Shown piece by piece: positions 1 through 64,000 of a stretch of 64,000 bases of DNA. Source of the stretch: Bacteroidota bacterium (GTDB lineage: Bacteria > Bacteroidota > Ignavibacteria > SZUA-365). Below the pieces are notes generated by a model. The model was given only the letters and a program-made list of their open reading frames with translations, did no database searches and was not told where the DNA came from. Each line of letters opens with the position of its first letter. Within the stretch, counting starts at the first letter, position 1. The stretch is from positions 6,275 to 70,274 of the forward strand of contig JARYLZ010000007.1 of assembly GCA_029907355.1 (NCBI GenBank), written 5' to 3'. The position numbers and the translations under genes are program-made.

Positions 1-878
1 ACGAACGGGGAGAGGGAGCGGTCCTCCGCAGGCACACCCACGCCGAACCGCATCTCCCTCAGCTTTCGGTTCAGCTCGGCAATTTCCGCGCGTTTCAGGG
101 CGGTCTGGGGGTTGTCCTTTCCGAGCGAGCGTTCCAGAATGCCGAGTTCGATCTCTGCCATGGATGCCTGGGCCTTGATCTGCGCGGCCGCCTCGATCGC
201 GCCTTTCACCTGCTCGGGGAGGGCATAGAGACCGTACCGCGCTTGGAATCGCGCGAGGGAGTCCTCCGCAGCCTTCATGTCCTCGAGCGCCTGGGCGTAC
301 CGGCGCTCCACGTATTCGCGGTTGTTCCGTGCCTCTTCCGTTCCCAGACGGACGCTGATTTCGTTCAGCACGTCGACGAACGCGTTCGCCAAAGCGGCCG
401 CACGGGCGGGGTCCTCGTCCTCGACGGCTATGGACACGTTGCCGTTGTCTTCGATCTCGAACGTGCAGCGGCTTCGAAGGACATTCACCGTGCGCTGGAT
501 GGACCCACCGGAAATGTCGTACACCTTGGCGAGGTCGAATCGGCGGGCCACTGCTTCCATCGCCGTGCGGCTCTCGAGGATCGCGAGGTAATTGTACGCA
601 GTCCGCCCCGCCCCAATTTTCCCGAGCATGGACTGGGGGAGGAAATCCTTCGTCAATTGCGAGAGCGTCGAACCGAACGGCGATTCCTGTTTCGGGGGAA
701 CGACCGACGCCGTAGCGCGATACCGGTTCGGGATCAGCAGGGTCGCGGCCCCGACCAGGACCGCGCACGAGAGGACGTTGATCAGAAGGAAACGCTTCCA
801 CCGCGCGAGGACCTGGAGGTACGTGAACACGTTCACCTCGTCGGGCTGCGGTGCGTGCGGATGATCGGCTTCTGTCAT
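1..878 (-). CDS. Wzz/GumC-like polysaccharide chain-length determinant protein; 3' end runs off the window start
   Basis: This gene is absent from the ORF track because it has no stop inside the window. Manual minus-strand translation from ATG (rc of cat at 876-878) gives MTEADHPHAPQPDEVNVFTYLQVLARWKRFLLINVLSCAVLVGAATLLIPNRYRATASVVPPKQ...AEIELGILERSLGKDNPQTALKRAEIAELNRKLREMRFGVGVPAEDRSLSPF. It has an N-terminal TM helix, then a periplasmic region, then coiled-coil, which is a typical Wzz/chain-length-determinant layout. It starts 22 nt downstream of the Wza-like gene. Confidence 0.7.
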   Translation of the reverse strand, partial: MTEADHPHAPQPDEVNVFTYLQVLARWKRFLLINVLSCAVLVGAATLLIPNRYRATASVVPPKQESPFGSTLSQLTKDFLPQSMLGKIGAGRTAYNYLAILESRTAMEAVARRFDLAKVYDISGGSIQRTVNVLRSRCTFEIEDNGNVSIAVEDEDPARAAALANAFVDVLNEISVRLGTEEARNNREYVERRYAQALEDMKAAEDSLARFQARYGLYALPEQVKGAIEAAAQIKAQASMAEIELGILERSLGKDNPQTALKRAEIAELNRKLREMRFGVGVPAEDRSLSPF

Positions 879-900
879 AGGCATTCGGTCTTTGCAGCGG

Positions 901-2793
901 TCAACGGATTTGTCGGACCAGGAGGTAAATCGTCACGACGGAAACGGCCACGGTGAGGAAATCCCGCGCGAGCGTGAAGTAGTAATTGAAATCGCGGTCG
1001 ATCTGTCGGGGCACGAAAATCATATCCCCCGGCCCGAGAGGACCGGACCCTTCATCGACCCAGTTCTTCGTGCCGGCCTTTATGACGCGCGTCTTCCCTC
1101 TGGTCGCCGCCTCTGTGTAGCCGCCCGCACGTTCGATGTAATAGGATTCGTCCTCTCCCGCTACGAACGGCACGTGGCCGGGAATGCGGACTTGCCCGTA
1201 GACGAAAACGGAGTTCCCTGAGGCCGGGATGACAATCTCGTCCCCGTCCTGAAGAAGGACGTCGGCCGTCTTGTCCCCCTCGATGAAAAGACGAATGAAA
1301 TCGACGGAAACCGTGTTGCGTTGGATCGCCTGCTCGTAGGTGAAGTACTCCCGCCGTTCCCTGTCGAGATCCGTCAAACGCATATCCCGCAAACGAACGT
1401 AATCGGGGATTTGCACGAGAGGGTCGAGATCGAGATTCGGGTTCCGCCGGAGGACCATCCCCTCGGCGATGGATGCACGCGGCGTGAAACCGCCCGCGCG
1501 GGCGATGACTTCGGACAACGTCGTCACGTTCTCGACGATCGGGATGTACCCGTTCGTCGCGACTTCCCCACGGACGGCAACGGCATGCACGGTGCGGGGG
1601 AACTTCCGTTCGGGGACGAAAACACGGTCGTTCCGTTCGAGCGGCATGTCGAGTGTCCCGCTCTGAACCAGCCTCCCGTCGAGGCGGGTGAGTTCCCACG
1701 TCGAGTCCGACGGGCGGAATCTGGCGATGATGACGGAATCGACGACCGCGGTTTCCTTGAAGCCTTGGGCGATTCGAAGGAGAAGGCCGACACTGTCGCC
1801 GGGCAGATACTCGAAACTGCCCGGCAGGTTGACCCCGCCGTCGACGCTGACGGTGTTCCCCTCGAGGCGTTCGACGGAAACGTGAACGATGTCGCCGTCG
1901 CGGAGCCGCGGGTTGAAACGGACGTCACCCGTCGCGTAATACCGCAGGATATCCGCGTGCAGGGTGTCGGCTCCGCGGAAGACGAGGATGTTCCGCATGG
2001 ACATGACGGGTTCCTTCGGCGGGGGGGGCACTGTGAAACTCACGAAACCCTCCTCTTCCACGCCGGTGCTCTTCGCCTTCTTCGCTTTTTGCTCCTCCCC
2101 CTCGGGCAGCGTCGCGAGGAAGACGGCTTTGTCGACACGGTCGAACGGAGATACCTCGTAAGTCCCCGGCGCCGTGACGACACCCGTCACATGAACGTGG
2201 AACGTGCGGGGAGCGAGAAGCGTGATCGTCCCGTCCAGCTTGCCGTACTTTTTTCGGATTTCCCCCGATACGGCCTGCTTCGCCTGGGCGAGTGTCAAAC
2301 CGCGGATGGAAATCTCGCCCACCGTCGGGATGATGACCGAACCCTCGGGTGTCACCATCGTCTCGAACGCGGACGACATATCGCCCCAGATATTGACCGA
2401 CACGATATCCATCGGCCCCATGACGTACTCGTCCGCGTTCACCGCGCCGTCGAGTACCGCACCCGCCTCGATGCGCTGGCGGAGGGATGCCGTGGTACGC
2501 GTCCCGCTTGTTTCCGTGTTCATGCCGATGCGGAAACCCTGCCTTTCCTGCTGGCCGGAGAAAGCACGCCGGTAATACTTGTCGAGCTGGTTGAGCCGCA
2601 TGGGCACCGACCCCTGGAGGAAAGGGTTCGGCTCCTCTTTCTCCGCCTTTTTCTGCTGGAGATACGACTCGAGCAACTGCCCGGAAGCGTTTACGGACAG
2701 AACCGCAATCCCGAAAAGAACCGGGAGAAGGTATGAACGCCCTTTCCAGAGGATATCGATTTTCGGGCACCGCCCTTGGAGGATCATGGGCAT
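901..2793 (-). CDS. Wza-like outer-membrane polysaccharide export protein (repeated SLBB-type domains)
   Basis: 630-aa ORF with an N-terminal signal/TM segment (LLPVLFGIAVLSVNASGQ). Repeated soluble-ligand-binding beta-grasp-like blocks (GAVxxPGxY, DGDIVHV, GEVATNGYIPI, GQVRIPGHVPF) are typical of Wza/KpsD/GumB exporters. It is co-directional and adjacent to the Wzz-like gene. Confidence 0.8.
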   Translation of the reverse strand: MPMILQGRCPKIDILWKGRSYLLPVLFGIAVLSVNASGQLLESYLQQKKAEKEEPNPFLQGSVPMRLNQLDKYYRRAFSGQQERQGFRIGMNTETSGTRTTASLRQRIEAGAVLDGAVNADEYVMGPMDIVSVNIWGDMSSAFETMVTPEGSVIIPTVGEISIRGLTLAQAKQAVSGEIRKKYGKLDGTITLLAPRTFHVHVTGVVTAPGTYEVSPFDRVDKAVFLATLPEGEEQKAKKAKSTGVEEEGFVSFTVPPPPKEPVMSMRNILVFRGADTLHADILRYYATGDVRFNPRLRDGDIVHVSVERLEGNTVSVDGGVNLPGSFEYLPGDSVGLLLRIAQGFKETAVVDSVIIARFRPSDSTWELTRLDGRLVQSGTLDMPLERNDRVFVPERKFPRTVHAVAVRGEVATNGYIPIVENVTTLSEVIARAGGFTPRASIAEGMVLRRNPNLDLDPLVQIPDYVRLRDMRLTDLDRERREYFTYEQAIQRNTVSVDFIRLFIEGDKTADVLLQDGDEIVIPASGNSVFVYGQVRIPGHVPFVAGEDESYYIERAGGYTEAATRGKTRVIKAGTKNWVDEGSGPLGPGDMIFVPRQIDRDFNYYFTLARDFLTVAVSVVTIYLLVRQIR

Positions 2794-3081
2794 CTTCTAT
2801 CGTTGGAACTGAAAAAATCGAATAATAGTAATGATTCTCACACCAATTTCCGAAAGAGGACGACGATATGCCCAGTTGCCCCGCACGGTGAACACCGCTC
2901 GAGACCGCCTGCCGACCGAGTGGTGGACCTCCGTGTAAGACGAGGATCGAGTCCTCCGTCATGACCGGAAAATCAAAAACATGTGAATGGGTGGGACCCT
3001 TTTGAAACACTGCTTCCACCACTTTTCGAACGTCGGGTGCGTTTGTGAATATCCGCCTGACGAACGTATATTGATTCGGAT

Positions 3082-3155
3082 GCGCCCTTAGCTTAATTGG
3101 ATAGAGCATCTGACTACGGATCAGAAGGTTCGGGGTTCGAGTCCCTGAGGGCGCG
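3082..3155 (+). tRNA. tRNA-Arg (anticodon ACG)
   Basis: I folded the cloverleaf by hand. Acceptor GCGCCCT/AGGGCGC, D-arm GCTT-AATTGGATA-GAGC, anticodon stem TCTGA/TCAGA with loop CTACGGA (ACG at 3116-3118), T-arm CGGGG-TTCGAGT-CCCTG, discriminator G. CCA is not encoded. Confidence 0.85.
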
Positions 3156-3530
3156 CGAGAAAAGGCTCACTGCGGTGGGCCTCTTTCGTTGAAAAGGGGT
3201 AATTTTCAAAAAAGGGGCGGCAGGAATTCCGTCACGAAGCCGATGACGGGGGGAATCTCGTTTTCACGGTTTACCCGAATCCGGGCAGCCGGGAACTGAC
3301 CTTCCGTTTCCGTTTGAAAGAGGAGGCGGCAGTGCAAATATCGCTCTACGACATTTTGGGAACATTCGTTACGGACATAGCCCTGCCGCACGTGTATGTT
3401 CCGGGAGAATACTTTGCGGCCCTGTGCCTCGACAATGTACAAAGCGGGTATTTTCACGCGGTCCTGCGCGTGAACGAATGCATCTATCGCAAGCTCGTAA
3501 AAATAGAACGGCACTAAAGGAGCATCGGCT

Positions 3531-4368
3531 ATGTTATGTTTCGGAAATAGACTCGCTCTTTTACCCCTGTTGGCTTTCCTGACTACCTCCGTTGCGTCAG
3601 GGCAATGGAGGTAGTTACCGCTCCCTTCGGTTCAAGGCAAGTCAGGATACCGCGCCGGCGGCGCGCTGTACGTGCTGACGAACGGTAAGCTATGTATTTC
3701 CGACTCTGAAAGGACGTAGTGGACACCTATCAGCCGTTTCCGTACGATCGGAACAACCAGATCTACGGGCAGATTTCCGACGATGCACCACGGCAGATGC
3801 TGGTTGCTGCCGCCGATACGATCGTTCTCATATCCTCGTATGGCGACGAGTATTACATCGTGCGCGGCGAAAGTTCAATCCATTCGTCCATGGAGGGCTT
3901 GCAATCGAAAATCAGGCTTGGAGGAGGGCCGTACCTGCTGACAGCGCGCGGAAAGGAAGGTGACCTTCTGCTCTGCCATGACGATCTCTACAGATCGACG
4001 AACAGCGGCGCGACATGGGAGTTGAAGTTTAGGAATCCGAAAAGCGGCTGGAGCTTCGACGTGGGCGCCATAGATGAACGGAATAAAGACGTCCTGTTCC
4101 TGATCGAAGCCCTGAATAATTATGGTACTGTCTATGCAACCTTCGACGACTTCGCAACGTGGAGAATCGTATACGAGAGGGAATAATAAGTGCATGGATT
4201 CCGGATATGCTTGTTTTGCCGGACGGTGTGATCTACGCGGGACCGGATTATTCCGGCGATTACGGTAAGACGTGGACAAAGTACAGGATGGATCCGTACA
4301 AATATCGTTATTCTGAAGACAACAGGAAGTATATCGTAACGACAAAGCGCATGGCGTTTTTGCCATAA
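3531..4368 (+). pseudogene. Disrupted 5' part of a BNR (Asp-box) repeat secreted protein gene
   Basis: An ATG at 3531 opens a signal-peptide-like reading frame (MLCFGNRLALLPLLAFLTTSVASGQWR) that stops at 3614. Frame-2 ORF 3719..4186 contains an Asp-box (STNSGATW). Overlapping frame-1 ORF 4159..4368 contains another (SGDYGKTW). The three pieces lie in different frames separated by stops. This is consistent with frameshift decay, or less likely with sequencing errors. Confidence 0.45.
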
Positions 4369-4596
4369 ACTGCGGCGGAGGACTGTTCTTCAGAGATCTC
4401 GATGATCCAACGTTCCGGCCGACCACGCTGGCATCCACGACCATGGATGAACCATATAGAAATGGCGTTGACCTCGCCTGCGATACGTCCTCTGGAAGAA
4501 TGTTTGCAATAATAAACGATTCACTATGAGTACGATCACGATCAGGGATACAGCAAGGCTCTGCCGCAGAGTCTCTTTGCGGCAGCGATCGCAGCG

Positions 4597-5829
4597 ATGG
4601 CGGCTTATGACCGGCAAGGGGATACTCTGCTGCTTTGCACGCGCTACAGATTTCTTGAAAGTACGGATGCAGGCCGGAGCTGGTCCGTTCCATTTGAAGG
4701 CGGGGTATATAACGCCAGATATGCATCGACATTTTCCAGGCGAACAAAGAATCTGATCTATTTATATAACATTCCGCACTCGTACGATATATTGACAATC
4801 GAAAACGGCAAACGAGCTCAAAAGCGTATATGGGATCCTACCAGCTGCAATCTTGTCTACGATCCTCACAGCGCGGACACCTTTTATGGCGGCATCAATC
4901 GAGTATGGAGGATGACCGATTCGATAGTATCAGGCGCGGATTCAGGCTCCGTGCTGTATGCAGAAAACTTTATCGATAGTCTTCCGATTGCGGAACGCCG
5001 CTGTATATCATTCGATGCGCGGAGGAAGGGCGTCATGCTGCTCGGAGGCCTGGATCCGTACGATGCTCCGTTTCTCTACCGGACGGACGACCTTGGACTG
5101 CGGTGGGAACGCATCAACAGCATCCTGCTCTCTCAGCCACCGCTGGAAATCATCTTCGATCCCGCGGTTCCAAACCGGATTCTGGTAGCGGATCCGACGG
5201 GTGTGTATATCTCCACGGACGATGGCGTTACGTGGGTGTACTGCGATCCGGGCCTCGGCACGAGAAAGACGACGTGCATCGCTCTGAATCCCGACAATCC
5301 CATGGACATCTTTCTCGGAGTCGCCTCGCCGTCGAGAACCGAAGCCATTCCGCAATCGCGAGAGGACGGAGGACGGGTTTGGAGAAGCACGGACGGCGGT
5401 GATACGTGGCACAAGCTTCCGATCGACGGTTTATACAATTACAACATCTCGCAACTGCTCGTGTTCCGCAATCCTCTCCGCATGTTCGTCGGCACTCCAT
5501 GCGGCGCGTACGAGCATATTTTGGACTCGACAAGCTCGATCACACCACGGACGCCGGAGAAGGCGGTTGGCGTCCAGGTTCAGACCTATCCGAATCCCTG
5601 CCGGCAGAGCGTCACGATCAGTTACACGCTCCACGAAAGATCGGATATATGGATCACCGTGTATGACATTCTTGGTAGGGTTGTCTCTTCGAACAGGGAA
5701 AGCACAGTCTTGCCGGGCGTGCATCGGTTTGAGATGAATACATCCGGTTTACGGAGCGGCATGTACACCGTCACACTCCAGACCCGGAGCGGCGTGTCCG
5801 CGAGTACGATACTCGTCGCTCGGCCCTGA
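4597..5829 (+). CDS. BNR/Asp-box repeat (sialidase-like beta-propeller) protein with a C-terminal T9SS sorting domain; possibly the intact 3' part of the disrupted upstream gene
   Basis: Repeated S-x-D-x-G-x-T-W Asp-boxes (STDAGRSW, TDDLGLRW, STDDGVTW, STDGGDTW). C-terminal tail VQTYPNPCRQSVTISYTLHERSDIWITVYDILGRVV...SGMYTVTLQT matches the T9SS sorting-domain pattern (NPF..., x-YD-x-GR-x-V, GxY). Confidence 0.7.
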   Translation: MAAYDRQGDTLLLCTRYRFLESTDAGRSWSVPFEGGVYNARYASTFSRRTKNLIYLYNIPHSYDILTIENGKRAQKRIWDPTSCNLVYDPHSADTFYGGINRVWRMTDSIVSGADSGSVLYAENFIDSLPIAERRCISFDARRKGVMLLGGLDPYDAPFLYRTDDLGLRWERINSILLSQPPLEIIFDPAVPNRILVADPTGVYISTDDGVTWVYCDPGLGTRKTTCIALNPDNPMDIFLGVASPSRTEAIPQSREDGGRVWRSTDGGDTWHKLPIDGLYNYNISQLLVFRNPLRMFVGTPCGAYEHILDSTSSITPRTPEKAVGVQVQTYPNPCRQSVTISYTLHERSDIWITVYDILGRVVSSNRESTVLPGVHRFEMNTSGLRSGMYTVTLQTRSGVSASTILVARP

Positions 5830-5953
5830 TTACAACCCTCTCTCTGATACAGCACTCTTGAAACAACTTTCTTGCCTCATCGAACCTGTGGCCCGATAAA
5901 ACGACGGTTTAGCTCGTATCGTGACGGGGTGTGCCGAGGCCAAGGAGAGAAAT

Positions 5954-6140
5954 AAGAGAAGAACTACAGCTCGATGTCGACGCGTTTCGCCTGTTCGACG
6001 GTAAGATTCAGCCGGAGCTGCGCAGAGAGACTCATGGTGGAAATATCGACGTGACCGAGATGCGTTTGCATGACCTCGACGTTCAGACCTGCATCCATGG
6101 CGACCCATGTCGCTTACGAGTGGCGGAGTCCATGGTACGA
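5954..6140 (-). pseudogene. Tyrosine recombinase (phage-type integrase) C-terminal remnant
   Basis: Minus-strand translation reads IPFLIPFHHSYHGLRHS*ATWVAMDAGLNVEVMQTHLGHVDISTMSLSAQ...RVDIEL*. The H-x-LRHS-x-AT ... LGH arrangement resembles the conserved box II of tyrosine recombinases. It is interrupted by an in-frame TAA and bounded upstream by TGA, and the catalytic Tyr is not evident. Confidence 0.35.
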
Positions 6141-6459
6141 ATGGTGGAACGGGATGAGGAACGGAATTCAAAAGAGAATCGAAGAACAAAGACCAGATGC
6201 GCATATAACTCCGGCCAAAGCCCTCGTCGGGATTCGAAACTGGCGATAACAAGACAACAGTTTCATTAGATCGGGTCTCGAACGATCGCATCCGCGGTCG
6301 TTCGCTCTACGGCCTCTGCCTTCACATTTTCCTCGCGTCGTTTTCAGAGAATCGTGATTACCTTCCGCACGATACATCCCATGCAAAGTTTCGCACCTTC
6401 ACGCGAAATGATTCATGTACCGCGCGGCTCCATATTCCCCCGGGGGACGCCGGCTTCTC

Positions 6460-8847
6460 TCAGCGCTGAAATCCCCCGTTTCCGCGTGCAACTACCTCAC
6501 TCTGCCGGTTATCAACGATATTCTTCTTGGCAGGTTCGGTAGCCTGTCCTTGCGGGACGTATCGCACGAAGCCGTTTCCATCCCACATCTCAAGACGGGC
6601 GAGGCAACTATCCAGGTCGCTCCGGCCCGGTAACCGGGGGAGGGAGCCGCTTTCAAAAAGGGTTCTGCTCAGCCGTTCGAAGCCGCTATCCGCCTCCACC
6701 TCGATGGGATTGAGCGAGGAGTCGAAGCGGTAGAGCAGGTGGGGCCTGCTCGGGTACTCCCCCCGACGATCGACGAGATTCGCTTCGGGAATGAAAACGT
6801 CGAACAACCCGTCTCGCCGAACGCGTAAAACGGCGATCGGTTCAGGGAGATCGTCGACCGCCTGTGCAACCTCCGACCTCGGAAAACGGAGGTAACGATC
6901 GAGTCGTGCAGGCGGCATGGATGGTTCGACCAGCTTGCACGCCCCGATTTCCGGCCCCGTCCCGGTCATGTCGGCCGGGTCGAGAAGCGCGAGTACCGCG
7001 GAACGGAGCCCTGCGTGCGCACCGCACACTACGATGCACTTCCGCATATCGGGTCCGTCCACGACGGCTACGCTTTCCAACGCACCGTGATGGTAGAACA
7101 CCGCCTGCTCCTTCCCTCTGGCGTCGAAGCGATGAAGGAACGAGGGGTAGGACGCGCATCGGGCGATGGCAAGAACGGAAGGGGGTTCACCGGGTGCGAA
7201 GGATCCGACCCAGAGATTCCCAAGGCGGAAGATGGCGTTTCGAAAATCCCTGTCGAGGGTAACGACGGGTTTCCCGATCCTGCTTTCCCATCGCACGGAA
7301 CCGTCGGCGTTATAACAGGACAACCTGTCCGAAAACCCCTTTTCCGCCACAGGGCGGCCGATGAGCACTTCGTTGACGCCGTCCCCGTCCAGGTCGTACA
7401 CCGATGCATAGCGGACGAGTGCTGCGTTACGGCCGTCGGACAGGGCGCGGCCGATTTCCCCGTCGAGGGGCTGGCCGTGACAGACGGGTACGCTCCAGAG
7501 GAGTTTCCCGTTCTTGTTGACGATGCGGAATGTGTTCCCGACGATGCTTACACCGGCGGGGTTGGTATCGAAATCCGCCACGAACAGGAAGTAGCCGACA
7601 CAGAGGAGAGCGAGCATGGATAGGACGGCGACCGCGATTTTACCCCTTCGTTTCACGAGGTTCTTTCGCAACAACTCCGAAGTAGGACGCACACGGGTCT
7701 CGACGGCGATTCGATGGTCGAAGACCTGGCGAAGGGTATTCACCCCGATCACGTGAAGCATGCGTCGGGGGTGTTTTCTCCGCAGGGAATCCGCGAAATC
7801 CCGGGCATGCGCTTCGTTCAATTTCGGCACGACGATTCCGCGGTACGGGGAATAGAAGGCGGCTTGCACCTTGCTCGCGACATGATCATCGGGAAGCATC
7901 GAAACGTGCCCGTCCGCTTCGATGCGGCCGGTGAAAAGCGCACCGCCGCCGATGACGTTATACAAACGTCCTTCCTGAGCCTGAGACCATTCGCAGAGGG
8001 CGCATGCCGAAACGCCCAAACCGAGCGAATGCGCGGGGACGGCGGCAGGCGTCGCACACCTCACCTCGAGCTTCAAACTGTCCGGCATCGGTTCGACGAA
8101 AAGTCTCGCCCCCGCGCTCCGCACCGCTAAGAGCGCCGTCTGGAGTTCCTCGACGATCTCCGTCCTTGCACCGCACGCCGCACCATGGACGAAGCGAACC
8201 GTGTCGCAGGGCGGCTTTTCGTACTCCTTCGAAAGCTTCACCTCGAGTTTCGCAAAGGCGGTGAACGGACGGAAACCCTCGATCATCCCATAGGTCATCT
8301 CGTGCTCGATGGTGGGAATGACGACCGATCCCGGCCGGATGCGGAGAACATCGTTCCAGTCACCCAGGATTCGGGTGAATTCCTCCGCTCGAGCCTCGCC
8401 CCGCATGCGCAGTTCTGCGACGAGGGCAGCGAGCCTCTCATATTCCGTCATCCCCTCTTCGCCGTCGGGGGCCGAGATGCCGGGAACACCCGCTTCCCCC
8501 AGCCAGCATGCGAGGATGCGAAGATCGCGCTTCAACGCTTCGTCCGCCTCGCGGAAATCTTCCTCGTCGATATCGCCGCGGAGTTCTACGGACACGCGGC
8601 GGACGGTGTCGCGCAAACCGTTGACAAAAGAAACTTCGCAACCGATCGGCGAAAATTCGCGGCAGGTCTCGAGCAGGATGGGTGTGACTTCGAGGAGATA
8701 CCTGCGCGTGAGAGACAGGTCACGCACCGCCAAGAGTTGACGCACCCATGAGCGGAGAAGCACCGCTCGGTCGGGCAGACTGTGCGTCAGGAAAAGGAGG
8801 GATTCCTGGACGCGTTGATGGATACGCCGTATTTCGGATGTGTTCAT
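6460..8847 (-). CDS. Large membrane protein with a cytoplasmic alpha/beta-hydrolase (lipase/PGAP1-like) domain, one TM helix, and an extracytoplasmic FG-GAP/beta-propeller-like region
   Basis: 795 aa. Oxyanion-like FVHGAACG and nucleophile-elbow-like AHSLGLG motifs lie in the N-terminal half. A hydrophobic helix IAVAVLSMLALLCVGYFLFVA follows. The C-terminal half carries DLDGDGVNEVLIG (FG-GAP/VCBS-like) and several Gly/Asp-rich stretches. Confidence 0.6.
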   Translation of the reverse strand: MNTSEIRRIHQRVQESLLFLTHSLPDRAVLLRSWVRQLLAVRDLSLTRRYLLEVTPILLETCREFSPIGCEVSFVNGLRDTVRRVSVELRGDIDEEDFREADEALKRDLRILACWLGEAGVPGISAPDGEEGMTEYERLAALVAELRMRGEARAEEFTRILGDWNDVLRIRPGSVVIPTIEHEMTYGMIEGFRPFTAFAKLEVKLSKEYEKPPCDTVRFVHGAACGARTEIVEELQTALLAVRSAGARLFVEPMPDSLKLEVRCATPAAVPAHSLGLGVSACALCEWSQAQEGRLYNVIGGGALFTGRIEADGHVSMLPDDHVASKVQAAFYSPYRGIVVPKLNEAHARDFADSLRRKHPRRMLHVIGVNTLRQVFDHRIAVETRVRPTSELLRKNLVKRRGKIAVAVLSMLALLCVGYFLFVADFDTNPAGVSIVGNTFRIVNKNGKLLWSVPVCHGQPLDGEIGRALSDGRNAALVRYASVYDLDGDGVNEVLIGRPVAEKGFSDRLSCYNADGSVRWESRIGKPVVTLDRDFRNAIFRLGNLWVGSFAPGEPPSVLAIARCASYPSFLHRFDARGKEQAVFYHHGALESVAVVDGPDMRKCIVVCGAHAGLRSAVLALLDPADMTGTGPEIGACKLVEPSMPPARLDRYLRFPRSEVAQAVDDLPEPIAVLRVRRDGLFDVFIPEANLVDRRGEYPSRPHLLYRFDSSLNPIEVEADSGFERLSRTLFESGSLPRLPGRSDLDSCLARLEMWDGNGFVRYVPQGQATEPAKKNIVDNRQSEVVARGNGGFQR

Positions 8848-9851
8848 GGGTCGTGTTCAGTGCTCATTCCGAAACAGGCGAACCCATCGTTCCGTCTTTG
8901 GAGACGACCCCATGGATATCGGTGTGGTTCCCCACACAGCTGCCGCAGGAGTTGGGCATTCCCTGGAGAGAGGAAATCATGGGAGGGATGGTGTGATCAC
9001 CTCCAGCAATCCCGGGCATCGCACATCGAAAGCGGTGCCCTCCCACCCGGAACATGCCCGCAGATCTCGCCAGCCAGGTCGAAGAAAGTCCTCGCGTCTT
9101 CATGCATTGCACAGGTCATCTCCCTTCTGACGGCCGGAAAGCCCTTCTCCCTTGCAAGGGACATGAGCGCTCATCCTCGCGAAGCCGCGTGAATCCCTTA
9201 CGAGGAATTCTCCTCTCTCCCATGAAGTTCCGATCTCATGAAATACGGAGATGCAACGCTCCCTTCGCTTCTCCTATTAAAGATACCTTCAAGAAAAGAC
9301 CTATGGCGAAAAAATCCTAATCCTGGCCAGCACCACACCGAAATTATCGCCATGGGCGTATGGTCTTGTCCTCATTTCTCCCGTTCTCCGGTATGGTTAG
9401 GGAAAACCGAGCCCCTCTGCCGGGGATGCATTATGCCCCGCATCGAAATTCACAAGAATACCACTTTTTTTCCTTCGTCCATGGAATACGCTGCCCTTCA
9501 CGTTATGCGATCACGTCCGATGCATTCGGCCTATGCTTCATGGTGTCCAATCTCTCGACAGTCATCCACCGTTTGCCTCTCTTGCTATCGACCGTGCGCC
9601 TTGCGGAACTGTCGCTGTGACATCACGGTTCGAAACACCATGACCGCGAAAAAAATCTCTTCTCGATGATCGACTGTCGGTGTGACCACGAACGACACGG
9701 CGAAATGAACGGCTCGGCAGCTACCTTCGAGACGGTAACACAGGGTTCTTCCCCCCACGAGGGGACGATATCGACAAGCCGAAAAGACCGGCGTTTTTTC
9801 CATATTTCTTGTAAGTTTCTGTTTCAAATACGGATTTCGTTTCACGCTGAT

Positions 9852-11843
9852 ATGACAATACCCCGCTTCCTTTCCCTTGTCATCGCTTTCCTCTTCACCT
9901 TGAACACGGCGAGAGGATGGGCACAGAAGGTTACGGCCGCCGTGTATCGGACTGTGGAAATCGTCCTTCAGTCGGGACGCACCTATGCTCAGCCCGTCCT
10001 CGATGTGAGCCTGTCCTGCACCTGGACCTCCCCCCAAGGTCGGTCCATCGTCGTGCGGGGCTTCTGGGACGGCGGCACGACATACCGTGTGCGATTCATG
10101 CCGGATGTCCCCGGCCTATGGGAATGGGAAACCGTCTGCTCCGATACGGCGAACATCGGTCTTCACGGGAGAAACGGGATCGTGGAGGTCACCGCCGCTA
10201 TCGGCGACACACCGTTCACCCTCCACGGCCCTCCTCGCATATCGCCGGACAATCGATCGCTCGTGCATGCGGACGGAACGCCGTTCTTCTACATCGCGGA
10301 CACGGCCTGGGAACTCGCGTGGAAAGCGACCATGGAAGAACTCCGCGCCTATCTCTCGGATAGGAAAAGGAAAGGCTTCAACGCCGTCCAGTTCTGCGCC
10401 ATCTCACACCAGGGCAATGGCCGGCGTGGCATGATGAACCAGGAACAGGAAACCACGTTCATCGACGACGGCCTCAGCCTGCCGAACCCCGGTTATTTCC
10501 GCTTCCTCGATTCCGCCGTCCGCCTGATGAACGAGGCGGGGATGACGGCCGCCATCGTTCCGGTGTGGGCGTGGGTCGCGGAACCCCACCACGACGACCC
10601 CCGGTACGCCGCACGTTTCTTTTCCGAGAGCGAGGCGGTCAACTGGGCGTCTTACCTCGCTGCCCGATATGCGGGTTCCAACGTGATATGGATCGTCGGG
10701 GGCGACAAACCGATTCTCACCGATACCCAGAAGCGTTACTGGACGAACGTCGGGAGGGCGCTCCGCGCGGCCGACGGCGGTCGACACCTCGTCACCGTGC
10801 ACCCATGCGGTGGGTCGGCGTCGTACCTGTACTTCGACGGGAGCGCGGACTGGCTCGATTTCCACATGTACCAATCGTCCCATGCGCTGCACAACGACGC
10901 ACCCTCGTCGTTCGCCATCATCGGCTGGTCGATTCCGGACCCGAAACCGCTGCTCGACGGGGAGAGCAACTACGAGGACCTCTACGATCGTTTCTGGGAG
11001 TACGACGAGAACGCGGACACTTCCACGTTCCACCGCTTCACAGGCGCGGATGTGCGCCGGCCGCGTTACGAGAGCGTGCTCTCGGGAGCGCTCGTCGGCG
11101 TCACGTACGGCGCCAACGGCGTATACCAGTGGCACACGGAACGTCTGCCGGAACCCTGGAAATTCCCCCGCTACACGGTCCTCGAGGCCCTCGACCTCCC
11201 GGGCTCTTCCGACATGTCCGTGTTGAGAGATATCATGGTGCGGCTGGCATGGTACACGTTCACACCGTCCCCGTGGACATGGCTCGGCAAGGAGGGGTCC
11301 GATCGCATCGCGACGGCCGAGAGTCCGCACCACATCGTCTCGTATTTTCCGCAGGGGATTTCCCCGCGGGAATACACGTATGCCGGACCGCGCTTCCCCT
11401 ACATGGCATGGGTTTCGCCGCGCGACGGTGCGCGCTTCCCCCGGATCGAGTCGCGGATCGACGCCTCATTCGACAAGCCCGATACGTGCGACTGGCTCTT
11501 CGTCGGCGCGGACAACATCGACGATCTCGAAATGTTCCCGCTGGGGATGGAAGACCACCTCACGCTACCACGGGGGAGTCTGAGCGTGGAACTCTTCCCT
11601 TCCCCCCTGCGAGGCGTCGGGACGATCCGCCTCCATGCTCCTGGAAAGGACGATTGGGTCACTCTGCGAATCGTCGACGGACTCGGCCGCTCCCTTTACG
11701 AGCGGGAAATCCCCCCCACCTCCGACGAACGCGATCCCCGTTTCGTGATCATCGACGGCAACGGGCTGGCCAGCGGGGCATACCGGCTTCATGCCTTTAC
11801 GAGAGGCAATGCGGTATGCGTGCCGTTCATCGTCTTCGAGTGA
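9852..11843 (+). CDS. Secreted glycoside-hydrolase-like protein (DUF4038/GH5-like TIM-barrel family) with a C-terminal T9SS sorting domain
   Basis: The start is placed at MTIPRFLSLVIAFLFTLNTARGWAQ (signal peptide); the track ORF begins upstream at 9666. The central region is TIM-barrel-like (ADTAWEL, NAVQF, WIVGGDKP, LLDGESNYEDL). The C-terminal tail SVELFPSPLRGVGTIRLHAPGKDDWVTLRIVDGLGRSLYEREI...GAYRLHAF matches the T9SS sorting-domain pattern. The family assignment is from memory and not a search. Confidence 0.6.
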   Translation: MTIPRFLSLVIAFLFTLNTARGWAQKVTAAVYRTVEIVLQSGRTYAQPVLDVSLSCTWTSPQGRSIVVRGFWDGGTTYRVRFMPDVPGLWEWETVCSDTANIGLHGRNGIVEVTAAIGDTPFTLHGPPRISPDNRSLVHADGTPFFYIADTAWELAWKATMEELRAYLSDRKRKGFNAVQFCAISHQGNGRRGMMNQEQETTFIDDGLSLPNPGYFRFLDSAVRLMNEAGMTAAIVPVWAWVAEPHHDDPRYAARFFSESEAVNWASYLAARYAGSNVIWIVGGDKPILTDTQKRYWTNVGRALRAADGGRHLVTVHPCGGSASYLYFDGSADWLDFHMYQSSHALHNDAPSSFAIIGWSIPDPKPLLDGESNYEDLYDRFWEYDENADTSTFHRFTGADVRRPRYESVLSGALVGVTYGANGVYQWHTERLPEPWKFPRYTVLEALDLPGSSDMSVLRDIMVRLAWYTFTPSPWTWLGKEGSDRIATAESPHHIVSYFPQGISPREYTYAGPRFPYMAWVSPRDGARFPRIESRIDASFDKPDTCDWLFVGADNIDDLEMFPLGMEDHLTLPRGSLSVELFPSPLRGVGTIRLHAPGKDDWVTLRIVDGLGRSLYEREIPPTSDERDPRFVIIDGNGLASGAYRLHAFTRGNAVCVPFIVFE

Positions 11844-11879
11844 AGAGTCCATACCGCGACCGGGTTTATCCGAAAGCCG

Positions 11880-11911
11880 AAAAAAAAACCGTCCCGTTTG
11901 TCACGGGACGG
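11880..11911 (-). terminator. Rho-independent terminator for the RRM gene
   Basis: On the minus strand, the stem CCGTCCCG-loop-CGGGACGG is followed by a run of about 9 U (plus-strand A9 at 11880-11888). It sits directly downstream of the 11935 stop. Confidence 0.55.
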
Positions 11912-11934
11912 CGATGTCGAAGAAGAGACGACGT

Positions 11935-12222
11935 TCACCAGGAGCGCTTGCCGCCCCGGCGGTTCGCTGGACGCGCTTCCATACGCGGTCGCGCCTCGTT
12001 GACGATGAGACTGCGTCCCTGAATTTCCGTCCCGTTCACGGCTTCGATAGCGGCCATAGCCTTCGCTCGGTCGTTGATCTCGACGAAGCCGAAACCCCTC
12101 GACTCCCCGCTGAAGCGGTCCTTGATGATGGTCGCCGACGCGACGGGGCCGAACGCCTCGAACGCCGACGACAGCTCCGCCTCTGTGAGGCCGAGCGGGA
12201 GATTACCGACATAGATGTTCAT
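11935..12222 (-). CDS. RNA-binding protein with an RRM domain (RNP-1 RGFGFVE)
   Basis: MNIYVGNLPLGLTEAELSSAFEAFGPVASATIIKDRFSGESRGFGFVEINDR... shows RNP-2 (IYVGNL) and RNP-1 (RGFGFVE) motifs. The ATG at 12222 is chosen over the 30-codon upstream extension in the track. Confidence 0.85.
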   Translation of the reverse strand: MNIYVGNLPLGLTEAELSSAFEAFGPVASATIIKDRFSGESRGFGFVEINDRAKAMAAIEAVNGTEIQGRSLIVNEARPRMEARPANRRGGKRSW

Positions 12223-12376
12223 GTCTTTCCTTTTGAAAAATGGGTGCGGCGCAGGATGAATTCCAACCGCAATAACGCATTGTACGGCGATTATCCCCCG
12301 ATTCAAAATCACAGCACCCCGGCGAGGTCATTCCCCCCTTCGCCGGGAATGCAAACGAACGGTTCTCAACCGGCAT

Positions 12377-13072
12377 TCAGAAGCTTCTCATGGCACCGCG
12401 CAGCCCGAAATCGAGCAATTCCATGACGGATGTCCCGTTCCGCGCGACGGACTTGACAAGGCCGTTGATGGGAACGCCCGAGTGATACCATGCATCCGAC
12501 GTGAAAGACGTCCCGAGGAAACGCACCTGCGCGGTGATTTTGACCGTTCGCGGGAAAACCCCCGCCGGGACTTCGACCGCCCCCCCTTCGACGGCGCCCT
12601 TGAGATCGACGAGGAAGGTCCCCAGCATGTCCCGGTACACGCTTCGCATCATCTCGAGCGCGGGGCCTTCGAGTACTTCGACACCGCCTTCGCCGTGTTT
12701 TACTTTCACCTCGAGAATATGGATTCCTTCCATGGAGCCTGCCGCGGCCTTCTCCAAACCGCGGACGAGCATCTGGACCCACGTTTCCCCGGAGGCCGAG
12801 AGGGAATACGATTCGATGAGCCACGCGTCTCCCTGGTGACCGACGATGGACGTTTTCATCACCGACTTTCTCTCCCCTTCCGTGACGCCGTGAATGACGT
12901 ATTGTCCTTCCGCATAGGGCATCGGTTTGAAAAACGTATCGGAGCCGGGGTACGGTCTCCTCGGGGCACGTGCGTAAAACCCGTCGATCTTCTGTTGCAA
13001 GGCAGGATCGATGGCGGGACTGCAGGAGACGAGAAACGCCGCCAGACCGACAAAGACGAGGGAACGGAACAT
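12377..13072 (-). CDS. Hypothetical lipoprotein
   Basis: 231 aa with an N-terminal signal and lipobox (LAAFLVSCSPA) and balanced composition. Preferred over the overlapping Arg-rich ORF 12366..13223. Confidence 0.5.
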   Translation of the reverse strand: MFRSLVFVGLAAFLVSCSPAIDPALQQKIDGFYARAPRRPYPGSDTFFKPMPYAEGQYVIHGVTEGERKSVMKTSIVGHQGDAWLIESYSLSASGETWVQMLVRGLEKAAAGSMEGIHILEVKVKHGEGGVEVLEGPALEMMRSVYRDMLGTFLVDLKGAVEGGAVEVPAGVFPRTVKITAQVRFLGTSFTSDAWYHSGVPINGLVKSVARNGTSVMELLDFGLRGAMRSF

Positions 13073-13219
13073 GATGAAGCTCCGCGACGGTTCTTCCAGG
13101 AAGATTTCCCCGCTCCGATCGCATTCCGCGGGGGGATAGGTAAATGCTTGGTCCGAAATATAACGACACGCAACGTCCGATGCCTGTTCCCATAAACAGG
13201 GACCGGTCGGGACAAAACC

Positions 13220-13681
13220 TCACTCGGGTAAGACACCTCGAGGGATACGCCCTTCGATTTTCCGGACCGCACGAAGAAGATTCTCCTGATCGTACCGTTC
13301 ATTGCCGATCCGCGACCGGAGGTTCGGGAGGGCTTCGCGGGCGCGCAGTTCACCGAGCGACCACACCGCGACGTCCTTGACATCGCTCGCGACGTCCGGC
13401 CGGTCGAGGAAGCCGATCAGCGCACGCACCGTCCGAGGATCTTTCGGGAGAACGCCGATCGAGAACGCCGCGTCCGTCTGCAGTCGCGGGTCGTTCGACG
13501 CGAGACGGTCGATCAGCACATCGCCGCTGACAACGGAGGGGCGCATGACGCCCCAGTACTTCAGGTAGACGATGATGCGGAAATCGCGGAACGGCCCTAT
13601 GCGGTAAGGACTGAAAGCGACCGCCGCGACGCCGAGGAGCACGAGGGTGGTGATGAATGGAAACGGTCGGATGCGAGACAT
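13220..13681 (-). CDS. HEAT/PBS-lyase-like repeat protein
   Basis: 153 aa with an N-terminal TM/signal and repeats of the AxxALGxLxxxxALPxL type (VAVWSLGELRAREALPNL). Confidence 0.45.
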   Translation of the reverse strand: MSRIRPFPFITTLVLLGVAAVAFSPYRIGPFRDFRIIVYLKYWGVMRPSVVSGDVLIDRLASNDPRLQTDAAFSIGVLPKDPRTVRALIGFLDRPDVASDVKDVAVWSLGELRAREALPNLRSRIGNERYDQENLLRAVRKIEGRIPRGVLPE

Positions 13682-13716
13682 GGACTTTGCCTTTTCGACC
13701 GTTGCATCAAACGGTT

Positions 13717-16332
13717 CTACGTCGAGGCGGTTGGGGGGAATTTCACGACGAGAAGGGTCAAGTCGTCATGCGGTTCGTTCTTCCCCGCAAATGTCCGTGC
13801 GGCCTCGAGCGCATGGCGGACGATGTCCAGGGCGGACGCATCGGATGACGCGAGAACGGCGTCGCGGAGGCGTTTCACGCCGAAAGGTTCGGCATGGACG
13901 TCCGAAACGTCGACCACGCCGTCCGTGTAGAGGACGAGAATATCCCCTCCCTCGACCGGGAGTTCCTGTTCGGAGAATGCGGCGTCGGGTCGCATCCCAA
14001 GAGGGAGCCGCCTGCCGCTTTCCGACCAATCGATTTCGTAGGATTCCCGGCCGCGGATGAGCAACGGCTTGGGAAGGCCTCCGTTCGTGAATCGAAGCAT
14101 CCGCTCCGCCGGCTCGTAAACGCCGAGGAATACCGCCGTGTTATTCGGTGCACGCGTAAGGCTGACGAGCCTTTTATTCACGCGTGCAAGCACGTCGCAT
14201 GTTCTCCCCCCCTCTTCCACCGTCTGGCGGATCGCCGTCATGGCCGCGGCCATGAGCATGGCGCCCGCTACGCCTCTCGCCGAGACGTCGCCGAGGACGA
14301 ACGCGTGCAGGCCTTCCGGCGTCGGGAAGAAATCGTGGAAATCCCCCCCCGCGTCCCGTGCGTGGATCGTGTCGGCCGCACCCTGCATACCGGCGATGCT
14401 CTCCGCTGTGGGAGGAGGGGCAAATGCCCGCATGGTGCGGACGATTTCCCGCTGTTGCTGAGCGCGTTCCTGCACGCGGATCTCGTCCGCGAGCGCGGTG
14501 TTCTTCCAACTCCGCGCCGCCTGCTCGGCGAGAATGCGCAGATGCGCAATCTCGCGCACCGTGTACGGCTTGCCGTTCGGCCTCTCGGCGAGCACGACGA
14601 GCACGGATTCCTCTTCCCGGGAGGCAAGAGGGAACACGACACCGATATCTTCGTTGAAAGGCACCCCCGGGATCGTGTTCGGCAGCAGAATCTCCCCGCC
14701 GGAGATGCGTTTCGAAAAATCCGCCCTGCGGAACAACGCCGCCATGTGGGCCGGGGAAACGGACTCGCCTGCAAGAAGGTTTACTTCCCCCTGTGCATCG
14801 ATCGAACACACAGATGCCCGAGTGCCGAGATGGGACGGCAATCTTTCGGCGAGAAGTTCCAACAAGCGACCACGATCCAGCGTCTCTTCGAGATCCTCCG
14901 TCAAGCTCTGCAAGACGACATCATGCCGCTTACGGCTGCGGGGAAAACCGAGCGGACCGGTCCCGGGGCGTGCGATGAACAGGGACGAAAGCGTAGCAAC
15001 CGCCCCGATCGGCACCGCACTCATGAGCAATGCTTCGAGTGGGTCGAAATCGTCGGGGAACGATGCGAAAAACATGTACGCACCGACGAACATCGCGGCT
15101 GTGAAAACCATCGCCGAGCAGAGTGCCGGGGGGCGAAGAATGCCTCCTCCATCGTGGAAACCATAGCGAAGAAGACCATGCCCGAGCGCGCCGGGGAGAG
15201 CGGAAACGACCGTGAGCACAGCGATCGCGAGAACGAGGATGCGGATGAAGGAGGGGATGCCCCACGATGCACTGTATTCATCCGTCAGCAGGATGAGCGA
15301 TACGGCGAAGACGGTGAAGAAAAACGCCAGGAGCAGGGCTCCGGCGACCCTGCGTGCGAGAGGAGACCGTGCGCGAAAGCGCGAGTCGAGGACAAGGGCG
15401 AACACCGCGGCAGACCCTCCCACGGCGAGCACGGTGCGCGCGACTTTCGCCGCGGGCACCGGTCCCGGCAGGACGATAGGGAAAAGCGGTAGGGCGATGA
15501 ACAGGAGAAGAAGGGACACGCCGTAGACGACGACGTGACGGAGAAGCGGTACCCGCAGGAACAGCCTCTCCTCCGGGAAGACGATGAAGAGATGCAGGAG
15601 CAGCGGCACAGCGAGTCCCCCCGCCGCAAGAGGGAGGGAAAGCGAAACGGGGCGCAGGGCTTTCCACCAAGGCAGGACCGAACCGAAAGGGGGAGACGAA
15701 AGGAACGAAACGGCAAGGGCGGCTGCCCAAAGGAAGAAGAGTGAAGCCTCGCGCGCCCGCTGCCTGCGGAACAGGACGGTCAGCGCGATCGCCATGAGCA
15801 CGGGCGGGCAGAGCGCGAACACCAAGACGCGTGCGAGGCCGGCACATTCCCCATACGCATAACCGCGGAGTACGATGCTTGCGTGGATACGTTTCCCCTC
15901 GCGGAGGAGGTCGAGATGCAGGGTATCGCCGATTCGCATGCCGTTCAGGACATCCGCAACCGTGGACTCCGGAAATACGGTGGAATCCGGTGCAATGCCG
16001 CCGATGGAAAGGAGAATATCACCGGTACGCACAGGCTGATCATCGCCGCGGCTCTCCGGCGGAGCGATCTGGATTCCCTGCTCCGAGATTCCGACAACCA
16101 GAAACGGCGCAGCCGGCCGCGTGAAGAAGCGATACAGGGCCGAGGGGAGCTGGACGAGAGACACGATGCAGAGAAACGACGCGGCGACCGCGAAAACCCT
16201 GTGGACAGGAGGCGATTCGAGAATGCCGGGTGATCTCATCGGTGGAGTGGGCGGCTGACGTTCAAGGAAGGACGCTCCGTTCGTGGCCGCGGAAATATCG
16301 GAAAAAGTAGGGGAACATGCGGTACCGGCCAT
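13717..16332 (-). CDS. PDZ - polytopic membrane - GAF - PP2C (SpoIIE/RsbU-type) serine phosphatase signalling protein
   Basis: A PDZ-like N-terminus (GDILLSIGG...GDTLHLDLLREGKRI) is followed by about 10 predicted TM helices, then a GAF-like region. The C-terminal PP2C fold shows GGDFHDF, LGDVSARGVAGAMLM, TNGGLPKPLL and LYTDGVVD. The true start may be the internal MRSPGIL. Confidence 0.8.
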   Translation of the reverse strand: MAGTACSPTFSDISAATNGASFLERQPPTPPMRSPGILESPPVHRVFAVAASFLCIVSLVQLPSALYRFFTRPAAPFLVVGISEQGIQIAPPESRGDDQPVRTGDILLSIGGIAPDSTVFPESTVADVLNGMRIGDTLHLDLLREGKRIHASIVLRGYAYGECAGLARVLVFALCPPVLMAIALTVLFRRQRAREASLFFLWAAALAVSFLSSPPFGSVLPWWKALRPVSLSLPLAAGGLAVPLLLHLFIVFPEERLFLRVPLLRHVVVYGVSLLLLFIALPLFPIVLPGPVPAAKVARTVLAVGGSAAVFALVLDSRFRARSPLARRVAGALLLAFFFTVFAVSLILLTDEYSASWGIPSFIRILVLAIAVLTVVSALPGALGHGLLRYGFHDGGGILRPPALCSAMVFTAAMFVGAYMFFASFPDDFDPLEALLMSAVPIGAVATLSSLFIARPGTGPLGFPRSRKRHDVVLQSLTEDLEETLDRGRLLELLAERLPSHLGTRASVCSIDAQGEVNLLAGESVSPAHMAALFRRADFSKRISGGEILLPNTIPGVPFNEDIGVVFPLASREEESVLVVLAERPNGKPYTVREIAHLRILAEQAARSWKNTALADEIRVQERAQQQREIVRTMRAFAPPPTAESIAGMQGAADTIHARDAGGDFHDFFPTPEGLHAFVLGDVSARGVAGAMLMAAAMTAIRQTVEEGGRTCDVLARVNKRLVSLTRAPNNTAVFLGVYEPAERMLRFTNGGLPKPLLIRGRESYEIDWSESGRRLPLGMRPDAAFSEQELPVEGGDILVLYTDGVVDVSDVHAEPFGVKRLRDAVLASSDASALDIVRHALEAARTFAGKNEPHDDLTLLVVKFPPTAST

Positions 16333-16589
16333 TCAGTGTTCCCGGCCGATGCCGAGGTCTCCGGCTTCCCCTCACACGAGGAGCAGCGAACAGGCAGTGC
16401 CCTTGCCGGCACGGGAACATTCGCCGTGAACTCTCATTACGGCCGAGTTCCCGGACCGACAGATTCCTTTCGATGGGAGAAACATTTGCGAATCATTTCC
16501 CGCGGGCGTATCTAGTGATTCGCGGTACCCGAAGTCGCGTCCTGAAGGACCTCTGAGAGGTAGCACGATTTCTTCTACGTTTCGGACCC

Positions 16590-17969
16590 ATGATGCCCAT
16601 CATTCGAATCCACACCGTTCTCGCAAGCCTGCTCATTCCCTTTTCCCTTATCGGCCACACGGCATCCGCACAAACCCGTTTGACCGGTCGGGTCTGGGAA
16701 GAGTTCCGCATCGCCGCCGCACGATACGACTCCCTCCAGACCGTCTTCAAGGCCCTGCAGAAAGAACACCCGGCCTTGGGGAAAAACCCTCTCCTGATGC
16801 AGGATTACATCAAGCAAGATCTCCCCGCCATCATGGAGATTTACCAGGGGCTGCCGCAGAAAGCGAGTGCGGCGCTCGAGAACACCGGCGATATCCCGAG
16901 TTACGGTATCGACGATCTGCGGCTCATCGCCCTCGCCGCGGCCACGATCCAGGATCACGTCACGGCCGCGGCCGCGAACGAGCGTCTGCTCGCCCTCGTC
17001 CATGCCCCGGACTCGCAGCGTACCATACGACGCGAACTCGCCATGCTCTCCGCGGCGCTGGGTGATGCCGACAAAGCCATGCAATACGCGACGAGGGAGA
17101 ATCTCGTAGACGCATCGGACATGGAACGCGGTGTGATCTCATCCGCCGTCGCGTCCGCCCTCGCCGATGAGGAAAGGCCGGTGGAAGCGCACGCGTTCGC
17201 CATCTCGGCCGTCCGCGGTTTCCGTGCGTACAAGGACGCCGACTCAACCGCCGAGGAGATGCCGTCGGACCCGCTCCAGCGCGAGGAGATCGAAAAGGCG
17301 CAACGGTATTTCATCATCACGCACCTCGCGGAGCCGCTCGCCAATGTCGTCTACGCATACCGCGCATCGGGCGACACGTCCGGCGCGACGCGCTTTCTCC
17401 ACGAAGCAGAAACCGTCCTCGACGACAGCGCTCTCCTGGCTGACTTGCGGAGCGCCACGGAAGCTTACGTGGAGAAGAAAACCAAGGAACGGGAGCTGAT
17501 CGATCGACCCGCCCCCGAGTGGGGGAAGCACCGGTGGATCGGAACGGACGGGCTCTCCCTGACGAAGCTTGCCGGAAAGGTCGTCCTCGTCGATTTCTTC
17601 GCCACGTGGTGCAAACCTTGCATCATGGCTTTCCCGCACATCAGGAAATGGAAGGAACGCTATGCGTCCGAAGGACTCGTCGTCGTCGGCCTGACCCAGT
17701 ACCAGGGCCGCTACGAAGGGATTCAACTGCCCGCCGACTCGGAGTACGCGAAACTGAAAAACGATTTCGTCCACAAGCACCACGTGACCTGGCCTGTCGG
17801 CATCGCTGAAGCAGGGAGCTCGACGTTCAAGGATTACCACGTCGGCGGTATCCCGCATATCGTGCTCATCGACCGCAAGGGTGTCATCCGCTATTTTGCG
17901 GTGGGGGCAGGTCAGTACGAGAGGACGGAAAGGCAGATTCGGAAGCTCCTCAGAAAAAAGGCTGGGTGA
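16590..17969 (+). CDS. Secreted TPR-like / thioredoxin-fold thiol-disulfide oxidoreductase (TlpA/ResA-like)
   Basis: Signal peptide MMPIIRIHTVLASLLIPFSLIGHTASAQ. The C-terminal block VVLVDFFATWCKPCIMAFPHI...GLVVVGL carries the WCxxC thioredoxin motif. Confidence 0.8.
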   Translation: MMPIIRIHTVLASLLIPFSLIGHTASAQTRLTGRVWEEFRIAAARYDSLQTVFKALQKEHPALGKNPLLMQDYIKQDLPAIMEIYQGLPQKASAALENTGDIPSYGIDDLRLIALAAATIQDHVTAAAANERLLALVHAPDSQRTIRRELAMLSAALGDADKAMQYATRENLVDASDMERGVISSAVASALADEERPVEAHAFAISAVRGFRAYKDADSTAEEMPSDPLQREEIEKAQRYFIITHLAEPLANVVYAYRASGDTSGATRFLHEAETVLDDSALLADLRSATEAYVEKKTKERELIDRPAPEWGKHRWIGTDGLSLTKLAGKVVLVDFFATWCKPCIMAFPHIRKWKERYASEGLVVVGLTQYQGRYEGIQLPADSEYAKLKNDFVHKHHVTWPVGIAEAGSSTFKDYHVGGIPHIVLIDRKGVIRYFAVGAGQYERTERQIRKLLRKKAG

Positions 17970-18277
17970 AAAAGGGAACCCGTGACGACGTGGGGTGGTT
18001 CGATTACCCCACGATGATGCCCGCCGCCTAGAATGAGGAATGAGGCCGGAAGCGAGCATGCATCGATCGGAATGATCCAATCGATGCCGTCACCACGTGT
18101 CTTTTCCATGCGAGTGATGAACGGATGCTATCACCTTTCGTGACGGAACCGGTATCTCTGCCCATGCCGGTTTCGACAGGGGATGTGAAACCATTCGGAT
18201 CTTCACCGCTCCCTAGCCGCACCGTTTATTGTCCGCCCAACAGTTCCTGCCACCCGCGGTACGCGTTGGTTACGACG

Positions 18278-20521
18278 TCAGATTTCGAAAAAGATCTTGT
18301 AGCATAACCGCAGGTTCCGACCGGCTTCCGGCATGATCGAGCGCACCCGCGAAAGGTGATTGCGGTACTCGGCATTCAGGAAGTTGTCGATGGTGATCGA
18401 AACAGCGTGCACGTGCTTGCCGGTGATGAAGGAATACTGCGCGGAACCGTTCAGCACGACGTATCCTGCCGTAGGATTCTCGAATTCGTCGACGCGGCAT
18501 TGCCGCGCGGCCCACTCGGCGGACACCGATAACATCAAGCGACCGAACGAACCCGCCAACTCGCACCGTCCCTTGAAGGGGGGTATGGCAGGCAGGGGTT
18601 TTCCCGTCGCGATGTTCCTGCCGACGGTATGACTCGCCGAGGCGTGGACGGCAATCGCGCGCGTGAAGTTCCACTTCAACTCTGTTTCCATACCCGCGAA
18701 CTGCGCGTCCACGGCATCGGTCCGGTAGATCGGGAGAATCAGCCGCCAATTGAGCCGGCCGGTGTTCCGCGGAACGAGATAAGCTCCCAACCGGTTATAG
18801 AAGCCGTTGAGCAGAACGTACAGGGAGGGTGAGGAATAGTGGATGAATGCTTCACCCCCGTAACCGCTTTCAGCGGGCAGATCCGGATTGCCCACTTCAT
18901 ACGAATAAGCGGCCAGGTGCGGACCTTCGGAGTAGAGTTCCTCGATGGTCGGGACCCGGCTTGACCTGCTGATGTTGGCACCGATCGTCAGAGCTGGAGA
19001 AAGGGCATGGAGGACGGAAAAGGACAGAGCCCACGTGTGGAATTCCCGCCGACGGATGAATCCGATGTTGGCGGAGGGGTCTTCCTCGGCGGGCGCGATC
19101 CGGTCGCAGCCGTATCGGCCGCCCGCTTCGAAGCTGAAATCGCCGCAGGAGAATTCCTCGTAAGCGAAAACGGCAAGGGCGAGGGAACGCGAGGAAGGGG
19201 TGAAGACATTGCCGCCGACTTCGAAGTCACGGCTCTCGAGAGACATTCCCAGCGTCCCCCGGGCGACATGCGGCGGACGCACGTGATGGAGGAACAGCGA
19301 ACCCGAAATGTCCGAGATCCTGAAATCCGTGCCGATCGAACCGTTCGATTCGTATTCCCGGTGACGGTAGAGCGAACGGCTCACCTGTGCCTCGATCGAC
19401 GGCACTGGTCCTGCCATGTTCTCGACCTGCGCCTTCCCATGGATAGCGCTTCGCTCGATGTCGATATGCACACCATTCGGATGCGCGCCGACGAAACCGC
19501 CGGGAACACCGTAGGAGAGCGCGAAATCGCGTACCGACGCACCGATGTACCCTGCGGGCATGATCCAGCTTCCCCCGAGCGCAAAGGTCCGATTGTCGGA
19601 TGCAGAGTTCTTCAGTGTCCCTGCCGGTGTCTCCAGGTCGCTGGCCACCCGGCGGCTGAACTCCCCCCGGAACATCGCCTTCCCCAGCGGCGCCTCTGCG
19701 ACGAGCGAACCGAGATTCCCCCGATTGACCGTCTCGAGGTAAGCCCCCAGCGATCCCGTGACATGCTCGCTCAACTTCCTGGGAATCTCGTCCCTGATGA
19801 CATCGATGACACCGCCGATCGTCGTCGAACCGTACAACAGCACTCGTGGCCCGCGGATGACTTCGATGCGCTCGAGCGAAAAGGGTTCGATGGTCACCGC
19901 GTGATCCGGCGACGTTGCGGAAAGGTCGGTCGTCTTGTACCCGTCCTCGCTGATATGCACCCGATCCCCGCCGAGACCCCGGATCACCGGACGCGCAGGC
20001 GCGGGTCCCATCGAGCGGACGGCGAGTCCCGTCTCGTTCTTCAGCGTCGATGCGAGCGTCAATCCGAGTTCCTTCTCGAGTTCCCTGCCTCTCAGGACCG
20101 TCGACTCCTCCGCGATCGGTTCGAATGCGGTGCGCGTGCGTTCTGCGGTGACGACGACGACACCCGTCTCGTAGATTTTCCGTTCGAGAAAAATGAAAAA
20201 TCGCCGCTCCGCCGATTCGTCCAGCAAAACACGTACCGTGCTCTCCGCATAAGAGGGATGGCTGACCCGGATGGAATAACGGCCCGACGACATGTCCCGG
20301 ATGGTGAAGGAACCGTCGCTCGCGGTCGTGCAGTTGCGCTGTGCCTCTTCGATGCGGACGGTCGCGTTCGCGACCGGTTGGTGGGTCTCGCTGTCCAGGA
20401 CGTAGCCGGTGAACGAGCCTTGGACGATCTGGGCAAAGGCAGCGGCAGTTCCGAGAACGAGGGAAATACCCATCGCCATCACGGGGAGGCGTCCCCTACC
20501 GATGCGGAACGACATGGTCAA
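18278..20521 (-). CDS. TonB-dependent outer-membrane receptor with an N-terminal carboxypeptidase-regulatory-like domain
   Basis: 747 aa with a signal peptide. The CarbopepD_reg-like block (VANATVRIEE...SDGSFTIRDMSSGRYSIRVSHPSYAE) is followed by a plug (ETGLAVRSMG..., IEVIRGP) and a long beta-barrel ending in an aromatic-rich C-terminus (YKIFFEI). Confidence 0.85.
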   Translation of the reverse strand: MTMSFRIGRGRLPVMAMGISLVLGTAAAFAQIVQGSFTGYVLDSETHQPVANATVRIEEAQRNCTTASDGSFTIRDMSSGRYSIRVSHPSYAESTVRVLLDESAERRFFIFLERKIYETGVVVVTAERTRTAFEPIAEESTVLRGRELEKELGLTLASTLKNETGLAVRSMGPAPARPVIRGLGGDRVHISEDGYKTTDLSATSPDHAVTIEPFSLERIEVIRGPRVLLYGSTTIGGVIDVIRDEIPRKLSEHVTGSLGAYLETVNRGNLGSLVAEAPLGKAMFRGEFSRRVASDLETPAGTLKNSASDNRTFALGGSWIMPAGYIGASVRDFALSYGVPGGFVGAHPNGVHIDIERSAIHGKAQVENMAGPVPSIEAQVSRSLYRHREYESNGSIGTDFRISDISGSLFLHHVRPPHVARGTLGMSLESRDFEVGGNVFTPSSRSLALAVFAYEEFSCGDFSFEAGGRYGCDRIAPAEEDPSANIGFIRRREFHTWALSFSVLHALSPALTIGANISRSSRVPTIEELYSEGPHLAAYSYEVGNPDLPAESGYGGEAFIHYSSPSLYVLLNGFYNRLGAYLVPRNTGRLNWRLILPIYRTDAVDAQFAGMETELKWNFTRAIAVHASASHTVGRNIATGKPLPAIPPFKGRCELAGSFGRLMLSVSAEWAARQCRVDEFENPTAGYVVLNGSAQYSFITGKHVHAVSITIDNFLNAEYRNHLSRVRSIMPEAGRNLRLCYKIFFEI

Positions 20522-21492
20522 CAGTCCGGTGACGGCATCGGGATGAACGGGACAAGACGGTTACGCTCGGCGACACAGCCGTACGGAATCGCGAACCGGA
20601 TGGCCGTTCTGCCGGGCATTCTCCCGGTCCATGGGAACATCGAGGCGTCGGTGAGGTCGAGACCGGTGTGGACATCCAAGATCCCAGGAACTCCACGCGT
20701 CACATGCAGGTTATGCCATGGCACGGATGGAGTAGTGTGTTCGTCGCCTACAGCTGCACAAACGGTTCCTGAACGGCTTATCGACCACTTGGGAATACCC
20801 GAAATGAGCGGTGACGCCGAATGGATGGCAGGAACAATTCCCCTACATTCCGTCGCAGCGGGATGCGAGAAACGGATCGCGGGATCGTCCAACGACGTCT
20901 GCGCTGAACCGTCCCCTGCCCAATCGGGGAGTCGTCGCGCAGGCCGCTCGCCGACGGTCAGGACGATCGGGAGCGTGGTAAAGTCGGCGTGGTCGATATG
21001 GAACACCTTGATGCGCATGCGAGTCCTGCCCCCCGCCGATACGCCTTGCAGGTGAAAATGGTAAACCCCGGAGCGGAAACGATACTGCATCCAGCCGTCG
21101 ACGAGCCTCGGGGTGTCTCGTAGATTCGCATGCGGATCGATCACCACGGCGATGGCGACATCTTCGATCTCGACGACGAGGAATTTCTCGTTCTCGTCCG
21201 GTCCGGGAACGATGCTGCGGTCTTCGTTATAGAACTGCACCTCCCAATGGCCGTTGTCGCCCACGGATATCGGGATGGGTCCCAGATCGTTCGTGGACGT
21301 TAAATCCGGGCCGAAATATTCGAACAGCTTGACGCCGCTTGACGAAAGGCGGATGCCCACCGCCTCGAAGTGATCGTGATGGGGTGCGAGGGGATTGTCG
21401 TTCTTACCGCAACCGCCCGCGGTGAGCGCAAAGACGGCGGAAACGATGAGGATTGTGAGCCGGGAACGGGCTGAAGAGCGATGGATAATCAT
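20518..21492 (-). CDS. Hypothetical lipoprotein co-transcribed with the TonB-dependent receptor
   Basis: Signal and lipobox (VFALTAGGCG). It overlaps the receptor start by 4 nt (ATGA). I recognise no family. Confidence 0.5.
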   Translation of the reverse strand: MIIHRSSARSRLTILIVSAVFALTAGGCGKNDNPLAPHHDHFEAVGIRLSSSGVKLFEYFGPDLTSTNDLGPIPISVGDNGHWEVQFYNEDRSIVPGPDENEKFLVVEIEDVAIAVVIDPHANLRDTPRLVDGWMQYRFRSGVYHFHLQGVSAGGRTRMRIKVFHIDHADFTTLPIVLTVGERPARRLPDWAGDGSAQTSLDDPAIRFSHPAATECRGIVPAIHSASPLISGIPKWSISRSGTVCAAVGDEHTTPSVPWHNLHVTRGVPGILDVHTGLDLTDASMFPWTGRMPGRTAIRFAIPYGCVAERNRLVPFIPMPSPDC

Positions 21493-21660
21493 GCATCCTC
21501 CGAATTTCGTGATCTGTGGACCCTCTCATGGTGAGAGACCGTCCCATGTGGAACCGGAAGGGAAAAACCGCGCTGCCACAGCAGGCTACAGGGCACGTCA
21601 CGTTGTCAGTGGCCTTTCGGCCGCCGTCGAATGAACGCCGCGGAGAGGTAGTGGGCCAGA

Positions 21661-22047
21661 TCAGCAGGAGGAAGGCGGTCCCCGGAGATACGGGGTCGGA
21701 TGCGCAAGCACATATTCGCCGCGCAGGATATCGCCGGCGGGGCGATCGAATGTCTGAACTTGCGCATCGAGGTGGAAAGCCGAGACGGCTGCATGCCCGA
21801 GGCCCTGCACAGCCGAGCAGATGAAGCAGTGTTCGTGCGAGCCGGGCTTCTGCCCGCTCTCGGTCTTATCGCATCGGGAGTAATCGACGCAGGGGAATCT
21901 TTCAGCGACCGGGTGGACGTGCAGCATGGAGACGACAAGCATCGCGGAGATGCCGGTCAGAACGCACCATGCCCCCCACCTGAAGGGCTTCCTAAAACCG
22001 GAGTATGACGAACGGAGTCGGAACACTTCGAGTCGGATTTTCGGCAA
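21661..22047 (-). CDS. Small Cys/His-rich membrane protein (possible metal-handling accessory of the receptor operon)
   Basis: 128 aa with one TM helix (WGAWCVLTGISAMLVVSMLHV) and clustered C/H residues (FPCVDYSRCD...HEHCFICSAVQGLGH). Heavy antisense overlap makes this call weak. Confidence 0.3.
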   Translation of the reverse strand: MPKIRLEVFRLRSSYSGFRKPFRWGAWCVLTGISAMLVVSMLHVHPVAERFPCVDYSRCDKTESGQKPGSHEHCFICSAVQGLGHAAVSAFHLDAQVQTFDRPAGDILRGEYVLAHPTPYLRGPPSSC

Positions 22048-23348
22048 CGAATATGCACGCCATCACCGTACTGCGCAAGGTAGAGGGCGAGATCCCCGTG
22101 CGCATGAGGTATGGGTCTCTCTCCGTACGATGGCCAGCGTGGCAAGGGAAAGGCTTCACACCTCATGAAACGGGGTGCGGTTGATACCATTCCAGCGATC
22201 CGTCACATGCCGCACGATGCGCCAAAGCCGTGATCCGAATACGAAAAAGACTCCCGATGACAGGAGCCTCTCACGCCGGTGTATCCCTTGCAAAGAGGAT
22301 GAGCGCCCAGGCATGAGAAGGCGCTCCGGGGAAGTTCCCGTTGTGCCGGCCGGGCGAACGTAATCTCCCGATCCCGAGTCGAACGACCTGGCCGTCTCTC
22401 GTTCCACTCCATCAAACCCGCCACGAGGATCACCGTGATTCAGATGGGTTTCATGCGGAACAACACAAATCCGCTCTTCGAGCCTCCATGGTCGACCGAA
22501 TCCGGATGACCGGCAGGTACGCGGACCCTGCGCTCCAATACCGACGCCCATCGCGCTATGACGAGAACACCGACAGCATTTGAATCCTTCACGCTTGCCG
22601 TCTCATTCGAAGCACAACCATATGCGTAAACGCCTGCCTCTTCTGGCGTATACCCCGGGTCATGGACGATAAGGCACCTCGCTCGAAGAAGAGATGACGA
22701 TGGACCACGCCGCTTCTGAAACATGCGGAACGTTTCCTCAGCACGTGCCGAACGGATCGATCCTCGGTCATCATACCGGATTCGGTAAGGGATGAGGGTT
22801 GGGCCGGCGGGAGAAGGACCGTTACGCCGGGACCGACGCCGGATGGAGCCGAGCTCGATGCATGGTCACATCCGACATCGAAAAAGACCATGCGATGCCT
22901 CCGGCAACGAGGATAACCTAAGACGGTGGTGTGCTCGAGACGACGACGGACATTCCCCCAACTCTCGTTCCTCTCCACAGCCCGCAGAATGTTGGTCTAC
23001 AAGCACTCCCGAATCGGCACGCTTTTACAGGTCGCCCCTCCCTCACGCGAAGCATCCACGCACTGCGCGGTCCAATTTCTTTTTTCGAGTTCGAGCAGAG
23101 GCTGCGTCGTTGCCTAATGTTCATGGGAATAGACATCTTTTGTCACGGAAAGAATTCAGCGGATGCGATCCCGTCAGGCCTCCGGCGCTTCGGCTGCTGC
23201 CGATGTCATTTTTCCCCTCTCCATTCGACGTGTTCCAAGGCATCATCCCCCTCACGGTTGGAATGGAACTTCATCGACATTATGTTGGTACGATTTTCGC
23301 CTTTGTTTAAACGAAAGCATTTTCGACTGTACAAATTCCCACGTTCCC

Positions 23349-24143
23349 ATGAACCGGTCTTCGGAACCGCCCACATCACGCAAGCCGCCGCGACTGTTCC
23401 TCCGGTATGGTGCCTTCCTCTTCGTTCTTTCTCTTTTTTTAACCATTTCGGTTATCGCCCAGACCTCAACGCGAAGGACGACGGCGACGAACGATTCCGT
23501 CGTCATCGTCGTCATGGGATCATCGACGGCGAAGGGGGGAGGGGTGTCGCGACCGGACAGTGCATGGGTGAAACGGTATGAACGCGCTCTCCGTTACTGG
23601 TACCCGGCGTTACGGGTCGTGACCCTCGCACAATGGGCATACACGACCTACCATTTCCTTCCCCTGGCGGATTCGATTCCGCCTGACCGTCCCACCCCCG
23701 ATAGCGCCCTCTCCGTCGACGTTGCCGTTTCACCCGCCATCCATGCAGATGCCATCATCGTCAATCTCCCGACCAACGATGTCGCCTCGGGTTTCGACAG
23801 TCTCGAAATCCGGAGAAATTTCGAGCGCATCGCGGAGAGGGCGGGCGAAATCCCTCTGTGGGTTTGTACGCCGCAGCCGCGGAATCTCCCCGATTCGCTC
23901 CGTGTCCGGCTCATCGAACTGAAAGGGTGGATCGAACAGCGTTTCTCGCCGCGCGTCATCGATTTCTGGAGCGGTCTCGCCGCGGAAGACGGATCGTTGC
24001 TCCCGCAGTACGACTCGGGCGATGGCACGCACCTCAACGACGCAGGGCACCGCATTCTCTTCGAGCGCGTCTACACGGCCGCCATACCCGCCTCCATCAT
24101 CGAGCGGAGGAAACGCACAGCCGCCGGGGAAGTTTCCCCCTGA
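23349..24143 (+). CDS. SGNH/GDSL-family hydrolase (secreted)
   Basis: Start at MNRSSEPP. It has a signal/TM segment and the block-I GSST nucleophile (VVMGSSTAKG) together with the C-terminal DGTHLND block of SGNH hydrolases. Confidence 0.7.
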   Translation: MNRSSEPPTSRKPPRLFLRYGAFLFVLSLFLTISVIAQTSTRRTTATNDSVVIVVMGSSTAKGGGVSRPDSAWVKRYERALRYWYPALRVVTLAQWAYTTYHFLPLADSIPPDRPTPDSALSVDVAVSPAIHADAIIVNLPTNDVASGFDSLEIRRNFERIAERAGEIPLWVCTPQPRNLPDSLRVRLIELKGWIEQRFSPRVIDFWSGLAAEDGSLLPQYDSGDGTHLNDAGHRILFERVYTAAIPASIIERRKRTAAGEVSP

Positions 24144-24184
24144 GTGCATGACAGCCGCTCCGTGCGGTACGCGGAAGGGCCTCC

Positions 24185-24742
24185 ATGGATTTCCTCACGA
24201 TTCTCCTCACCGCCTTCGCTCTCGCGATGGACGCTTTCGCCGTCGCACTCTCGGCAGGCGCCGTGCTCGTCCGCGCTTCGGCGAGACAGACGTTCCGCCT
24301 GTCCTTCCACTTCGGGTTCTTCCAGTTCTTCATGCCCATCGTCGGCTGGGCTGCAGGAAAAGAAGCCGTGCAGTTCATCTCGAGCTACGACCACTGGGTG
24401 GCCTTCGCGATGCTCGCAGTCGTCGGGGGGAAGATGGTCTACGAATCCTTCGAGCGCGAACGGCCCAAAGCGAAAGGCGACATGACGCGGGGGACATCCC
24501 TGCTGATACTGTCCCTCGCGACGAGCATCGACTCGCTGGCGGTCGGTTTGAGCTTCGGCCTCCTCCGCATCCCCATCATCCTGCCGAGCATGCTCATCGG
24601 CATCGTCACCGCCGGTATGACCTTCGCCGGCATGCGTCTCGGCGAGCGTTTTTCCCGCATTCTCGGGAAGCGGGTCGAACTTGCGGGGGGCATCATCCTG
24701 ATCGGAATCGGCGTGCGCATCCTCCTCGAACACCTCTCCTGA
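24185..24742 (+). CDS. mntP: Manganese efflux pump MntP
   Basis: 185 aa with 6 TM helices and the duplicated N-terminal signature MDAFAV...SAG characteristic of MntP/YebN. Confidence 0.85.
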   Translation: MDFLTILLTAFALAMDAFAVALSAGAVLVRASARQTFRLSFHFGFFQFFMPIVGWAAGKEAVQFISSYDHWVAFAMLAVVGGKMVYESFERERPKAKGDMTRGTSLLILSLATSIDSLAVGLSFGLLRIPIILPSMLIGIVTAGMTFAGMRLGERFSRILGKRVELAGGIILIGIGVRILLEHLS

Positions 24743-24787
24743 AGGCCGCCGCAGGATTCAGCCGCTCGGTGTCAAGGACCGGTTCCC

Positions 24788-26557
24788 TCAATTCCTCGAG
24801 AGCCAGTGCAGGGGATTCTGCTTGTTGCGCTGTCTCCATATCTCGAAATGCACACAAGGGCCCGAGAGCGCTTCGCCGCTGCGCGCAATCGTCTGCCCGG
24901 CCTTGATGCGCTCCCCCTGGCGGACGAGGATCGAAGAGAGCTGGGCGTAAACCGTCCGGAACCCTTCGCCGTGGTCGAGGATGACGAGATTCCCGTAACC
25001 GGGGATGAAGAAGACGGTCGAGACGACGCCGTCCGCGACGGCCCGGACGGACGCGTTCGCTTCCGACCCGATGTCGATCCCGTTGCTGATCGTCACCGTC
25101 CCGTGTTTGGGGTTGACCTGCTCGCCGAAGCCGCCGATGAGTCTTCCGCCTGCCACGGGCCAGGGGAGACGTCCTCTCAAGCGCCCGAACACCGTCTCGG
25201 CCAGGGTACGTTCAGAGAGCGGGGAAGTCTCGACGGTTCTATTGCGCGGGACATTCCCTTTTGCAGGTTTCGCGGCGCTTGAAACCCTGCGGAGCCTTTC
25301 CCGCTCGATGAGATCCGCGATGAGGCGTTCGATTTGCGCCGCTGCGGCCTGTTTCCTCCTCAACTCCGCCTGGTACGCCTCTTTCTCTTTGCGCAGTCTC
25401 TCGAGGACAACCTGCTGTTCCACCTGTTTTTTCTGAAGGATCGATTCTTGTTCATGCTTCTCCGCGACGGTCCGGCTCTGTTCCGCCAGCCTCTGCTCGA
25501 GCACCGCTTTCTGCCTGCTGACGGCCTCCTGCCGAAGGCGGATTTCCGCCGCTTCTTTCCGCTGGCGCTCACCGAAGGCACGCAGATACCGCGAACGGAT
25601 GAACATCTGGTTCAGCGACGTGGAACTGAGCAGGAGTTCCGTATCGTGCAAGCGGCCGCGCTTGTAGGCGGTCACGATGGACCTGGCATAACGCTCCTTT
25701 ACACGCTCAAGGCGCTGCTGCTCGCTTTCCAGCATTGCGCGGGCTTCGTCGATGCCGCGCCGGTTCTCTTCGATGCGCGCGTGGAGATCGCCGATCACTC
25801 TCCGGATCAGCGCCGTCTGGCGTTCGTAGAGGTCGAGTCTCTCGAGGGTGTTCTTTTCGTTCTTTTTCGTTTCCGCAAGACGTTTTTCGTACTCACGGAT
25901 CTCTTTTTTCACAGTCTCGAGTTCGTTCTGTTTCAAGCGGAGTGATGCGCTTGCAGGCGATGGCGTGTGTTTCGCCTGCCGCCTCCCCCCCTGAGCCGTC
26001 GGTGTCTTTTCCCTCGAAGCAGCTCTCCCCGCATCCCTGGAAACACTCGCGGTCGCGGGGCTCCTTTTCGATCTCGCCTGCCTGCTCGCGAGGGTCGTTT
26101 GTCGCCGCCTGCCAGAAGGAGGCGTCGATGAGGTGGCGCGTGCGGTTTTCGCTTTCCCTTGTTTCGATGAAACCTGTGGTCTGTCGGGGGGTGATGATTT
26201 GCTTGGTGTTCCACTCCGCCGGGACGCGCCGGCTACCGTCCCGCTCCGTGACGGTCTTGCGCTCGAGTGCTCCGGAACCGCATTTGCAGGAGAGGTTTTC
26301 TTGTTTACCGTTCTACCCGAGGCGACCGTACCCCTTACAGTTTTCTTCGTGGACCTGTCGGCATTCCCGCGGGCATGCGAGACGGATTTCGCGGGGTTTT
26401 TACCGGCAACGTTCGCAGACTTCGCGGAACTTGTGGTTTTGCGCGGCGAAACGGTGCCGGCACCCGGTTTTTTCTGCGCGAATGAGAATTCCGCCGTCAC
26501 CGCGCTAACACCGAACAGAAACACCCCGAGAACCGCTATGGCGGCGAAACCTTTCAT
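24788..26557 (-). CDS. EnvC-like murein hydrolase activator: coiled-coil plus C-terminal M23 (LytM) peptidase domain
   Basis: Signal peptide, a long low-complexity Ser/Arg/Lys linker, extensive coiled-coil (LERLDLYERQ...LRKEKEAYQAELRRKQ), and a C-terminal M23 fold (GIDIG, PGYGNLVILDHGEGFRTVYAQL, HFEIW). Confidence 0.8.
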   Translation of the reverse strand: MKGFAAIAVLGVFLFGVSAVTAEFSFAQKKPGAGTVSPRKTTSSAKSANVAGKNPAKSVSHARGNADRSTKKTVRGTVASGRTVNKKTSPANAVPEHSSARPSRSGTVAGASRRSGTPSKSSPPDRPQVSSKQGKAKTARATSSTPPSGRRRQTTLASRQARSKRSPATASVSRDAGRAASREKTPTAQGGRRQAKHTPSPASASLRLKQNELETVKKEIREYEKRLAETKKNEKNTLERLDLYERQTALIRRVIGDLHARIEENRRGIDEARAMLESEQQRLERVKERYARSIVTAYKRGRLHDTELLLSSTSLNQMFIRSRYLRAFGERQRKEAAEIRLRQEAVSRQKAVLEQRLAEQSRTVAEKHEQESILQKKQVEQQVVLERLRKEKEAYQAELRRKQAAAAQIERLIADLIERERLRRVSSAAKPAKGNVPRNRTVETSPLSERTLAETVFGRLRGRLPWPVAGGRLIGGFGEQVNPKHGTVTISNGIDIGSEANASVRAVADGVVSTVFFIPGYGNLVILDHGEGFRTVYAQLSSILVRQGERIKAGQTIARSGEALSGPCVHFEIWRQRNKQNPLHWLSRN

Positions 26558-26635
26558 CCTGTCGAGCTACCTGATATGCCAAGATGAAGTACGCGAATTC
26601 TTCGCGAAAAATCAATACATTGCATAGGTTTTTTA

Positions 26636-26651
26636 ATGTAAAATGTTACAT
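26636..26651. promoter_or_regulatory. Candidate operator: inverted repeat ATGTAA-N4-TTACAT upstream of the aro operon
   Basis: It lies in the AT-rich leader 26560-26748, about 100 nt upstream of the aroK-D-E start. The neighbouring TTCGCGAA palindrome and GAATTC sit at 26594-26612. A function in aromatic-pathway regulation is speculative. Confidence 0.25.
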
Positions 26652-26748
26652 CGCAATCGAAACCTCGAGGTTAAATCGAGGGAAATGTCTGTGTTCATTT
26701 CGCTTCTCATTTCGTAGGTTTGTCCATCGTTCTCACCTCGATGAACAG

Positions 26749-28581
26749 ATGCCCATGTCGTTTCCCTTCCTTCTCATCGGACATCGCGGTTCAGGAAAAT
26801 CCGTCCTCGGGGAGCTCCTAGCCGCGCGTCTCGGCGCACCCTTCACGGATGTGGATGCTGAAATCCAGCGCGTGACGGGAACATCGGCAGCGGAATGGGT
26901 GGAGACGGACGAACCTCGATTTCGGACGATGGAATCCGAAACCGTGCGCGAAACCGTGGCGCGAGGCGGGGTCCGCGTCATCGCCGCAGGGGCGGGACTG
27001 CGAGATATCCCCACCGGTGCATTCGTCCTCTTCATCGACCGCGACGGCTGGGAGGAGACGGCGCGGAGATCCCGCGTCCGCTTGCGCCCCGGCATGCCCT
27101 TCGAAGAGGAAGTCCGGTGGATGAAGGCGAACCGCGAACCGCTCTACGCCGCGGCTTCCCACGCGCGGGCGAGGATCCCTCTCGGCATGAGCGTCGAGGA
27201 CGCCGCGGAACTGGTCGGCCGAATCGCAGACCTCGCCCTGGCATCGGCCGGTAGCCCGGCCTTCCGTCGAACATGGCTCGTCGTTCCGTCGGCAGCGACA
27301 CTCGAGCGATGCGCCGGCGACGTCCGCTTGTTCGGTCTGGCAGGTCTCGAGATCCGCAGCGACCGCTTCTCCAAGGTTCCCGACACGGACGCCCCGATTC
27401 TCGCTTCGCTTCGGGACGCAAATGCGGGCTTCCTCGCCTCCGCCGGGCGGGCCGCGGCGATCGACTGCGACGTCGCGTCGGCCGCTGCGGCGGATCTTTC
27501 GCATCTCGAACCGCGGACACTGGTCGTCTCGTCGCACCCGAAGGATGTGGATCAGGAGTACTTCGACGCGATGGTCGCCGCGGGGCACGCGGTGACGGCA
27601 CGCTTCCCCGAATGGAAGGAACATCTCGTTTTCAAATTCGCCCCTCTCGTGAAGTCGTGGGTGGAACTCCGATTCGCGTACGAGTTGTGCCGCGTTTTCC
27701 GCAAACGGGGGGGGAAGGTCAGCTTTCTTCCGCAGGGCAGGCGGTGGGACTGGATGCGGGCATTCCTTTTGTGGAATGGGAACGATCTCAATTACGTTTC
27801 CCCCGGCACCGCTCAGGCGTCCTTCGCGCCTCCGCCGCTGGAATATTTCCTCCCTCACGCGGCCGGACCTGCCCCGAGGGCAGTCTGCGGTGTCATCGGC
27901 GACCCCGTCGATGGGAGCGCGGGGGATATCGTACACAGGCATTGGAGCATCCGTGAGGACGGCGGCGCCTGTGCGTACGTGAAGATCCCCGTGCCGGCCG
28001 ACGAGCTGGAACACGCGCTGTACTTCCTGATGAAACTGGGTTTCCACGGCCTCTCCGTCACATCCCCCTACAAGGCGGCTGTTATCCACTCGAATTTCGT
28101 CACGAGCCCTGAAGGCCTCCCGTCCGGGAACACCCTCACCTTCCGCGATGGGGGGTGGTCGTTGAGCGACACGGACCGTCTCGGCATGGAGGCTGCACTC
28201 GAGGAGTTCGAGCGCCGCGGCGTTTCGCCCGGCCCTACGGCCGTCTTCGGGTGCGGCGGTGTCGCTCCCGCCGTCGTCGACGCCTTGGAGCGCCGCGGGT
28301 GGGTTCCCGTTCGGCAGACGAGCGCGCGCGAAGGCTGGGGGGACCTCCGCGGCATGACTTTCACACTGATCGTCAACGCCGGCAGGGAGAGTACACATGT
28401 GTACGACAGGCCCCCCTCCGCGCATGCCTGGCTCGATCTCGCGTACCACGGCATCGAGCGCATCCCGGAAGGGATCGAACACTACCAGAACGGGTGGCGT
28501 TTCTTCCTTGCCCAGGCATACGCACAGAGGAAGGTGTGGGGGTTCGACACACGAGAAACGGACGAAGAATGCAAGACGTGA
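26749..28581 (+). CDS. Trifunctional shikimate kinase / 3-dehydroquinate dehydratase (type I-like) / shikimate dehydrogenase fusion (AroK-AroD-AroE)
   Basis: Start at MPMSFPF; the track ORF starts 55 codons upstream. The N-terminal P-loop LLIGHRGSGKSVLGELLAARLG is a shikimate-kinase-like domain. The middle block resembles a type I dehydroquinase. The C-terminal region carries SDH motifs: GVIGDPVDGS..., GLSVTSPYKAAV, NTLTFRDGGWSLSDTD and the Rossmann GCGGVAPAVV. Confidence 0.75.
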   Translation: MPMSFPFLLIGHRGSGKSVLGELLAARLGAPFTDVDAEIQRVTGTSAAEWVETDEPRFRTMESETVRETVARGGVRVIAAGAGLRDIPTGAFVLFIDRDGWEETARRSRVRLRPGMPFEEEVRWMKANREPLYAAASHARARIPLGMSVEDAAELVGRIADLALASAGSPAFRRTWLVVPSAATLERCAGDVRLFGLAGLEIRSDRFSKVPDTDAPILASLRDANAGFLASAGRAAAIDCDVASAAAADLSHLEPRTLVVSSHPKDVDQEYFDAMVAAGHAVTARFPEWKEHLVFKFAPLVKSWVELRFAYELCRVFRKRGGKVSFLPQGRRWDWMRAFLLWNGNDLNYVSPGTAQASFAPPPLEYFLPHAAGPAPRAVCGVIGDPVDGSAGDIVHRHWSIREDGGACAYVKIPVPADELEHALYFLMKLGFHGLSVTSPYKAAVIHSNFVTSPEGLPSGNTLTFRDGGWSLSDTDRLGMEAALEEFERRGVSPGPTAVFGCGGVAPAVVDALERRGWVPVRQTSAREGWGDLRGMTFTLIVNAGRESTHVYDRPPSAHAWLDLAYHGIERIPEGIEHYQNGWRFFLAQAYAQRKVWGFDTRETDEECKT

Positions 28582-28751
28582 CCGGAACCGTCGAACAGCA
28601 TCACGGAGTTCGAGCCTATGAGGACTCAGGCGGGCCGAAGCAATTCCCGCAACGACACGCGGTACCACGGGTACTGCCAGAGAGGATCGAAACGGTCGTA
28701 TCCCATCCCATGAAGCATTGAACGGGAGAAAAGGCGGAGGAGGGATTCTAT

Positions 28752-29768
28752 ATGCGTGGGAACAGTTTCGGGGAATTCCTCGTGCTCACGGGTTTCGGAG
28801 AGTCGCACGGTGCGGCGGTCGGGGCGGTGGTCGACGGCTGTCCTGCGGGTATCCCGCTCGGCAGAGAGGATTTCGCGGCCGCACTCCGGCGGAGGCGGCC
28901 CGGCTCTTCGCCGCTCGTAAGCGGGCGGATGGAATGCGACGAGCCGGAAATCCTCGGCGGTATTTTCGAGGGTCGGACGCTCGGAACCCCGATCGCGGTC
29001 ATCGTGCGCAATATCGACGCGCGGAGCGACGACTACGAGCGGGGCATCTACAGGCCGGGCCATGCGGACAAAGTCTGGGAAGAGAAATACGGGATCCGCG
29101 ACTACCGCGGCGGCGGACGCGCTTCCGGACGGGAGACCGTCGCGCGCGTCATCGGTGGCGTGGTCGCGGAAAAGATTCTCCCGAGCAGCGTCCGCATCGT
29201 CGGTTTCGCGCGGAGTATCGGTCGCATTACCGCCGTGGACATCCCCGATGAGCTGACGCGGGAAATCGTCGACCGGTCCCCAACCCGGTGTCCCGACCCT
29301 TCGGCCGCCGCACGCATGGAGAAAGACCTCCTCGAGTGCAAGGAAACCGGAGACAGCCGCGGCGGCGTCGTGGAACTGCGCGTGGACGGCGTCGCCCCTT
29401 CCCTCGGGGAACCGGTGTTCCGGAAAGCGAAGGCGCTCCTGGCCTCTGCCATGATGAGCGTCGGCGCCGTCACGGGCGTGGAACTCGGCGACGCATTCGA
29501 CGAAACCCGTCTGGACGGGTTCACGTACCATTCTCGGGGGGGCGAGGCCGCGGCACATACGCACGACGCCGGGATACTCGGCGGAATCACGACCGGCGGC
29601 CGCATCGTGCTCCGTTGCGCGGTGAAACCCGTTTCCACGATCGGCGAGACAGCGAAGAGAGGCAGGCACGACCCTTGCATCGTGCCGCGCATCGTTCCCG
29701 TTCTCGAGGCCATGACCGCCCTCGTACTCGCCGATCTCACCCTCGCAGCCCGATGCGACAGGGCATGA
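28752..29768 (+). CDS. aroC: Chorismate synthase
   Basis: The N-terminus MRGNSFGEFLVLTGFGESHG and the internal GRSSARETAARV-like block (GRASGRETVARV) and C-terminal region are typical of AroC. Confidence 0.9.
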   Translation: MRGNSFGEFLVLTGFGESHGAAVGAVVDGCPAGIPLGREDFAAALRRRRPGSSPLVSGRMECDEPEILGGIFEGRTLGTPIAVIVRNIDARSDDYERGIYRPGHADKVWEEKYGIRDYRGGGRASGRETVARVIGGVVAEKILPSSVRIVGFARSIGRITAVDIPDELTREIVDRSPTRCPDPSAAARMEKDLLECKETGDSRGGVVELRVDGVAPSLGEPVFRKAKALLASAMMSVGAVTGVELGDAFDETRLDGFTYHSRGGEAAAHTHDAGILGGITTGGRIVLRCAVKPVSTIGETAKRGRHDPCIVPRIVPVLEAMTALVLADLTLAARCDRA

Positions 29769-29901
29769 TGCGAACGAAGGGAGTTCCCCCTCGACACGTG
29801 GTCTCTTTCCGCTGTTTCCGAAACCTGTTCGAGCGAACGACCATGGATACCGACCCAGCGCTTTTCCATCCCCGACGGCGCCGTCTCCACCGGGAGGAGA
29901 C

Positions 29902-32271
29902 ATGCTGGAGATGCGGATGATGACGCACGCCGACGTCATCCGGGTGGCGCATCTCTCGGACGTCCCGTTCGACGAATCATGCGTGGTCTTCGCGGACCGC
30001 CGCCTCCCAAACGAATTCCTCAGCCGCCTGCCCGACCCGATCCTCGTCGAAGGCGGTGAAACGCTCAAGACGCTCTCAGAAGTCGAAAAGCTCGCGGATC
30101 TCGCGACCTCCCGGCGTTCGACGAGGCCGATGACGCTCGTTGCGGTCGGCGGCGGTTCCGTCGGAGACGCCGTCGGGTTTCTCGCGAGCATCCTGTGGCG
30201 AGGCGTCGGCCTGCGGCACATCCCCACGACACTCCTTGCCATGGCCGATTCGGCCCACGGCGGCAAAACGGCGATGAACACGATGGGAGCGAAGAACCAG
30301 CTCGGGACGTATTACGAGGCCGAGCGCATCTATATCGTGGAGGAATTCCTCGCGACGCTGTCGCCCGCCCAGCGGCGCGATGGATTGACAGAGATGCTCA
30401 AGGCTCTCATGATCGCAGGGACCGAAACCATCCGCCGGCTCACCCCTGAGGACATCGAGGCCCTATGCTTCCTCCCTTACGAATCCATCGCGGCGCACCT
30501 CCGGCCTCTCCTCGACGAGGCGATCCGCATCAAGCGGGACATTGTCGCGGCGGATCCCCGCGAGGAGCGCGGGATCCGCACCGTTCTGAATCTCGGCCAC
30601 ACGCTCGGCCACGCTTTGGAAACGGCCTCCCGCGTTTCCCACGGTACCGCCGTCGCGTGGGGGTTGGCCGCGGCGCTCGAACTCTCGGCCGCCGGGGACC
30701 TCCGCGGCGATGTCCGTTCCTCGCTCGATGCCCTGTTGTATCCCTTGCTTCGCCCGATACCCTTCCCGTCGGGCGACGTCCTCCGTCAGGCAATGGAGCG
30801 CGACAAGAAACGGCAGGGCGGTGTCATACGCTCCGTCCTGCTCAAGGATGTCGGACAGCCCGCGATCGTCGAGCACCTCACGAGCGGGGAATGGGTCTCC
30901 GCGTTCCGCCGCGTGTACGATCGTTTTGTCGGCACACCCGTCGTCGCCCGGCTCCGCGACCCGCGGCGCGTTCTCATCCCGATCGGTGCGGGGAAATCCG
31001 AACTGAACCGCGCACTCGTCATCGCCGCCCGGCGACCGGGCGCCACGCGCATCGTCGGGCACAGCGACTGCGACGACGTACGCTTCTGCGCCGCCGGTAT
31101 CAGCGCCCTCGGTTTTCCCTTCGAAGAATCGCCGGAAGGCTATGCATTCGCTCCTTTCGCACGGCGGACGGCGACACAGACGGCTGCGCCGCGGCGGGTG
31201 TTTTGCGGCGAGGGCGGAACGACGCTGCGTTTCCTCCTCGCCCTCGCGTCGACGAGCGCCAGGGAAACGCGACTCTTCTGCGCGCCGGCTCTCCTCGCCA
31301 GGCCTCACGGTCCGCTCATCGACGCCCTGCGGTCGGGCGGGGCCGAAATTGAACGTTTCGACGCTGCGGACGGGAGCGGTTTCCGGGTCCGCGGGTGGGA
31401 ATCGATGCCCCCCCACCTGGAGGTCGATGCGTCGCTCTCCTCGCAGTATGCTTCCGCGCTCGCCCTCCTCGCTGCGGGTGCGGAATCACCCTTCACGCTT
31501 AAAATCTCCGGGAACGTGGCGGAAGGGTCTTTCTTCGACTTGACGCTCGCGATGCTCGCGCATGCGGGCGTCGAAACCATCCGAACGGGGGACCTCGTTG
31601 CGTTCAATCCGACGGAACGCCTGCGGCAACCGCTCGAGATCGCCATCCCACCAGACGCAAGCGCTCGTGCCGTATGGGAAACGGCACGGTATTTCGAGCA
31701 CCCCCTCCTCCTTCCCGATACGGACTCGATTCACCCGGACGCTGCGATCGGTTCTCTGCTCGAAGCGATCGTCGCGGGACAGAGGGGAGGGGAAATCGCG
31801 CTCGACTGTTCGAAGACGCCGGATCTCGTCCCTCTCCTCACCATAGCCGCCCTCCGCTCCTCGAAACCGGTGCGCATCACGGGTGCGGCCAACCTGCGCT
31901 GGAAGGAATCGAACCGTCTCGAAGGGTTGGTTTCTTCGCTCGCCGCCCTGAATATCGAGGTCCGCGCTACCGTAGACGGTGTCTTCATCCCGGCGGGTGC
32001 CGCCCTGTCCATAAATCCTGAGCGCTTCGAGACACACGGCGATCACCGGCTGGTGATGGCTGGTCTCCTCCTCTCGATGCTCACCGGGGAAGTGGAACTG
32101 AGCGAAGCCTGGTGCGTCACGAAATCTTACCCCGAGTTCTGGGACCATGCCCGGATGGCGGGCTGGAGCGTTCGGCCGGTGCACGCCGAGGCATCTTCCA
32201 GAGACAGTCGCGCAAGCAGCGGGGTCGACCAGACATGGTCGTCGCACCCGCCAGGGGAACGGGAGCGCTGA
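29902..32271 (+). CDS. Bifunctional 3-dehydroquinate synthase / EPSP synthase fusion (AroB-AroA)
   Basis: The N-terminal half carries DHQ synthase motifs (VAVGGGSVGDAVGFLASILWRGVGLRHIPTTLLAMADSAHGGKTAMN). The C-terminal half carries EPSP synthase motifs (GEGGTTLRFLLAL, LLARPHGPLIDAL, KESNRL, HRLVMAG). Confidence 0.8.
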   Translation: MLEMRMMTHADVIRVAHLSDVPFDESCVVFADRRLPNEFLSRLPDPILVEGGETLKTLSEVEKLADLATSRRSTRPMTLVAVGGGSVGDAVGFLASILWRGVGLRHIPTTLLAMADSAHGGKTAMNTMGAKNQLGTYYEAERIYIVEEFLATLSPAQRRDGLTEMLKALMIAGTETIRRLTPEDIEALCFLPYESIAAHLRPLLDEAIRIKRDIVAADPREERGIRTVLNLGHTLGHALETASRVSHGTAVAWGLAAALELSAAGDLRGDVRSSLDALLYPLLRPIPFPSGDVLRQAMERDKKRQGGVIRSVLLKDVGQPAIVEHLTSGEWVSAFRRVYDRFVGTPVVARLRDPRRVLIPIGAGKSELNRALVIAARRPGATRIVGHSDCDDVRFCAAGISALGFPFEESPEGYAFAPFARRTATQTAAPRRVFCGEGGTTLRFLLALASTSARETRLFCAPALLARPHGPLIDALRSGGAEIERFDAADGSGFRVRGWESMPPHLEVDASLSSQYASALALLAAGAESPFTLKISGNVAEGSFFDLTLAMLAHAGVETIRTGDLVAFNPTERLRQPLEIAIPPDASARAVWETARYFEHPLLLPDTDSIHPDAAIGSLLEAIVAGQRGGEIALDCSKTPDLVPLLTIAALRSSKPVRITGAANLRWKESNRLEGLVSSLAALNIEVRATVDGVFIPAGAALSINPERFETHGDHRLVMAGLLLSMLTGEVELSEAWCVTKSYPEFWDHARMAGWSVRPVHAEASSRDSRASSGVDQTWSSHPPGERER

Positions 32272-32407
32272 ACACATGTTCCCCATCGTTTTCCGTGAAA
32301 CGCATAAGCTCTCGCTCTCTCTGTGTTCTCCGCGCTTCCGGGGTGCATGGCGAATCGCGTGAAAATGCAAACGCCGATGCACAAGCCCTTTTTCCTTCCC
32401 CGGTTCC

Positions 32408-33754
32408 GTGAGGTGTCGCCGGAAGGCTATCGCCGTGTTCCGAGCCGCCGATGACACGGATCGCCTTTGTCTCCGCTGTTCCCCGATGCGAAAACACCCG
32501 ATCTCCTCGTTCCCCGCCCTCTTCACAGCCCGACTGGGTCTTCCTGATGTGCTGCCCCGGACGACGCTGGACGGGCCATGCACGGTACGGGGGGGAGGCG
32601 TATGCACGCTGTGTCACGCCGGGGCGGTCGAATACGACCGAGAATACGAGGCGAGGAACCATGCTTTACGCGAGTTCGCCGGTGGCCTCGGCCTCCTCCC
32701 CGTGTGGCGGCCGCTGGTGGAATCTCCGCAGGGGCGCCGGTACCGGACCATCTCGAAGCGGAAAGTCTTCCGCGCAGGCGGGCGTGCGATGCTCGGCCTC
32801 ATCGTGAAAACGAGGCAGGGGAACATTTCCGCCGTACCGGTGGAATCCTGCCTGCTCGAACCGCCCGGCCATGCGGAAGTATTCCGCATCGTCCGGGAAA
32901 ACCTCGAAATGCCGTACGCGAAACCTCTCCCGGGCATCCTGCGCCACGTCGTCGTTCGGGGAGAGGAACAGAAATTCGCCGTCGTGTTCACCGTCTCACA
33001 GATAGGACATGGGGTCATGCATGCGCTGAACACACTCTCGAAACGCCTCGTCGGTGCGTTCGCCCCTGTGTCCTCGGTGCTCGTCTACCTGGACACTTCC
33101 GACGGCAGGTACTACTTCGGCGCTAAGGACCCTTCCCAGCGACCCCATTACCACCGCTTGTTCGGGAGCGAGTGGATGACCCAGACCATCGGCGGGGTCA
33201 ACTTCGTCCACCATGTCTTTTCCTTCTCCCAGGTGAACAGCGGCACGACGGAGCGTCTCACGGAAATCTTGCTCGCGGAACTGATTCCCAAACCTCTCGA
33301 CCACGTCTTCGACATCTACTGCGGTTATGGGCTCTTCAGTCTCGTTTGCGCACCGCGGACCCGCAGCGCTCTCGGCATCGATCAATCCGCCTTTTCCATC
33401 GAGAGCGCCCGGAAGAACGTCCGGCGCAGGAACGCCGCCCATGTGCGGTTCAGACGCGATGTCATCACGCCGGACACGGTCTTGAAACACCTCGCGCCTT
33501 GTACGACACACGATGTCGTGATCCTGGACCCCCCGAGGAACGGACCGGCTGCCGGCGTGATCGAGAGCATCGCCTTCCGCAAGCCGGCACGCGTCGCACA
33601 CCTGTTCTGCGCCATCGAACACGTGCCGAAAAGCATCGAGACATGGAAACGACAAGGCTACGATCCCGTTTCCGTCACGCCGTTCGATATGTTCCCCGGC
33701 ACGAACGACGTGGAGCTCTTGGCCGTTTTCCGGAGTTCGGCATGCCCCTCTTGA
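32408..33754 (+). CDS. RNA (uracil-5-)-methyltransferase of the RlmD/RumA/TrmA family (class I SAM methyltransferase with an N-terminal Cys cluster)
   Basis: The cluster CTVRGGGVCTLCH fits a 4Fe-4S site. The SAM-binding DIYCGYGLFSL motif and a C-terminal catalytic region (LDPPRNG..., FDMFPGT-HVE) follow. The start may be the internal MRKHPISS. Confidence 0.7.
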   Translation: MRCRRKAIAVFRAADDTDRLCLRCSPMRKHPISSFPALFTARLGLPDVLPRTTLDGPCTVRGGGVCTLCHAGAVEYDREYEARNHALREFAGGLGLLPVWRPLVESPQGRRYRTISKRKVFRAGGRAMLGLIVKTRQGNISAVPVESCLLEPPGHAEVFRIVRENLEMPYAKPLPGILRHVVVRGEEQKFAVVFTVSQIGHGVMHALNTLSKRLVGAFAPVSSVLVYLDTSDGRYYFGAKDPSQRPHYHRLFGSEWMTQTIGGVNFVHHVFSFSQVNSGTTERLTEILLAELIPKPLDHVFDIYCGYGLFSLVCAPRTRSALGIDQSAFSIESARKNVRRRNAAHVRFRRDVITPDTVLKHLAPCTTHDVVILDPPRNGPAAGVIESIAFRKPARVAHLFCAIEHVPKSIETWKRQGYDPVSVTPFDMFPGTNDVELLAVFRSSACPS

Positions 33755-33959
33755 TTCGGGAACTATACTGGATGCGGTTCGACCGCCCACGTGCGCACGG
33801 GAAAGCTCGTTCTCACCGTTCGAACCGAAGCGCCGTCCTCGCGCCCCGCGAGGTTTTTCCGAACTGCCTGTTTCATTTCATTCGCATCGTTCCACCGCAG
33901 CGTGAACGGATCGCCCGTTCTCACGCCGCTCCCTCGGCAACCGCAAGGAGACTTTCCGC

Positions 33960-35987
33960 ATGAAACGCCGTTTCGTTTTTCTCCCCATCGTTCTCTGTTC
34001 GCTCATCGCCCTCGCTCAAGCCCAGGACCGGATGACGCCCGAAATCCTCTGGTCCCTCAAGCGCGTCAGCGACCCCCAAGTGTCGCCGGATGGGAAATGG
34101 GTCCTCTTCACCGTCAATGCCCCGAGCATCGAGCAGAACCGCGGGAACAGCGACTTGTACCTCGTCCCGCTCGCAGGGGGAACTCCGCGAAAGCTCACGA
34201 CCTCGAACGCAGCGGATTACAACGGGCGGTGGTCGCCCGACGGCAGGCTCATCGCGTTCCTTTCCACCCGCGACGGATCCCCCCAGATCTACCTCATCGA
34301 CCCCTGGGGAGGCGAAGCGAGGAAAGTATCCGACATTCCCGAGGGCGTGTCGAATCTCGCGTGGTCGCCCGACGGCGCCTTCTTCTCGTTCACGACCGAC
34401 GTCAAAGCCGGCGAGACGCTCCACGAGAAGTACCCGGACCTTCCCAAGGCGAACGCCCGCCTCTACGAATCCCTGCCGGTGAGGCACTGGGACACGTGGG
34501 AAGACGAGAAACGATCGCACCTCCACATCATGCGGGTCGACGGGACGGATCTCCGTGACCTCATGCTGGGGGAACCGTACGACACGCCTCTGAAACCGTT
34601 CGGCGGGGGAACGCAGATCGCCTGGTCGCCCGATGGGAAAGAGATCGCCTACACGGCGAAGAAGGTCTTCGATTTCGCCGTCAGCACGAACTCGGACATC
34701 TATATCGTTCCCGCGAAAGGCGGGCCGGCGAAAAACATCACGGAAGGGATGGACGGGTTCGACCGCGACCCGCTCTATTCGCCCGATGGACGGTGGATCG
34801 CCTTCCACTCCATGGAACGCGCCGGGCACGAAGCGGACAGGAACCGCCTCATGCTGTACGACCGCCGGACTGGTGAAATCATCGAACTCTCCCGGACACT
34901 CGATCAATGGGTCGGCACGATGGTGTGGGCGCCCGACTCGAAATCGCTGTACTTCTCGGCGGAAGACAAGGCGACGGTCCAGATCTACCGGATTTCCGTG
35001 CCGGACGGCTCGTGGAAGATCCTGACCACCGGCTGGTACAACCACGACGGCGGGCTCTGCATCACGCCGGACGGGAAATCCCTCGTCTACGGCCGGAGGA
35101 ACTTCAACCGGCCGACCGAGCTGTTCGCCCACCCTCTCGCCGGCGGCGTGCCGCGCGCCCTCACGGACATGAACGGTGACGTCTTCGCGAAGATCGCACC
35201 GGCGATGATCCGGGAGCGGTGGGTGACGAGTACGGACGGGAAGAAGGTCCATTGCTGGGTCGTCCTCCCGCCGGATTTCGACTCGACGAAACGGTACCCC
35301 ATGATCACGTACTGCCAGGGCGGCCCGCAGTCGACGATCAGCCAGTTTTTCAGCTATGCCTGGAATTTTCTCCTCATGGCCTCGAACGGTTACGTCATTC
35401 TCCTCCCGAATCGGAGGGGTCTCCCCGGTTTCGGGCAGGAATGGAACGATGCGATCAGCAAAGACTGGGGTGGCATGCCGATGCAGGACATCCTCGCCGC
35501 CCACGACGCCATGGTGAAAGAACCGTACATCGACGGGAAGCGCTGTGCGGCCATCGGGGCGAGCGCGGGAGGCTACGCCGTGTTCTGGCTGGCGGGGAAC
35601 CACGATGGGAGGTTTTCCGCGTTCGTCTCGCACTGCGGCATCTTCAACCTCGAGAGCATGTACGGGTCCACCGAAGAACTCTGGTTCGTCAACTGGGAAA
35701 ACGGCGGCCCGTACTGGGACCCCGCCGCGAAACCCATTTACGACCGCCACTCCCCTCACCGATACGCGCAGAACTGGGACACGCCGATCCTCATCATCAC
35801 CGGGGAAAAGGACTTCCGGGTCCCTTACACCCAGAGCTTGGAAGCGTTCACCGTCGCCCAGGTGAAAGGCATCCCCTCGAAGCTGCTGATATACCCCGAC
35901 GAGAATCACTGGGTCTTGAAGCCGCAGGAACAGATCCTCTGGTTCCGCGAGTTCTTCGAATTCCTGGGAACGTACTGCGCACGCTGA
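33960..35987 (+). CDS. S9-family serine peptidase (prolyl oligopeptidase / acylaminoacyl-peptidase-like) with an N-terminal TolB-like beta-propeller
   Basis: Signal peptide MKRRFVFLPIVLCSLIALAQA. Repeated propeller blades run SPDGKWVLF / SPDGRLIAF / SPDGAFFSF / SPDGKEIAY / SPDGRWIAF. The C-terminal alpha/beta hydrolase has the nucleophile GASAGGY, with Asp and His downstream. Confidence 0.85.
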   Translation: MKRRFVFLPIVLCSLIALAQAQDRMTPEILWSLKRVSDPQVSPDGKWVLFTVNAPSIEQNRGNSDLYLVPLAGGTPRKLTTSNAADYNGRWSPDGRLIAFLSTRDGSPQIYLIDPWGGEARKVSDIPEGVSNLAWSPDGAFFSFTTDVKAGETLHEKYPDLPKANARLYESLPVRHWDTWEDEKRSHLHIMRVDGTDLRDLMLGEPYDTPLKPFGGGTQIAWSPDGKEIAYTAKKVFDFAVSTNSDIYIVPAKGGPAKNITEGMDGFDRDPLYSPDGRWIAFHSMERAGHEADRNRLMLYDRRTGEIIELSRTLDQWVGTMVWAPDSKSLYFSAEDKATVQIYRISVPDGSWKILTTGWYNHDGGLCITPDGKSLVYGRRNFNRPTELFAHPLAGGVPRALTDMNGDVFAKIAPAMIRERWVTSTDGKKVHCWVVLPPDFDSTKRYPMITYCQGGPQSTISQFFSYAWNFLLMASNGYVILLPNRRGLPGFGQEWNDAISKDWGGMPMQDILAAHDAMVKEPYIDGKRCAAIGASAGGYAVFWLAGNHDGRFSAFVSHCGIFNLESMYGSTEELWFVNWENGGPYWDPAAKPIYDRHSPHRYAQNWDTPILIITGEKDFRVPYTQSLEAFTVAQVKGIPSKLLIYPDENHWVLKPQEQILWFREFFEFLGTYCAR

Positions 35988-36431
35988 CCGCAGCGCCGAC
36001 CATCATCCGACCGGTCCCGAGGTCCGTGCCGGCGGCTTGGTCACTGCACGAGAGAAACATCGCGATCCGGCGGGACACACGGCGTGGGCGGAGCTTCCAT
36101 GGTATTCCCTCACGCTCGAAAATGTTTCCGAGAGGGAAGCGAACGGACCTTCGTCCCTGCTTGCGTCTTCCACGCTCCCGCACCGGCATGACGGGCTGAC
36201 GGGAGCTCTTCGAACGCCATTCTAACGCATATCGGGTTCTCGATCCCGCTTCGCCGGGGAGCGTGCTCGCGACGCTCTGCCCGCTTTTCCTTGCCCGAAA
36301 AAAAACGCGCACCGCATGTCCCGGGGTTTCCGGAAACCTGGCGGTGCGCGTCGCGAACGGCATCAGCCCTGCACGCGGCCGGTCCCCCCGGTTTCGGACC
36401 GAGGGGACCAGCTATGCGGAGGGAGAAAAGG

Positions 36432-39338
36432 TCACTTGAGCAGCACCATCGAACGCATGAGTACCGCGTCTTTCGCGCGCAGGATGTACCGATACGTTCC
36501 GCTCGCGAACGCTGTCCCGTCGAACACCGCTTGCCAGCGGCCTGCTTCGAGACGGCCGCGGACGAGCGTGACGAACGTGCGGCCTGCAGCGTCGACGACC
36601 GTCAGCTCCACCTCGCAGGCTTCGGGGATATCGAAGGCGATGGTCGTGGTCGAGCTGAACGGGTTCGGGTAATTCGGCAGGAGCTGGAACTGCGACGGGA
36701 TGTTCCCCTCGATCCGTTCCACCCCCGTCGTCGCGCACTGGAGGCGTATGGTGTCCGTACAGACGACGCGCTGGTCGATCGTCGTCTCCCAGACGATCTC
36801 GAACGGCCTGTTGCCGATCTGCTTCGTGTCGAAGCATACGACGAAGCCGGTCAGACTGGTCCCCGACGCGAGCGGCGAGGTGGTCGAGAACACGGCGGAT
36901 GTCGCGTTGTTGGACACCACCCAACCGATCGGTTTGTTCACCGCCGTGATGACGACGCCCGGTGTGATGACACGGATGTGGAAGTCGTTGAGCGGCGACG
37001 CCGGCTGGTGCCGGTTGAACAGTTTGAAGTCCCAGCAGCACGCCACGCTGTCGATGAGGGAAGGCGTGACCTCGTCGCACTCGACAGGCGACGGCGCGCA
37101 CTCGATGCGGAGCGTGTCGCAGCAAACGGTTCTCTGACCCTCCGTGGTGCACCACCGCAGTTCTACGATGCCCGACGGCGGGATGCGGTCGAAGCACGCG
37201 ACGAACCCTCCGAGGTCGCCCATGTGCGGGATGCCGTTGCCGGTCGGCTCGTTGTAGTCGACGGATGTGGACGAATACGTCATCGTCCATCCGCCCGGCC
37301 CCGACGGTGTACCCGTGATGACAACGCCGGGCGTCAGGACCTCGAGGTGGAAGTCGGTCACGAGGCCTGCGGGCAGATGGCGGTTCTGCACCGTGAAGTC
37401 GTAGCAGCAATCGTCGCGCTTTTTCGGCTTCACCGAGTCGCAGGTCGTCTGCGACGGCGCGCATTGGATGTACATCCTCTCGCAGCAGATGACGTTATCC
37501 TCGCGTGTCGTGCACCAGACGATCTCGAAGACGCCCGAGGGAGGGATGTTCTCGAAACACGGCTTGAAACCGCCGACGAGGCTCCCGGTCGGGAGGCCTG
37601 AACCCGTTATCTCTTTGAAGAGGACATTGGTCGGGGACTGCGTGGAGATGGCCCACCCGGAGGGCGCAGGCGGGTTCGGCTGGATCGTGACCCCCGCCGT
37701 GACCACTTCGATATGGAAATCGGTGATCGTGCTCGGCGGCTGGTGCACATTCTTCAACACGAAATCGAAACAGCACTTGTCGATGAGGCCGATGCGTACC
37801 GAGTCGCACTTCTGCTGGACGCCTTCGCATTTGACGCGCTGGTAGCCCGAGCAGATGACCCTCCCGTCGAGTGTCGACTCCCAGTAGAAGGTCACCCACT
37901 CCGAGGTCGACTGCAGACAGAAGTCGATGCCTGTCAGGTCGTTCCCCGACGGCAGGGCCGAGGCGGCCGTGGCGATCGCCAGTTCGGCCGGTGTGAGCGT
38001 CGTCGCGGGCCACGGCGCCGACACGGTGCCCGGAACGAACGAGGCCCCGGCCGAGACGATCTTGATGTGGAAGTCGTTCAGGGGACCGTACGGCATGTGC
38101 CGGTTCTTGAGCGTCACCGAGTAACAGCAGGGCCCTCCCGGAACTTGGGTGAACACCACCGTGTCGCAGGACATCTCCACCGAACACTGGAGTTCCACCG
38201 TGTCCGTGCAGATCGTTTGGTGCTTCTCGTCGGTCGTCCTCCAGGCGATGCGGATCGGGACGGGCACACCCGTAGCGAACGCGAAGCACGTGATGAAACC
38301 TCCCAGCTGGCCGGCAGCCGGAATGGGCGTGGAACCGAAGAAGGTGACGTCGTTCGTGCCGGTCGTGAAAGTCCAGCCCGACGGGGCGGTGGGGGCGGAT
38401 GCGAACGAGACGCCCGGAGTGAGGATGGCGATGTGGAAATCGGCGATCGCCCGCTGGGACGTATTCCTGTTCGCGACGGAGAACTCGAAACAGCAGTCGG
38501 GACCGAGCTTGATGCCGACGGAATCGCAGCCGGGCGGCGTAACGGCACACTGCAAGGTGAGCGTATCGATGCAGACGGTCTGGCCGTTATATGTCGTGAT
38601 GGCCTGAACGGTGACGGACGAGGGTATACCGGGCGGTATGTTCAGGCATGTCACGAAGCCGAACAGATCCTTGCCCGGCGCGATGATGCCTCCGCCGGTC
38701 GGCGATGCCGTGAACGTGACGGACGATGCATTCACACCTCCTTGCACTACCTGCCACGCCGTAGGCAGCGTAACGGACGAGAAGGTGACACCCCGGTTCA
38801 GAATCTCGAGGTGGAAATCGTTGATCGGCACATTCCAGCTGTTCCTATTCCGAATGCCCCAGTCGTAACAGCAGTTCCCGAGGCCACGGGCGTCGATCTC
38901 GTCACAGCTCACCGCGCAACGGAGCGTGAGGGTCCCTGTCGATATGACGGTAGCGCCGTAGAGCGTCCGCCACTGGATGGAGAAGGAGCTCGCCTGGTTG
39001 GCGAAGCAGACGAGGAACCCGCCGAGGTTCATGCCGGCCCGTAAACCGACGGAGGTCGGATTCGCGGCGAAGCGGACCGTGTCCAAACTGACGCTCTCCA
39101 CGTGCCAGTTGCTCGGCGCCGCGGGTCCCGGGGTCTGCACGATGACCGCCGCCCCGGTCGAGATGACGACGATCTCGAACCCGTTGATCGGCTGCTGACC
39201 GCTGTTCCTGTTCTTCAAGAGAAAATCGTAACAGCAGCCGCTGGTCTGGGTCGCCGTGACGGAATCGGGGCGTTGTTGGGCCTGCACGGCGATGGTGAAA
39301 CAGAGGACTGCGCAGAAAAGGGAAACAAACGTTCTCAT
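36432..39338 (-). CDS. Large secreted repeat protein: 7 tandem roughly 120-aa Cys-rich repeats of an unrecognised type, followed by a T9SS C-terminal sorting domain
   Basis: 968 aa with signal peptide MRTFVSLFCAVLCFTIAVQA. Each repeat carries CC[YFW][DE]F-x-[VL]-x-NR[NH], P[IL]xDFH[IL]x[IV], GV, W, L-x-GF-x2-CF, F-x-I-x-W-x-T, [VI]C-x-DT-x2-[LI]QC and a C-D-x-V linker, giving six conserved Cys per unit. The C-terminus LLPNYPNPFSSTTTIAFDIPEACEVELTVVDAAGRTF...GTYRYILRAKD is a T9SS sorting domain. Confidence 0.75.
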   Translation of the reverse strand: MRTFVSLFCAVLCFTIAVQAQQRPDSVTATQTSGCCYDFLLKNRNSGQQPINGFEIVVISTGAAVIVQTPGPAAPSNWHVESVSLDTVRFAANPTSVGLRAGMNLGGFLVCFANQASSFSIQWRTLYGATVISTGTLTLRCAVSCDEIDARGLGNCCYDWGIRNRNSWNVPINDFHLEILNRGVTFSSVTLPTAWQVVQGGVNASSVTFTASPTGGGIIAPGKDLFGFVTCLNIPPGIPSSVTVQAITTYNGQTVCIDTLTLQCAVTPPGCDSVGIKLGPDCCFEFSVANRNTSQRAIADFHIAILTPGVSFASAPTAPSGWTFTTGTNDVTFFGSTPIPAAGQLGGFITCFAFATGVPVPIRIAWRTTDEKHQTICTDTVELQCSVEMSCDTVVFTQVPGGPCCYSVTLKNRHMPYGPLNDFHIKIVSAGASFVPGTVSAPWPATTLTPAELAIATAASALPSGNDLTGIDFCLQSTSEWVTFYWESTLDGRVICSGYQRVKCEGVQQKCDSVRIGLIDKCCFDFVLKNVHQPPSTITDFHIEVVTAGVTIQPNPPAPSGWAISTQSPTNVLFKEITGSGLPTGSLVGGFKPCFENIPPSGVFEIVWCTTREDNVICCERMYIQCAPSQTTCDSVKPKKRDDCCYDFTVQNRHLPAGLVTDFHLEVLTPGVVITGTPSGPGGWTMTYSSTSVDYNEPTGNGIPHMGDLGGFVACFDRIPPSGIVELRWCTTEGQRTVCCDTLRIECAPSPVECDEVTPSLIDSVACCWDFKLFNRHQPASPLNDFHIRVITPGVVITAVNKPIGWVVSNNATSAVFSTTSPLASGTSLTGFVVCFDTKQIGNRPFEIVWETTIDQRVVCTDTIRLQCATTGVERIEGNIPSQFQLLPNYPNPFSSTTTIAFDIPEACEVELTVVDAAGRTFVTLVRGRLEAGRWQAVFDGTAFASGTYRYILRAKDAVLMRSMVLLK

Positions 39339-39632
39339 CGCTTCTCCTCGTTATGGTGAAAGGTGTATTCTCGACAGTGCCGCACCGAGAGCTTCGCCGA
39401 CGCTATCGCTCGCTCTTCTCCTGCAGCGGTAAAGGTGGATACCGACTGAATGAGGTTCTTTTGTCCTATAAAATAGACGCGTAGGGAGAGGGAGTCAATG
39501 CTCCGCCCCAACTTCTCGACATTTTTCTCCATACCCAACGATCCGCTCCACCCCCAACGAGGTCCCTCATGCAGACAGACATCGCATGGTTTTTCCCCTC
39601 CCGCATCCAGGTTCGGAGAGATCGTTCCCGGG

Positions 39633-40487
39633 CTATCGCCCTGTGACCCTCTCGACCGGCAATGCCCCGGCGCTGTCCGTGTACTCCAGTTCCGAACCCC
39701 AGAGACTGTGCGGGATGAGAAAGACGACCAGCGTGACGACGGACGCTGCAAAGGCGAACCAGCGGCGGTTCGGGTGGAGGTAGCGTACGTTCCTGTTCCA
39801 CAGCGCGATGACCGCAACCAACCAGGCGAGGAATGCAAACGCCGTCTTGTTGTCCGTCAAATCCTTGCCGAACGGGAAGCCCGTCCAGTACTCGCCGAAC
39901 GCGAACTTCTGTACGACGGGGCCGAGGAGCATCCCCCCGACGGCGAGGAGAGCGAACGTCCAGAGGGCATACCCTCGCGGATTGCCGTCGCGGAAAAGCG
40001 CCTCGAGCCCGCCCCGCATGGAGAAGAGCATGGCGAGGAAGATGACGACGATGTGCGCGGCGAGGATCCATTCCGGAACCGCCCCCTTGAAACGGGTCAC
40101 CGCGGGACCGTCCTCTTCCGGGAGAAGGAGCTGTTTCGCCCCTGCCTTCAACTCGACGAAGTATTCCAGCTTTCCCGCAGGAGGTTGATGGGGGAGAAAA
40201 CCGCTCAACCGATCCCCTGACCTCTTCATCGGGATCACCTTCCAGTCGTCCCGTGTCTTATGGCGCTTGTACAGGAGATGTCCTTGTACACGGGCGTCCG
40301 GTACGATCACCGTCACTTCCTGGTCGCCGTCCCCGCCGTGCGAGCGCTCCAGGGAGTACGCGACCGTCGTCCCGGCAAAATCCCGTTCGCCCTCGATCGG
40401 GTACGTCGGCCCTGTCCGTCGCTGGTATACCGCCGACGCGACGGTGAGGATGACGGCGAGAACCCAGAGGATGACGTTTCGAAGCAT
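39633..40487 (-). CDS. Hypothetical polytopic membrane protein
   Basis: 284 aa with an N-terminal TM helix and about 5 further hydrophobic helices. No family recognised. Confidence 0.5.
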   Translation of the reverse strand: MLRNVILWVLAVILTVASAVYQRRTGPTYPIEGERDFAGTTVAYSLERSHGGDGDQEVTVIVPDARVQGHLLYKRHKTRDDWKVIPMKRSGDRLSGFLPHQPPAGKLEYFVELKAGAKQLLLPEEDGPAVTRFKGAVPEWILAAHIVVIFLAMLFSMRGGLEALFRDGNPRGYALWTFALLAVGGMLLGPVVQKFAFGEYWTGFPFGKDLTDNKTAFAFLAWLVAVIALWNRNVRYLHPNRRWFAFAASVVTLVVFLIPHSLWGSELEYTDSAGALPVERVTGR

Positions 40488-40559
40488 GGCTCTTCTATCA
40501 AAAGACGTTTACGGTATCGCCTCCGAGTCGGCAGAAGGGACGTTCCCTCCACCGCCACG

Positions 40560-41012
40560 TCATGTGCACGTCGTGTCGTGAACCGGTCCGATCCCTGGAA
40601 CGAATTTCCCTTTGAAATACAGCCGGCGGATCGTCTGCGATTCATCCTCGGCCCATTGTTCCACGCCGACTGCTTTCATGCGGCAGAGGTTGAAGACCTT
40701 GAAATTGTGGGGGAACTTGTCCGCCCCTTCTTTTGCGGGCGCGAGTCTGAAACCTGGGAATCCTCCGCATTCGAAGCAGAAACGGATGCCTTTTTCTTTG
40801 ACACACGCATACGTCGGGCATTCCCCGACGAAGAGACAATGCCCCTCGTTCGGGCGACAGCCTCTGCACGGGACGGTTTCAGGGTCGCGTTTCAGCCGGG
40901 CGGAAACAGCGTCGATGAGCGGTTGCGAGATATTCCTTTCGTACATCTCGCAGTTGAAACAATCCAAACCGCATGGGGCGACGAGGTCGATTGTCGTCGG
41001 GTGGAATGCCAT
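40560..41012 (-). CDS. Cys-rich DUF3795-like protein
   Basis: 150 aa carrying multiple CxxC/CxxxC pairs (CGLDCFNCE, CRGCRP, CPTYAC, CFECGG), typical of the DUF3795 family. Confidence 0.55.
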   Translation of the reverse strand: MAFHPTTIDLVAPCGLDCFNCEMYERNISQPLIDAVSARLKRDPETVPCRGCRPNEGHCLFVGECPTYACVKEKGIRFCFECGGFPGFRLAPAKEGADKFPHNFKVFNLCRMKAVGVEQWAEDESQTIRRLYFKGKFVPGIGPVHDTTCT

Positions 41013-41229
41013 GACTTCCTGCTCCCGTAGCCAGAGACAGCACCGGAACGGACAGGAATATCATACCTTTCCCCCGAATAACGCAATCGCTTCACGAGCG
41101 GACGCAACCGAACTCCGCGTCGCCCGGAAAAAGAGCCGCTTCGGATCTCCTCGAAGCAAGGCCGGCGTATCTTCGAGGAACAAGCCCCGACTCGTGCGGC
41201 GATTCAGCGGGGGAGAGGACGGCGTACGA

Positions 41230-44073
41230 TCATTTCCCTCCCGTCTCTTCCGGATAGAGAACGAATTTCTTCATCCGGTCGAAATGGAAAACACGAGCGG
41301 CCGTCTCCCGCAACATGTCGGGGGAGAGGCTCGAGACGAGGCGCTCGAAGGCGAGGATTTCCAGGGGGTCGTCGCCGTTCGAGTACGCGGAACGCAGGCG
41401 GTTCAGCCACCACCCGTTCTCCTTGAGGTTCTTCTCGTGTTCCCGACGCTGGATTTCCCGGATCTTCTGGATCTCCTCTTCCGTGGCGTTGGAATCGACC
41501 GCTTTGCGCAGTTCGGCGAGCGCCGTCGAGACGAGTTCATCCACACGGTCGGGGTCGCAGCCGAAATTGACGACGGCGACGTACTGTTCGATCGGACGGC
41601 GCGTGATGTTGACCTGCACGCCCACACCGTACGTGCCCCCCTTCTCCTCGCGCACCGATTCGCGGAGGCGGATGGTCAGCAGTTCCTCGAGCGAGGAGAG
41701 AGCGTAGCGGTTCTCGAGCGTCCCTTCCATCGGGCCGTTGAACACGAGGACAACCATGCTCTTCTTCTCGATGCCTTTCCGGACCGTCTTCTCCACGGCG
41801 CTCTCGGGCATGCGGACGCCGAGGTCCTTCCACATCTCCTTGCGCCCGGTGCAGGGAAGCGCGCCGAGGTAGCGTTCGACGAGCGGCTTGAACGTGTCCG
41901 GTGCGATGTTCCCGACGAAGAGGAACGTGAAATCCCCCGCATCAGCGTAGCGGTCGCGGTACACCCGCATTACGGCCGGGAGGTTGAGCTCCTCGAGCCG
42001 TTCGGCAGTCATCGGTCTCCGCCTCGGGTGGTACTGGGCGAGGGTGACGCTCAGCGTGTCGCTGAATACCTTTTCGGGCATGGAGCCCATGTTCTCCAGC
42101 ATCGCCTTCATCCTCTTCTTGTAGGACTGGAAGACGGCGGTGTCCTCGCGAGGATGGGTGAAATACAGGTACAAGAGCTGGAGGAGCGTCTCGATGTCTT
42201 TCGGCGCGGCATTGCCGCTGAACCCTTCTTCCAGTTCGCCGATCTGTGGGGAAATGGAAACGACCTTGCCCGTGAGGGCTTTCCTCAGCTTCACCGCGTC
42301 GAAGTCCCCGAGCCCGCTCTGGTCGATGATGTTGTCCGCCATGTCCGCCGAGAGCGCGTCCTCCTGCGGGACGAGTGAAGACCCGCCCGGGCTGAGGGCG
42401 GCGAAGAGGACCTCGTCGTTCTTGAAATCCGTCGGTTTCAAGACCACGCGGATGCCGTTCGACAGCGTCCACTCGATCACCCCCAGCTCTCGGATTTCCC
42501 GCGTAGAAGCGACCCGCACATTCGAGGGCGGCACTTCCGCGAGAGGTTTATTGGCCACCTCGTCGACGTACGGTTCGATCGCCATCTTCGAGACGCGTTC
42601 GAACACCGAGAGGAGGTCTTTTTCCTTCGGGACACGCACGTCTTTCTTTTGCGGGAGGCTCGCGAGGATCACCCGGTTCCCCTCTGCGGGCACCGACGTG
42701 GCGACCTCGTTGACTTCCTTCAACATGACCGTCGGCAAGTATTTCTCGTAGAGCCGATAGGCCAGTTCGACCCCCGGTGCGGGGTCGCCCGAGAGGAAGT
42801 GGGCGACGAATTCGTATGCGAGGCCGTCCGACTCCTGCTTATCGCGCTCGTTGTACTCCTGCTCCATCTGCCGGAGAAGGTCCGTCTTCGCCCGCTCGAG
42901 CTCCGTTTCGGTGAATCCGTGTCGCCGTACCCGCTCCTGCTCGATGAAAACGGCCTCCAGGCCGCGCTCGATCCCGTTATTCTCGACCTGGGCGCGCGCA
43001 CCGAGCACGTCCTTCGTGCGCCCGAGCCGCCAAAAGCCGACACCGGCGTTGATGAAGGGCGGGTTCGGCTTCTGGAGCAGTTCGCTCAAGCGGGCGTTGA
43101 ACATCGTCTCGTAGAGATCCTCGATCATCGCGCGGCGGTAGTCGCGGATCTTCTTCTTCTCGCGGGCGTCGAATTTCACCAGCACCTGGACGCTGTTGCC
43201 CGTGGCCTCCGGGTCCGTGACGATGGACGTCAGGGTCTCGCGGTGGTCGGGCACCGGGACGGTAGGTCTGTCGAGAGGTGCCGACGGCCTGGGGATGCGC
43301 GAAAACGTCTCGCGGATCTTCTTCTCGACAGCGTCCGCGTCGAAGTCGCCCACGGCGACGACCGCCATGTTGTCCGGCCGGTACCAGCGCCGGTAGAATT
43401 CCCTCAGCGTGTCGTGGGGAAACGTCCTGAGGATCTCTTCCTTCCCGATGGGGAGCCGCTCTGCGTACTTCGAGCCGCGGAACATGACGGGGTACTGCTT
43501 CTGGAGAATCCGCCACGAGGCGCCGCGGCGCCCCCGCATCTCCTCGATAATGACGCCGCGTTCCTTGTCGATCTCCTCCGGCTCGAACGACAGCCCCGAT
43601 GCCCAGTCCGACAGCACGAGGAATCCCTTGTCCATCAATTCTTCGTTGTCGGTGGGGATCTGCAGCATGTAGACGGTTTCGTCGAATGCCGTGTAGGCGT
43701 TCAGGTCCGCGCCGAAGCGCGTGCCGATCGACTCGAGGAAACGCACCAGTTCGTTCTTCGCGAAGTGCTCCGAACCGTTGAAAGCCATGTGCTCGACGAA
43801 ATGCGCCAGTCCCTGCTGGGCATCCGTCTCCAGGACGGAACCCGCGTTCACCGCCAAGCGCAGTTCCATGCGTTTCTCGGGCTTTCGGTTGACGAGGATG
43901 TAGTAGACCATCCCGTTCTCCAGTTTCCCCATCCGAACAGCCGGGTTGACGGGAATCGGGTCCATGAGGGAGAACGACGGTTTTTTCCCCGTCTGGCTTT
44001 CCTGTCCCTGTAACGGGAAGGCTGCGGCAAGAAGGAACAAAAGGAACGGGTAGATGAATCGCTGCACTTTCAT
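41230..44073 (-). CDS. M16-family (insulinase/pitrilysin-like) zinc peptidase, tandem two-unit form, secreted
   Basis: 947 aa with signal peptide. The inverted zincin motif HFVEHMAFNGSEH (HxxEH) is followed by a downstream Glu and two M16 active/inactive domain pairs. Confidence 0.85.
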   Translation of the reverse strand: MKVQRFIYPFLLFLLAAAFPLQGQESQTGKKPSFSLMDPIPVNPAVRMGKLENGMVYYILVNRKPEKRMELRLAVNAGSVLETDAQQGLAHFVEHMAFNGSEHFAKNELVRFLESIGTRFGADLNAYTAFDETVYMLQIPTDNEELMDKGFLVLSDWASGLSFEPEEIDKERGVIIEEMRGRRGASWRILQKQYPVMFRGSKYAERLPIGKEEILRTFPHDTLREFYRRWYRPDNMAVVAVGDFDADAVEKKIRETFSRIPRPSAPLDRPTVPVPDHRETLTSIVTDPEATGNSVQVLVKFDAREKKKIRDYRRAMIEDLYETMFNARLSELLQKPNPPFINAGVGFWRLGRTKDVLGARAQVENNGIERGLEAVFIEQERVRRHGFTETELERAKTDLLRQMEQEYNERDKQESDGLAYEFVAHFLSGDPAPGVELAYRLYEKYLPTVMLKEVNEVATSVPAEGNRVILASLPQKKDVRVPKEKDLLSVFERVSKMAIEPYVDEVANKPLAEVPPSNVRVASTREIRELGVIEWTLSNGIRVVLKPTDFKNDEVLFAALSPGGSSLVPQEDALSADMADNIIDQSGLGDFDAVKLRKALTGKVVSISPQIGELEEGFSGNAAPKDIETLLQLLYLYFTHPREDTAVFQSYKKRMKAMLENMGSMPEKVFSDTLSVTLAQYHPRRRPMTAERLEELNLPAVMRVYRDRYADAGDFTFLFVGNIAPDTFKPLVERYLGALPCTGRKEMWKDLGVRMPESAVEKTVRKGIEKKSMVVLVFNGPMEGTLENRYALSSLEELLTIRLRESVREEKGGTYGVGVQVNITRRPIEQYVAVVNFGCDPDRVDELVSTALAELRKAVDSNATEEEIQKIREIQRREHEKNLKENGWWLNRLRSAYSNGDDPLEILAFERLVSSLSPDMLRETAARVFHFDRMKKFVLYPEETGGK

Positions 44074-44594
44074 CGAAATCTCCTGGTGTAGAAAAAGTTC
44101 ATAGCCCGAAATATAGATTTTTCATTCGGATTGCACTATGACGAAATGCCGGTATACCGTTTCCACGAACTGCTCGAAAAAGCGAAACCCGCCATCGATC
44201 GGTGTGCAAGGAGGAACAGATCGCGAATCACGACCCTGCAGCGTGAGATGCGCATCCTCATCGATACGTCGCGGGTCAGAGGTTGAGTCGCTTTTCCGTT
44301 GTGCATTGGACGGGATTCGTCACCGGACATTCTCGACGGCCCTCAGAGGCCGTGAGTGTTCAGGCGGATTTCTTACGCTCGCTCAGACCGGGCAACATGG
44401 AAAGGTTACCCGTTCATCGGCCCCTCCTTGGTTTCATGCCCCATGTATTTCCTGGGAAAAGAACCGACGCGTGATTTTGGGCACATGAAGTGTCTTCCCC
44501 CACGATTTTCGACTCGTGGGAAACCCCTTGGAACGGTGTTCTCACCGACGCCCTCTCATTCTCGCCGGGGCGTGGATGGGGGAAGGGAACCCCG

Positions 44595-45176
44595 TCAACG
44601 GGAGAGATCCGGGAACAGCGCTCGCTCCGCCGCGTCGATTACGGCGTGGATGATCTTGATATGGAGTTCCTGAATGCGGTCGCTCGTCTCGCCCGGGACG
44701 AGAATGGCGATATCGCACAGCGGCTTGAGGGCGCCGCCGCCGCGCCCGAGGAGTCCCACCGTCCGCACGCCGAGCCTTCGCGCTTCCTCGGCTGCGCGGA
44801 TGAGGTTCGCGGAATTCCCGCTCGTCGAGAGGAGGAGCAGGAGGTCGCCCGGTTTCCCGAGCGCCGCCACCTGGCGCGCGAACACGTGCTCGAAACCGTA
44901 ATCGTTGGCGACACAGCTCATGTGGCCGGGGTCGCTGAGGGCGATGGCGGGGAGCGGCGGCCTGTCGGCGCGGAAACGCCCGCTCCACTCCTCCGCGAAG
45001 TGCATCGCGTCGCTCATCGAGCCGCCGTTGCCGCAGGAGAGGACCTTGTTCCCCGCCCGGAACGTCTCGACGAGCAGGGCGGCGAAACGGCCGACGAGGG
45101 GGAAATGTTCCGCGTCGCGGCGGAAGCGCGCGAGACATTCCTGCGCTTCCTGAAAGGCTGCGTTGATGGGGTCCAT
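44595..45176 (-). CDS. gmhA: SIS-domain phosphoheptose isomerase (GmhA/DiaA family)
   Basis: From MDPINAAF. Matches include GNGGSMSDAMHFAEE, IALSDPGHMSCVANDYGFEHVFARQV, LLLSTSGNSANL and RIQELH. The track ORF adds 20 upstream codons. Confidence 0.75.
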   Translation of the reverse strand: MDPINAAFQEAQECLARFRRDAEHFPLVGRFAALLVETFRAGNKVLSCGNGGSMSDAMHFAEEWSGRFRADRPPLPAIALSDPGHMSCVANDYGFEHVFARQVAALGKPGDLLLLLSTSGNSANLIRAAEEARRLGVRTVGLLGRGGGALKPLCDIAILVPGETSDRIQELHIKIIHAVIDAAERALFPDLSR

Positions 45177-45266
45177 GGCGGCTCCTTCCAAATCAGGTGC
45201 GATGCCGAGGAAGCGGGTATGCCCCGGCAATGGCACGTGCCCGTCCTTTCGAGTTCCCCGGCGAGG

Positions 45267-46880
45267 TCACAGCTTCACCTCGGCCAGCGCTTCGAGGCGC
45301 CGGGCGGAGTCGTTCTCGACGTCGGCGTGCAGGGAATTTCCGTGCGCGTCCATGGTGACGACGGCGGCGAAATCCCGGCAGCGGTACACCCATAACGCCT
45401 CGGGGATGCCGAACTCCTCGAGGAAATGCACGCCGTCCACGGCGACGATCGTCTGGGCGTAGTACTGCGCCGCACCGCCGATGGCGTTCAGGTACACCGC
45501 CCCGTATTCCTTCAGGGCGTCCAGCGTTCTCTTCCCCATCCCGCCTTTCCCGACCACCGCGCGGATGCCGCATTTGCGGATGATGTCCGCCTGGTACGGT
45601 TCCTCGCGAATGCTCGTGGTAGGGCCGGCCGCCTGGACGTGCCACGTGCCCTGTTCGTCCTTCAACATGACCGGCCCGCAGTGGTAGATCACGCCGCCGT
45701 TCATGTCCACCGGCGCTTCGTGCTCGGTGAGGTGCTTGTGCAGCATGTCGCGGCCCGTGAACATGGGACCGTTCAGGAGGACGATATCGCCGACCTTCAG
45801 ATTCCGCACGTCTTCTTCCCGGAGCGGCGCGGTGAGCCGGATTTCCCTGCCGGTGAGCGGGATGCCTTCCTCTCTCGCCATCGCGGCCGGGTTCATGTCG
45901 CGGTAATGCCACTGGAGAATTTTCCCCGTCGCCGGGTCGATGCGCACACCCATACGCCGGAATGCCCAGCACTCGTACGCCACCGAGACGAAGAAACATG
46001 CCGGCAGCCGGTGGTAGCTCCCGATCTTGCACCCGATGAGGGTGGTGTTCCCGCCGAACCCCATCGTGCCGATGTTCAGCGTGTTCGCGTGCTCCATGAT
46101 GTAATCCTCGAGCGCGGCCAGCCGGGGATCGGGGTTGACGTCGTCGAGCGGCCGGAACAGCTGTTCCTTCGCGTACATGTACCCCGACATGCGGTCCCCG
46201 CCGATGGCGACGCCCAGCGCGCCGACGGAACACCCGTGCCCCTGCGCATGCCAGACGGCATGGAGAATGCACTTCCGCACGCCCTCGAGGTCGCGGCCCG
46301 CCCGGCCGAGGTGCGGGATCTCCGCAGGGAGGGAGTACTGGATATTCATGTTCTCGCAGCCGCCGCCCTTGAGGATCAGCTTCACCTCGATCGCATCTTC
46401 TTCCCACTGTTCCCAGAAGATGATCGGCGCGCCCGCGCCGAGGTTGTTCCCGCTGTTCCTGCCGGTGACGGAGTCGACGGTGTTCGGCCGCAGTTTCCCG
46501 AGCCGCGTCGCCTCGGTGACCGCCCAGAGGATGTCGTTCTTCATCGCGATCTGGTCCGCGCCCCGCGGGGTCTTGATCTTGAACGTCGGCATGCCCGTGT
46601 CCTGGCAAATCGCACCTTCGTTCTCGTACGCCATGTCGATGTTCTTCGCGATGGTCGCGAGCGCGAGCGCCGCGCGTGAACCCGGCTCCTCCCGGGGAAT
46701 GACCGCCGCCAATGCTTTCCGGACATCCGCCGGCAGATTCGTCGAGGTCTGGATGACGAGGTCGAGCATGCTTTTTCGGAAGTGTTCCATGATGTGCTTC
46801 GCTGTTTTTGATGGAGGGGAAACGGCTTTTTTCTGATTGAGGAATCGGTCCATGATACGGGGAAAAGGCAGAAAATTCAA
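45267..46880 (-). CDS. Class I (Fe-S) fumarate hydratase, fused alpha+beta form
   Basis: 537 aa covering the N-terminal catalytic FumA-type region (CQDTGMP, GGGCENM, Cys ligands) and the C-terminal beta region (NGPMFTGRDMLHK..., GKGGMG). The start may be an internal Met. Confidence 0.85.
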   Translation of the reverse strand: MNFLPFPRIMDRFLNQKKAVSPPSKTAKHIMEHFRKSMLDLVIQTSTNLPADVRKALAAVIPREEPGSRAALALATIAKNIDMAYENEGAICQDTGMPTFKIKTPRGADQIAMKNDILWAVTEATRLGKLRPNTVDSVTGRNSGNNLGAGAPIIFWEQWEEDAIEVKLILKGGGCENMNIQYSLPAEIPHLGRAGRDLEGVRKCILHAVWHAQGHGCSVGALGVAIGGDRMSGYMYAKEQLFRPLDDVNPDPRLAALEDYIMEHANTLNIGTMGFGGNTTLIGCKIGSYHRLPACFFVSVAYECWAFRRMGVRIDPATGKILQWHYRDMNPAAMAREEGIPLTGREIRLTAPLREEDVRNLKVGDIVLLNGPMFTGRDMLHKHLTEHEAPVDMNGGVIYHCGPVMLKDEQGTWHVQAAGPTTSIREEPYQADIIRKCGIRAVVGKGGMGKRTLDALKEYGAVYLNAIGGAAQYYAQTIVAVDGVHFLEEFGIPEALWVYRCRDFAAVVTMDAHGNSLHADVENDSARRLEALAEVKL

Positions 46881-47117
46881 CCGAAACGGCGGGATTCCTT
46901 ACGAACGTCCCTGCGGTTTCCGCTCGATGCGCGGCGGCTTTGCTCCCTTCCGCCCGCCCGAACGGCATGGCTTCGCCTGCATATCCCTTTCTGCTTTCGC
47001 GGCTCGGCGGCCCGCCTGCGCGCATGCCCTGTGATTGTGTTTTTCGCGCGAAAGCTTCTATCTTGATTGCGAGTCTTCTCGGCATCGCTTATCGCGTCAG
47101 GCGGGACCGGGAAAACC

Positions 47118-47204
47118 GGAGAGATGCAGGAGTGGTTGATCTGGCACGCCTGGAGAGCGTGTGTACGGGAAACCGTACCGTGGGTTCGAATCCCACTCTC
47201 TCCG
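47118..47204 (+). tRNA. tRNA-Ser (anticodon GGA)
   Basis: Hand-folded. Acceptor GGAGAGA/TCTCTCC (7 bp), D-arm CAGG-AGTGGTTGA-TCTG, anticodon arm CACGC-CTGGAGA-GCGTG (GGA), a long variable arm TACGG-GAAA-CCGTA, T-arm GTGGG-TTCGAAT-CCCAC and discriminator G. The anticodon arm is near-identical to E. coli serX. Confidence 0.8.
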
Positions 47205-47443
47205 CAGGAAAGACAGGCCGATCCGGTAGTGGGTGGGGGGTACTTTTAACGGGGAACGTACGATTCCGCGAAGTGTGCATGATGATGCTTCGCCGAATAT
47301 GCGGACTGCGGGTTTGCCCTTGGCAGCTCGTTCCCTCTCTCCTTATCTTCGATTTGGCATAAACACGGCTTTTTTCTTACTAAACGGCAAGATATTCCGA
47401 TCGCCTTCGAACGGGCAGAACATTCGGAGAACCCTGTGGACCG

Positions 47444-47812
47444 ATGAAACTGCTCCCGAAAACGGTTTTGCTGTTCGTCTTCCTTTGCTTGGCCACAGCA
47501 GGCACCAGCCATGCCCAATTCGTCGGGAACAGGAATTCGAAGAAATTCCACAACGAAGATTGTCGGTATGCCCGCCGGATATCCGAATCCAACCTTGTGA
47601 AATTCGAATCCGCCCGAGAGGCTCTTGCCCAAGGCTACAAACATTGTAAAGTATGCAGGCCGGCAGGGGAAAACTCGACGGCGACGGTCGCCCCCGACAG
47701 CACGGTTTCACGCGAGGATTCCGGAAGATGCCGGGCAATCACGAAACGGGGGACGCAGTGCAAACGGAAAGCTCTCCCGGGAAGCAAGTACTGCTGGCAA
47801 CCCAACAAGTAG
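47444..47812 (+). CDS. Small secreted protein with an Ada-type zinc-binding-like motif
   Basis: Signal peptide MKLLPKTVLLFVFLCLATAGTSHA. The motif KFHNEDCRYARRISESNLVKFESAREALAQGYKHCKVCRP follows the FH-x3-C ... N-x3-F-x-S-x2-EA-x3-GY-x-PC-x2-C-x-P pattern. A second Cys pair lies near the C-terminus. The gene sits in low-GC DNA. Confidence 0.5.
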   Translation: MKLLPKTVLLFVFLCLATAGTSHAQFVGNRNSKKFHNEDCRYARRISESNLVKFESAREALAQGYKHCKVCRPAGENSTATVAPDSTVSREDSGRCRAITKRGTQCKRKALPGSKYCWQPNK

Positions 47813-47827
47813 TTTAAAGTTCGCTCC

Positions 47828-48232
47828 ATGAAAAAGAGATCGATCATCGTTCTCGCGCTCGGTATCTCTTTCCTCGGCTGTGGCAATAGAGAGAAAGAAC
47901 AGGACACCGGTGCGACGAAACACGACACCGCCTCGCACTATTCCATCCCTTCTCGGAACAGGCATGCTATCCCGTACGATTATTCATTTAATGAGAATTT
48001 CCCGGACGGCATATACGAAGCAGAGGTGCAATACAACAACCCGAAAACAAGATATTCCGCTACATATACGCTCGATGTCGAGGTCGCGGACAACGTGGTG
48101 GTGAAAATCTATTTCCCGAACGGCGGGTGGCTGGATGAGGATCATATTATACCGAACGACCTCGATGAAGAAGGCTGGACGGAGATCGAAGGAGAAGAAG
48201 GCAAGACGTATCAGGTACGGATCTCCCGATAA
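47828..48232 (+). CDS. Hypothetical lipoprotein
   Basis: Signal and lipobox (LGISFLGCGN). 134 aa in AT-richer DNA. Confidence 0.5.
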   Translation: MKKRSIIVLALGISFLGCGNREKEQDTGATKHDTASHYSIPSRNRHAIPYDYSFNENFPDGIYEAEVQYNNPKTRYSATYTLDVEVADNVVVKIYFPNGGWLDEDHIIPNDLDEEGWTEIEGEEGKTYQVRISR

Positions 48233-48400
48233 GAGTATACAGGCGGGCTGTTCATCACGAGGATTCGTAACTGGTACAGAATCCGAACCATTTTCTTCGC
48301 TCACGCGAGCCGGGAAATATATCGCAACGGGGTCCAGACGAATAGAGGGGCGCGGCTTTCAGCAAGAGCGCGCCGGCTGTATTCTTCTGTATAATGATGA

Positions 48401-48949
48401 CTAATATGCCGCCTTCTTGTCTCGTTTCCCCCGCGGAACGAGCGGCCGGAACAGGATATGGTTCACCTGCACATGGTACATCGGGAACAAGCGACGCACA
48501 ACGAGTTCGCGATTCACCAGAAAGACGATGAAGAAAAGAACCTGAATTCCGTAGAGAGGGACACCGAGGCCGACAGCGACGCCTTCGGCGTCTCCCCCGT
48601 AGAGGAACGGCCCAATGGAAAGGTTGAGCGGATCGGCAAGAAAGAGGACCAGTGTCAGGTAGCAGAAGAATGTCCTCGTAAACAAAGCACGCAGGATGGA
48701 TAACTTCCCCCCGAACAGCAGGAGCGCGTACCCCGCAAGTATCGTGACGACATTGCCCGCCCCGGCGACCAACGCCCAATGCATACCCGACCGTTCGCCG
48801 ACAGGTGTTCTGTACTTGACCTCGAAGCCTATCGGCCGGATGTTGAATGATTCAAACTCGTTGTACAGTCTTGCCGCCGATGCATGCATGCCTTCATGCA
48901 CTGCGGCGAACGTGATCAATGAAAGGAGAAATGCCGACCACTTCATCAT
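48401..48949 (-). CDS. Putative membrane zinc metalloprotease (HExxH)
   Basis: 182 aa with 4-5 TM helices. The HExxH motif (VHEGMHASAA) follows the first helix, resembling DUF3267/YhfC-like proteases. Confidence 0.5.
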   Translation of the reverse strand: MMKWSAFLLSLITFAAVHEGMHASAARLYNEFESFNIRPIGFEVKYRTPVGERSGMHWALVAGAGNVVTILAGYALLLFGGKLSILRALFTRTFFCYLTLVLFLADPLNLSIGPFLYGGDAEGVAVGLGVPLYGIQVLFFIVFLVNRELVVRRLFPMYHVQVNHILFRPLVPRGKRDKKAAY

Positions 48950-49072
48950 GGGAAAACCCGCAAGATCGATGGCAAGAATATTCTCGTACCGCGGATAGTA
49001 TCCTTTCAGCTTCCGCGTGTTTCACGCAACGACTCGGTCATCGCAGAACATGGTGTCCCTGCCAGGCTGCAT

Positions 49073-51910
49073 TCATGCCCCGGCGTTCGGGTCCTCGATC
49101 CGGACCCTTTCCCTCAATCCGAGGTCGTCCAGTATCTGCTCGATGTCGTTCTTGAAATGTTGCACGCGACTGCTCTCCAGGGTGACCGAGAATTCGATAC
49201 CGATCCTCAGGTCCGATCCGTCCCGCAATTTCGGGAGGATTTTCGTCCCCAGACGGTTCCAGACCTCTGGAGGCACTTCGCCGGTGATGGTCAATCTCCG
49301 GGTGATGGGCGTCGCGCATACGCAGGGCTGTCGTTTGCATGTCGGGCATACGATCGGCTGGGGACACGTGCAAGGATACGTGCCGCATTTCGGGCACGTC
49401 TTCGGCAGCTGTTCGCATCGGCAGGGGATGGTCAGGCATTTCGGGCACACGGTTGCCGGTGGTTTCGCCGCGTCTTTCCATCTCTTCGCTTCGTCCTGCA
49501 AGAGCAGGAATACATCCGCCTCGAACATGATGTCCGCCGGATCGATGGGCTCCTCGAACAGCACACGATCGTACCCGCCACCCGGTTTTCGCCCGTAAGC
49601 GATCCCGAACTCTCCCCTGCCCACGAATTCGACGATTTTGTTTCGAAGGGTCGCGTCGGGGTCCAGAAGGCGCGTGAGCGAACCGTTCAGGAAGCTCTGG
49701 CGCAGTCCGGACAGCGGCCAAGCACCGGATTCACGGAACACAGGCGGCCAGTTCCGTTCAATGTATCCCGATCCGACGGACTCGCTCAAGAGGGCTTGGG
49801 ACTTCAATGCCGTTATGACCCTCCCACAGAGCGTCTCGCTCCCGCTCGAGTGACCCGCGCCGAGGTCGATGGATTTCAGCCCGTCCGCCTCCTTACTATC
49901 CGCGATGACCACGAAACGGTAACCGCCCCAGACCTCGTCTTTTGCGGCTTCCTCCGCATCCGTCACCTTCGATTGAAGTTCCGCTCGGTCGCTTCGGTCG
50001 AAATCCCCGCCGAGTGTTCCCTCGGCCACTTCCTTCGCGACGCGTTTCCATGCCAGCCACAACTCGACTTTGTCGCGGAGAACGCGGCCGGGTTTCTTGA
50101 GACACCACACGAGCGAGCCGGGATAGAGCCTTGGCGACTTGCCCCGCTGACTCGTCCACTCCGCGATCTGGCGGCGCAGATCGCCTGCTCCGGTCCATTC
50201 CGATTCCGGATCGACGATAACCAGCGTGAGACGCGGCGTATCCGGCACGGCTGTTCCATCTTCGGGGAAGGATACCACGGGTACAGTCGCCCCTCGTTCG
50301 AACTCCTTCCGGATGAGCATCCGCATCGCGGGTTTGATTTCGGATTCCTCGTCGAGCGACGCCCGCCGGTCGCTGACGACCTTCTTCAAGGTCGGCTGGT
50401 GGCTGATCTTGAACCCGTCCGAGCCCACCCGCCGAATGAAATACGATTTGTCTTCCAATGCGAAGGCGGCATTATCGATCGAGGTCGTGTCTACCGCCGG
50501 CTCACCCAGGGCAAAACGCAGCTCCGGCAGGTGGGCCACCTTGTCCACCTGCCCGCCGGAAGACTCGAAGAGAATCGTCGTCCCCACCCGGCGGTGGATG
50601 TTCTTGAGCACGCCCGTGGTGTCCGCGTCGAGCGCACGGGCATGCGAATGCGCGCCGGCGATGTCGGAATCGATGGCGGCCACGAGCCGGGATTCGCCGA
50701 GCTGGCCCAACACGACGCTGCGGAACTCCGGCACTTCCAGCGGGGCAGATCCCAGCGTGATGAGCGGCTCGCGCCGCGACTCGGTAAACCCGGTCCGGTA
50801 CGCCCAGGAAATCCACTGCGCGAGCATGGCCAGCGTCCCTCGCGTCTGCTGGTACTGCGAAAGCGCCTGCCATTTTCTCTGGAACACCGAAAGCGTCGCC
50901 GGGTGGAACGGGTAGCATGCCTCGAACCTGTTGCGCAGGAATTCCCTGGCTTTGGTCTCGGTCGTCGCGGTATCTACCGCCGTCCATTCGGGTGGGAGTT
51001 GCGCCCGCCGTTCGAAGCACCAGTCGGCGTAAGCCTTGGCGACGTTCTTCCGTACGCGATCGTTGCCCATGTCCTCGAACAGCCGGCGCCGCACGACCTC
51101 GCTGATCTCCGTCTCATCGTTGGCGATGAGGTCTTTCGCCACACGGCGTACGACCTTGGTGAGCCTTTCCTGCCACTGCATGTCCCAGTCGGTCATCTCG
51201 ACCTGGCTGCGGGGCAGGCTGATGACGGCGGCCCCGTGCGTAACACCCGTTGCTGCCACCGTCAAATTCTGAATGAAAGCGTGGAACTGCTCCGCCATGC
51301 CGCGATGGCGGTTCAGGAAATTCAGCACTTCGTCGAAAAGGAGGAGTACCTGGCCGCCCGCCGCCTGGAAAACGCGAGCCAAAGCCTCTGTACCCGGCGG
51401 CGTGGTCTTGGCCGCCGAGCCCAACTCACGCACCCCCGCCTCTCCGGCCAACTGCCGAGCGATATCGATCCACGGCGTCTCGCGCCCTTCCTGCGGGTCC
51501 CAGGCATTGCCGACGAAGACACCCACTCGCGCCTTGGGTACGGAGGAGAGCCCGGCCTCCTTCAGCAACTCGGGTACACCGTTGTATTCCGCCGCTTTGT
51601 CGCCGCACATGGCAAGGTGGTAGAGAGCCGTCAGCGTGTGCGTCTTTCCGCCGCCGAACTGGGTGATGAGCGTCATGACCGGTGCGGTGTTCTCCGTTTC
51701 ACCGGAGAGACGACGGAGCACCATACTCGTATATTCCCGCAAGGCACGAGTCCAGCACGTACGCTCGAAGAATTGTTTCGGGTCCCGGTAATCCTCGGGC
51801 GCGGTCCCGGCGATGACTTGTTCCAGGTGGATGGCGAACTCGTCCGGGTTGAACGAGCGGCCCTCGCGGACTTCCTTGCGCGGCGTGGAGACTTTGTACC
51901 AAGGATCCAT
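49073..51910 (-). CDS. DUF499-family ATPase (BrxC/PglY-like P-loop NTPase) with a Cys-rich CPxC-repeat C-terminal tail
   Basis: Walker A QFGGGKTHTLTALYHL. The N-terminal region is DUF499-like and the protein is long at about 945 aa. The start is placed at MDPWYKV (51910) because the 15 upstream codons of the track ORF are a translation of the polypurine repeat. The tail is TVCPKCLTIPCRCEQLPKTCPKCGTYPCTCPQPIVCPTCKRQPCVC. Confidence 0.8.
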   Translation of the reverse strand: MDPWYKVSTPRKEVREGRSFNPDEFAIHLEQVIAGTAPEDYRDPKQFFERTCWTRALREYTSMVLRRLSGETENTAPVMTLITQFGGGKTHTLTALYHLAMCGDKAAEYNGVPELLKEAGLSSVPKARVGVFVGNAWDPQEGRETPWIDIARQLAGEAGVRELGSAAKTTPPGTEALARVFQAAGGQVLLLFDEVLNFLNRHRGMAEQFHAFIQNLTVAATGVTHGAAVISLPRSQVEMTDWDMQWQERLTKVVRRVAKDLIANDETEISEVVRRRLFEDMGNDRVRKNVAKAYADWCFERRAQLPPEWTAVDTATTETKAREFLRNRFEACYPFHPATLSVFQRKWQALSQYQQTRGTLAMLAQWISWAYRTGFTESRREPLITLGSAPLEVPEFRSVVLGQLGESRLVAAIDSDIAGAHSHARALDADTTGVLKNIHRRVGTTILFESSGGQVDKVAHLPELRFALGEPAVDTTSIDNAAFALEDKSYFIRRVGSDGFKISHQPTLKKVVSDRRASLDEESEIKPAMRMLIRKEFERGATVPVVSFPEDGTAVPDTPRLTLVIVDPESEWTGAGDLRRQIAEWTSQRGKSPRLYPGSLVWCLKKPGRVLRDKVELWLAWKRVAKEVAEGTLGGDFDRSDRAELQSKVTDAEEAAKDEVWGGYRFVVIADSKEADGLKSIDLGAGHSSGSETLCGRVITALKSQALLSESVGSGYIERNWPPVFRESGAWPLSGLRQSFLNGSLTRLLDPDATLRNKIVEFVGRGEFGIAYGRKPGGGYDRVLFEEPIDPADIMFEADVFLLLQDEAKRWKDAAKPPATVCPKCLTIPCRCEQLPKTCPKCGTYPCTCPQPIVCPTCKRQPCVCATPITRRLTITGEVPPEVWNRLGTKILPKLRDGSDLRIGIEFSVTLESSRVQHFKNDIEQILDDLGLRERVRIEDPNAGA

Positions 51911-51925
51911 GATCAACCTACGGTT

Positions 51926-51960
51926 GGAAGGCAAAAGGAAAAAGGTAAAAGGCAAAAGGG
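51926..51960. repeat. Polypurine repeat copy a (GGAAGGCAAAAGGAAAAAGGTAAAAGGCAAAAGGG), in inverted orientation to copy b
   Basis: I read this copy directly. It lies between the DUF499 start and the four-helix-bundle stop. Its reverse complement nearly matches copy b at 52335-52382. Confidence 0.7.
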
Positions 51961-51962
51961 TG

Positions 51963-52334
51963 TCATTTTGACTTTCTCTTTTTCGCGTTTACGACGATCG
52001 ATCCGATGATCCGAGACAACTCGTTGGCTTCTCGATTCAGCGAGTCGATCTGATCGGCTTCGCCGAAGCCGGCGGCCCGTAACAATCGAAGCCAGTAGAT
52101 GGTTTCCCGCGCCTCTTTCAGGGCAATCGCATATTTACTGACGAAATCCGCCAAGCTTTGACCGGCCTGGGCTTCCTCGACATTCGAGCCGATGGAGGTT
52201 CCCGACCGAAGCAATTGCTTTCCCAATGCCCGTGAAACATCCGCATACGCTTCTAGCCGCCGACAAAGACGCACGATTTCCACCGCGAAAGCGAAGGTGC
52301 GCTCCTTGATGTCCCGCGGCTTATCATTGTTCAT
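51963..52334 (-). CDS. Four-helix-bundle protein (TIGR02436-like, the family known from 23S rRNA intervening sequences)
   Basis: 123 aa reading MNNDKPRDIKERTFAFAVEIVRLCRRL...ALGKQLLRSGTSIGSNVEEAQAGQS...YAIALKEARETIYWLRLL. This matches the conserved pattern of that family. It is bracketed by inverted polypurine repeats. Confidence 0.75.
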   Translation of the reverse strand: MNNDKPRDIKERTFAFAVEIVRLCRRLEAYADVSRALGKQLLRSGTSIGSNVEEAQAGQSLADFVSKYAIALKEARETIYWLRLLRAAGFGEADQIDSLNREANELSRIIGSIVVNAKKRKSK

Positions 52335-52382
52335 TTCCTTTTCCCTTTTGTTTTTTCCTTTTGCCTTTTTCCTTTTTCCTTA
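52335..52382. repeat. Polypyrimidine repeat copy b (TTTCCTTTTCCCTTTTGTTTTTTCCTTTTGCCTTTTTCCTTTTTCCTTA)
   Basis: It lies between the four-helix-bundle start codon and the DUF1156 stop codon. Copies c (about 52978-53015) and d (about 53094-53127) have the same orientation and sit inside the DUF1156 gene about 108 bp apart. Confidence 0.7.
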
Positions 52383-55352
52383 TCTCGGCACTCCCAGAAG
52401 CATCGCATCCAGCAGGCGCTTCTCTTCGCTCGCTTTCGGGTACAACGCCGAGAGGGCATTTGACAGCCGCAGGAAATCCGGGCCGCGTTCCATCTCGGCT
52501 TTTATGAGGGTCCGGAGTGCGTTGGTATGGCCCCCCGCTTGAAGGAGCATCGCGGCATGGACACGGTCGAGCGTCGTCGGACCATGTCCATCACGGCTAT
52601 TCAGAGAATGCAGAGATTCCTCATCCATAATGATCCTCTTTCCTCTGTGCCCTCTGTGTCTCCGTGGTGATTCTTCCATCTCGGGGAAGAGCACTAGCTG
52701 AAGGTTCTTCTTCGGGTCTTGAACGCTCCAGTCGGCCACAGCGTCCGCGCCATCCTCGCCGAAGAGCTGCCTGGCGCGTTCTGACACGGCCATGAGCCGC
52801 ACCACGCCTTTCTTCGTCTCGATGATGCGGCCCTCCCACTTGGGAAGGTCAATCCCCAGAGGCTGAGCGAAACGGCGCACCACGTCGAAGACAAGACTGA
52901 AACCTTTGGGCTTGCTTTTCGACTCGACGTCCTCGTCATCCTCCTCTTCCACCCAATCCCCGACCTCCTCATCGTTAATTCTTTTACCTTTTTCCTTTTC
53001 CCTTTTTCCTTCCCCATCTGTGACCTGCAGCGTCCACAGAAACAGTGCCGTCAGGCGTGCGTCCTCTTCCAACTCCTGCCCCGCCCCCTCCATTTTTCCT
53101 TTTACCTTTTTCCTTTTTCCTTCCCCCATCACCTGCTCCAGCGCCGTGCGGCCGACGACTTCCCATACTTTCTCCAGGAACTCCGCCAGTTTCACCTCGC
53201 GCCCCTCGGCGGTTTCGACTTTGCGGTAGCGGCTGAAGATTTCCAGCGCCGGGCCGATGCAGGCGAAGACGAGGTCTGCGCCGCGAATGCCCTCGCCCTG
53301 CAGCCGCTCCATCCAATCACCCACGCGCTTGGGAAGTTCTCGCAACACCTCGCCCCAGTCGCCCACCGGCGCATCCTCGGGCCGCGGGCGGCAGACGAGG
53401 TGGACGCTGGTTTCAAGTGCTGCGTAGCCCTGGCCGCGCATGCGCTGTCTGCGTTCGGTGGCGATGGGCCACGAACCGGTTGTGCGCCATCCCGCCTGTA
53501 CCAGCGCCGAGACGAGCGCTTCCCAGCGGTCGGTGTCCTTGTGGGCGAAAACAACCGAGGCCACTCCATCCTCGCGGATAATCCGCTTCATACGGCCAAA
53601 GGCCTCATACATGCGGCTCTCGTACCACTGACGGTCATGCACGCCGCTGTCCTTGACCGCACGGTTTTCTGTAAGTTCGCGGGCTTTTTCGGTCTCCAGG
53701 GCCGTGAAGGCCTGCGGCAGGCGATTCTTCAAGCCCAGCCGGAGCCAGCTGTAGAAAAAGTCTGAAAGGTGCGCGTAGGGAATCTGGTTGGCGTAGGGCG
53801 GGTCGGTGAAGACCAAGTCCACCGATTCTTCCGGCAGGACAGCGTCCAGCACGTTGGCCAGGAGCGGCGACGAGGGTTGGTAGCGGACGGTAGAGAGGTT
53901 CCGAAGCGCGCTCTGGACACTGCGGATGGAGTAGCCCAGGCCCTCGCAGTTCGGGCTCAAGGGATTGCCTTCCACAAAGTCGGCGCGCATGGGAACGCCG
54001 GAACCCTGTATGAAGATGGACGTTACCCCTTCCGAGAGCCAGACGCAAAGAGAGGTGTGGTACTGGCCATTGTCCGAGTAAGCCGCATAGAGGCAGGCGG
54101 CGAGACCGTCGAGCAGGTCTTTCTCCTTGGTCTTCTTGGCCGCTTCCTTGAGCGCGTCCTCGATGACCTCGTGCAGTACCCAGCGTGAGAAGCGTTGACG
54201 CGGGGCCAGGACTTCGACCCAAGTCTTGATTCCGTATGGACCAGGAGGAAATGCCCGCGTGTCGTTTTGCGGAAACCCGGCCATCTCAAACCTGATGTCC
54301 TTAGCTTTCACAAAAGCAGCAGAGAACGCTTTGAGGTCTTTAGGTGTCGGTGCGGAATATTCCTTTCCTCGGCTGTTTGTATTTCGCCACACGACCGCAA
54401 GAAGCATGGCATCATCCGCTCCGCCGCGCTTGTCGCGCAGTTGCGCCTGAACTCGTTCGCGCGGGGTAACCATGTGGCACTTCGGGCAGGTGGCGTTGTT
54501 CCCGGCAACGGTGCCGCGTTCGACCTCCTTGTCGCTGGAAGGCGTGAAGACCTCAATCTTCGGCTCCAACGATCCCTTGGGATATGTGATGCGCAGCGCT
54601 TTCTTGCGGCCCTTGGCCTGCGAAAGCCAGAGGTTACGCACGAGCGGAATGGTTGCCCCGCACCCGGCGGCCTCGCATTTGACGGTTCGCGCCCAGAGAT
54701 AGGCGAGCGGCTTCCGCCTGTACGCATCCGCCGGGTAGTACTCGCCCAGCCGCCTCTCTGCCTCTCTCAACACCCATTGTGACCATTCCTCGAACAGGTC
54801 GGCTAGTTGCGGTCCTTTGCGAGCACACCATTCGAGCGCGATCTTCAAGAGAAGCCACGCGACGGGATTGATGTCGGACGCAGTCACCTCGCAGCCGAGG
54901 CGCTGAGCTTCCAGCGGGATGGAGCCGCCGCCGGAGAACGGGTCCAGGACGTGCGGGACCGCACCGTGCGCGGCCTTCACCAGCTCGCGGGCCATGGAGA
55001 CGTAGCCTGCCACGCGGACGATGTCCCAGTTGGCGATGTCGGCCACGAAGGCCAGAAGCGCCTTTTGAAGGTCGGCGTCCTTCGGACCGACCTTCTTGTT
55101 CTGCTGGAGCGCCTTCCTCGCCGCCGCCTTGAACTCCGCCGGGCAGAGCGGGTCGCACGGGTCGGGGAGAAGCAGCGTCAGGAGAAGCGACCGGCAGGAG
55201 GCCAGCGGACGCCGCGCCCACCACGAGTGGAGAAGCGAGAGGTGGCCGCTGTCCACGCGGGTCTTGCGGTTGTTCTCCTCGACGCAGGCGTCGTTCACAC
55301 GCGACAGCGGAAAGTCCACCTCTGCCAGGCGTTTGCATTCTTTCGGGATCAT
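52380..55352 (-). CDS. DUF1156-family N6-adenine DNA methyltransferase (Zn-ribbon-containing)
   Basis: The N-terminus KRLAEVDFPLSRVN...SGHLSLLHSWWARRPLA is the DUF1156 signature. The SAM/catalytic region shows FSGGGSIPLEA and the DPPY motif (LVFTDPPYANQIPY). Cys pairs fit a Zn ribbon (CEAAGCG, CPKCH). A K/E/G-rich internal duplication is encoded by repeat copies c and d. Confidence 0.85.
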   Translation of the reverse strand: MIPKECKRLAEVDFPLSRVNDACVEENNRKTRVDSGHLSLLHSWWARRPLASCRSLLLTLLLPDPCDPLCPAEFKAAARKALQQNKKVGPKDADLQKALLAFVADIANWDIVRVAGYVSMARELVKAAHGAVPHVLDPFSGGGSIPLEAQRLGCEVTASDINPVAWLLLKIALEWCARKGPQLADLFEEWSQWVLREAERRLGEYYPADAYRRKPLAYLWARTVKCEAAGCGATIPLVRNLWLSQAKGRKKALRITYPKGSLEPKIEVFTPSSDKEVERGTVAGNNATCPKCHMVTPRERVQAQLRDKRGGADDAMLLAVVWRNTNSRGKEYSAPTPKDLKAFSAAFVKAKDIRFEMAGFPQNDTRAFPPGPYGIKTWVEVLAPRQRFSRWVLHEVIEDALKEAAKKTKEKDLLDGLAACLYAAYSDNGQYHTSLCVWLSEGVTSIFIQGSGVPMRADFVEGNPLSPNCEGLGYSIRSVQSALRNLSTVRYQPSSPLLANVLDAVLPEESVDLVFTDPPYANQIPYAHLSDFFYSWLRLGLKNRLPQAFTALETEKARELTENRAVKDSGVHDRQWYESRMYEAFGRMKRIIREDGVASVVFAHKDTDRWEALVSALVQAGWRTTGSWPIATERRQRMRGQGYAALETSVHLVCRPRPEDAPVGDWGEVLRELPKRVGDWMERLQGEGIRGADLVFACIGPALEIFSRYRKVETAEGREVKLAEFLEKVWEVVGRTALEQVMGEGKRKKVKGKMEGAGQELEEDARLTALFLWTLQVTDGEGKREKEKGKRINDEEVGDWVEEEDDEDVESKSKPKGFSLVFDVVRRFAQPLGIDLPKWEGRIIETKKGVVRLMAVSERARQLFGEDGADAVADWSVQDPKKNLQLVLFPEMEESPRRHRGHRGKRIIMDEESLHSLNSRDGHGPTTLDRVHAAMLLQAGGHTNALRTLIKAEMERGPDFLRLSNALSALYPKASEEKRLLDAMLLGVPR

Positions 55353-57322
55353 TGCCCACCTCCTCGCTGTGGTTTGAGGGCAATGATCTTTTCGACGATG
55401 CCCTTCAGGGTCACGCTTATCTTCCCATCAGCCGATGCCTTCTCGACGATACGCTGGAGAACGACGGGGTTCTTCAACGCATCCTTCTTCTTTTGGATGC
55501 CGAGTTGCGTTTGGGCTTCCGAAAGCAACCGGCCAAACAGGTCTTTGCCGATTTCCTCTTCAAGCGTAGTCTCGAGTTTGACCTTGAAACAGGCGTATTT
55601 GTCTTTCACACCGCATGGCCAGTCTTCTTCCGACTCGCCGACAAGCCGCAGCAGCTTGCGGTTGTCTTCAGGAATAGCACCATCTTCACCATTATCGCTG
55701 TCCCAGACGACGTAAACCGGGATGCCGAGTCGCCGGAAAATTACCAGAGGGCGATCCAAGTTGTTCTTTCCGATGCAGGGGATAACCGAGATGCCTTCGC
55801 TGTCGAAATTGTGCCCCATCGACGCGGCTACGCCGAGAATGGCGGCGCGGTCATCCTCGCCTTCGACCAGCACCGCAACATCGGCAAAGAATCCTTCGTT
55901 GAGCCACGGAGTCATCACAGCCTGAAGACGGGGGCGAAGCGTATCGGCGGTGTACTTGGCACCTTGTTTGCCTCCCGCAATCCATATTTCTTCGGCTACT
56001 GCGCCCAGTTCTGCCTTGATAGCCTTTGTCACCCTCGGTTTCCCGGCGACATCATCGAACTTCCGCAAGAGGCGGATTTGCTCGAAGCGGTCGAGTCCGA
56101 CAAAAAGCGGGGAGTGCGTAGAGTAGAGGACCTGCGTCCGCTTCGCCACGCCGGGGATCGTGCCTTGCGACAGTTTCAGAAGGACGGACGCCATGTGCCG
56201 CTGGCGGCTCGGGTGTTGGTAGAGTTCCGGCTCCTCGATGGCAAGAACCAGGCTGGGGAGCTGCGGCTCACCCTGTTCGGGAATCTCCGCCTCCGACGCA
56301 AAGCCCTCTTCGGTTGCGGACTCAACGCCCTTGGCCGCAACGAGATGCTGCAACATGGTCAGGATGAAGGCGCGCTGGAGACCGTGGCCCGTCCGCTGGA
56401 CCGAGGACTTGTATCCGTCTTCGTGAAGTTTGACCTCGGCCTTCGGCAAGGGAAAATCAATGTCAACGAGTTTGGCCCATTCCATCGAGACGTTCGCTTC
56501 GGGGGCATATTGTCGTAGGGTTTCGGATAGCTGCGTCTGAAGCCCGGAAAGCTCCGTGAGTCTTGCGGGGTCCATGATTTCGCGGTACTTCTTCTGCGTC
56601 TCGTCCTTCAGCGTCACGAATTCCTTCCGGTTGGTGAGTGCGCGCCGAACCACGAGGTCCATGATTTCCGTGACGCATGATCCCTTGCCTTCGGTGGCGT
56701 CATCCGACGCATCCCGGACGGCGGGGATGTGGATGAAGCGCGTGTGACGGCCGAGGTAGCCGTTACCGACTTCCGTGAATCCGAAAAATTGCCCATCGTC
56801 GCGCATGCGGGAACATGAACCTGGGTTGGCGGCCTCCCACTTTCTCAGTTCTTCCTCGACTTGATCCGCGTTCCGAACTGTAGGAAGTGAAGAGTAATTT
56901 GGCTTGCTCCTGATTTCGTTGTATTTGTTCCTGATCTCCGATTTTCCACCTGCGTTGCGAACTTCGGCAAATTCCGGATTCTGGAGTTTCATGCCATGGT
57001 AGGTTCCCGACTTCTTGGCCGAGAAAGAGAAGACTCTGGCAACGGTGAGGTCGTTGCCATCGAGATACGGCGCAAACAGGGCGTTCTCCTCGGTGCCGAG
57101 GTCGGTGAACGTCAAGGCGATTTCGATTTCCCTACTTGTGTCCTCCGCGTAGAAATCCTCAGCCGAGACAGCCGCCTTCGGGTCGTAGAACAACTCCATC
57201 GCCCGAAGGAAGGATGACTTGCCGGTGCCGTTGCGCCCGACAAGGACCGTCAGGTTGTCGCAATCAATCCGCTCGTCGAGAACCGAACGGAAGTTTTTAA
57301 CATGGATGGCCTTGACAATCAT
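55349..57322 (-). CDS. OLD-family nuclease: N-terminal ABC-type ATPase plus C-terminal Toprim domain
   Basis: Walker A VLVGRNGTGKSSFLRA, Walker B LAIEEPELYQHP and a Toprim block VLVEGEDDRAAILGVA...VIPCIGKNNL. Its stop overlaps the DUF1156 start by 4 nt. Confidence 0.8.
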   Translation of the reverse strand: MIVKAIHVKNFRSVLDERIDCDNLTVLVGRNGTGKSSFLRAMELFYDPKAAVSAEDFYAEDTSREIEIALTFTDLGTEENALFAPYLDGNDLTVARVFSFSAKKSGTYHGMKLQNPEFAEVRNAGGKSEIRNKYNEIRSKPNYSSLPTVRNADQVEEELRKWEAANPGSCSRMRDDGQFFGFTEVGNGYLGRHTRFIHIPAVRDASDDATEGKGSCVTEIMDLVVRRALTNRKEFVTLKDETQKKYREIMDPARLTELSGLQTQLSETLRQYAPEANVSMEWAKLVDIDFPLPKAEVKLHEDGYKSSVQRTGHGLQRAFILTMLQHLVAAKGVESATEEGFASEAEIPEQGEPQLPSLVLAIEEPELYQHPSRQRHMASVLLKLSQGTIPGVAKRTQVLYSTHSPLFVGLDRFEQIRLLRKFDDVAGKPRVTKAIKAELGAVAEEIWIAGGKQGAKYTADTLRPRLQAVMTPWLNEGFFADVAVLVEGEDDRAAILGVAASMGHNFDSEGISVIPCIGKNNLDRPLVIFRRLGIPVYVVWDSDNGEDGAIPEDNRKLLRLVGESEEDWPCGVKDKYACFKVKLETTLEEEIGKDLFGRLLSEAQTQLGIQKKKDALKNPVVLQRIVEKASADGKISVTLKGIVEKIIALKPQRGGGQ

Positions 57323-57327
57323 GACCG

Positions 57328-57540
57328 TTACCTCACCTGCCTGTTGGAATACCGCCCCTTGATGTGGTTGTGAAAATACGACCCCTTTGATGCGGCTCGC
57401 ATGAAGTCCTGATAAACGGTCTCTGGTACACCAGAGTACTGGTAAACGCCTCCGCTATTGAACTCCACCTCCAGCGTCCTCGACGCTGGGTCATAGCCCA
57501 CGGAACGGATATTGCTTGAGCGGACTGGTCTTCTGTTCAT
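57328..57540 (-). CDS. KTSC-domain protein
   Basis: 70 aa reading [57 protein letters not shown], which matches the KTSC domain pattern. Its start overlaps the RmuC stop by 4 nt. Confidence 0.7.
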
Positions 57541-58964
57541 GCTTGGTTGTCCTCCTTCACCTCCGGCGCGGAGATCGCCCGGGGCGTCGTCTCAACAGGT
57601 GATAGAGGCGGTATCTCGTTGCCGGTCGCGGCCCCCAAGTCCTTGAACTTGCGGGCGGCGGGCAGAACCCGGGCTTCCATCGAGCCGACGGCGCTGTTGT
57701 AGGCCGCGTTGGCCTTCTCCAGACCTTTGCCGATTGCAGCAAGGTGCTCAGCCATGGTTCTCATGCGTTCGTAGAGATCCTTGCCAAGGTTACTAATTTC
57801 CTGGGCATTCTTCGCGATTTGTTCTTGTCGCCATCCATAAGCCACGGCTCGCAGAAGCGCGATAAGCGTAGTGGGGGTCGCCAGAACTACGCGCTGCGCC
57901 AGACCGTCCTCAATGAGTGAGTGGTCGGCGTCCACCGCCGCGCCGAAGAACGACTCGCCGGGAATGAACATGACCACGAACTCGGGGGCCTTGGGAAACT
58001 GGCTCCAGTACGCCTTCGAGGCAAGGGTGTTCATGTGACTGCGAACTTGCGCTGCGTGCCGCGCCATGGCCGCATTGCGCACGTCTTCGGACTCGGCGGC
58101 GACGGCGTCAAGGTACGCCTCCAGCGAAACCTTCGCATCCACGACGATCTCCCGTTCGGCTGGCAGCCGTATGAGCAGGTCCGGACGCAGTCGCCCTTCC
58201 TCGGTGCCGACGGTCACCTGCTCGGCGAAATCGCAATGTTCGGACATCCCCGCCAATTCCACCACGCGACGCAGGGTCATCTCGCCCCAGCGGCCGCGTA
58301 CCTGCGGCTTGCGCAGGGCCGTGACGAGATTCGCGGTCTCTCTCTGCAACTGCTGCTGGCTCGTAGACAGGAGTCTCAAGTGCTCTGTCAGGCCGGAATA
58401 GGCTTCCTGGCGGTTTTTCTCAATCGTGCGGACGTATTCCTCGAACTTGGCAATGGACTCCGCCAGCGGCTTGACCATACCTTGAATGGCTTCCTGACGT
58501 TTGCCGAGATCGCCCCTGGCATCCGTCAGCACTTTGTCGAGCGTTTCCTGCGCCAGTTTCAGGAACGCGGTCGTGCTGGTGTTGAGCGTGTCTCCGGCAA
58601 GAGCCTTGAAGGTGTCCGTGAGCTTGGCCTTGGCCTCCTCCAAGAGCTTCTTCTCTTCCTGAAGCCGCTGGACGGTCTCCGCCAACTGAGTTTCGGCCTT
58701 CACCCTCGCGCTCGTCTCAGCAGCCAGTTGATCCCTGACCTTTGTGAAGTCCTCGGAGGCTTTCTGATTCTGCGAACGCAGTTCGGCAATAGTCCCTTCC
58801 AGCCCTGAGGCGCGCCCCTCGGCGGTATTCGCCCGGCGCTCGGATTCCTCCAACTTGGCGGTCATGAGCCTTGTGGCACGAGCGGTTGCAAGTAGCCAGG
58901 CCACAAGGCCGCCAATCAGCGCACCGGCCAAAACATACAATAGATAAATCATCGCAGCATTCAT
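57537..58964 (-). CDS. rmuC: DNA recombination protein RmuC
   Basis: From [19 protein letters not shown]: an N-terminal TM anchor, a long coiled-coil, and a C-terminal RmuC nuclease-like region ([18 protein letters not shown]...[11 protein letters not shown]...[15 protein letters not shown]). The track ORF extends 119 codons upstream through the YhcG gene and is ignored. Confidence 0.8.
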
Positions 58965-60169
58965 TCTCCGCCTCCTCCGCGTCTCTGCCGTACAATCATC
59001 CGCCGTTCCAGCGCCGCCCGCGTCCGTTCGATCTCGGCCGCCAATTCCTTCTCGTCCGGCAAGGCGGTTTTGTATTCCGCCGCCAGCACTTTGTTGGGGA
59101 GCCGGTCGAGGGCGTAGCGCACCACGGCCTCGTCCTTCTGGGCGCAGAGGATCAAGCCGACGGGCGGGTTCTCGCCGTCGCGGGTCCAGTGTTCCTGGGC
59201 ATAATTGAGATAGAGATGCATCTGGCCCGCGTCGGCATGGGTGAACTTGCCGATTTTGAGTTCGACAATGACCAGGCACTGCAACCGGCGATGGAAGAAG
59301 ACGAGGTCCACACGATACCACTCATCGCCGATGCGCAGGCGTTTCTGGCGGCCGGCAAAGCAGAAGTCGCCGCCGAGTTCCAGAAGGAAGGTCTCCAGGT
59401 GCCGGATCAGTGCTTCTTCGAGGTCGGACTCGGAGTACTCGTCCTTGAGGCCGAGGAACTCCAGCACATAGGGGTCCTTAATCTCCTCCTCGGGAGTGAT
59501 GCGGTCTTCCGGGAGGGCTTTCTGCCCTTTGGCGAGCATGGCGGCTTTATTGTGAGAGAGCGCGGTCCGTTCGTAGAATTGGGAGTTGATCTGCCGGTCG
59601 AGTTGCCGGACCGACCAGCCGCCCCGCAGGGCTTCCGTTTCGTAGAACCGGCGGGCGTTTTCGTTTTTGACCGCCAGCAGGCGGACGTACGCCGACCACG
59701 GGAGGGGGAAGTGAAAGGAGACGTTCTTCAGGAACTGTTCGATGGCGCCGTGCCCGGTTTCTCTTGATGGTGCCGAAAGAATCGGAAGGCTGGATTCTGC
59801 AGACGGCGTCTGCAGAATCTTAGGTTTGTCGGATTCCGCAGACGGTGTCTGCAGATTTGGCCATGCCAGGTAGAATGCCCTCATTTGCCACACATTGCGC
59901 ACGGAAAATCCTTTGCCATAGCGGGCGGACAAATCGGCCGCCAGACGCTCGATCAATTTCTCGCCGTACTCCGCCCGAACCCCTCCCTTCTGCTCGCTTT
60001 CGACGATCCGCCTGCCGATCAGCCAATAGGCAGCCGTCATGACGGAATTCACCGAGCGTGCCGCTGTTCTTCTCGCCGCAACGATAACCTCGGAAACATC
60101 GCCGAGAATCGCGCCATACGCCGAGTCGGCAACGACTGCAGGTGGAGTTCCGGGCGACTTGGGCCTCAC
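58961..60169 (-). CDS. YhcG/DUF1016-family nuclease with the PD-(D/E)xK restriction-endonuclease fold
   Basis: 402 aa. The N-terminal DUF1016-like helical region is followed by a C-terminal nuclease core ([45 protein letters not shown]). Its stop overlaps the rmuC start and its start overlaps the helicase stop, 4 nt each. Confidence 0.75.
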
Positions 60170-63100
60170 TTTTCTTCCTCCTCCGTGTTCGCTGTGCCTC
60201 TGCGGTGAACATCATATCCCGGCGAATCTTCCCGCACCTGCATGGGTCGCGTCATGGCGTCCACTTCCAGCCAATAGTGTTGGACCTTCTTGACCTCATG
60301 CCACGGGAAGCGCGCCGGATCGCGGATGGGCTCCTGGAGCGTGGGCTTGCCAGCGCAGTTCGTGACGATGTAGAGCCAGTAGCAGTCGCGCCGGTCCTCG
60401 GCGACGCGGCGCTCGTTGGGCGTGAGGAGGATCGTCCCGGTCGGATCGGCCAATCCTTTGACCTCGATGAGCCGCAGTTCGCCGGAATTGAGGTCGAGGC
60501 TGGTGATATCGTAGCCGAGGTTCTTCTCGTGGACGTCGTAAACCTGGCGTCCTTTGGAACGCTCGTACTCCATGACGACGCGCATGGCGGCGGCTTCCGT
60601 TTCGGCGCTGGGCTGGAGGTGGCGCACTTCGGGCAAACGGCGATCCGGGTGCGGCAGGACGAGGACACTGGCGATGCGCTCGACGGCCTGGAGCGTGAGC
60701 GACTGCTGCTGCCGGAGTTCCTTGCGGCGGCGGTCGCGCCGCGTCCGGAGTTCGTCGTGACGGTTCACGGCCTGGGCGAGTCGTCCTTCGGCCCCAGGCT
60801 CCTTCCGGTCGATGGCCTCCTGGGCCTTTCCGATTTCCTCGTCCGCCCGCTGGATGAGTTCCGTGAGCGACCATTCCACATGCTGCTCGATGCGTTGCAC
60901 TTCGGCGGTCCGTTCCTTGCGGACCTCTTCCAGGAACGGCCGGAAGGCGTTTTCCTGAAGCCAAGCGAGGGCTTCCGGCTCGAAGGCGACCGGCGGCAAA
61001 GGATCGGGGGAAGCAGCGGGGATGAGATCCGCCAGGATCGTTTCACCACAGAGACGCAGAGAGCACCGAGGACCATTCGTGTTTCCCTCTTTGTTCTCGC
61101 TGTCTCCGTGACGGGTCTTCAAATCCACAGCGAAGAGACGTTCACGGACCACCTGTCCCAACCCGTCCACCACGCGGGCGCGGTAGAAATCGATGCGTGA
61201 CGGCTCTTCGTGTTGGAGGGAGTAGAAGCAGGCACCTTTGCCGAGGGCCTCGGCGGCCATGGCGCACGTGTGCCGGCGGACGGCTTCGAAGAGGGGATGG
61301 CCGGGCGTGACCCACTCGAGATTGTTCTTTTCAGCCGTGTCGCGGTCTGTCGAGCAGGGGGGATAGCGTGGAGCCAGCGGGGGGAGCTTCCAATCCGCCG
61401 CCCGTTCGTACTCCTTCAGGAACGAGGGCGTTCGGCCGGGTTCGAAAGTGTGAGGGAGATGCGGAACGTCCTTGATATCGAGGTCTGCATAGGAGGCGGC
61501 CTCGCGGATGAAGCGGGCGACGGTTTCCGGCACGACGCGGCGTTCCTGGGCGCGAGCCCGTCGCTCGATGAGCATCTCCAGATTGAGTTTCTTGGACGCC
61601 AAGCCCTCCAAAGCGTTCCGGCAGATGTCACGGAATCGGCCCTCGTCGACGTTCTTGAGCAGGCGTTCCTCGAGGTCGGCATCGCCGAGTTTCCCGGCGT
61701 AGTAGTCCCGCAGGATGCGCTCCACGTGGGCCGCAGGCAGGATTTCGCCGACGACGTTGAAGACGGCGTCGTCGTCCAGCGCGTCGCGGATTTCCTGGAG
61801 TTTCTCCAGCAACCGCTGCAGCACACTGCCCTCGATGGTGTTCGTGGCCACGAAGTTGAAGATCAGACAGTCCTTCCGCTGGCCGTAGCGATGGATGCGG
61901 CCCATGCGCTGTTCGAGGCGGTTGGGATTCCAGGGGATGTCGTAGTTGAACAGGATGTTGCAAACCTGGAGGTTGATGCCTTCGCCCGCCGCCTCGGTGG
62001 CCACGAGAATCTGGATTGCGCCCTCGCGGAATTGCTGCTCCGAGTAGAGCCGCGTGCCCGGCTCGTCGCGGGAACCGGGTTTCATGCCGCCGTGGATGCA
62101 GCCGACGCGGAATCCCCAACCCTTCAGCTTCCCGACGAGGTAGTCGAGCGTGTCCTTGAATTCGGTGAAAATGAGCAGACGCTTGTCCGGCTGGTCGAAG
62201 AAGCCTTCTCCGTGGAGGAGGTCCTTGAGTTTCGACAACTTCGCTTCGCAGTCGCCGTTTTCCACGGCCTGAGCCAGGTCTGCCAGTCGGCGGAGTTCGG
62301 AAATCTCCTCCCGCACCTGGTCGGCGTTCCTGGCCAGCGTGATGGCTTCGAGCAATTCCTCCATGCGCTCGCGCTCGCTCTCTTCCATTTCCTCGATCTC
62401 TTCCGGGTCCGGCAGATCGGGCAGATCGAGGCTGACGAGTTCCTGAGCCTTCTTCAGACCTTCCTCCAGCCGGCGGGCGCGTTTCTCGAGGCTGTGACGC
62501 ATGGCATACGTGCTGGAAGCCAGCCTGCGTTGGTAGAGGGACATCAGGAAACCGACCGCACGGGCACGGGGATCGTCGCCCTGGGCGGCGGCCTTGGCGC
62601 TCTGACGCTTCACGAATCGCGTAACCTCCCGGTAGAGCTCGAATTCCGCGCCATCGAGTTGGAAATCCACGGTGTGGGGGATACGCTTCGTGAAGATCTT
62701 CTCGGTGACCCAGGTGCCATCCGGCCGCCGCTCCGGGAAGTAGACCATCGCTTCCTTGGTGCGGCGGAGATAGAACGGTGCGCGACGACGCTCCATCGCC
62801 TCGCGGATCGACCGCACGTCCGCATAGGCGTCCGGTTCGAGGAGTTGAAGGAACAGGGAGAAGTTCTCCGGGTCGCCCTTGTGCGGCGTCGCCGTGAGCA
62901 TCAAGATGTGGTCCGATGTATCCCTCAGGAGCTCGCCGAGGGCGTAGCGGGCGGTCTTGCGGGCCGGAGGCGTCCAGGACATGCGGTGCGCCTCGTCCAC
63001 GATGACGAGGTCCCAGTGGACCTGCCTCAAGCCGGGGAGGATCTCCGTCCGCTTTGCGAGGTCCAGCGACGTAATGACCTTATTCCGCTCCAGCCACTGG

Positions 63101-63678
63101 TTGACGCCGAACTGCTCGCGAATATCGCCGCCCTTGAGGATCACGAACGTCTCGTCGAACTTTTCCTTGAGTTCGCGCTGCCATTGGAAGGAGAGGTTGG
63201 CCGGACAGACGATGAGAATGCGCTCAGCGAGACCGCGCAGTTGAAGTTCCCGAATCAAGAGGCCGGCCATGATCGTCTTGCCGGCTCCGGCGTCATCGGC
63301 GAGAAGAAACCGGACCCGTGCAGCCTTGAGGAGGTAATCGTAGACGGCTTCGAGCTGGTGCGGTAAAGGGTCGACACGTGATATGGAAAGGCCGAAGTAC
63401 GGGTCGAACTCCCAGGCGATGCCGAGGGTGTATGCCTGGAGGCCCAAGCGCAAGAGACGCCCATCTCCGTCGTAACGGAAGCCGACGTCGAGAATGGTGA
63501 GGGCGGCAAAGTCCTGAGCGGTCAACGTCACCTTGCGGAATCGTTCGCTCTGCGTACCGACCAGACCAACGACCCAGGTTCCGTTTCCGTTATCGTGCAC
63601 CGTCTCCACGCGCATCGGCTCGTTGAAGATCGGGCCGGTGAGCACTTGGCCTTCGACCGGGAAATGCCGTTCACTCAT
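60166..63678 (-). CDS. SNF2-family DEAH-box helicase fused to a C-terminal DUF3883 (restriction-endonuclease-like) domain
   Basis: 1170 aa. Motif I LADDAGAGKT, motif II VIVDEAHRM, motif III MLTATPHKGD and motif VI QRMGRIHRYGQ are present. The C-terminal block GYDITSLDLNSGELRLIEVKGLADPTGTILLTPNERRVAEDRRDCYWLYIV is DUF3883-like. Confidence 0.85.
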   Translation of the reverse strand: MSERHFPVEGQVLTGPIFNEPMRVETVHDNGNGTWVVGLVGTQSERFRKVTLTAQDFAALTILDVGFRYDGDGRLLRLGLQAYTLGIAWEFDPYFGLSISRVDPLPHQLEAVYDYLLKAARVRFLLADDAGAGKTIMAGLLIRELQLRGLAERILIVCPANLSFQWQRELKEKFDETFVILKGGDIREQFGVNQWLERNKVITSLDLAKRTEILPGLRQVHWDLVIVDEAHRMSWTPPARKTARYALGELLRDTSDHILMLTATPHKGDPENFSLFLQLLEPDAYADVRSIREAMERRRAPFYLRRTKEAMVYFPERRPDGTWVTEKIFTKRIPHTVDFQLDGAEFELYREVTRFVKRQSAKAAAQGDDPRARAVGFLMSLYQRRLASSTYAMRHSLEKRARRLEEGLKKAQELVSLDLPDLPDPEEIEEMEESERERMEELLEAITLARNADQVREEISELRRLADLAQAVENGDCEAKLSKLKDLLHGEGFFDQPDKRLLIFTEFKDTLDYLVGKLKGWGFRVGCIHGGMKPGSRDEPGTRLYSEQQFREGAIQILVATEAAGEGINLQVCNILFNYDIPWNPNRLEQRMGRIHRYGQRKDCLIFNFVATNTIEGSVLQRLLEKLQEIRDALDDDAVFNVVGEILPAAHVERILRDYYAGKLGDADLEERLLKNVDEGRFRDICRNALEGLASKKLNLEMLIERRARAQERRVVPETVARFIREAASYADLDIKDVPHLPHTFEPGRTPSFLKEYERAADWKLPPLAPRYPPCSTDRDTAEKNNLEWVTPGHPLFEAVRRHTCAMAAEALGKGACFYSLQHEEPSRIDFYRARVVDGLGQVVRERLFAVDLKTRHGDSENKEGNTNGPRCSLRLCGETILADLIPAASPDPLPPVAFEPEALAWLQENAFRPFLEEVRKERTAEVQRIEQHVEWSLTELIQRADEEIGKAQEAIDRKEPGAEGRLAQAVNRHDELRTRRDRRRKELRQQQSLTLQAVERIASVLVLPHPDRRLPEVRHLQPSAETEAAAMRVVMEYERSKGRQVYDVHEKNLGYDITSLDLNSGELRLIEVKGLADPTGTILLTPNERRVAEDRRDCYWLYIVTNCAGKPTLQEPIRDPARFPWHEVKKVQHYWLEVDAMTRPMQVREDSPGYDVHRRGTANTEEEEK

Positions 63679-63702
63679 GGGTGGATCGCCGATATCGTGT
63701 TC

Positions 63703-63981
63703 TCAAATGGAATCGATTCCCTCTTCGTTGAAACAGTCTTCAGGATCGACGAACGCCGAACGCTGTCCCTTCCCCTCGTCGTCTCCGGCAGCCTCACCGT
63801 CCGTGCGGTTTTTGTTCGTGTATGCTCCCCTGTCGGCCAATAGGAATTCGGGAGCGAATCGCATCTCTCCCGTTTTCGCTGATTGTGCTCCCAACGGGTT
63901 TTCTCCGAAAAGATTTCCCCTCACTATTCTCGAAGGGATGAACGGCCTCCATCGATCGAATCGCCCGTTCGACTTCATCAT
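63703..63981 (-). CDS. Hypothetical small acidic protein upstream of the helicase (possibly the first gene of the operon, or truncated by the window)
   Basis: 92-aa ORF ending 24 nt upstream of the helicase start. It has no recognisable motif and is low confidence. Confidence 0.25.
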   Translation of the reverse strand: MMKSNGRFDRWRPFIPSRIVRGNLFGENPLGAQSAKTGEMRFAPEFLLADRGAYTNKNRTDGEAAGDDEGKGQRSAFVDPEDCFNEEGIDSI

Positions 63982-64000
63982 TGCGTCACCGTTGAATCCG

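Follow-up and report, generated by a model that had tools for sequence, protein, structure and literature searches.

The closest described systems belong to a few groups of beta-sandwich proteins. YcnI and the other DUF1775 proteins (Pfam PF07987; PDB 7me6, 7mek, 8um6, 3esm) include a Cu(II) chaperone, YcnI itself, made up of one domain and a C-terminal membrane helix and encoded in cop/ycn neighbourhoods of Firmicutes, Actinobacteria and Proteobacteria. Its Cu(II) site is formed by the free amino terminus and the side chain of the mature N-terminal His27, together with Glu50 and Trp137, and around 90% of the DUF1775 proteins are single-domain (PMC8424229). The CLIPPER domain, or DUF11 (PF01345; PDB 9ifr), is an isopeptide-stapled stalk domain of fibrillar adhesins, in which a Lys-Asn isopeptide bond with a catalytic Asp makes the cross-link and an OmpA-like domain serves for anchoring. 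CLIPPER is the precedent for tandem stalk domains with covalent staples, and the study on it left open whether covalent cross-links besides isopeptides exist on surface proteins of other phyla (bioRxiv 10.1101/2025.04.25.650565). The cohesins of types I and II, from cellulosome scaffoldins and C. perfringens glycosidases (PDB 2jh2, 2vo8, 2w1n), are of a similar fold class and are found in Gram-positive cell-wall contexts. Regarding secretion, T9SS type-A cargo (Por_Secre_tail, PF18962 / TIGR04183) can be either anchored or released (PMC4804311).

We analysed a window of 64 kb, which here means the whole stretch of DNA. The ORF at 36432..39338 (minus strand) encodes a product of 968 aa with a signal peptide, seven abutting units of around 120 aa and a tail of around 94 aa, whose features are as follows:

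36432..39338, minus strand: repeat-protein gene, complete (ORF list; 968 codons plus stop, ATG start, stop codon at 36432-36434).
39279..39338, minus strand: Sec-type signal peptide by inspection, aa 1-20, MRTFVSLFCAVLCFTIAVQA then QQRPDS.
38907..39269, minus strand: unit 1, aa 24-144; four Cys, predicted pairs C35-C141 and C36-C111, without the C1-C5 pair; GFE replaces DFH.
38529..38906, minus strand: unit 2, aa 145-270; predicted disulfides C145-C256, C156-C264 and C157-C231 (profile match and Cys co-variation).
38169..38528, minus strand: unit 3, aa 271-390; predicted disulfides C271-C377, C282-C385 and C283-C351 (profile match and Cys co-variation).
37809..38168, minus strand: unit 4, aa 391-510, the most divergent; predicted disulfides C391-C496, C404-C504 and C405-C474 (profile match and Cys co-variation).
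37443..37808, minus strand: unit 5, aa 511-632; eight Cys, predicted pairs C511-C618, C522-C626 and C523-C594, extra pair C609-C619 (profile match and Cys co-variation).
37080..37442, minus strand: unit 6, aa 633-753, the unit modelled; eight Cys, predicted pairs C633-C739, C644-C747 and C645-C715, extra pair C730-C740.
36717..37079, minus strand: unit 7, aa 754-874; predicted disulfides C754-C860, C767-C868 and C768-C835 (profile match and Cys co-variation).
36435..36716, minus strand: predicted T9SS type-A C-terminal sorting domain, aa 875-968; motif LLPNYPNPFSSTTTIAF...SGTYRYIL...MVLLK.
36305..36317, minus strand: candidate intrinsic terminator from a consensus scan, a 5-bp stem then a T-run, 115 nt past the stop codon.

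The count of terminator-like sites was at or below the shuffle expectation, so the site at 36305..36317 is only a candidate, and the promoter scan was likewise not above chance.

The initial annotation had divided this protein into seven tandem repeats of around 120 aa, and this division is borne out. The CC doublets (aa 35, 156, 282, 404, 522, 644 and 767) and the DFH motifs (aa 176, 302, 424, 542, 664 and 787) are spaced so that they delimit seven units of 118-126 aa each, joined by linkers of 3-6 residues and 25-46% identical to one another. A non-circular profile, made from 159 units of unrelated giant proteins and leaving out the window protein with its two nearest relatives, recovered 7/7 units with 59-82 bits (E 1e-20 to 1e-27), against at most 6.4 bits for 200 shuffled versions of the protein. 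No tandem repeat was found at the DNA level in the gene, and therefore the repeats represent an ancient duplication and not an assembly artefact. Full-length homologues are available (P0001-P0005), and the unit-by-unit comparison with P0001 gave 51-70% on the diagonal versus 28-52% off it, the units being positionally orthologous. These homologues, together with the high-confidence fold, rule out a spurious ORF in GC-rich DNA. The contig L002 carries an orthologous locus whose gene order matches that of the window. The neighbouring genes encode S9 and M16 peptidases, a DUF3795 protein and a membrane protein of no assigned family; we rejected a conserved operon, because these neighbours are shared by the closest orthologue only. 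Scans of a genome collection with the full protein and with the AroB-AroA fusion gave no relative, and no record was identical to the window protein.

The details of the repeat needed some correction. The same ordered motifs had been claimed for every repeat, but unit 4 departs at several motifs and unit 1 departs at DFH. The six-cysteine signature holds for units 2-4 and 7; however, unit 1, which is without the linker Cys and the 'IC.DT' Cys, has four, and units 5 and 6, with an additional W-C-TT / vC-C pair, have eight. In a set of 561 units the residues conserved in at least 50% were D2, C14, C15, N22, G41, P50, G52, W53, G75, F81, C84, W98, T100, C108, D110, T111 and C116, and those conserved across the whole family were the N of 'NR[NH]', W53 and the Cys pairs.

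Modelled by AF2, unit 6 has nine beta strands (pLDDT 96.4), and this 9-strand sandwich falls into the YcnI/DUF1775 - CnaA/CLIPPER - cohesin-like fold class. The repeat had been described as unrecognised, and actually no Pfam or NCBIfam model covers it: scans of the whole protein, its 7 units and 110 diverse units gave no consistent match. PF07987 matched neither the 7 nor the 110 units even at E<=1, and the DUF11 Pfam model had no match among the 110, where one unit matched DUF7507 (E 0.067) and one TIGR01451 (E 0.003). The PDB sequence search with the 7-unit profile gave no match, and YcnI was reached only by the 110-unit profile (E 9e-6), which also matched CLIPPER/DUF11 (E 1.5e-3); hhalign against the DUF1775 alignment gave 92.7% probability (E 4e-7, 71 columns). 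The proposal of a new family therefore stands, but the failure to match it to any known repeat does not, since these matches place it within a known beta-sandwich lineage, remotely related to YcnI and CLIPPER/DUF11, rather than as a new kind of domain.

Among solved relatives the Cu(II) chaperone YcnI comes closest, in sequence as well as in structure. The fold is common to both and the remote homology is detectable; nevertheless, YcnI is without cysteine staples and has one domain, whereas here the domain is repeated 5-10 times and followed by a T9SS tail, in proteins of Ignavibacteria/Bacteroidota-type organisms. With CLIPPER our protein has in common that the 9-strand sandwich is probably used as a tandem stalk domain of long surface proteins, and the beta9 Cys of the unit aligns with the first Cys of the CLIPPER beta9 CTTC disulfide. 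The cross-link differs, with three to four predicted cystines per unit in place of the isopeptide, and so does the anchoring, with a T9SS tail in place of the OmpA-like domain. We searched the 561 units for a conserved Lys in beta1 and found none, which, as judged from sequence, argues against a Lys-Asn isopeptide.

The initial annotation had also suggested disulfides, and the cysteines do behave as partners. The cysteine count is even in every unit of the 968-aa protein, and in the 561 units, which are related sequences and therefore not independent, the counts of Cys presence/absence were 346/1/6/208 for profile positions 15-84, 475/6/12/68 for positions 14-116, 266/1/99/195 for positions 1-108 and 70/2/2/487 for positions 99-109. 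The pairwise pattern recurs among the 46 closest units. Since the cysteines co-vary in pairs, three disulfides per unit are implied, except for units 5-6 (four) and unit 1 (two), and these would presumably form in the exported protein. Two of the predicted disulfides per unit would fasten the N-terminal strands to the final one. The C1-C5 pair is absent from the first unit in 51/56 family proteins, and a 5-unit subfamily has the C1-C5 clamp in the last unit only. This clamp is thus not universal, and any argument for an inextensible rod holds for the clade of the window protein and not for the whole family.

A family of T9SS cargo repeats had been suggested, and it is real: a search of 1.84 billion proteins gave 388 cluster representatives (E<=1e-3), nearly all of them T9SS-tailed. 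Most members are repeat-only with 5-10 units, and around 80 cluster representatives have a signal peptide, 5-10 units and a tail. Other domains occur in some members: an arylsulfotransferase-like propeller (ASST) precedes the array in P0005 and a Laminin_G_3 lectin domain does so in P0086, and giant members have 2-3 units with Big_9, SdrD_B, Cadherin_5, PKD and VWA domains and a T9SS tail. The members are currently labelled 'hypothetical' or by the T9SS tail alone.

Regarding export, the signal peptide was recognised by inspection: a basic n-region, around 14 hydrophobic residues and V-Q-A preceding the predicted cut, without a lipobox. Unit 1 starts at aa 24, right behind it, there is no additional domain in the protein, and in homologues the first unit begins at aa 22-40. 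Besides this signal peptide, the protein resembles T9SS type-A cargo in its C-terminal tail of around 80-90 aa, possibly a 7-strand beta-sandwich, with the NYPNPF...SG.Y.Y motif, the difference being that its passenger belongs to a new repeat family. The claim of export through a T9SS C-terminal sorting domain holds in part. The window protein's own score is below the curated cut-offs (PF18962, 16.5 bits for the whole protein and 22 bits for the tail alone, cut-off 27; TIGR04183, 18 bits, cut-off 23), but its tail is homologous to tails that pass them. It is 30-63% identical to 16 other tails, PF18962 is matched by 17/17 homologous tails (best E 4.6e-12), tails of distant family members reach 30-41 bits, so that relatives pass the Pfam cut-off, and the tail profile matches the solved Por CTD chain 8glj_D (E 0.007). 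These results support a secreted protein with a Sec-like signal peptide and a probable T9SS type-A tail. No T9SS components were seen among the ORFs scanned within the 64-kb window, where a second ORF, at 4597..5829 (plus strand), ends in the same tail type (50 bits).

We consider it probable that the protein is a Sec-exported, T9SS-targeted rod of the bead-on-a-string type, with seven disulfide-stapled beta-sandwich domains that form a surface stalk or fibril. After periplasmic oxidation each domain would contain three cystines, or four in the case of units 5-6 and two in that of unit 1. One would connect the first residue of the unit to strand beta9, another the first Cys of the CC doublet to the Cys just past beta9, and another the second Cys of the doublet to beta7. 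There are only 3-6 residues between units and therefore tension along the rod would pass from one cystine to the next, skipping around 105 of the around 120 residues of each unit, which would make the array nearly inextensible and protease-resistant. By analogy, the cystines would do the job of the isopeptide bonds in CLIPPER and pilin stalk domains. The C-terminal domain would take the folded protein through the T9SS and, following the known T9SS pathway, the protein would end up either attached to the outer surface or set free from it. The role is most likely structural, that of a stalk, spacer or fibril projecting from the cell. The analysis shows the gene, its repeats, their fold class and remote homology, the Cys co-variation and the family with its architectures, whereas the formation of the disulfides, the surface localisation and the mechanical role are inferred. 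Any adhesive specificity may reside in the N-terminal unit, which is divergent and differently stapled. Seven units with a T9SS tail, presumably used as an anchor, correspond to the tandem stalk repeats and surface anchor of the fibrillar adhesin class (Monzon et al.; PMC8286594); however, unlike that class, the protein has no distinct adhesive domain.

The remote relationship to a copper chaperone raises the question of whether the units handle metal, perhaps as a multivalent extracellular binder or chaperone of copper or another metal, with a YcnI-like site that might use the clade-specific D-F-H and N-R-H. The nearest solved relative is YcnI, the N-R-[NH] motif coincides in position with the YcnI Cu ligand Glu50 (site per PMC8424229), and the Asp and His of DFH are each conserved at 0.92 within the clade of the window protein. 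Nevertheless, DFH had been called invariant and it is so only in that clade, being lost in the wider family, which argues against a family-wide metal or catalytic site; we therefore rejected it as such. In units 1-3 the NRH motif has Asn in place of its His, and unit 1 has GFE. A copper site of the YcnI type was rejected too, because its ligands are absent: Glu50 falls on profile position 23, where there is Arg or a variable residue, internal repeats do not have a free N-terminus, and unit 1 begins with QQRPDS. Furthermore, the predicted C1-C5 cystine occupies the equivalent location, where the YcnI N-terminus contacts Trp137 near the chain end. The neighbouring genes encode peptidases and are not cop genes, and a tandem array is at odds with a DUF1775 family that is mostly single-domain. 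We regard metal handling as highly improbable.

It is also very unlikely that the array is a scaffold in which each unit binds a partner module of other secreted proteins, giving a multi-enzyme complex on the cell surface. The fold class is like that of the cohesins (PF00963), but a sequence relationship could not be detected, a dockerin partner is missing, no disulfide pattern is shared, and their Gram-positive cell-wall contexts are unlike that of our protein. Less easily dismissed, although still unlikely, is a matrix, S-layer-like or soluble protein whose tail is cleaved and whose rod ends up free in the medium or in the biofilm matrix. Either fate is open to type-A cargo (PMC4804311), there is no separate head domain, and disulfide stapling would be equally protective for a free extracellular protein. 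Against release, the enzyme - array - tail fusions of the relatives suggest that the array spaces a functional head from the surface.

Thus, a domain family missed by current annotation is now defined, with 388 cluster representatives, more than 560 units, a profile and a confident model at hand. It is tied to DUF1775/YcnI and CLIPPER/DUF11, and in this way the copper-chaperone fold is connected with adhesin-stalk domains. The biology as such is of a known kind: tandem beta-sandwich stalks are common on T9SS cargo, and no mechanism or ligand is newly established. The clean Cys co-variation, however, amounts to a disulfide map with N-to-C strand clamps that is open to testing and bears directly on the cross-link question of the CLIPPER study. 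We tentatively propose, as a possibility somewhat short of an even chance, a cystine counterpart of the isopeptide bond in the YcnI/CLIPPER-type sandwich lineage, in which the first strands are held to the last by a pair of disulfide clamps, the T9SS rods of 5-10 units are mechanically inextensible and protease-proof, and the un-clamped N-terminal unit is the sole force-sensitive or ligand-binding element. If true, surface fibrils of Gram-negative bacteria would have a new strategy of intramolecular cross-linking, and it would share its ancestor with a copper chaperone.

According to the ORF list, the repeat gene runs along the minus strand at 36432..39338, begins with ATG and encodes 968 aa. 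We set the unit borders of this protein at its C-D-x-V junctions. The seven units so obtained measure 118-126 aa and align from end to end at pairwise identities of 25-46 %; the CC doublets lie at aa 35, 156, 282, 404, 522, 644 and 767. A non-circular profile of 159 units, taken from distant giant proteins only, with the window protein and the two relatives closest to it left out, recovered all seven units with 59-82 bits (E 1e-20 to 1e-27), whereas the top score over 200 shuffles of the protein was 6.4 bits. Therefore, the seven tandem repeats of the initial annotation are confirmed at this locus; the unit is absent from the remaining reading frames of the 64-kb window. Tandem Repeats Finder detected no ~360-bp periodicity in the DNA of the gene, which means that the repeats are old duplications, and an assembly artefact is ruled out as their source. 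The six cysteines ascribed to every repeat are present in units 2, 3, 4 and 7, but the count is four in unit 1 and eight in units 5 and 6; outside the units, the signal peptide contributes two cysteines and the tail one. The units abut, with 3-6 residues between the last Cys and the first Cys of the next unit (AVS, AVTPPG, SVEMS, EGVQQK, APSQTT and APSPVE). We consider this anatomy, and the relationships described below, very probably correct.

Regarding the family of the unit, no Pfam or NCBIfam model consistently matched the seven units or a set of 110 diverse units (mutual identity under 40 %), as expected from the suspicion of a new family, and the Pfam models of DUF1775 and DUF11 did not detect the unit. 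A word-indexed search of 5.8 billion proteins returned only five sharing the repeats. The wider family emerged when 1.84 billion cluster representatives were searched exhaustively with the profile: 388 reached E<=1e-3, of which 174 had E<=1e-10 and 77 had E<=1e-30. The AlphaFold2 model of unit 6 (46-unit alignment; pLDDT 96.4, pTM 0.88) is all-beta with nine strands. The 110-unit profile matched chains of YcnI (DUF1775, PF07987, a copper-chaperone family) with E 9e-6 and CLIPPER (DUF11, PF01345, an isopeptide-stapled stalk domain of fibrillar adhesins) with E 1.5e-3, all else having E >=0.4, and these matches rank the relatives as structural comparison of the unit with the PDB does. In reciprocal hhalign against an alignment of DUF1775 proteins gathered with a YcnI fragment, the same profile reached a probability of 92.7 % (E 4e-7, 71 columns, beta3-beta8). 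Since two independent lines agree on the relative, the unit is a divergent offshoot of the sandwich lineage of YcnI/DUF1775 and CLIPPER. An unrecognisable fold is ruled out by the structural comparison and the YcnI matches. The supposed novelty was thus lost at the superfamily level, where the match is confident, and survived at the family level, where there is none: the unit is a new family with a known fold. It differs from YcnI/DUF1775 and DUF11 in its cystine pattern and its tandem T9SS context, and the copper site has been lost.

The conserved residues were assessed in 561 units of 162 proteins aligned to the family profile. The DFH motif, initially called invariant, is kept in a single clade, which comprises the window protein, P0001 and P0002 and conserves D at 0.92, F at 0.75 and H at 0.92; in the window protein it lies at aa 176, 302, 424, 542, 664 and 787, and unit 1 reads G-F-E there. 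Outside that clade, G, R, E, A, S or K mostly stands in place of the Asp, and R, T, S, E or Q in place of the His. Because of this restricted conservation, DFH is a lineage feature and not the functional core of the domain. The residues kept across the family are N22 (0.83-1.0), W53 (0.78-1.0), the cysteines, D2 and D110-T111. The equally 'invariant' NR[NH] held for its Asn, but position 23, its Arg, has that residue at a frequency of 79 % within the close clade and varies elsewhere.

The CC doublet, together with DFH and NR[NH], had suggested disulfides or metal ligands. The presence and absence of cysteines over the 561 units co-vary pairwise, which bears out the disulfides, and the same pairing is seen in the 46 closest units; the family cysteines are accordingly predicted disulfide partners. 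We placed the pairs on the strands of the unit 6 model:

Predicted cystines in profile numbering, with units having both Cys / first only / second only / neither; the counts come from related sequences and the events are not independent, although the pattern is unambiguous
1-108: 266 / 1 / 99 / 195; first residue of the unit to beta9
14-116: 475 / 6 / 12 / 68; first doublet Cys to the Cys just past beta9
15-84: 346 / 1 / 6 / 208; second doublet Cys (beta2) to beta7
99-109 (optional; W-C-TT / vC-C): 70 / 2 / 2 / 487; beta8 to beta9

The optional pair tends to displace 15-84, which is missing in 63 of the 72 units with 99-109; in the window protein, units 5 and 6 hold both, as few units do. In total, 22 cystines are predicted across this protein. 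Two features of the relatives agree with this map: the 1-108 pair sits where the N-terminus of YcnI meets Trp137 near the chain end, and the beta9 C-T-T-C disulfide of CLIPPER has its first Cys aligned to position 108. Of 56 repeat-only proteins that could be assessed, 51 lack the 1-108 pair in the first unit, whereas 100 of 285 other units lack it. In the 5-unit subfamily, the N-terminus-to-beta9 cystine occurs in the tail-proximal unit only.

Regarding export, aa 1-20 read by inspection as a Sec-like signal peptide (MRTFVSLFCAVLCFTIAVQA|QQ) and hold no lipobox. The tail, which is the final 94 residues with the pattern NYPNPF...SG.Y.Y...LLK, is by itself below the curated thresholds for type-A sorting domains: PF18962 gives 16.5 bits for the whole protein and 22 bits for the tail alone (cut-off 27), and TIGR04183 gives 18 (cut-off 23). 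Nevertheless, identities of 30-63 % tie it to 16 other tails, all of which match PF18962 (best E 4.6e-12), and so the proposed T9SS sorting domain stands by homology and not by its own score. Remoter family members have tails of 30-41 bits or a type-B CHU_C tail instead. The tail model is a 7-strand sandwich (pLDDT 85.6). A second tail of this kind (50 bits with the tail profile, at 5581-5820) ends the ORF 4597..5829 (+), and therefore the source organism appears to encode further T9SS-type cargo. There is also a weak tail-like match (18.6 bits) at 3272-3487 (+).

Position by position, the units are 51-70 % identical to those of P0001, and 28-52 % off the diagonal; the terminal units also match those of the 10-unit P0002. 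Because similarity follows position, the array is old: its units are constrained individually and it has expanded in the middle, and this comparison gave no sign of concerted evolution among the units. Around 80 cluster representatives share the plan of signal peptide, 5-10 units and a ~95-aa tail. In other members an arylsulfotransferase-like propeller precedes seven units (P0005) or a Laminin_G_3 domain is present (P0086), and in giant proteins, the longest of 4230 aa, 2-12 units are combined with Big_9, SdrD_B, Cadherin_5, PKD, VWA and DUF642 domains and T9SS tails. Named members include P0004, from an Ignavibacteria MAG, and Saprospiraceae proteins annotated 'gliding motility-associated C-terminal domain'. 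The contig of the closest homologue, P0001 (L002), and the window share the order M16 peptidase, small ORF, ~285-aa membrane protein, repeat gene and convergent gene. More distant members share none of these neighbours, and therefore there is no operon-level clue. In the window, the predicted membrane protein (39633-40487, minus strand, 284 aa, without a Pfam family) is encoded on the strand of the repeat gene, 294 bp upstream of it; its place beside P0001 is held by a 285-aa gene, and the gene is absent beside P0004 and P0005.

Other genes and ORFs of the window include a complete Hma-type defence system (49073-63678, minus strand), which, with the nuclease and RmuC genes that interrupt it, has the appearance of a small defence island, and two bacterial, partial AROM-like fusions of the shikimate pathway:

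49073..51955, minus strand: HmaC, AAA+ ATPase/DUF499 (323 bits)
52380..55352, minus strand: HmaB, DUF1156 adenine methylase (296 bits)
55349..57322: OLD-family nuclease (AAA_15 + TOPRIM), inside the Hma system
57537..59321: RmuC-family protein, inside the Hma system
60166..63678, minus strand: HmaA, SNF2 helicase + NOV_C (582 bits)
26584-28581, plus strand: shikimate kinase fused to a shikimate dehydrogenase N-domain
29902-32271, plus strand: 3-dehydroquinate synthase fused to EPSP synthase
6460-8847, minus strand: long ORF, putative gene of 795 aa, unmatched in Pfam at the thresholds applied
45193-47085, minus strand: long ORF, putative gene of 630 aa, unmatched in Pfam at the thresholds applied
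44490-45395, plus strand: long ORF, putative gene of 301 aa, unmatched in Pfam at the thresholds applied
13717-16332, minus strand: 871 aa, C-terminal SpoIIE/PP2C phosphatase domain
9666-11843, plus strand: 725-aa apiosidase-like glycosidase with DUF5060

The window protein is of secretion type and consists only of seven sandwiches, covalently stapled by prediction, and a T9SS tail; elsewhere in the family the units stand between functional heads and the tail. By analogy, we lean slightly towards a stiff stalk or fibril. The cystines would form in the periplasm once Sec has exported the chain; the rod, already folded, would then leave through the T9SS, and the tail would be removed, with the protein anchored or released (PMC4804311). 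In units 2-7 the incoming chain would be bonded at residue 1 to beta9; eight residues past that bond a Cys would be bonded to beta2, and 3-6 residues on comes the first Cys of the next unit, so that tension would skip ~105 of the roughly 120 residues per unit. These cystines would follow the same logic as the CLIPPER isopeptide, which experimentally raises the melting temperature from ~45 to ~80 C and confers protease resistance (bioRxiv 10.1101/2025.04.25.650565). The un-clamped, divergent N-terminal unit is the candidate tip.

A released matrix or S-layer-like protein, instead of an anchored stalk, seems unlikely. A docking scaffold of the cohesin type is suggested by fold similarity, its sole support, and we consider it improbable. 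The kinship with YcnI also raises metal binding. In YcnI, Cu(II) is bound by His27, the N-terminal residue of the mature protein, through its free amine and its imidazole, and by Glu50, with Trp137 stacking on the metal (PMC8424229). However, the HMM alignment puts Glu50 at position 23, the Arg or variable residue of N-R-[NH], a free N-terminus is impossible for internal repeats, and unit 1 starts QQRPDS. We therefore reject a YcnI-type copper site, which has been lost in the unit, and since the defining ligands are absent a YcnI-like metal binder is hardly credible.

The finding is no surprise to specialists. Nevertheless, the domain deserves a family of its own in the databases, and the idea of a disulfide clamp deserves a biophysical test.

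Follow-up and report, generated by a model that had tools for sequence, protein, structure and literature searches.

The window, a 64,000-nt stretch of a contig from a Bacteroidota genome, contains eight open reading frames that run head to tail on the minus strand (49073–63678). All of the frames are intact and are full length compared to their homologs. In operon order, they are: hmaA (60166–63678), which encodes a Swi2/Snf2 helicase with a C-terminal NOV_C (formerly DUF3883) PD-(D/E)xK nuclease domain (1170 aa); four embedded genes; hmaB (52380–55352), which encodes a 990-aa N6-adenine-type DNA methyltransferase of the DUF1156 family that contains a nested insert for target recognition; another embedded gene; and hmaC (49073–51910), which encodes a DUF499 AAA+ (BrxC-like) ATPase (945 aa). 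The distances between consecutive genes, from hmaA to hmaC, are -4, -4, -4, +5, -4, +45, and +52 nt. An earlier note on this DNA had described a tightly coupled, co-directional eight-gene operon on one strand, and the ORF coordinates and junction distances agree. It had also placed four 4-nt overlaps correctly but had read them all as ATGA. The hmaA stop and the start of the next gene overlap at GTGA; the YhcG/RmuC, RmuC/KTSC, and OLD/hmaB overlaps are ATGA. The domain assignments that it gave for the eight proteins all score above Pfam or NCBIfam thresholds.

Upstream of hmaA is a putative untranslated leader or promoter region (63679–63915, minus strand), which is preceded by a terminator-like hairpin (63938–63916, minus strand). 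The sole ORF in the leader region (63703–63981) had no match in Pfam, and we found no sigma-70-like promoter upstream of hmaA on the same strand. The 5' boundary of the locus falls outside the window. Beyond the 3' end of the operon, there is indeed a nearby tRNA-Ser(GGA), 1.9 kb away (47118–47205). The low-GC island that had been reported along with it is not there: the GC content of the operon is 0.609, versus 0.608 for the whole window, and the dip is confined to the 1.9-kb spacer (47206–49072; 0.533). Also, the GC3 of the six large genes (0.69–0.80) is in line with the neighboring host genes, with lower values for the genes for KTSC (0.66) and the four-helix-bundle protein (0.64). No integrase or tRNA-end repeat was seen within the window.

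Judging by sequence, the SNF2/NOV_C helicase, the DUF1156 methylase, and the DUF499 ATPase are HmaA, HmaB, and HmaC, respectively, which make up a system already named Hma. They match the corresponding PADLOC models over all or nearly all of their length (HmaA, 8.4e-175 over residues 44–1106; HmaB, 1.1e-88; HmaC, 2e-96 over residues 1–721), and their order is the canonical A...B...C. HmaA contains the Pfam domains SNF2-rel_dom, Helicase_C, and NOV_C. Its motifs are intact (GAGKT131, DEAH228, and QRMGRIHR590), and its four nuclease residues (D..E1072-V-K1074..E1089) are those that are essential in Halomonas HmaA. HmaB matches DUF1156 as well as, weakly, other methyltransferase families in Pfam, and it retains motif I (FSGGG139) and motif IV (DPPY517). 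Compared to HmaB from the related locus L006, it is a mosaic: overall identity is ~54%, and the C-terminal third is nearly identical. HmaC matches DUF499 (1.1e-12) and retains the P-loop (FGGGKT) and Walker B (LLLFDE189). It is 77–79% identical to the HmaC proteins of L001, L006, and L004. A lineage-specific insert with a triple CPxC...PCxC (residues 822–870) is replaced in those proteins by a proline-rich linker. Alignment with homologs places the start of HmaC at the ATG at 51910; another candidate start, the TTG at 51955, was rejected on the same grounds.

These matches uphold the earlier suggestion that the helicase, methylase, and ATPase mark a defense locus. It was also right that the locus is not BREX or Pgl: profile searches found no PglZ, kinase, or protease. 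The arrangement had been thought to lack a name, and the earlier note allowed that a match to a named system would remove its novelty; for the helicase–methylase–ATPase core, the PADLOC models provide that match. The Hma system was defined by Payne et al. 2021 (PADLOC; PMC8565338), was tested by experiment in Halomonas meridiana (PMC11232893), and has been renamed the type-1 DUF499-centred BREX-related (BR) system (PMC12839542). The core is truly interrupted by other genes, as had been pointed out, but this is not new either. A survey that allowed up to three genes between hma genes reported embedded genes in 62.7% of 1,485 Hma systems (bioRxiv 10.1101/2024.01.29.577857), and the Halomonas study describes an insertion hotspot in hmaABC (PMC11232893).

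The first embedded gene (58961–60169, GTG start) encodes a YhcG-type PD-(D/E)xK nuclease of 402 amino acids with DUF1016_N and YhcG_C domains (7e-59 and 6e-42). Over its full length, it matches PADLOC's candidate PDC-S02 (1.3e-139). Among the Hma relatives, YhcG was found only in L019 (72% identity), where it is also just before KTSC. The second embedded gene (57537–58964) encodes a 475-amino-acid RmuC nuclease (Pfam, 6e-107) with an N-terminal transmembrane segment (residues 6–26) and a coiled coil. This RmuC matches PADLOC's RTasRmuC (1.4e-65). Its best match in NCBIfam is the model for canonical RmuC, at 184 bits versus an equivalog cut-off of 810. RmuC lies between hmaA and KTSC in six other loci as well (L001, L006, L009, L010, L018, and L032; 63–90% identity), but it is missing from Desulforudis-type loci. 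In the loci we compared, this type of RmuC was seen only inside Hma.

The third insertion is a pair: a stand-alone KTSC-domain protein of 70 amino acids (gene 3a, 57328–57540) and a 657-amino-acid OLD protein with an ABC ATPase and a TOPRIM nuclease (gene 3b, 55349–57322). The KTSC protein matches Pfam's KTSC (8.7e-30) and the structures 7x8c (2.9e-22) and 8wiv (1.9e-14); the latter match is to the C-terminal arm of a SIR2-HerA defense ATPase. None of the PADLOC v2 models matched KTSC. OLD matches AAA_15 (4.8e-40) and OLD-like_TOPRIM (5.4e-18) in Pfam and Old in PADLOC (4.6e-52), and its ATPase part also matches PADLOC's AriA and GajA. The closest solved structure is the class 1 TsOLD (6p74; 1.3e-24). 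The motifs are intact: Walker A (GRNGTGKS29), EEPE, EGEDD487, and DSD541. OLD has over 100 homologs at 70–92% identity from many phyla. KTSC is immediately 5' of the OLD homolog, usually by 1–14 nt, in no fewer than 46 of the 80 loci; these come from bacteria as well as archaea and lie both within and outside of Hma. About 60 of 76 non-redundant KTSC-OLD loci lack any Hma gene; there, the neighbors include type III-like restriction-modification genes, SbcCD-like pairs, and toxin-antitoxin pairs. In a tree of OLD proteins, one clade is almost exclusively Hma-embedded and contains a monophyletic RmuC subclade; other Hma-embedded KTSC-OLD pairs are spread over several places. The spacing of KTSC, OLD, and hmaB that relatives share and the Hma-embedded clade would fit functional integration as well as independent cargo. 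We did not find a description of the KTSC–OLD pairing in the literature, and this conserved pairing of a small KTSC protein with an OLD nuclease is possibly the one new point at this locus.

The fourth insertion, between hmaB and hmaC, is a gene for a four-helix-bundle protein of 123 amino acids from the 23S rRNA intervening-sequence family (51963–52334; 23S_rRNA_IVP in Pfam, 6.8e-22; TIGR02436, 2.4e-27). We know of no defense role for this family. A repeat search identified flanking 30-nt inverted repeats (upstream arm 52352–52381, downstream arm 51928–51957) that are 90% complementary; a 25-nt version is 96% complementary. On the mRNA strand, the upstream arm contains purine-rich heptads (AAGGNAA). 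In the RNA fold, a long stem closes around the ORF (z = -3.2).

In related loci, the layout is HmaA-[RmuC]-KTSC-OLD-HmaB-[variable]-HmaC. The slot between hmaB and hmaC has at least five different contents: PDDEXK_3, DUF8426, DUF433+PIN, a ParD/RelE-like pair, or nothing. RmuC, YhcG, and the gene between hmaB and hmaC are each present, absent, or replaced; the eight genes do not form a single invariable system. We think that the locus is an Hma (type-1 BR) system that carries nested and separable defense modules, expressed as one operon, and we would put the probability of this at about 75%.

The sequences show the gene content, the intact catalytic motifs, the coupling, and the pattern of conservation and variability across loci; the activities, the methylation motif, and any cooperation between modules are predictions, as follows. 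Transcription from one promoter 5' of hmaA would yield a single polycistronic mRNA with translational coupling between its genes. Given their families, HmaB would place N6-adenine methyl marks on the host's DNA, with its nested recognition insert reading the motif; HmaC, with its DNA-binding winged helices, would assemble a surveillance complex; and HmaA would translocate and use its NOV_C domain to nick or cut unmarked DNA. In Halomonas, HmaA by itself protects against T4, and this requires the D/E-x-K/E residues, while over-expression of HmaB left T4 infectivity unchanged (PMC11232893), so a methylation-based step of self/non-self discrimination is unproven even for the family. Between hmaA and hmaB, the cargo comprises the YhcG nuclease, a membrane-anchored RmuC nuclease, and a two-gene module in which OLD, as a putative ATPase sensor joined to a nuclease, is partnered with KTSC. 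Between hmaB and hmaC, the cargo is a cassette that resembles a 23S rRNA intervening sequence, with its gene inside a 30-bp stem. These seamlessly inserted modules may provide layered or backup immunity and would move with Hma by horizontal transfer.

Alternatively, HmaA-RmuC-KTSC-OLD-HmaB-HmaC, with or without YhcG, could have co-evolved as the subunits of one machine. In that case, OLD/KTSC and RmuC would not be independent systems but would serve as obligatory effectors or sensors of the machine, or as its dedicated guards that are triggered by inhibition of Hma. This order is conserved, with all six proteins 75–90% identical, in MAGs labeled as Bacteroidota (the window), Planctomycetota/Verrucomicrobia, Acidobacteria, Syntrophaceae, Syntrophobacteraceae, and Thermovirgaceae. 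L001 and L006, the closest relatives, share the exact junction spacing of KTSC-OLD-hmaB (-4, +5, -4), and more distant phyla have a similar one. The Hma-embedded OLD clade and the restriction of this type of RmuC to Hma point the same way, and a published proposal links OLD modules to BREX/BR cores, as their backup effectors (PMC12839542). However, most KTSC-OLD pairs are free of Hma genes, the embedded pairs are dispersed in the OLD tree, RmuC is dispensable in Desulforudis-type loci, and cargo-free Hma systems exist, with HmaA active alone. We consider a single integrated machine to be unlikely.

It is very improbable that the operon is instead for housekeeping DNA repair or recombination, with a SNF2 translocase, RmuC, an OLD-type nuclease, and a methylase. 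RmuC owes its first description to an influence on inversions at short inverted repeats, SbcCD-like genes adjoin some OLD homologs, and an archaeal OLD class, Cran1, is reported to function in cell-cycle progression. But the cassette is patchily distributed across phyla at 75–92% identity, all three core proteins match defense models, and the relatives' neighborhoods contain toxin-antitoxin genes, restriction genes, and integrases. Furthermore, defense has been validated for HmaA, for HEC-04, which is an ABC-ATPase/TOPRIM fusion nested in Hma (bioRxiv 10.1101/2024.01.29.577857), and for an RmuC-domain effector in Shield (PMC10270631); RmuC homologs are also nested in DISARM-like operons with helicase and methylase genes. 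Least probable of all is a decaying mosaic in which insertions have broken Hma and the genes no longer work together: hmaA and hmaB are four genes apart, versus the three permitted in the survey, and hmaB and hmaC have unusual low-complexity or cysteine-rich insertions, but every frame and catalytic motif is kept, GC3 of the six large genes matches the neighboring host genes, and 4-nt overlaps persist at the insertion joints.

Among known systems, Hma has the same three proteins, domain architectures, gene order, and NOV_C nuclease residues. In Halomonas, too, other defense genes (Septu and an AAA_21 pair) are nested between hmaA and hmaB and between hmaB and hmaC, and hmaA overlaps its neighbor by 4 nt in both systems. 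The cargo is another one here: YhcG, RmuC, KTSC-OLD, and the four-helix-bundle gene, of which four genes fill the first slot. The N-terminal HEPN domain that occurs in roughly half of type-1 BR systems is missing from HmaC, whose cysteine-rich insert is unique.

For OLD, the candidates HEC-01 to HEC-04 (bioRxiv 10.1101/2024.01.29.577857) are also ABC-type ATPases with TOPRIM nucleases nested in Hma, and OLD/TOPRIM and PD-(D/E)xK "backup effectors" have been reported from type-1 BR loci (PMC12839542). In HEC-04, Walker A and metal-site residues are required for defense. Going by the published residue numbers, these (K62, E319, and D375/D377) differ from K35, E487, and D541/D543 here, so HEC-04 appears, by description, to be shorter and organized differently from the 657-aa OLD. 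The description of the HEC candidates mentions no KTSC partner. Class 1 OLD proteins (P2 Old and Thermus scotoductus OLD, 6p74) have the same ATPase and TOPRIM motifs and, as here, no UvrD-like or retron partner. However, class 1 was defined as a stand-alone gene, whereas the OLD family here is mostly with KTSC and often nested in defense operons. PARIS (AriA/AriB) and Gabija (GajA/GajB) combine an OLD-type ABC ATPase with TOPRIM as triggered, abortive, or backup nucleases; the second protein contributes the TOPRIM in PARIS (AriB) and is a UvrD helicase in Gabija (GajB), while here TOPRIM is fused to the ATPase and the partner is the 70-aa KTSC.

The RmuC protein resembles, by description, the Shield effector ShdA, whose RmuC PD-(D/E)xK nuclease lies in the cytoplasm behind a membrane anchor at the N terminus (PMC10270631); Shield is reported from Pseudomonas only, and RmuC here fits the RT-associated model. 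In 23S rRNA intervening sequences, inverted repeats likewise pair into a long stem, and the loop above it encodes a protein of the same four-helix-bundle family (PF05635). The cassette here lies instead in an mRNA spacer between two defense genes, and RNase III might process it. Finally, SIR2-HerA from Paenibacillus (8wiv; PMC11472057) has a KTSC-like domain on a defense NTPase: residues 630–692 fall inside the "C-terminal arm," which touches the adjacent subunit and stabilizes the oligomer. Unlike in that fusion to a HerA hexamer, KTSC here is a separate gene beside an OLD ABC ATPase, and it may be a regulator or an assembly factor of that ATPase.

The operon at 49073-63678 consists of eight minus-strand ORFs arranged head to tail, as the earlier note had proposed, and the domain names that it gave to their products were each confirmed by Pfam and NCBIfam. 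In transcription order, the genes encode a helicase (hmaA, 60166-63678, 1170 aa), YhcG (58961-60169, 402 aa, with a GTG start), RmuC (57537-58964, 475 aa), KTSC (57328-57540, 70 aa), OLD (55349-57322, 657 aa), a DUF1156 methylase (hmaB, 52380-55352, 990 aa), a four-helix-bundle protein (51963-52334, 123 aa), and a DUF499 ATPase (hmaC, 49073-51910, 945 aa). The start of hmaC is the ATG at 51910, and its homologs likewise begin with MEPWYK in the alignment. The junctions are -4, -4, -4, +5, -4, +45, and +52 nt in this order. Therefore the four 4-nt overlaps that had been described are real; the first of them (hmaA/YhcG) is GTGA rather than ATGA. GGAGG-like sequences precede most of the starts.

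Judging from its sequence, the core of the operon is Hma ("helicase, methylase, ATPase"), which was named in 2021, with 1,638 three-gene operons from 26 phyla (PMC8565338). [quoted passage not shown] The hmaA product matches PADLOC's HmaA model (8.4e-175) and contains SNF2-rel_dom, Helicase_C, and NOV_C (formerly DUF3883) in Pfam. The nuclease residues of NOV_C (D, E-x-K, E) are kept, and the spacing from E-x-K to the final E equals that in HmaA from Halomonas. The Halomonas domain is a Mn-dependent nickase that needs these residues, and HmaA alone from Halomonas meridiana protects E. coli from T4 (PMC11232893). HmaB matches DUF1156 (2.5e-14) and PADLOC's HmaB (1.1e-88), with motif I at 139, DPPY at 517, and an insert of ~370 amino acids between them (a nested recognition insert). 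HmaC matches DUF499 in Pfam and PADLOC's HmaC (2e-96), and its P-loop and Walker B motifs are present. The catalytic motifs of all three proteins are intact, and hmaA, hmaB, and hmaC occur in that order on a single strand.

Two further features of the core proteins vary between loci. Residues 822-870 of HmaC (window 49301-49447) hold three tandem CPxC...PCxC motifs, with 12 cysteines, that resemble zinc ribbons. This insert is unique; three compared loci that carry OLD homologs (L001, L004, and L006) have a proline-rich linker there, before the C-terminal domain. Also, hmaB (window 52380-55352) is a mosaic when compared to its counterpart in L006 (11971-15018): identity is ~40-50% in the N-terminal part and the recognition insert and ~90% in the C-terminal third. 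Such a pattern suggests that cassettes that are otherwise alike have swapped specificity regions.

Other named systems do not fit. The note had argued that the operon is not BREX or Pgl, and in Pfam none of the eight proteins has a PglZ, kinase, or Lon-like domain. We rejected BREX/Pgl because PglZ is missing; also, the ATPase matches only the HmaC and DUF499 models and not BrxC. We rejected DISARM because the helicase scores 364 bits against a DrmD equivalog cutoff of 610 and because the operon lacks DrmABC (it has neither a DUF1998 nor a PLD protein). For the "restriction-like" system of Gao, or type-2 BR (PLD-helicase, DUF1156, and DUF499), we looked for an HKD/PLD nuclease on the helicase and used the cutoffs of the NCBIfam anti-phage equivalogs. 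The scores were 164 bits (cutoff 1100), 192 bits (cutoff 1000), and 98 bits (cutoff 1200), and the helicase carries NOV_C and no PLD domain, so this assignment was rejected as well.

The note had also placed the operon in a low-GC island next to tRNA-Ser. The tRNA is there: tRNA-Ser(GGA) lies 1.9 kb past the last gene of the operon. The island claim failed for the operon itself, whose GC content is 0.609, compared to 0.608 for the window; we rejected GC or GC3 deviation as evidence for an island. GC content is low (0.533) only in the 1.9-kb spacer between tRNA-Ser and hmaC (47206-49072). This spacer holds ORFs for a putative secreted protein with an Ada_Zn_binding/DUF6233-like motif (47444-47812), a lipoprotein-like protein (47828-48232), and a membrane protein (48401-48949), and could represent either the edge of an island or part of its cargo. 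A second low-GC stretch (0.51-0.53, window 3001-6000) begins directly after tRNA-Arg(ACG) (3082-3156) and may be another tRNA-linked insertion. With Rfam, the two tRNAs were the only matches in the whole window. A scan of the operon for promoters and terminators gave counts no higher than in shuffled sequence, with no promoter on the coding strand. We dropped Shine-Dalgarno use as a mark of foreignness, as the host genes in the window are mixed in this respect and their starts are uncertain.

The nesting of other defenses in Hma is already published. Embedded genes were found in 931 of 1,485 Hma systems (62.7%), as 376 distinct cassettes; of nine that were assayed, seven acted as defenses, including HEC-04, an ABC-ATPase/TOPRIM fusion (bioRxiv 10.1101/2024.01.29.577857). 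In Halomonas, hmaABC is an insertion hotspot, with Septu between hmaA and hmaB (PMC11232893). The four genes between hmaA and hmaB in our operon are one more than fit in the search window of Payne et al. 2024 (their Fig. 1B), which is a search parameter and not a biological criterion. One slot thus holds more modules than the published survey permitted, and therefore annotation pipelines that require tight spacing may miss or split such loci. The observation of the earlier note is confirmed and its interpretation is partly supported: it took the composite arrangement to be unnamed, and the core is a named system with a published habit of nesting, but the KTSC-OLD pair is apparently undescribed. 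No other part of the finding qualifies as possibly undescribed. In the searchable part of the supplements to the papers on Hma embedding and on BR systems, we found no KTSC, RmuC, YhcG, or intervening-sequence protein (IVP).

YhcG contains DUF1016_N and YhcG_C and matches PADLOC's PDLC04807 at full length (1.3e-139 over 16-391), which makes it a member of PDC-S02, itself a candidate defense only. RmuC has an N-terminal transmembrane segment (6-26), a coiled coil, and an RmuC domain. The four-helix-bundle protein belongs to the IVP family (78.1 bits vs. 33.8 for Pfam; 95.3 vs. 24 for TIGR02436). OLD has an N-terminal ABC ATPase (AAA_15) and an OLD-like_TOPRIM domain with their motifs present, as expected for the OLD family.

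We compared loci that contain homologs of OLD. More than 100 homologs are 70-92% identical to it, under labels that include Planctomycetota, Dethiobacter, Acidobacteriota, Syntrophaceae, Desulfobaccales, and Desulforudis. Three of their contexts have the order HmaA-[RmuC]-KTSC-OLD-HmaB-[small variable gene]-HmaC. In the closest two, L001 and L006, the RmuC/KTSC, KTSC/OLD, and OLD/HmaB spacings are -4, +5, and -4, as in the window. When the window is compared to loci labeled Planctomycetota/Verrucomicrobia and Desulforudis, identity of HmaC is 77-79%, so the whole cassette has spread horizontally, and recently. Tyrosine-recombinase genes flank the Hma-KTSC-OLD cassette in the Desulforudis-type loci (L004/L005, 2575-5127), as does a fragment of an rve_3 transposase in L006 (18842-19033), which is consistent with carriage by mobile elements. 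Just upstream of hmaA, some loci have a small HTH gene (HTH_3 or HTH_17; L001-L003, 4702-4926, and L006, 3235-4873). The HTH gene of L001 overlaps the start of hmaA by 4 nt, and L006 also has an AlbA_2/HATPase_c_4 protein upstream. We recognized no equivalent of the HTH gene in the 320 nt upstream of hmaA in the window.

A scan of species-representative genomes, tabulated with tblastn and jackhmmer, gave 80 OLD loci (43-86% identity) from over 15 bacterial and archaeal phyla; KTSC was counted by a separate jackhmmer search. KTSC lies directly upstream of OLD in at least 46 of the 80 loci, including those from Thaumarchaeota, Methanoregula, Theionarchaea, and Methanotrichaceae. It mostly ends -4 to +14 nt before OLD, with a few larger gaps. 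KTSC-OLD is nested in Hma in ~15 non-redundant loci, every time in the hmaA-hmaB interval. Six loci have RmuC between hmaA and KTSC, and their OLD proteins are all at least 81% identical to ours. YhcG recurs in one locus only (L019, 72% identity), again just 5' of KTSC. The hmaB-hmaC slot of relatives contains PDDEXK_3, DUF8426, DUF433 and PIN, a ParD/RelE-like pair, or nothing. Given this pattern of presence and variability across loci, the eight genes are not a fixed system; they comprise a conserved six-gene lineage (HmaA-RmuC-KTSC-OLD-HmaB-HmaC), with YhcG and the four-helix-bundle gene as locus-specific additions.

Outside of Hma, the neighbors of KTSC-OLD include type III-like Mod/Res genes, SbcCD-like pairs, and HEPN/MNT pairs. 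OLD adjoins type III-like restriction genes (N6_N4_Mtase and a ResIII helicase-endonuclease) in L015 (10001-19500), L042, L044, and L048; in L015, a YhcG-like gene lies between Mod and Res and is a further YhcG nested in a restriction system. OLD is beside an SbcD-like phosphoesterase and a large SbcC/AAA_23 ATPase in L031, L038, L042, L052, L081, and L088. In plasmid and phage collections, we found only distant homologs of OLD (38% identity or below). The best plasmid match, from Roseibium aggregatum (NZ_CP045634.1, L088), lacks KTSC, and its OLD adjoins the SbcCD-like pair and is followed by a gene for a hypothetical protein of 772 amino acids.

In a neighbor-joining tree of OLD, one clade is almost entirely embedded in Hma and contains a monophyletic subclade with RmuC that includes the window. 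Four more Hma-embedded cases are dispersed among the non-embedded ones. The main alternative, in favor of which are the conserved junctions and the OLD clade restricted to Hma, takes the six-gene lineage as a subtype of Hma whose parts are functionally integrated. We consider it unlikely. On a more novel reading, KTSC-OLD, usually together with a membrane RmuC, may have given rise to a durable six-gene "super-Hma" lineage that passes as one unit from phylum to phylum, and KTSC-OLD would guard the Hma core.

What, then, is KTSC-OLD? OLD proteins have been classified by context: class 1 stands alone, class 2 occurs with GajB, and classes 3 and 4 occur with retrons; none has a KTSC partner (PMC10568477). 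The nearest solved structure to our OLD is the class 1 TsOLD (6p74, 1.3e-24), and the TOPRIM Glu and DxD align. By context, we rejected class 1, because at least 46 of 80 homologous loci have KTSC immediately 5' of OLD and because our OLD is nested in Hma. Classes 2 (Gabija) and 3-4 (retron) were rejected too: the operon has no UvrD or RT domain, and Rfam identifies nothing but tRNAs in the window. Among solved structures, the matches to KTSC itself were two small proteins and residues 630-692 of the SIR2-HerA ATPase from Paenibacillus. Those residues belong to a "C-terminal arm" that touches the adjacent subunit and stabilizes the split-spiral hexamer (PMC11472057). HerA-KTSC-endoDNase systems are named (as unpublished observations) by Aravind and colleagues, who also consider KTSC to bind nucleic acids. 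No PADLOC v2 model matches KTSC, and we found no link between KTSC and OLD in the searchable literature (open-access text and parts of supplements). Our inference is that this type of OLD has in KTSC a partner for regulation, assembly, or the sensing of nucleic acids. The pair may be an unrecognized two-component class of OLD nuclease, in which KTSC controls or senses for a class-1-like OLD. It is kept from archaea to many bacterial phyla and lies outside PADLOC v2 and OLD classes 1-4. A comparison of OLD with and without KTSC would bear on a question from the OLD review, namely how class-1-like OLD enzymes are regulated and whether they act with partners.

The hmaB-hmaC spacer has an unusual organization. 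The four-helix-bundle ORF is flanked exactly by 30-nt inverted repeats (51928-51957 and 52352-52381, 90% complementary), which in RNA pair as a long stem around it (z = -3.2). In the same slot, L001 has a PDDEXK_3 gene within a different 30-nt inverted repeat (14913-14942 and 15325-15354), whose arms lie directly after the hmaB stop and directly before the ribosome-binding site of hmaC. Neither the bracketed genes nor the repeat sequences of the two loci are related. The arms in the window consist of heptad AAGGNAA repeats (13 matches to an 18-mer vs. 0.03 expected). Within the window, these repeats are confined to 51928-53122, where they form the flanks of the ORF and two stretches of hmaB (52980-53011 and 53091-53122) that encode Lys/Glu/Gly-rich linkers, unlike the homologs. 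In 23S rRNA intervening sequences, an ORF likewise sits in the loop of a long stem; here it is in an mRNA spacer. Single-ORF cassettes that are bracketed by a stem, like those intervening sequences, may use the hmaB-hmaC spacer as a landing site. If so, intervening-sequence-like elements would extend from rRNA to mRNA operons. To this reading and the two-component KTSC-OLD/"super-Hma" reading, taken jointly, we assign a probability of roughly 0.4.

The analysis established gene content, intact motifs, translational coupling, and how far the parts are conserved and modular; for the activities, we rely on the literature of each family. HmaB would methylate adenines of host DNA, HmaC would assemble or target the complex, and HmaA would translocate along unmarked DNA and nick it. 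(Discrimination by methylation is unproven even for Hma from Halomonas; PMC11232893.) KTSC-OLD, RmuC, and YhcG might be extra or backup nucleases, possibly set off by inhibition of the core, by analogy with PARIS.

The practical worth of the locus is in its cargo. Its interest lies in the KTSC-OLD module, in the RmuC-KTSC-OLD-Hma lineage that crosses phyla, and in the cassettes of small ORFs bracketed by stems. The lineage also provides a natural setting in which to ask if embedded modules work together with the carrier system or are just passengers in it.

Compared to known systems, the locus is a clear case of defense systems nested in defense systems, with four extra modules on one Hma scaffold. 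The scaffold has wider kin: the 2026 survey links HmaC with BrxC, HmaB with the type-3 BREX methylase, and HmaA with BrxHII, and it describes OLD/TOPRIM and PD-(D/E)xK nucleases within type-1 loci as "backup effectors" (PMC12839542). Our RmuC has a counterpart in ShdA, the validated effector of Shield; relatives of ShdA occur within DISARM-like operons too (PMC10270631). Our RmuC and ShdA both have a membrane-anchored RmuC-domain architecture, which is a likeness in how they might work and not a claim of membership in Shield.

Follow-up and report, generated by a model that had tools for sequence, protein, structure and literature searches.

The locus described in this study raises the question of what a short purine-rich motif is that occurs four times, on both sides of a small four-helix-bundle (4HB) gene and within the neighboring methyltransferase gene. 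The window, i.e., the whole 64,000-nucleotide stretch of DNA that was analyzed, carries this motif as a tandem tract with a 7-nt period, (AAAAGGN)4-7, in four places of a single locus: copy a at 51926-51960, copy b at 52335-52382, copy c at 52980-53015, and copy d at 53090-53127, which are the positions given by a previous sequence-only reading. Seven copies from two loci fit a single alignment register. When the 64-kb window was searched with CCTTTTNCCTTTTNCCTTTT at up to 3 mismatches, all 14 matches fell inside these four clusters, compared with 0.02 predicted from shuffled sequences. Among the 30-nt segments of the 64 kb with at least 90% purine or pyrimidine, the four tract places are the only carriers of heptads, and the three remaining ones are unrelated pyrimidine-rich runs. 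Copy a is purine-rich on the plus strand, whereas copies b, c, and d are pyrimidine-rich on that strand and are therefore purine-rich in the minus-strand mRNA. The complementarity of copy a is 90-96% over 25-30 nt with copy b, 96% over 24 nt with copy c, and 91% over 35 nt with copy d, its best complement.

The motif probably represents the conserved inverted arms of a small selfish 4HB gene cassette, stray arm copies of which have been absorbed in frame into the methyltransferase gene. The 4HB gene (51963-52334, minus strand) encodes a protein of 123 aa that matches PF05635 (23S_rRNA_IVP; E = 6.8e-22) and TIGR02436 (E = 2.4e-27); its matches are only to 4HB families and include no HUH (Y1) transposase. 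The nearest solved structures are the five-chain entries 2rld (E = 4e-23) and 2gsc, and the protein is of the S23p/Avd-like pentamer type. The upstream arm b (52335-52382, minus strand; TAAGGAAAAAGGAAAAAGGCAAAAGGAAAAAACAAAAGGGAAAAGGAA in the mRNA sense) consists of about 6-7 purine heptads. It runs from the TAA stop codon of HmaB (52380-52382) to the ATG of the 4HB gene (52334), whose sole Shine-Dalgarno-like sequence is in this arm. The downstream arm a (51926-51960, minus strand; CCCTTTTGCCTTTTACCTTTTTCCTTTTGCCTTCC in the mRNA sense) begins 3 nt past the 4HB stop (51963), and its pyrimidine heptads are the complement of those in b, c, and d; next in the mRNA sense comes CAACCGTAGGTTGATC and then the HmaC ATG. 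No promoter-like site was found within the cassette, the single terminator-like match in it is below the shuffle mean of 2.7, and no transposase or recombinase for the cassette was found. The arms had also been considered as a duplicated target site, but the copies are inverted, and in both the window and locus L001 the flanks outside the arms (CCGAGA/TAAGG... and ...CCTTCC/AACCGT) share no direct repeat that would mark a target-site duplication.

The heptad arms are a family-wide feature of 4HB genes and not a local accident. A sample of 80 metagenomic 4HB loci contained 69 with both flanks, of which 51 have strongly complementary heptad arms at a complementarity score cut-off of ≥14, compared with 2 of 207 shuffled controls; about a quarter of the 4HB homologues are without clear arms. 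At least three heptad units are found upstream in 49/69 and downstream in 51/69 loci (32/800 for background windows), and the arms could be aligned in 57 of 71 loci (median of the paired length, 30 nt), the number of heptads varying between arms of different loci. Arms pair better with the partner of the same locus than with those of other loci (scores of 17.8 and 14.9, respectively; p = 3e-4), and variants co-vary on both sides, i.e., AAAATTA occurs with TAATTTT and ATGCAAAAGTAAAA with TTTTGCATTTTTAC. Locus L001 has the same arms in the same slot around a 4HB gene that is 69% identical. Such arms thus border the majority of homologous 4HB genes, in a wide range of contexts, in line with the sequence-only reading of a and b as terminal inverted repeats of a small inserted element. 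In the orthologous group L136/L139/L140/L145, the proportion of invariant columns is 93-96% in the arms, 71% in the ORF, 47% at third codon positions, and 42-48% in the spacers, and a second orthologous group shows the same pattern of arms being more conserved than the ORF; judged by its sequence, the 4HB ORF in the orthologous group is under purifying selection. The mismatches in the arms show no excess of G.U on the sense strand (58 G.U and 44 A.C, p = 0.2), and RNA pairing and DNA-level symmetry are therefore not told apart by them.

The host operon consists of a SNF2/NOV_C helicase, a DUF1156 methyltransferase, and a DUF499 ATPase, which by PADLOC models (HmaA, E = 8e-175; HmaB, E = 1e-88; HmaC, E = 2e-96) and Pfam domains constitutes an Hma system; it is an Hma/BREX-related anti-phage defense operon. 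HmaB (52380-55352, minus strand; 990 aa) is the N6-adenine methyltransferase that hosts tracts c and d as well as a third relic, a hairpin in frame, and HmaC (49073-51910, minus strand), located directly downstream of the cassette, is an ATPase of 945 aa counted from the conserved ATG at 51910 (MDPWYKV..., cf. MEPWYKV... in homologues). A 15-codon N-terminal extension of the DUF499 ORF had been called an artefact, and it does come from a TTG at 51955 that reads through arm a. The cassette sits exactly between the hmaB stop codon and the hmaC ribosome-binding site, and the content of this slot turns over among relatives: the 4HB gene occupies it in the window, L001, L125, and further loci, L002 and L205 have a GxxExxY nuclease cassette whose arms differ, L208, L210, and L212 have DUF8426, L214 has GGACT, and L215 has nothing. 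Its content differs even between HmaB genes that are 84% identical. This turnover, the empty slot, and the lower G+C of the 4HB gene (0.54, compared with 0.62 in the host genes) agree with the proposal that the gene was inserted. Elsewhere, the cassette is found at gene junctions of many kinds, including those of housekeeping operons, and is not defense-specific. The arm type tracks the cargo type, AAAAGGN being found with 4HB and CACAGAG with GxxExxY.

Copies c and d share the reading frame of HmaB, where they encode GEGKREKEKGKRIND (52971-53015) and GEGKRKKVKGKMEG (53085-53126), respectively, and both are in-frame repeat copies in a conserved protein that are missing from orthologues such as L215. 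Tract c (52980-53015, minus strand; GEGKREKEKGK) follows the conserved LFLWTLQ motif at the start of an acidic linker, a site that is hypervariable across all homologues; it is common to a whole subclade of HmaB genes and differs by one base from tract d of L001. Tract d (53090-53127, minus strand) places about 36 nt of heptads where about 24 nt encode the conserved TAEAKAR, with a net gain of 4 codons. It is found in just two further loci and is missing in nearly all of 108 HmaB homologues, which have the conserved TAEAKARNGAAG instead, and L215 has neither tract. The two copies had been described as an internal duplication with a distance of 108 bp. They do lie inside the DUF1156 coding sequence and do repeat the arm sequence in frame; however, their start-to-start spacing is 111 nt (37 codons), and they are two separate occurrences, c in a hypervariable linker and d in place of a conserved segment. 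The third relic (52596-52670, minus strand) is a hairpin, degenerate but in frame, that belongs to another repeat type, CACAGAG/CTCTGTG, and encodes SPRRHRGHRGKRII...SLHSLNS. This is the repeat type around the GxxExxY (PF13366) cassettes in homologous operons, and the same HmaB linker contains complete in-frame hairpins of the second arm type in other homologues.

In the nine loci that have tracts at sites c/d, all tracts have about 4 units and are in frame, and diverged loci keep the 4-heptad arm register exactly in their DNA sequence. One or more heptad tracts are present in hmaB in 7/7 Hma loci with the 4HB gene, as opposed to 0/6 loci picked regardless of tracts; L212 and L213 have such tracts at site c in operons that lack a 4HB gene. 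No consistent co-variation of tracts c/d with the 3' arm of their own locus was found. Copies c and d may be solo 5'-arm copies that entered permissive HmaB loops in frame, either by insertion of a hairpin element or by gene conversion from the nearby arms, and that would persist as K/E/G-rich linker sequence. They can pair with arm a, with predicted energies of -48 to -50 kcal/mol, any use of which in the cell is hypothetical.

The arms are also found without the gene. Hairpins composed of a purine arm, a loop, and a pyrimidine arm, with the same arms and no ORF, occur at at least 25 of 120 genome loci in many phyla and several times per genome, for instance in MNJR01. Coding sequences are affected as well: L088, an HmaB homologue, contains a complete heptad hairpin in frame, and L109, an RsmB gene, contains a solo heptad tract, likewise in frame. 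In the window itself, the gene flanked by inverted repeats, an architecture resembling REPIN-RAYT, is present, and the heptad motif is confined to this locus. The sequence-only reading had held that a scattered motif would indicate a simple low-complexity bias; many genomes do carry the motif, but as structured inverted pairs and not as scattered low-complexity sequence, an outcome in favor of that reading.

On this basis, we propose a horizontally spreading cassette composed of a 5' purine-heptad arm, the 4HB ORF, and a 3' complementary pyrimidine-heptad arm, which would be co-transcribed with hmaB and hmaC. In the transcript, arms a and b would pair into a stem of about 30 bp with a predicted duplex energy of about -40 kcal/mol (calculated value, -39.9 kcal/mol), and RNA fold prediction pairs b with a (z = -3.97). 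Such a stem would loop out the 370-nt ORF, sequester the 4HB Shine-Dalgarno sequence, bring the end of hmaB beside the start of hmaC, and be a plausible substrate of RNase III. By analogy with the homologous ORF-bearing intervening sequence (IVS) of 23S rRNA, which is tolerated and cut out in this manner, we infer processing of the cassette at the RNA level, i.e., RNase III cleavage and looping-out, and the insertion would then be selfish but nearly neutral for the host RNA, while the arms may double as ends or recognition sites for its spread. Architecture, spread, and RNA stem taken together, an IVS-like selfish cassette in mRNA is a fairly likely description of this locus.

A possible but doubtful alternative gives the arms a role in the DNA only, as ends of a REPIN-RAYT/MITE-like family of autonomous and non-autonomous transposable elements; hairpin ends would be cut and pasted by a trans-acting or cassette-encoded protein, with c and d as footprints or solo ends and the RNA structure as incidental. 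The ORF-less hairpins that occur several per genome, the in-frame hairpins within coding genes, the turnover of the slot between 84%-identical HmaB genes, the lack of a G.U bias in the arms, and the parallel cassette that encodes a PD-(D/E)XK nuclease (GxxExxY) with its own arm type all point in this direction. However, no target-site duplication is seen, no HUH/DDE transposase is located nearby, and a catalytic motif is not known in the 4HB protein. At fixed orthologous sites, the arms are also near-invariant despite the divergence of spacers and synonymous positions, which points to a function in place and not solely during transposition. This alternative is compatible with the mRNA cassette and does not exclude it. 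The heptads could instead be putative binding sites of the oligomeric 4HB protein, for autoregulation or in a DNA or RNA nucleoprotein complex, with c and d as extra operator-like sites in hmaB. We consider this unlikely, although a pentameric ring would fit four to six repeats, conservation is higher in the arms than at protein-coding positions, and arm type is tied to cargo type. The Avd proteins of diversity-generating retroelements (DGRs), relatives of the 4HB protein, bind nucleic acid and a reverse transcriptase (RT). The association of hmaB tracts with the 4HB gene in 7/7 loci versus 0/6 also favors binding sites, but it may reflect the shared descent of the C-terminal hmaB block and the cassette, and heptad tracts occur without a 4HB gene in L212, L213, L088, and L109.

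Three further explanations concern the tracts in hmaB. In the first, c and d would have arisen by ordinary internal duplication or low-complexity expansion and been selected in the protein as a flexible K/E/G-rich linker, their likeness to the arms being coincidental. This would account for their in-frame, hydrophilic sequence and their place in length-tolerant regions, site c being hypervariable in all homologues. It is disfavored and quite improbable: the exact 4-heptad arm register is retained at the DNA level across diverged loci, tract d supplants a segment conserved in nearly all of the 108 homologues, the same linker of other homologues contains complete in-frame hairpins of the second type, and the chance expectation of the motif is 0.02 per window. 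Phase-variable methyltransferases are common, and slippage of the heptads could act as a frameshift on/off switch of the enzyme, seven not being a multiple of three. The heptad number differs between loci, as it does between Coxiella strains (PMC4990558). Against this very unlikely switch, only two identical units are adjacent, all c/d tracts in the 9 loci keep the frame and have about 4 units, and no frameshifted allele was found among 120 homologues. There is at best a slight chance of a DGR-like process, in which the Avd-like 4HB protein and an A-rich template would rewrite hmaB segments; the protein is homologous to Avd, the tracts are A-rich, and tract d replaces a conserved segment and is not a simple interruption, but no RT domain was found among the ten neighboring proteins scanned, the differences between copies extend beyond adenine positions and include C/T and G/A, and the same cassette lies beside housekeeping genes.

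A wider reading of the mRNA cassette is offered tentatively. The 4HB (TIGR02436) and GxxExxY (TIGR04256) genes might each supply the protein for a separate family of hairpin-armed selfish cassettes and recognize the arm type of that family; cassettes and their ORF-less derivatives would colonize operon junctions and even coding sequences in many phyla, and the arms would let the insertion excise or insulate itself at the RNA level ("mRNA intervening sequence"), the 23S rRNA IVS being the special case noticed first. Both genes are abundant and without assigned function.

Among Hma/BREX-related systems, the host operon has the HmaA-HmaB-HmaC order with an inserted gene. Gene insertions are reported in about two thirds of hma operons, the inserted genes being other defense systems, and the available sections of these surveys make no mention of armed 4HB or GxxExxY cassettes or of in-frame HmaB relics (PMC11232893; PMC12839542). 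The Avd protein of DGRs shares the homologous four-helix-bundle fold and pentameric assembly, whereas the present locus has no adjacent RT among the ten neighboring proteins, no template/variable repeat pair, and copy differences that are not adenine-specific. Like Rickettsia palindromic elements (RPE) and in-frame MITEs, the hairpin-type repeats lie in frame at permissive surface or linker positions, as seen at three sites in HmaB, in RsmB of L109, and in the second HmaB in L088; in contrast to these elements, many in-gene copies are solo arms instead of whole palindromes, one form of the repeat family bears an ORF, and target-site duplication is not seen. The likeness to REP/REPIN-RAYT lies in one gene between inverted short repeats together with many scattered ORF-less hairpin doublets of the repeat, which suggests a cognate protein-repeat pair. 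The cargo, however, is a 4HB protein (in the sister cassette, a small PD-(D/E)XK nuclease) and not an HUH Y1 transposase, the arms consist of heptads in tandem in place of a single palindrome, and mobilization of the cassette is hypothetical.

The closest known thing is the 23S rRNA IVS with an S23p ORF, heptameric repeats, and a stem cut by RNase III, as in Leptospira, Coxiella burnetii, and Brucella. The host RNA of the cassette is that of a protein-coding defense operon and of many other operon junctions, whereas the IVS occupies helix 25/45 of the 23S rRNA; no rRNA was detected, and no Rfam family of any kind matched at 51500-53500 or in 14 related loci. AAAAGGN is the heptad unit here and GACAGAT that of the IVS, the 4HB ORF appears to be under purifying selection while that of Coxiella is decaying, and excision by RNase III is demonstrated for the IVS and inferred for the 4HB cassette. 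The S23p ORF of the Coxiella IVS is preceded by heptameric repeats in tandem; RNase III cuts at the first of them, and the Shine-Dalgarno sequence is removed (PMC4990558). The two have in common an ORF of the same protein family (PF05635/TIGR02436), which bears out the link to IVS ORFs made from the sequence alone, and in both the terminal inverted repeats form a long stem, predicted for the cassette, that has this ORF in its loop. They also share an AG-rich Shine-Dalgarno region with tandem heptameric repeats directly upstream of the ORF, a variable heptad number, and a G+C below that of the host. ORF-bearing IVSs of 23S rRNA are regarded as selfish and horizontally transferred (PMC4990558), and the 4HB cassette is taken to be the same.

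The repeated motif is a tandem heptad that reads (AAAAGGN)n on its purine strand and is present in four copies. Copy a (51926-51960) is purine-rich on the plus strand, and copies b (52335-52382), c (52980-53015), and d (53090-53127) are purine-rich on the minus strand, which is the mRNA strand and carries all genes in this region of the window. Scanning the window with a degenerate pattern of three heptads (at most 3 mismatches) gave 14 overlapping matches, all of them confined to clusters at the four copies, compared with 0.02 in shuffled sequences. Among the 30-nt windows with at least 90% purine or pyrimidine, those with a heptad tract lie only at copies a to d, and the remaining three found in the 64 kb consist of pyrimidine-rich sequence unrelated to the motif. 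Copy a shows complementarity to copy b (90-96% over 25-30 nt), copy d (91% over 35 nt), and copy c (96% over 24 nt). When copies a to d are aligned in a single register with three further copies taken from a second locus, all share a four-heptad core. The four copies described in the sequence-only reading, with a and b as an inverted pair, were confirmed; the spacing of copies c and d, given there as 108 bp, is 111 nt (37 codons) from start to start.

Copies a and b lie in an Hma-type (BREX-related) defence operon, identified by PADLOC and Pfam models, with the following genes on the minus strand: the SNF2/NOV_C helicase HmaA (60166-63678), RmuC (57537-59321), a 70-aa KTSC-like protein (57328-57540; 89% identity to the KTSC gene of the related locus L002), an OLD-family ATPase-nuclease (55349-57322), the DUF1156 methyltransferase HmaB (52380-55352), a 123-aa four-helix-bundle (4HB) protein (51963-52334; PF05635, TIGR02436; PDB 2rld/2gsc), and the DUF499 ATPase HmaC (49073-51910). 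Arm b spans the interval from the HmaB stop codon to the ATG of the 4HB gene, and arm a starts 3 nt beyond the stop codon of the 4HB gene and is followed by CAACCGTAGGTTGATC and then by the conserved HmaC start MDPWYKV. The N-terminal extension of the DUF499 protein had been suspected to be an artefact, and it is one: the longer, TTG-initiated ORF reads through arm a. The G+C content is 54% in the 4HB ORF, 31-43% in the arms, and 62% in the host genes. A promoter consensus scan found no promoter-like site in the cassette interior, and a terminator consensus scan gave a single terminator-like match, fewer than the mean of 2.7 for shuffled sequences. Rfam gave no match at the locus at a permissive threshold, nor in 14 related loci. 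An exact-sequence look-up of the 4HB protein returned no record; a homologue search returned identical NCBI MAG proteins.

In this Hma subtype (the window, L002, L205, and L210), hmaA and hmaB are separated by a conserved block of RmuC, 70-aa KTSC-like, and OLD-family ATPase/TOPRIM nuclease genes (55349-59321 in the window); an AAA_13 ATPase replaces OLD in L208, and a proteasome-like gene is present in L215. The Hma operon looks like a scaffold for embedded effectors. The C-terminal region of HmaC (49307-49450, minus strand) contains Cys/Pro-rich CPxC-like repeats (VCPKCLTIPCRCEQLPKTCPKCGTYPCTCPQPIVCPTCKRQPCVCATP) within the DUF499 protein.

The arms accompany the 4HB gene far beyond this operon. 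In the related locus L001, a 69%-identical 4HB gene occupies the junction between HmaB and HmaC, with the identical heptad arm type on both flanks. A scan with a 4HB alignment yielded 80 metagenome loci (58-71% identity), nearly all of which have AAAAGGN or AAAAGTN purine heptads upstream and complementary pyrimidine heptads downstream. The ungapped arm complementarity score is at least 14 in 51 of the 69 loci with both flanks, versus 2 of 207 shuffled controls, and by a simpler count at least three units are present on the upstream side in 49/69 loci and on the downstream side in 51/69, compared with 32/800 background windows. Mean arm pairing is higher within a locus (17.8) than between different loci (14.9; p=3e-4), and variant heptad units change together on both sides, e.g., AAAATTA with TAATTTT. 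Constraint was measured as invariant columns in an orthologous set of four loci: 93-96% of the columns are invariant in the arms, 71% in the 4HB ORF over all positions, and 42-48% in the spacers, so the arms are functionally constrained. The values of 82%, 84%, and 47% at codon positions 1, 2, and 3 of the ORF likewise indicate purifying selection on the 4HB protein, and the pattern of constraint recurs in a second orthologous set. Copies a and b very probably represent the inverted, conserved termini of a cassette built around the 4HB gene. Viral contigs yielded no 4HB relative from this subfamily.

The cassette is not tied to one neighbour. HmaC lies downstream in about 13 loci, and other downstream neighbours include a flavoprotein oxidoreductase, a LeuC-like gene, an ABC ATPase, a response regulator, and a Hen1-like gene; the 3' arm usually ends 5-20 nt ahead of the next gene start. 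The junction between HmaB and HmaC in turn holds various genes in homologous Hma operons, the 4HB gene among them: a 123-aa GxxExxY/PDDEXK_3 gene in L002 and L205, a DUF8426 gene of 321-324 aa (L208:6946-7920, L210:6942-7907, L212:4155-5120), and a GGACT/AIG2-like gene (L214:5049-5492), the latter two types without obvious arms. In L215 the junction is an empty spacer of 37 nt, and every in-gene tract is absent as well. The window and L002, whose HmaB genes are 84% identical, carry different cassettes. According to published work (PMC11232893), about two thirds of hma operons contain inserted genes.

The GxxExxY genes (112-134 aa, PDDEXK_3 nuclease; TIGR04256, PF13366; L001:4280-4760, L002:10330-10790, L205:6940-7395) form a sister cassette that uses the operon slots of the 4HB cassette and has a distinct pair of inverted arms, CACCACAGAGACACAGAG...CTCTGTGTCCTCTGTGGTG, made of CACAGAG-type repeats. 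Both of its arms are altered in step in L205, to CGCAGAG and CTCTGCG. The window itself is without a GxxExxY gene, and its HmaB has a degenerate in-frame hairpin of this type (52596-52670, minus strand) that encodes SPRRHRGHRGKRII...SLHSLNS and is common to the HmaB homologues P0002, P0010, P0017, P0107, and P0117. This hairpin is predicted to fold weakly (z=-1.0), whereas a strong fold is predicted for its counterpart in L002, at site c (z=-3.56).

Copies c and d lie within the HmaB coding sequence, whose homologues are found in many phyla at 50-84% identity, and the ancestral HmaB sequence that is the counterpart of the heptad tracts is TAEAKARNGAAG. In an alignment of 108 homologues, site d is as a rule a conserved VLGTAEAKARNGAAGALEEDARL; in the window, L001, and L133, approximately 36 nt of heptads stand in place of approximately 24 nt of this segment, which lengthens the gene by 4 codons. 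Site c is the start of a hypervariable acidic linker, where one HmaB subclade has a heptad tract (GEGKSEKEKGK-like) whose heptad pattern is preserved in the DNA sequence and other homologues have a complete in-frame CACAGAG-type hairpin (HRRDAE...SASSAP). Tract c of the window differs from tract d of L001 by one base, and the best match of arm a is tract d of the window, a likeness compatible with local gene conversion. It is likely, and we hold this with good confidence, that tracts c and d derive from the repeat family of a and b. At least one heptad tract is present in hmaB in 7/7 Hma loci with a 4HB gene versus 0/6 loci chosen regardless of tracts. A strict coupling of the cassette to the in-gene tracts was rejected, as L212 and L213, chosen for having a tract, have hmaB tracts and no 4HB gene; shared descent of the C-terminal block and the cassette can therefore explain the association.

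Heptads also occur apart from the gene. A scan for three heptads with one genome per species gave at least 120 loci; the matches listed include Acidobacteriota, Cyanobacteria, Bacteroidota, Chloroflexota, Verrucomicrobiota, Gemmatimonadota, and Gammaproteobacteria, many of them high-GC. A 4HB gene of this subfamily is nearby in only six scanned loci (five of the 120 matches listed and L001), and the complete arm-ORF-arm layout is present in L111. Some 25 of the 120 matches listed are ORF-less hairpins, in which a purine arm is followed by a pyrimidine arm 10-150 nt on, and some genomes have several copies with a common loop sequence. ORF-less hairpins of Pyrinomonadaceae and other Acidobacteriota have a conserved inner loop palindrome, gaagccaNNcttttaataaaa... 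(L027:4230-4341, L032:3064-3173, L036:4072-4226 and 6765-6901, L122:4060-4210), and look like a MITE-like family multiplied within genomes. In-frame copies include a whole heptad hairpin (EKGKRQKEKGK...FPFSFSLLP) at a different central site of the HmaB homologue of L088 (4842-7976, minus strand), whose linker has an additional CACAGAG hairpin, and a solo tract (RQKAKGKRQ) directly after the SAM-binding motif CAAPGGKTT of the 16S rRNA methyltransferase RsmB of L109 (6432-7799, minus strand; E=9e-120). Predicted lipoprotein signal peptides, e.g., LLPFAFCLLPFALLLAGC, seem to have their hydrophobic core encoded by the pyrimidine arm on the opposite strand (L084:2601-2757 and 5411-5445, L124:1696-1733); this may reflect exaptation of the arm or a mis-extended ORF. 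In Nostoc linckia (L071:3600-3760 and 6700-6830), heptad-type arms lie embedded in runs of other tandem heptamers (ggggtat/ggggcat and ccccatct) reminiscent of the STRR heptamer repeats of cyanobacteria. A search of the genome loci for other cargo between widely separated purine/pyrimidine tract pairs found coincidental genes only, e.g., RuvC, and four long tract-spanning ORFs (L019, L041, L073, L112) were discarded because they look like spurious high-GC ORFs.

Arms b and a would pair in the polycistronic transcript (predicted fold z=-3.97; duplex energy -39.9 kcal/mol), and such a stem would loop out the 4HB ORF, occlude its Shine-Dalgarno sequence, juxtapose the hmaB stop and the hmaC start, and constitute a candidate substrate of RNase III. 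Arm a is predicted to pair still more strongly with c or d (-47.6 and -50.4 kcal/mol, respectively); the co-variation check gave no support for use of this pairing, and pairing of c and d with the 3' arm at their own locus showed no consistent excess over other loci. G.U and A.C mismatches between the arms (58 vs 44) do not differ significantly and give no strand-specific RNA signal. The arms may also have a role in DNA as REPIN-like ends, or may be bound by the pentameric 4HB protein, neither of which is exclusive of the RNA stem; no target-site duplication and no transposase were found for the cassette. Readings based on compositional bias, on DGR-like retrohoming, or on phase variation were considered and rejected as main explanations. 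An RNA stem acting in the manner of a 23S rRNA intervening sequence (IVS) is a possible mechanism that we consider somewhat doubtful, whereas on balance we favour the reading as a whole, i.e., an armed, probably selfish 4HB cassette in a defence operon, with stray arm copies in HmaB and a putative RNA stem.

The S23p/Avd-like 4HB and GxxExxY genes are among the commonest small "hypothetical" genes of environmental bacteria and clutter defence islands. Because their arms are conserved and co-vary, are more constrained than the gene, and have spread in ORF-less and in-frame form, these genes can be recast as mobile, structure-armed cassettes and not as parts of host systems. For annotation of the defence operon, the 4HB gene is probably no Hma subunit; for ORF calling, an arm generates a false N-terminal extension of HmaC; and for protein evolution, a conserved HmaB segment has been rewritten by arm sequence. 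A limited literature search turned up no account of heptad arms flanking 4HB genes outside rRNA, nor of in-frame HmaB relics. The layout is similar to that of REPIN-RAYT systems, but the protein is different, and the in-gene heptad copies resemble the Rickettsia palindromic elements. In its working, the cassette may be likened to ORF-bearing rRNA IVSs, although it does not have their defining location because the 4HB element is in an mRNA; the 30-year-old rRNA intervening-sequence puzzle would extend to mRNAs. The putative stem matches the 23S rRNA IVS of Coxiella, whose S23p ORF is preceded by an AG-rich Shine-Dalgarno region along with tandem heptameric repeats; RNase III cleaves that IVS at the first repeat, and its repeat number differs between strains (PMC4990558).
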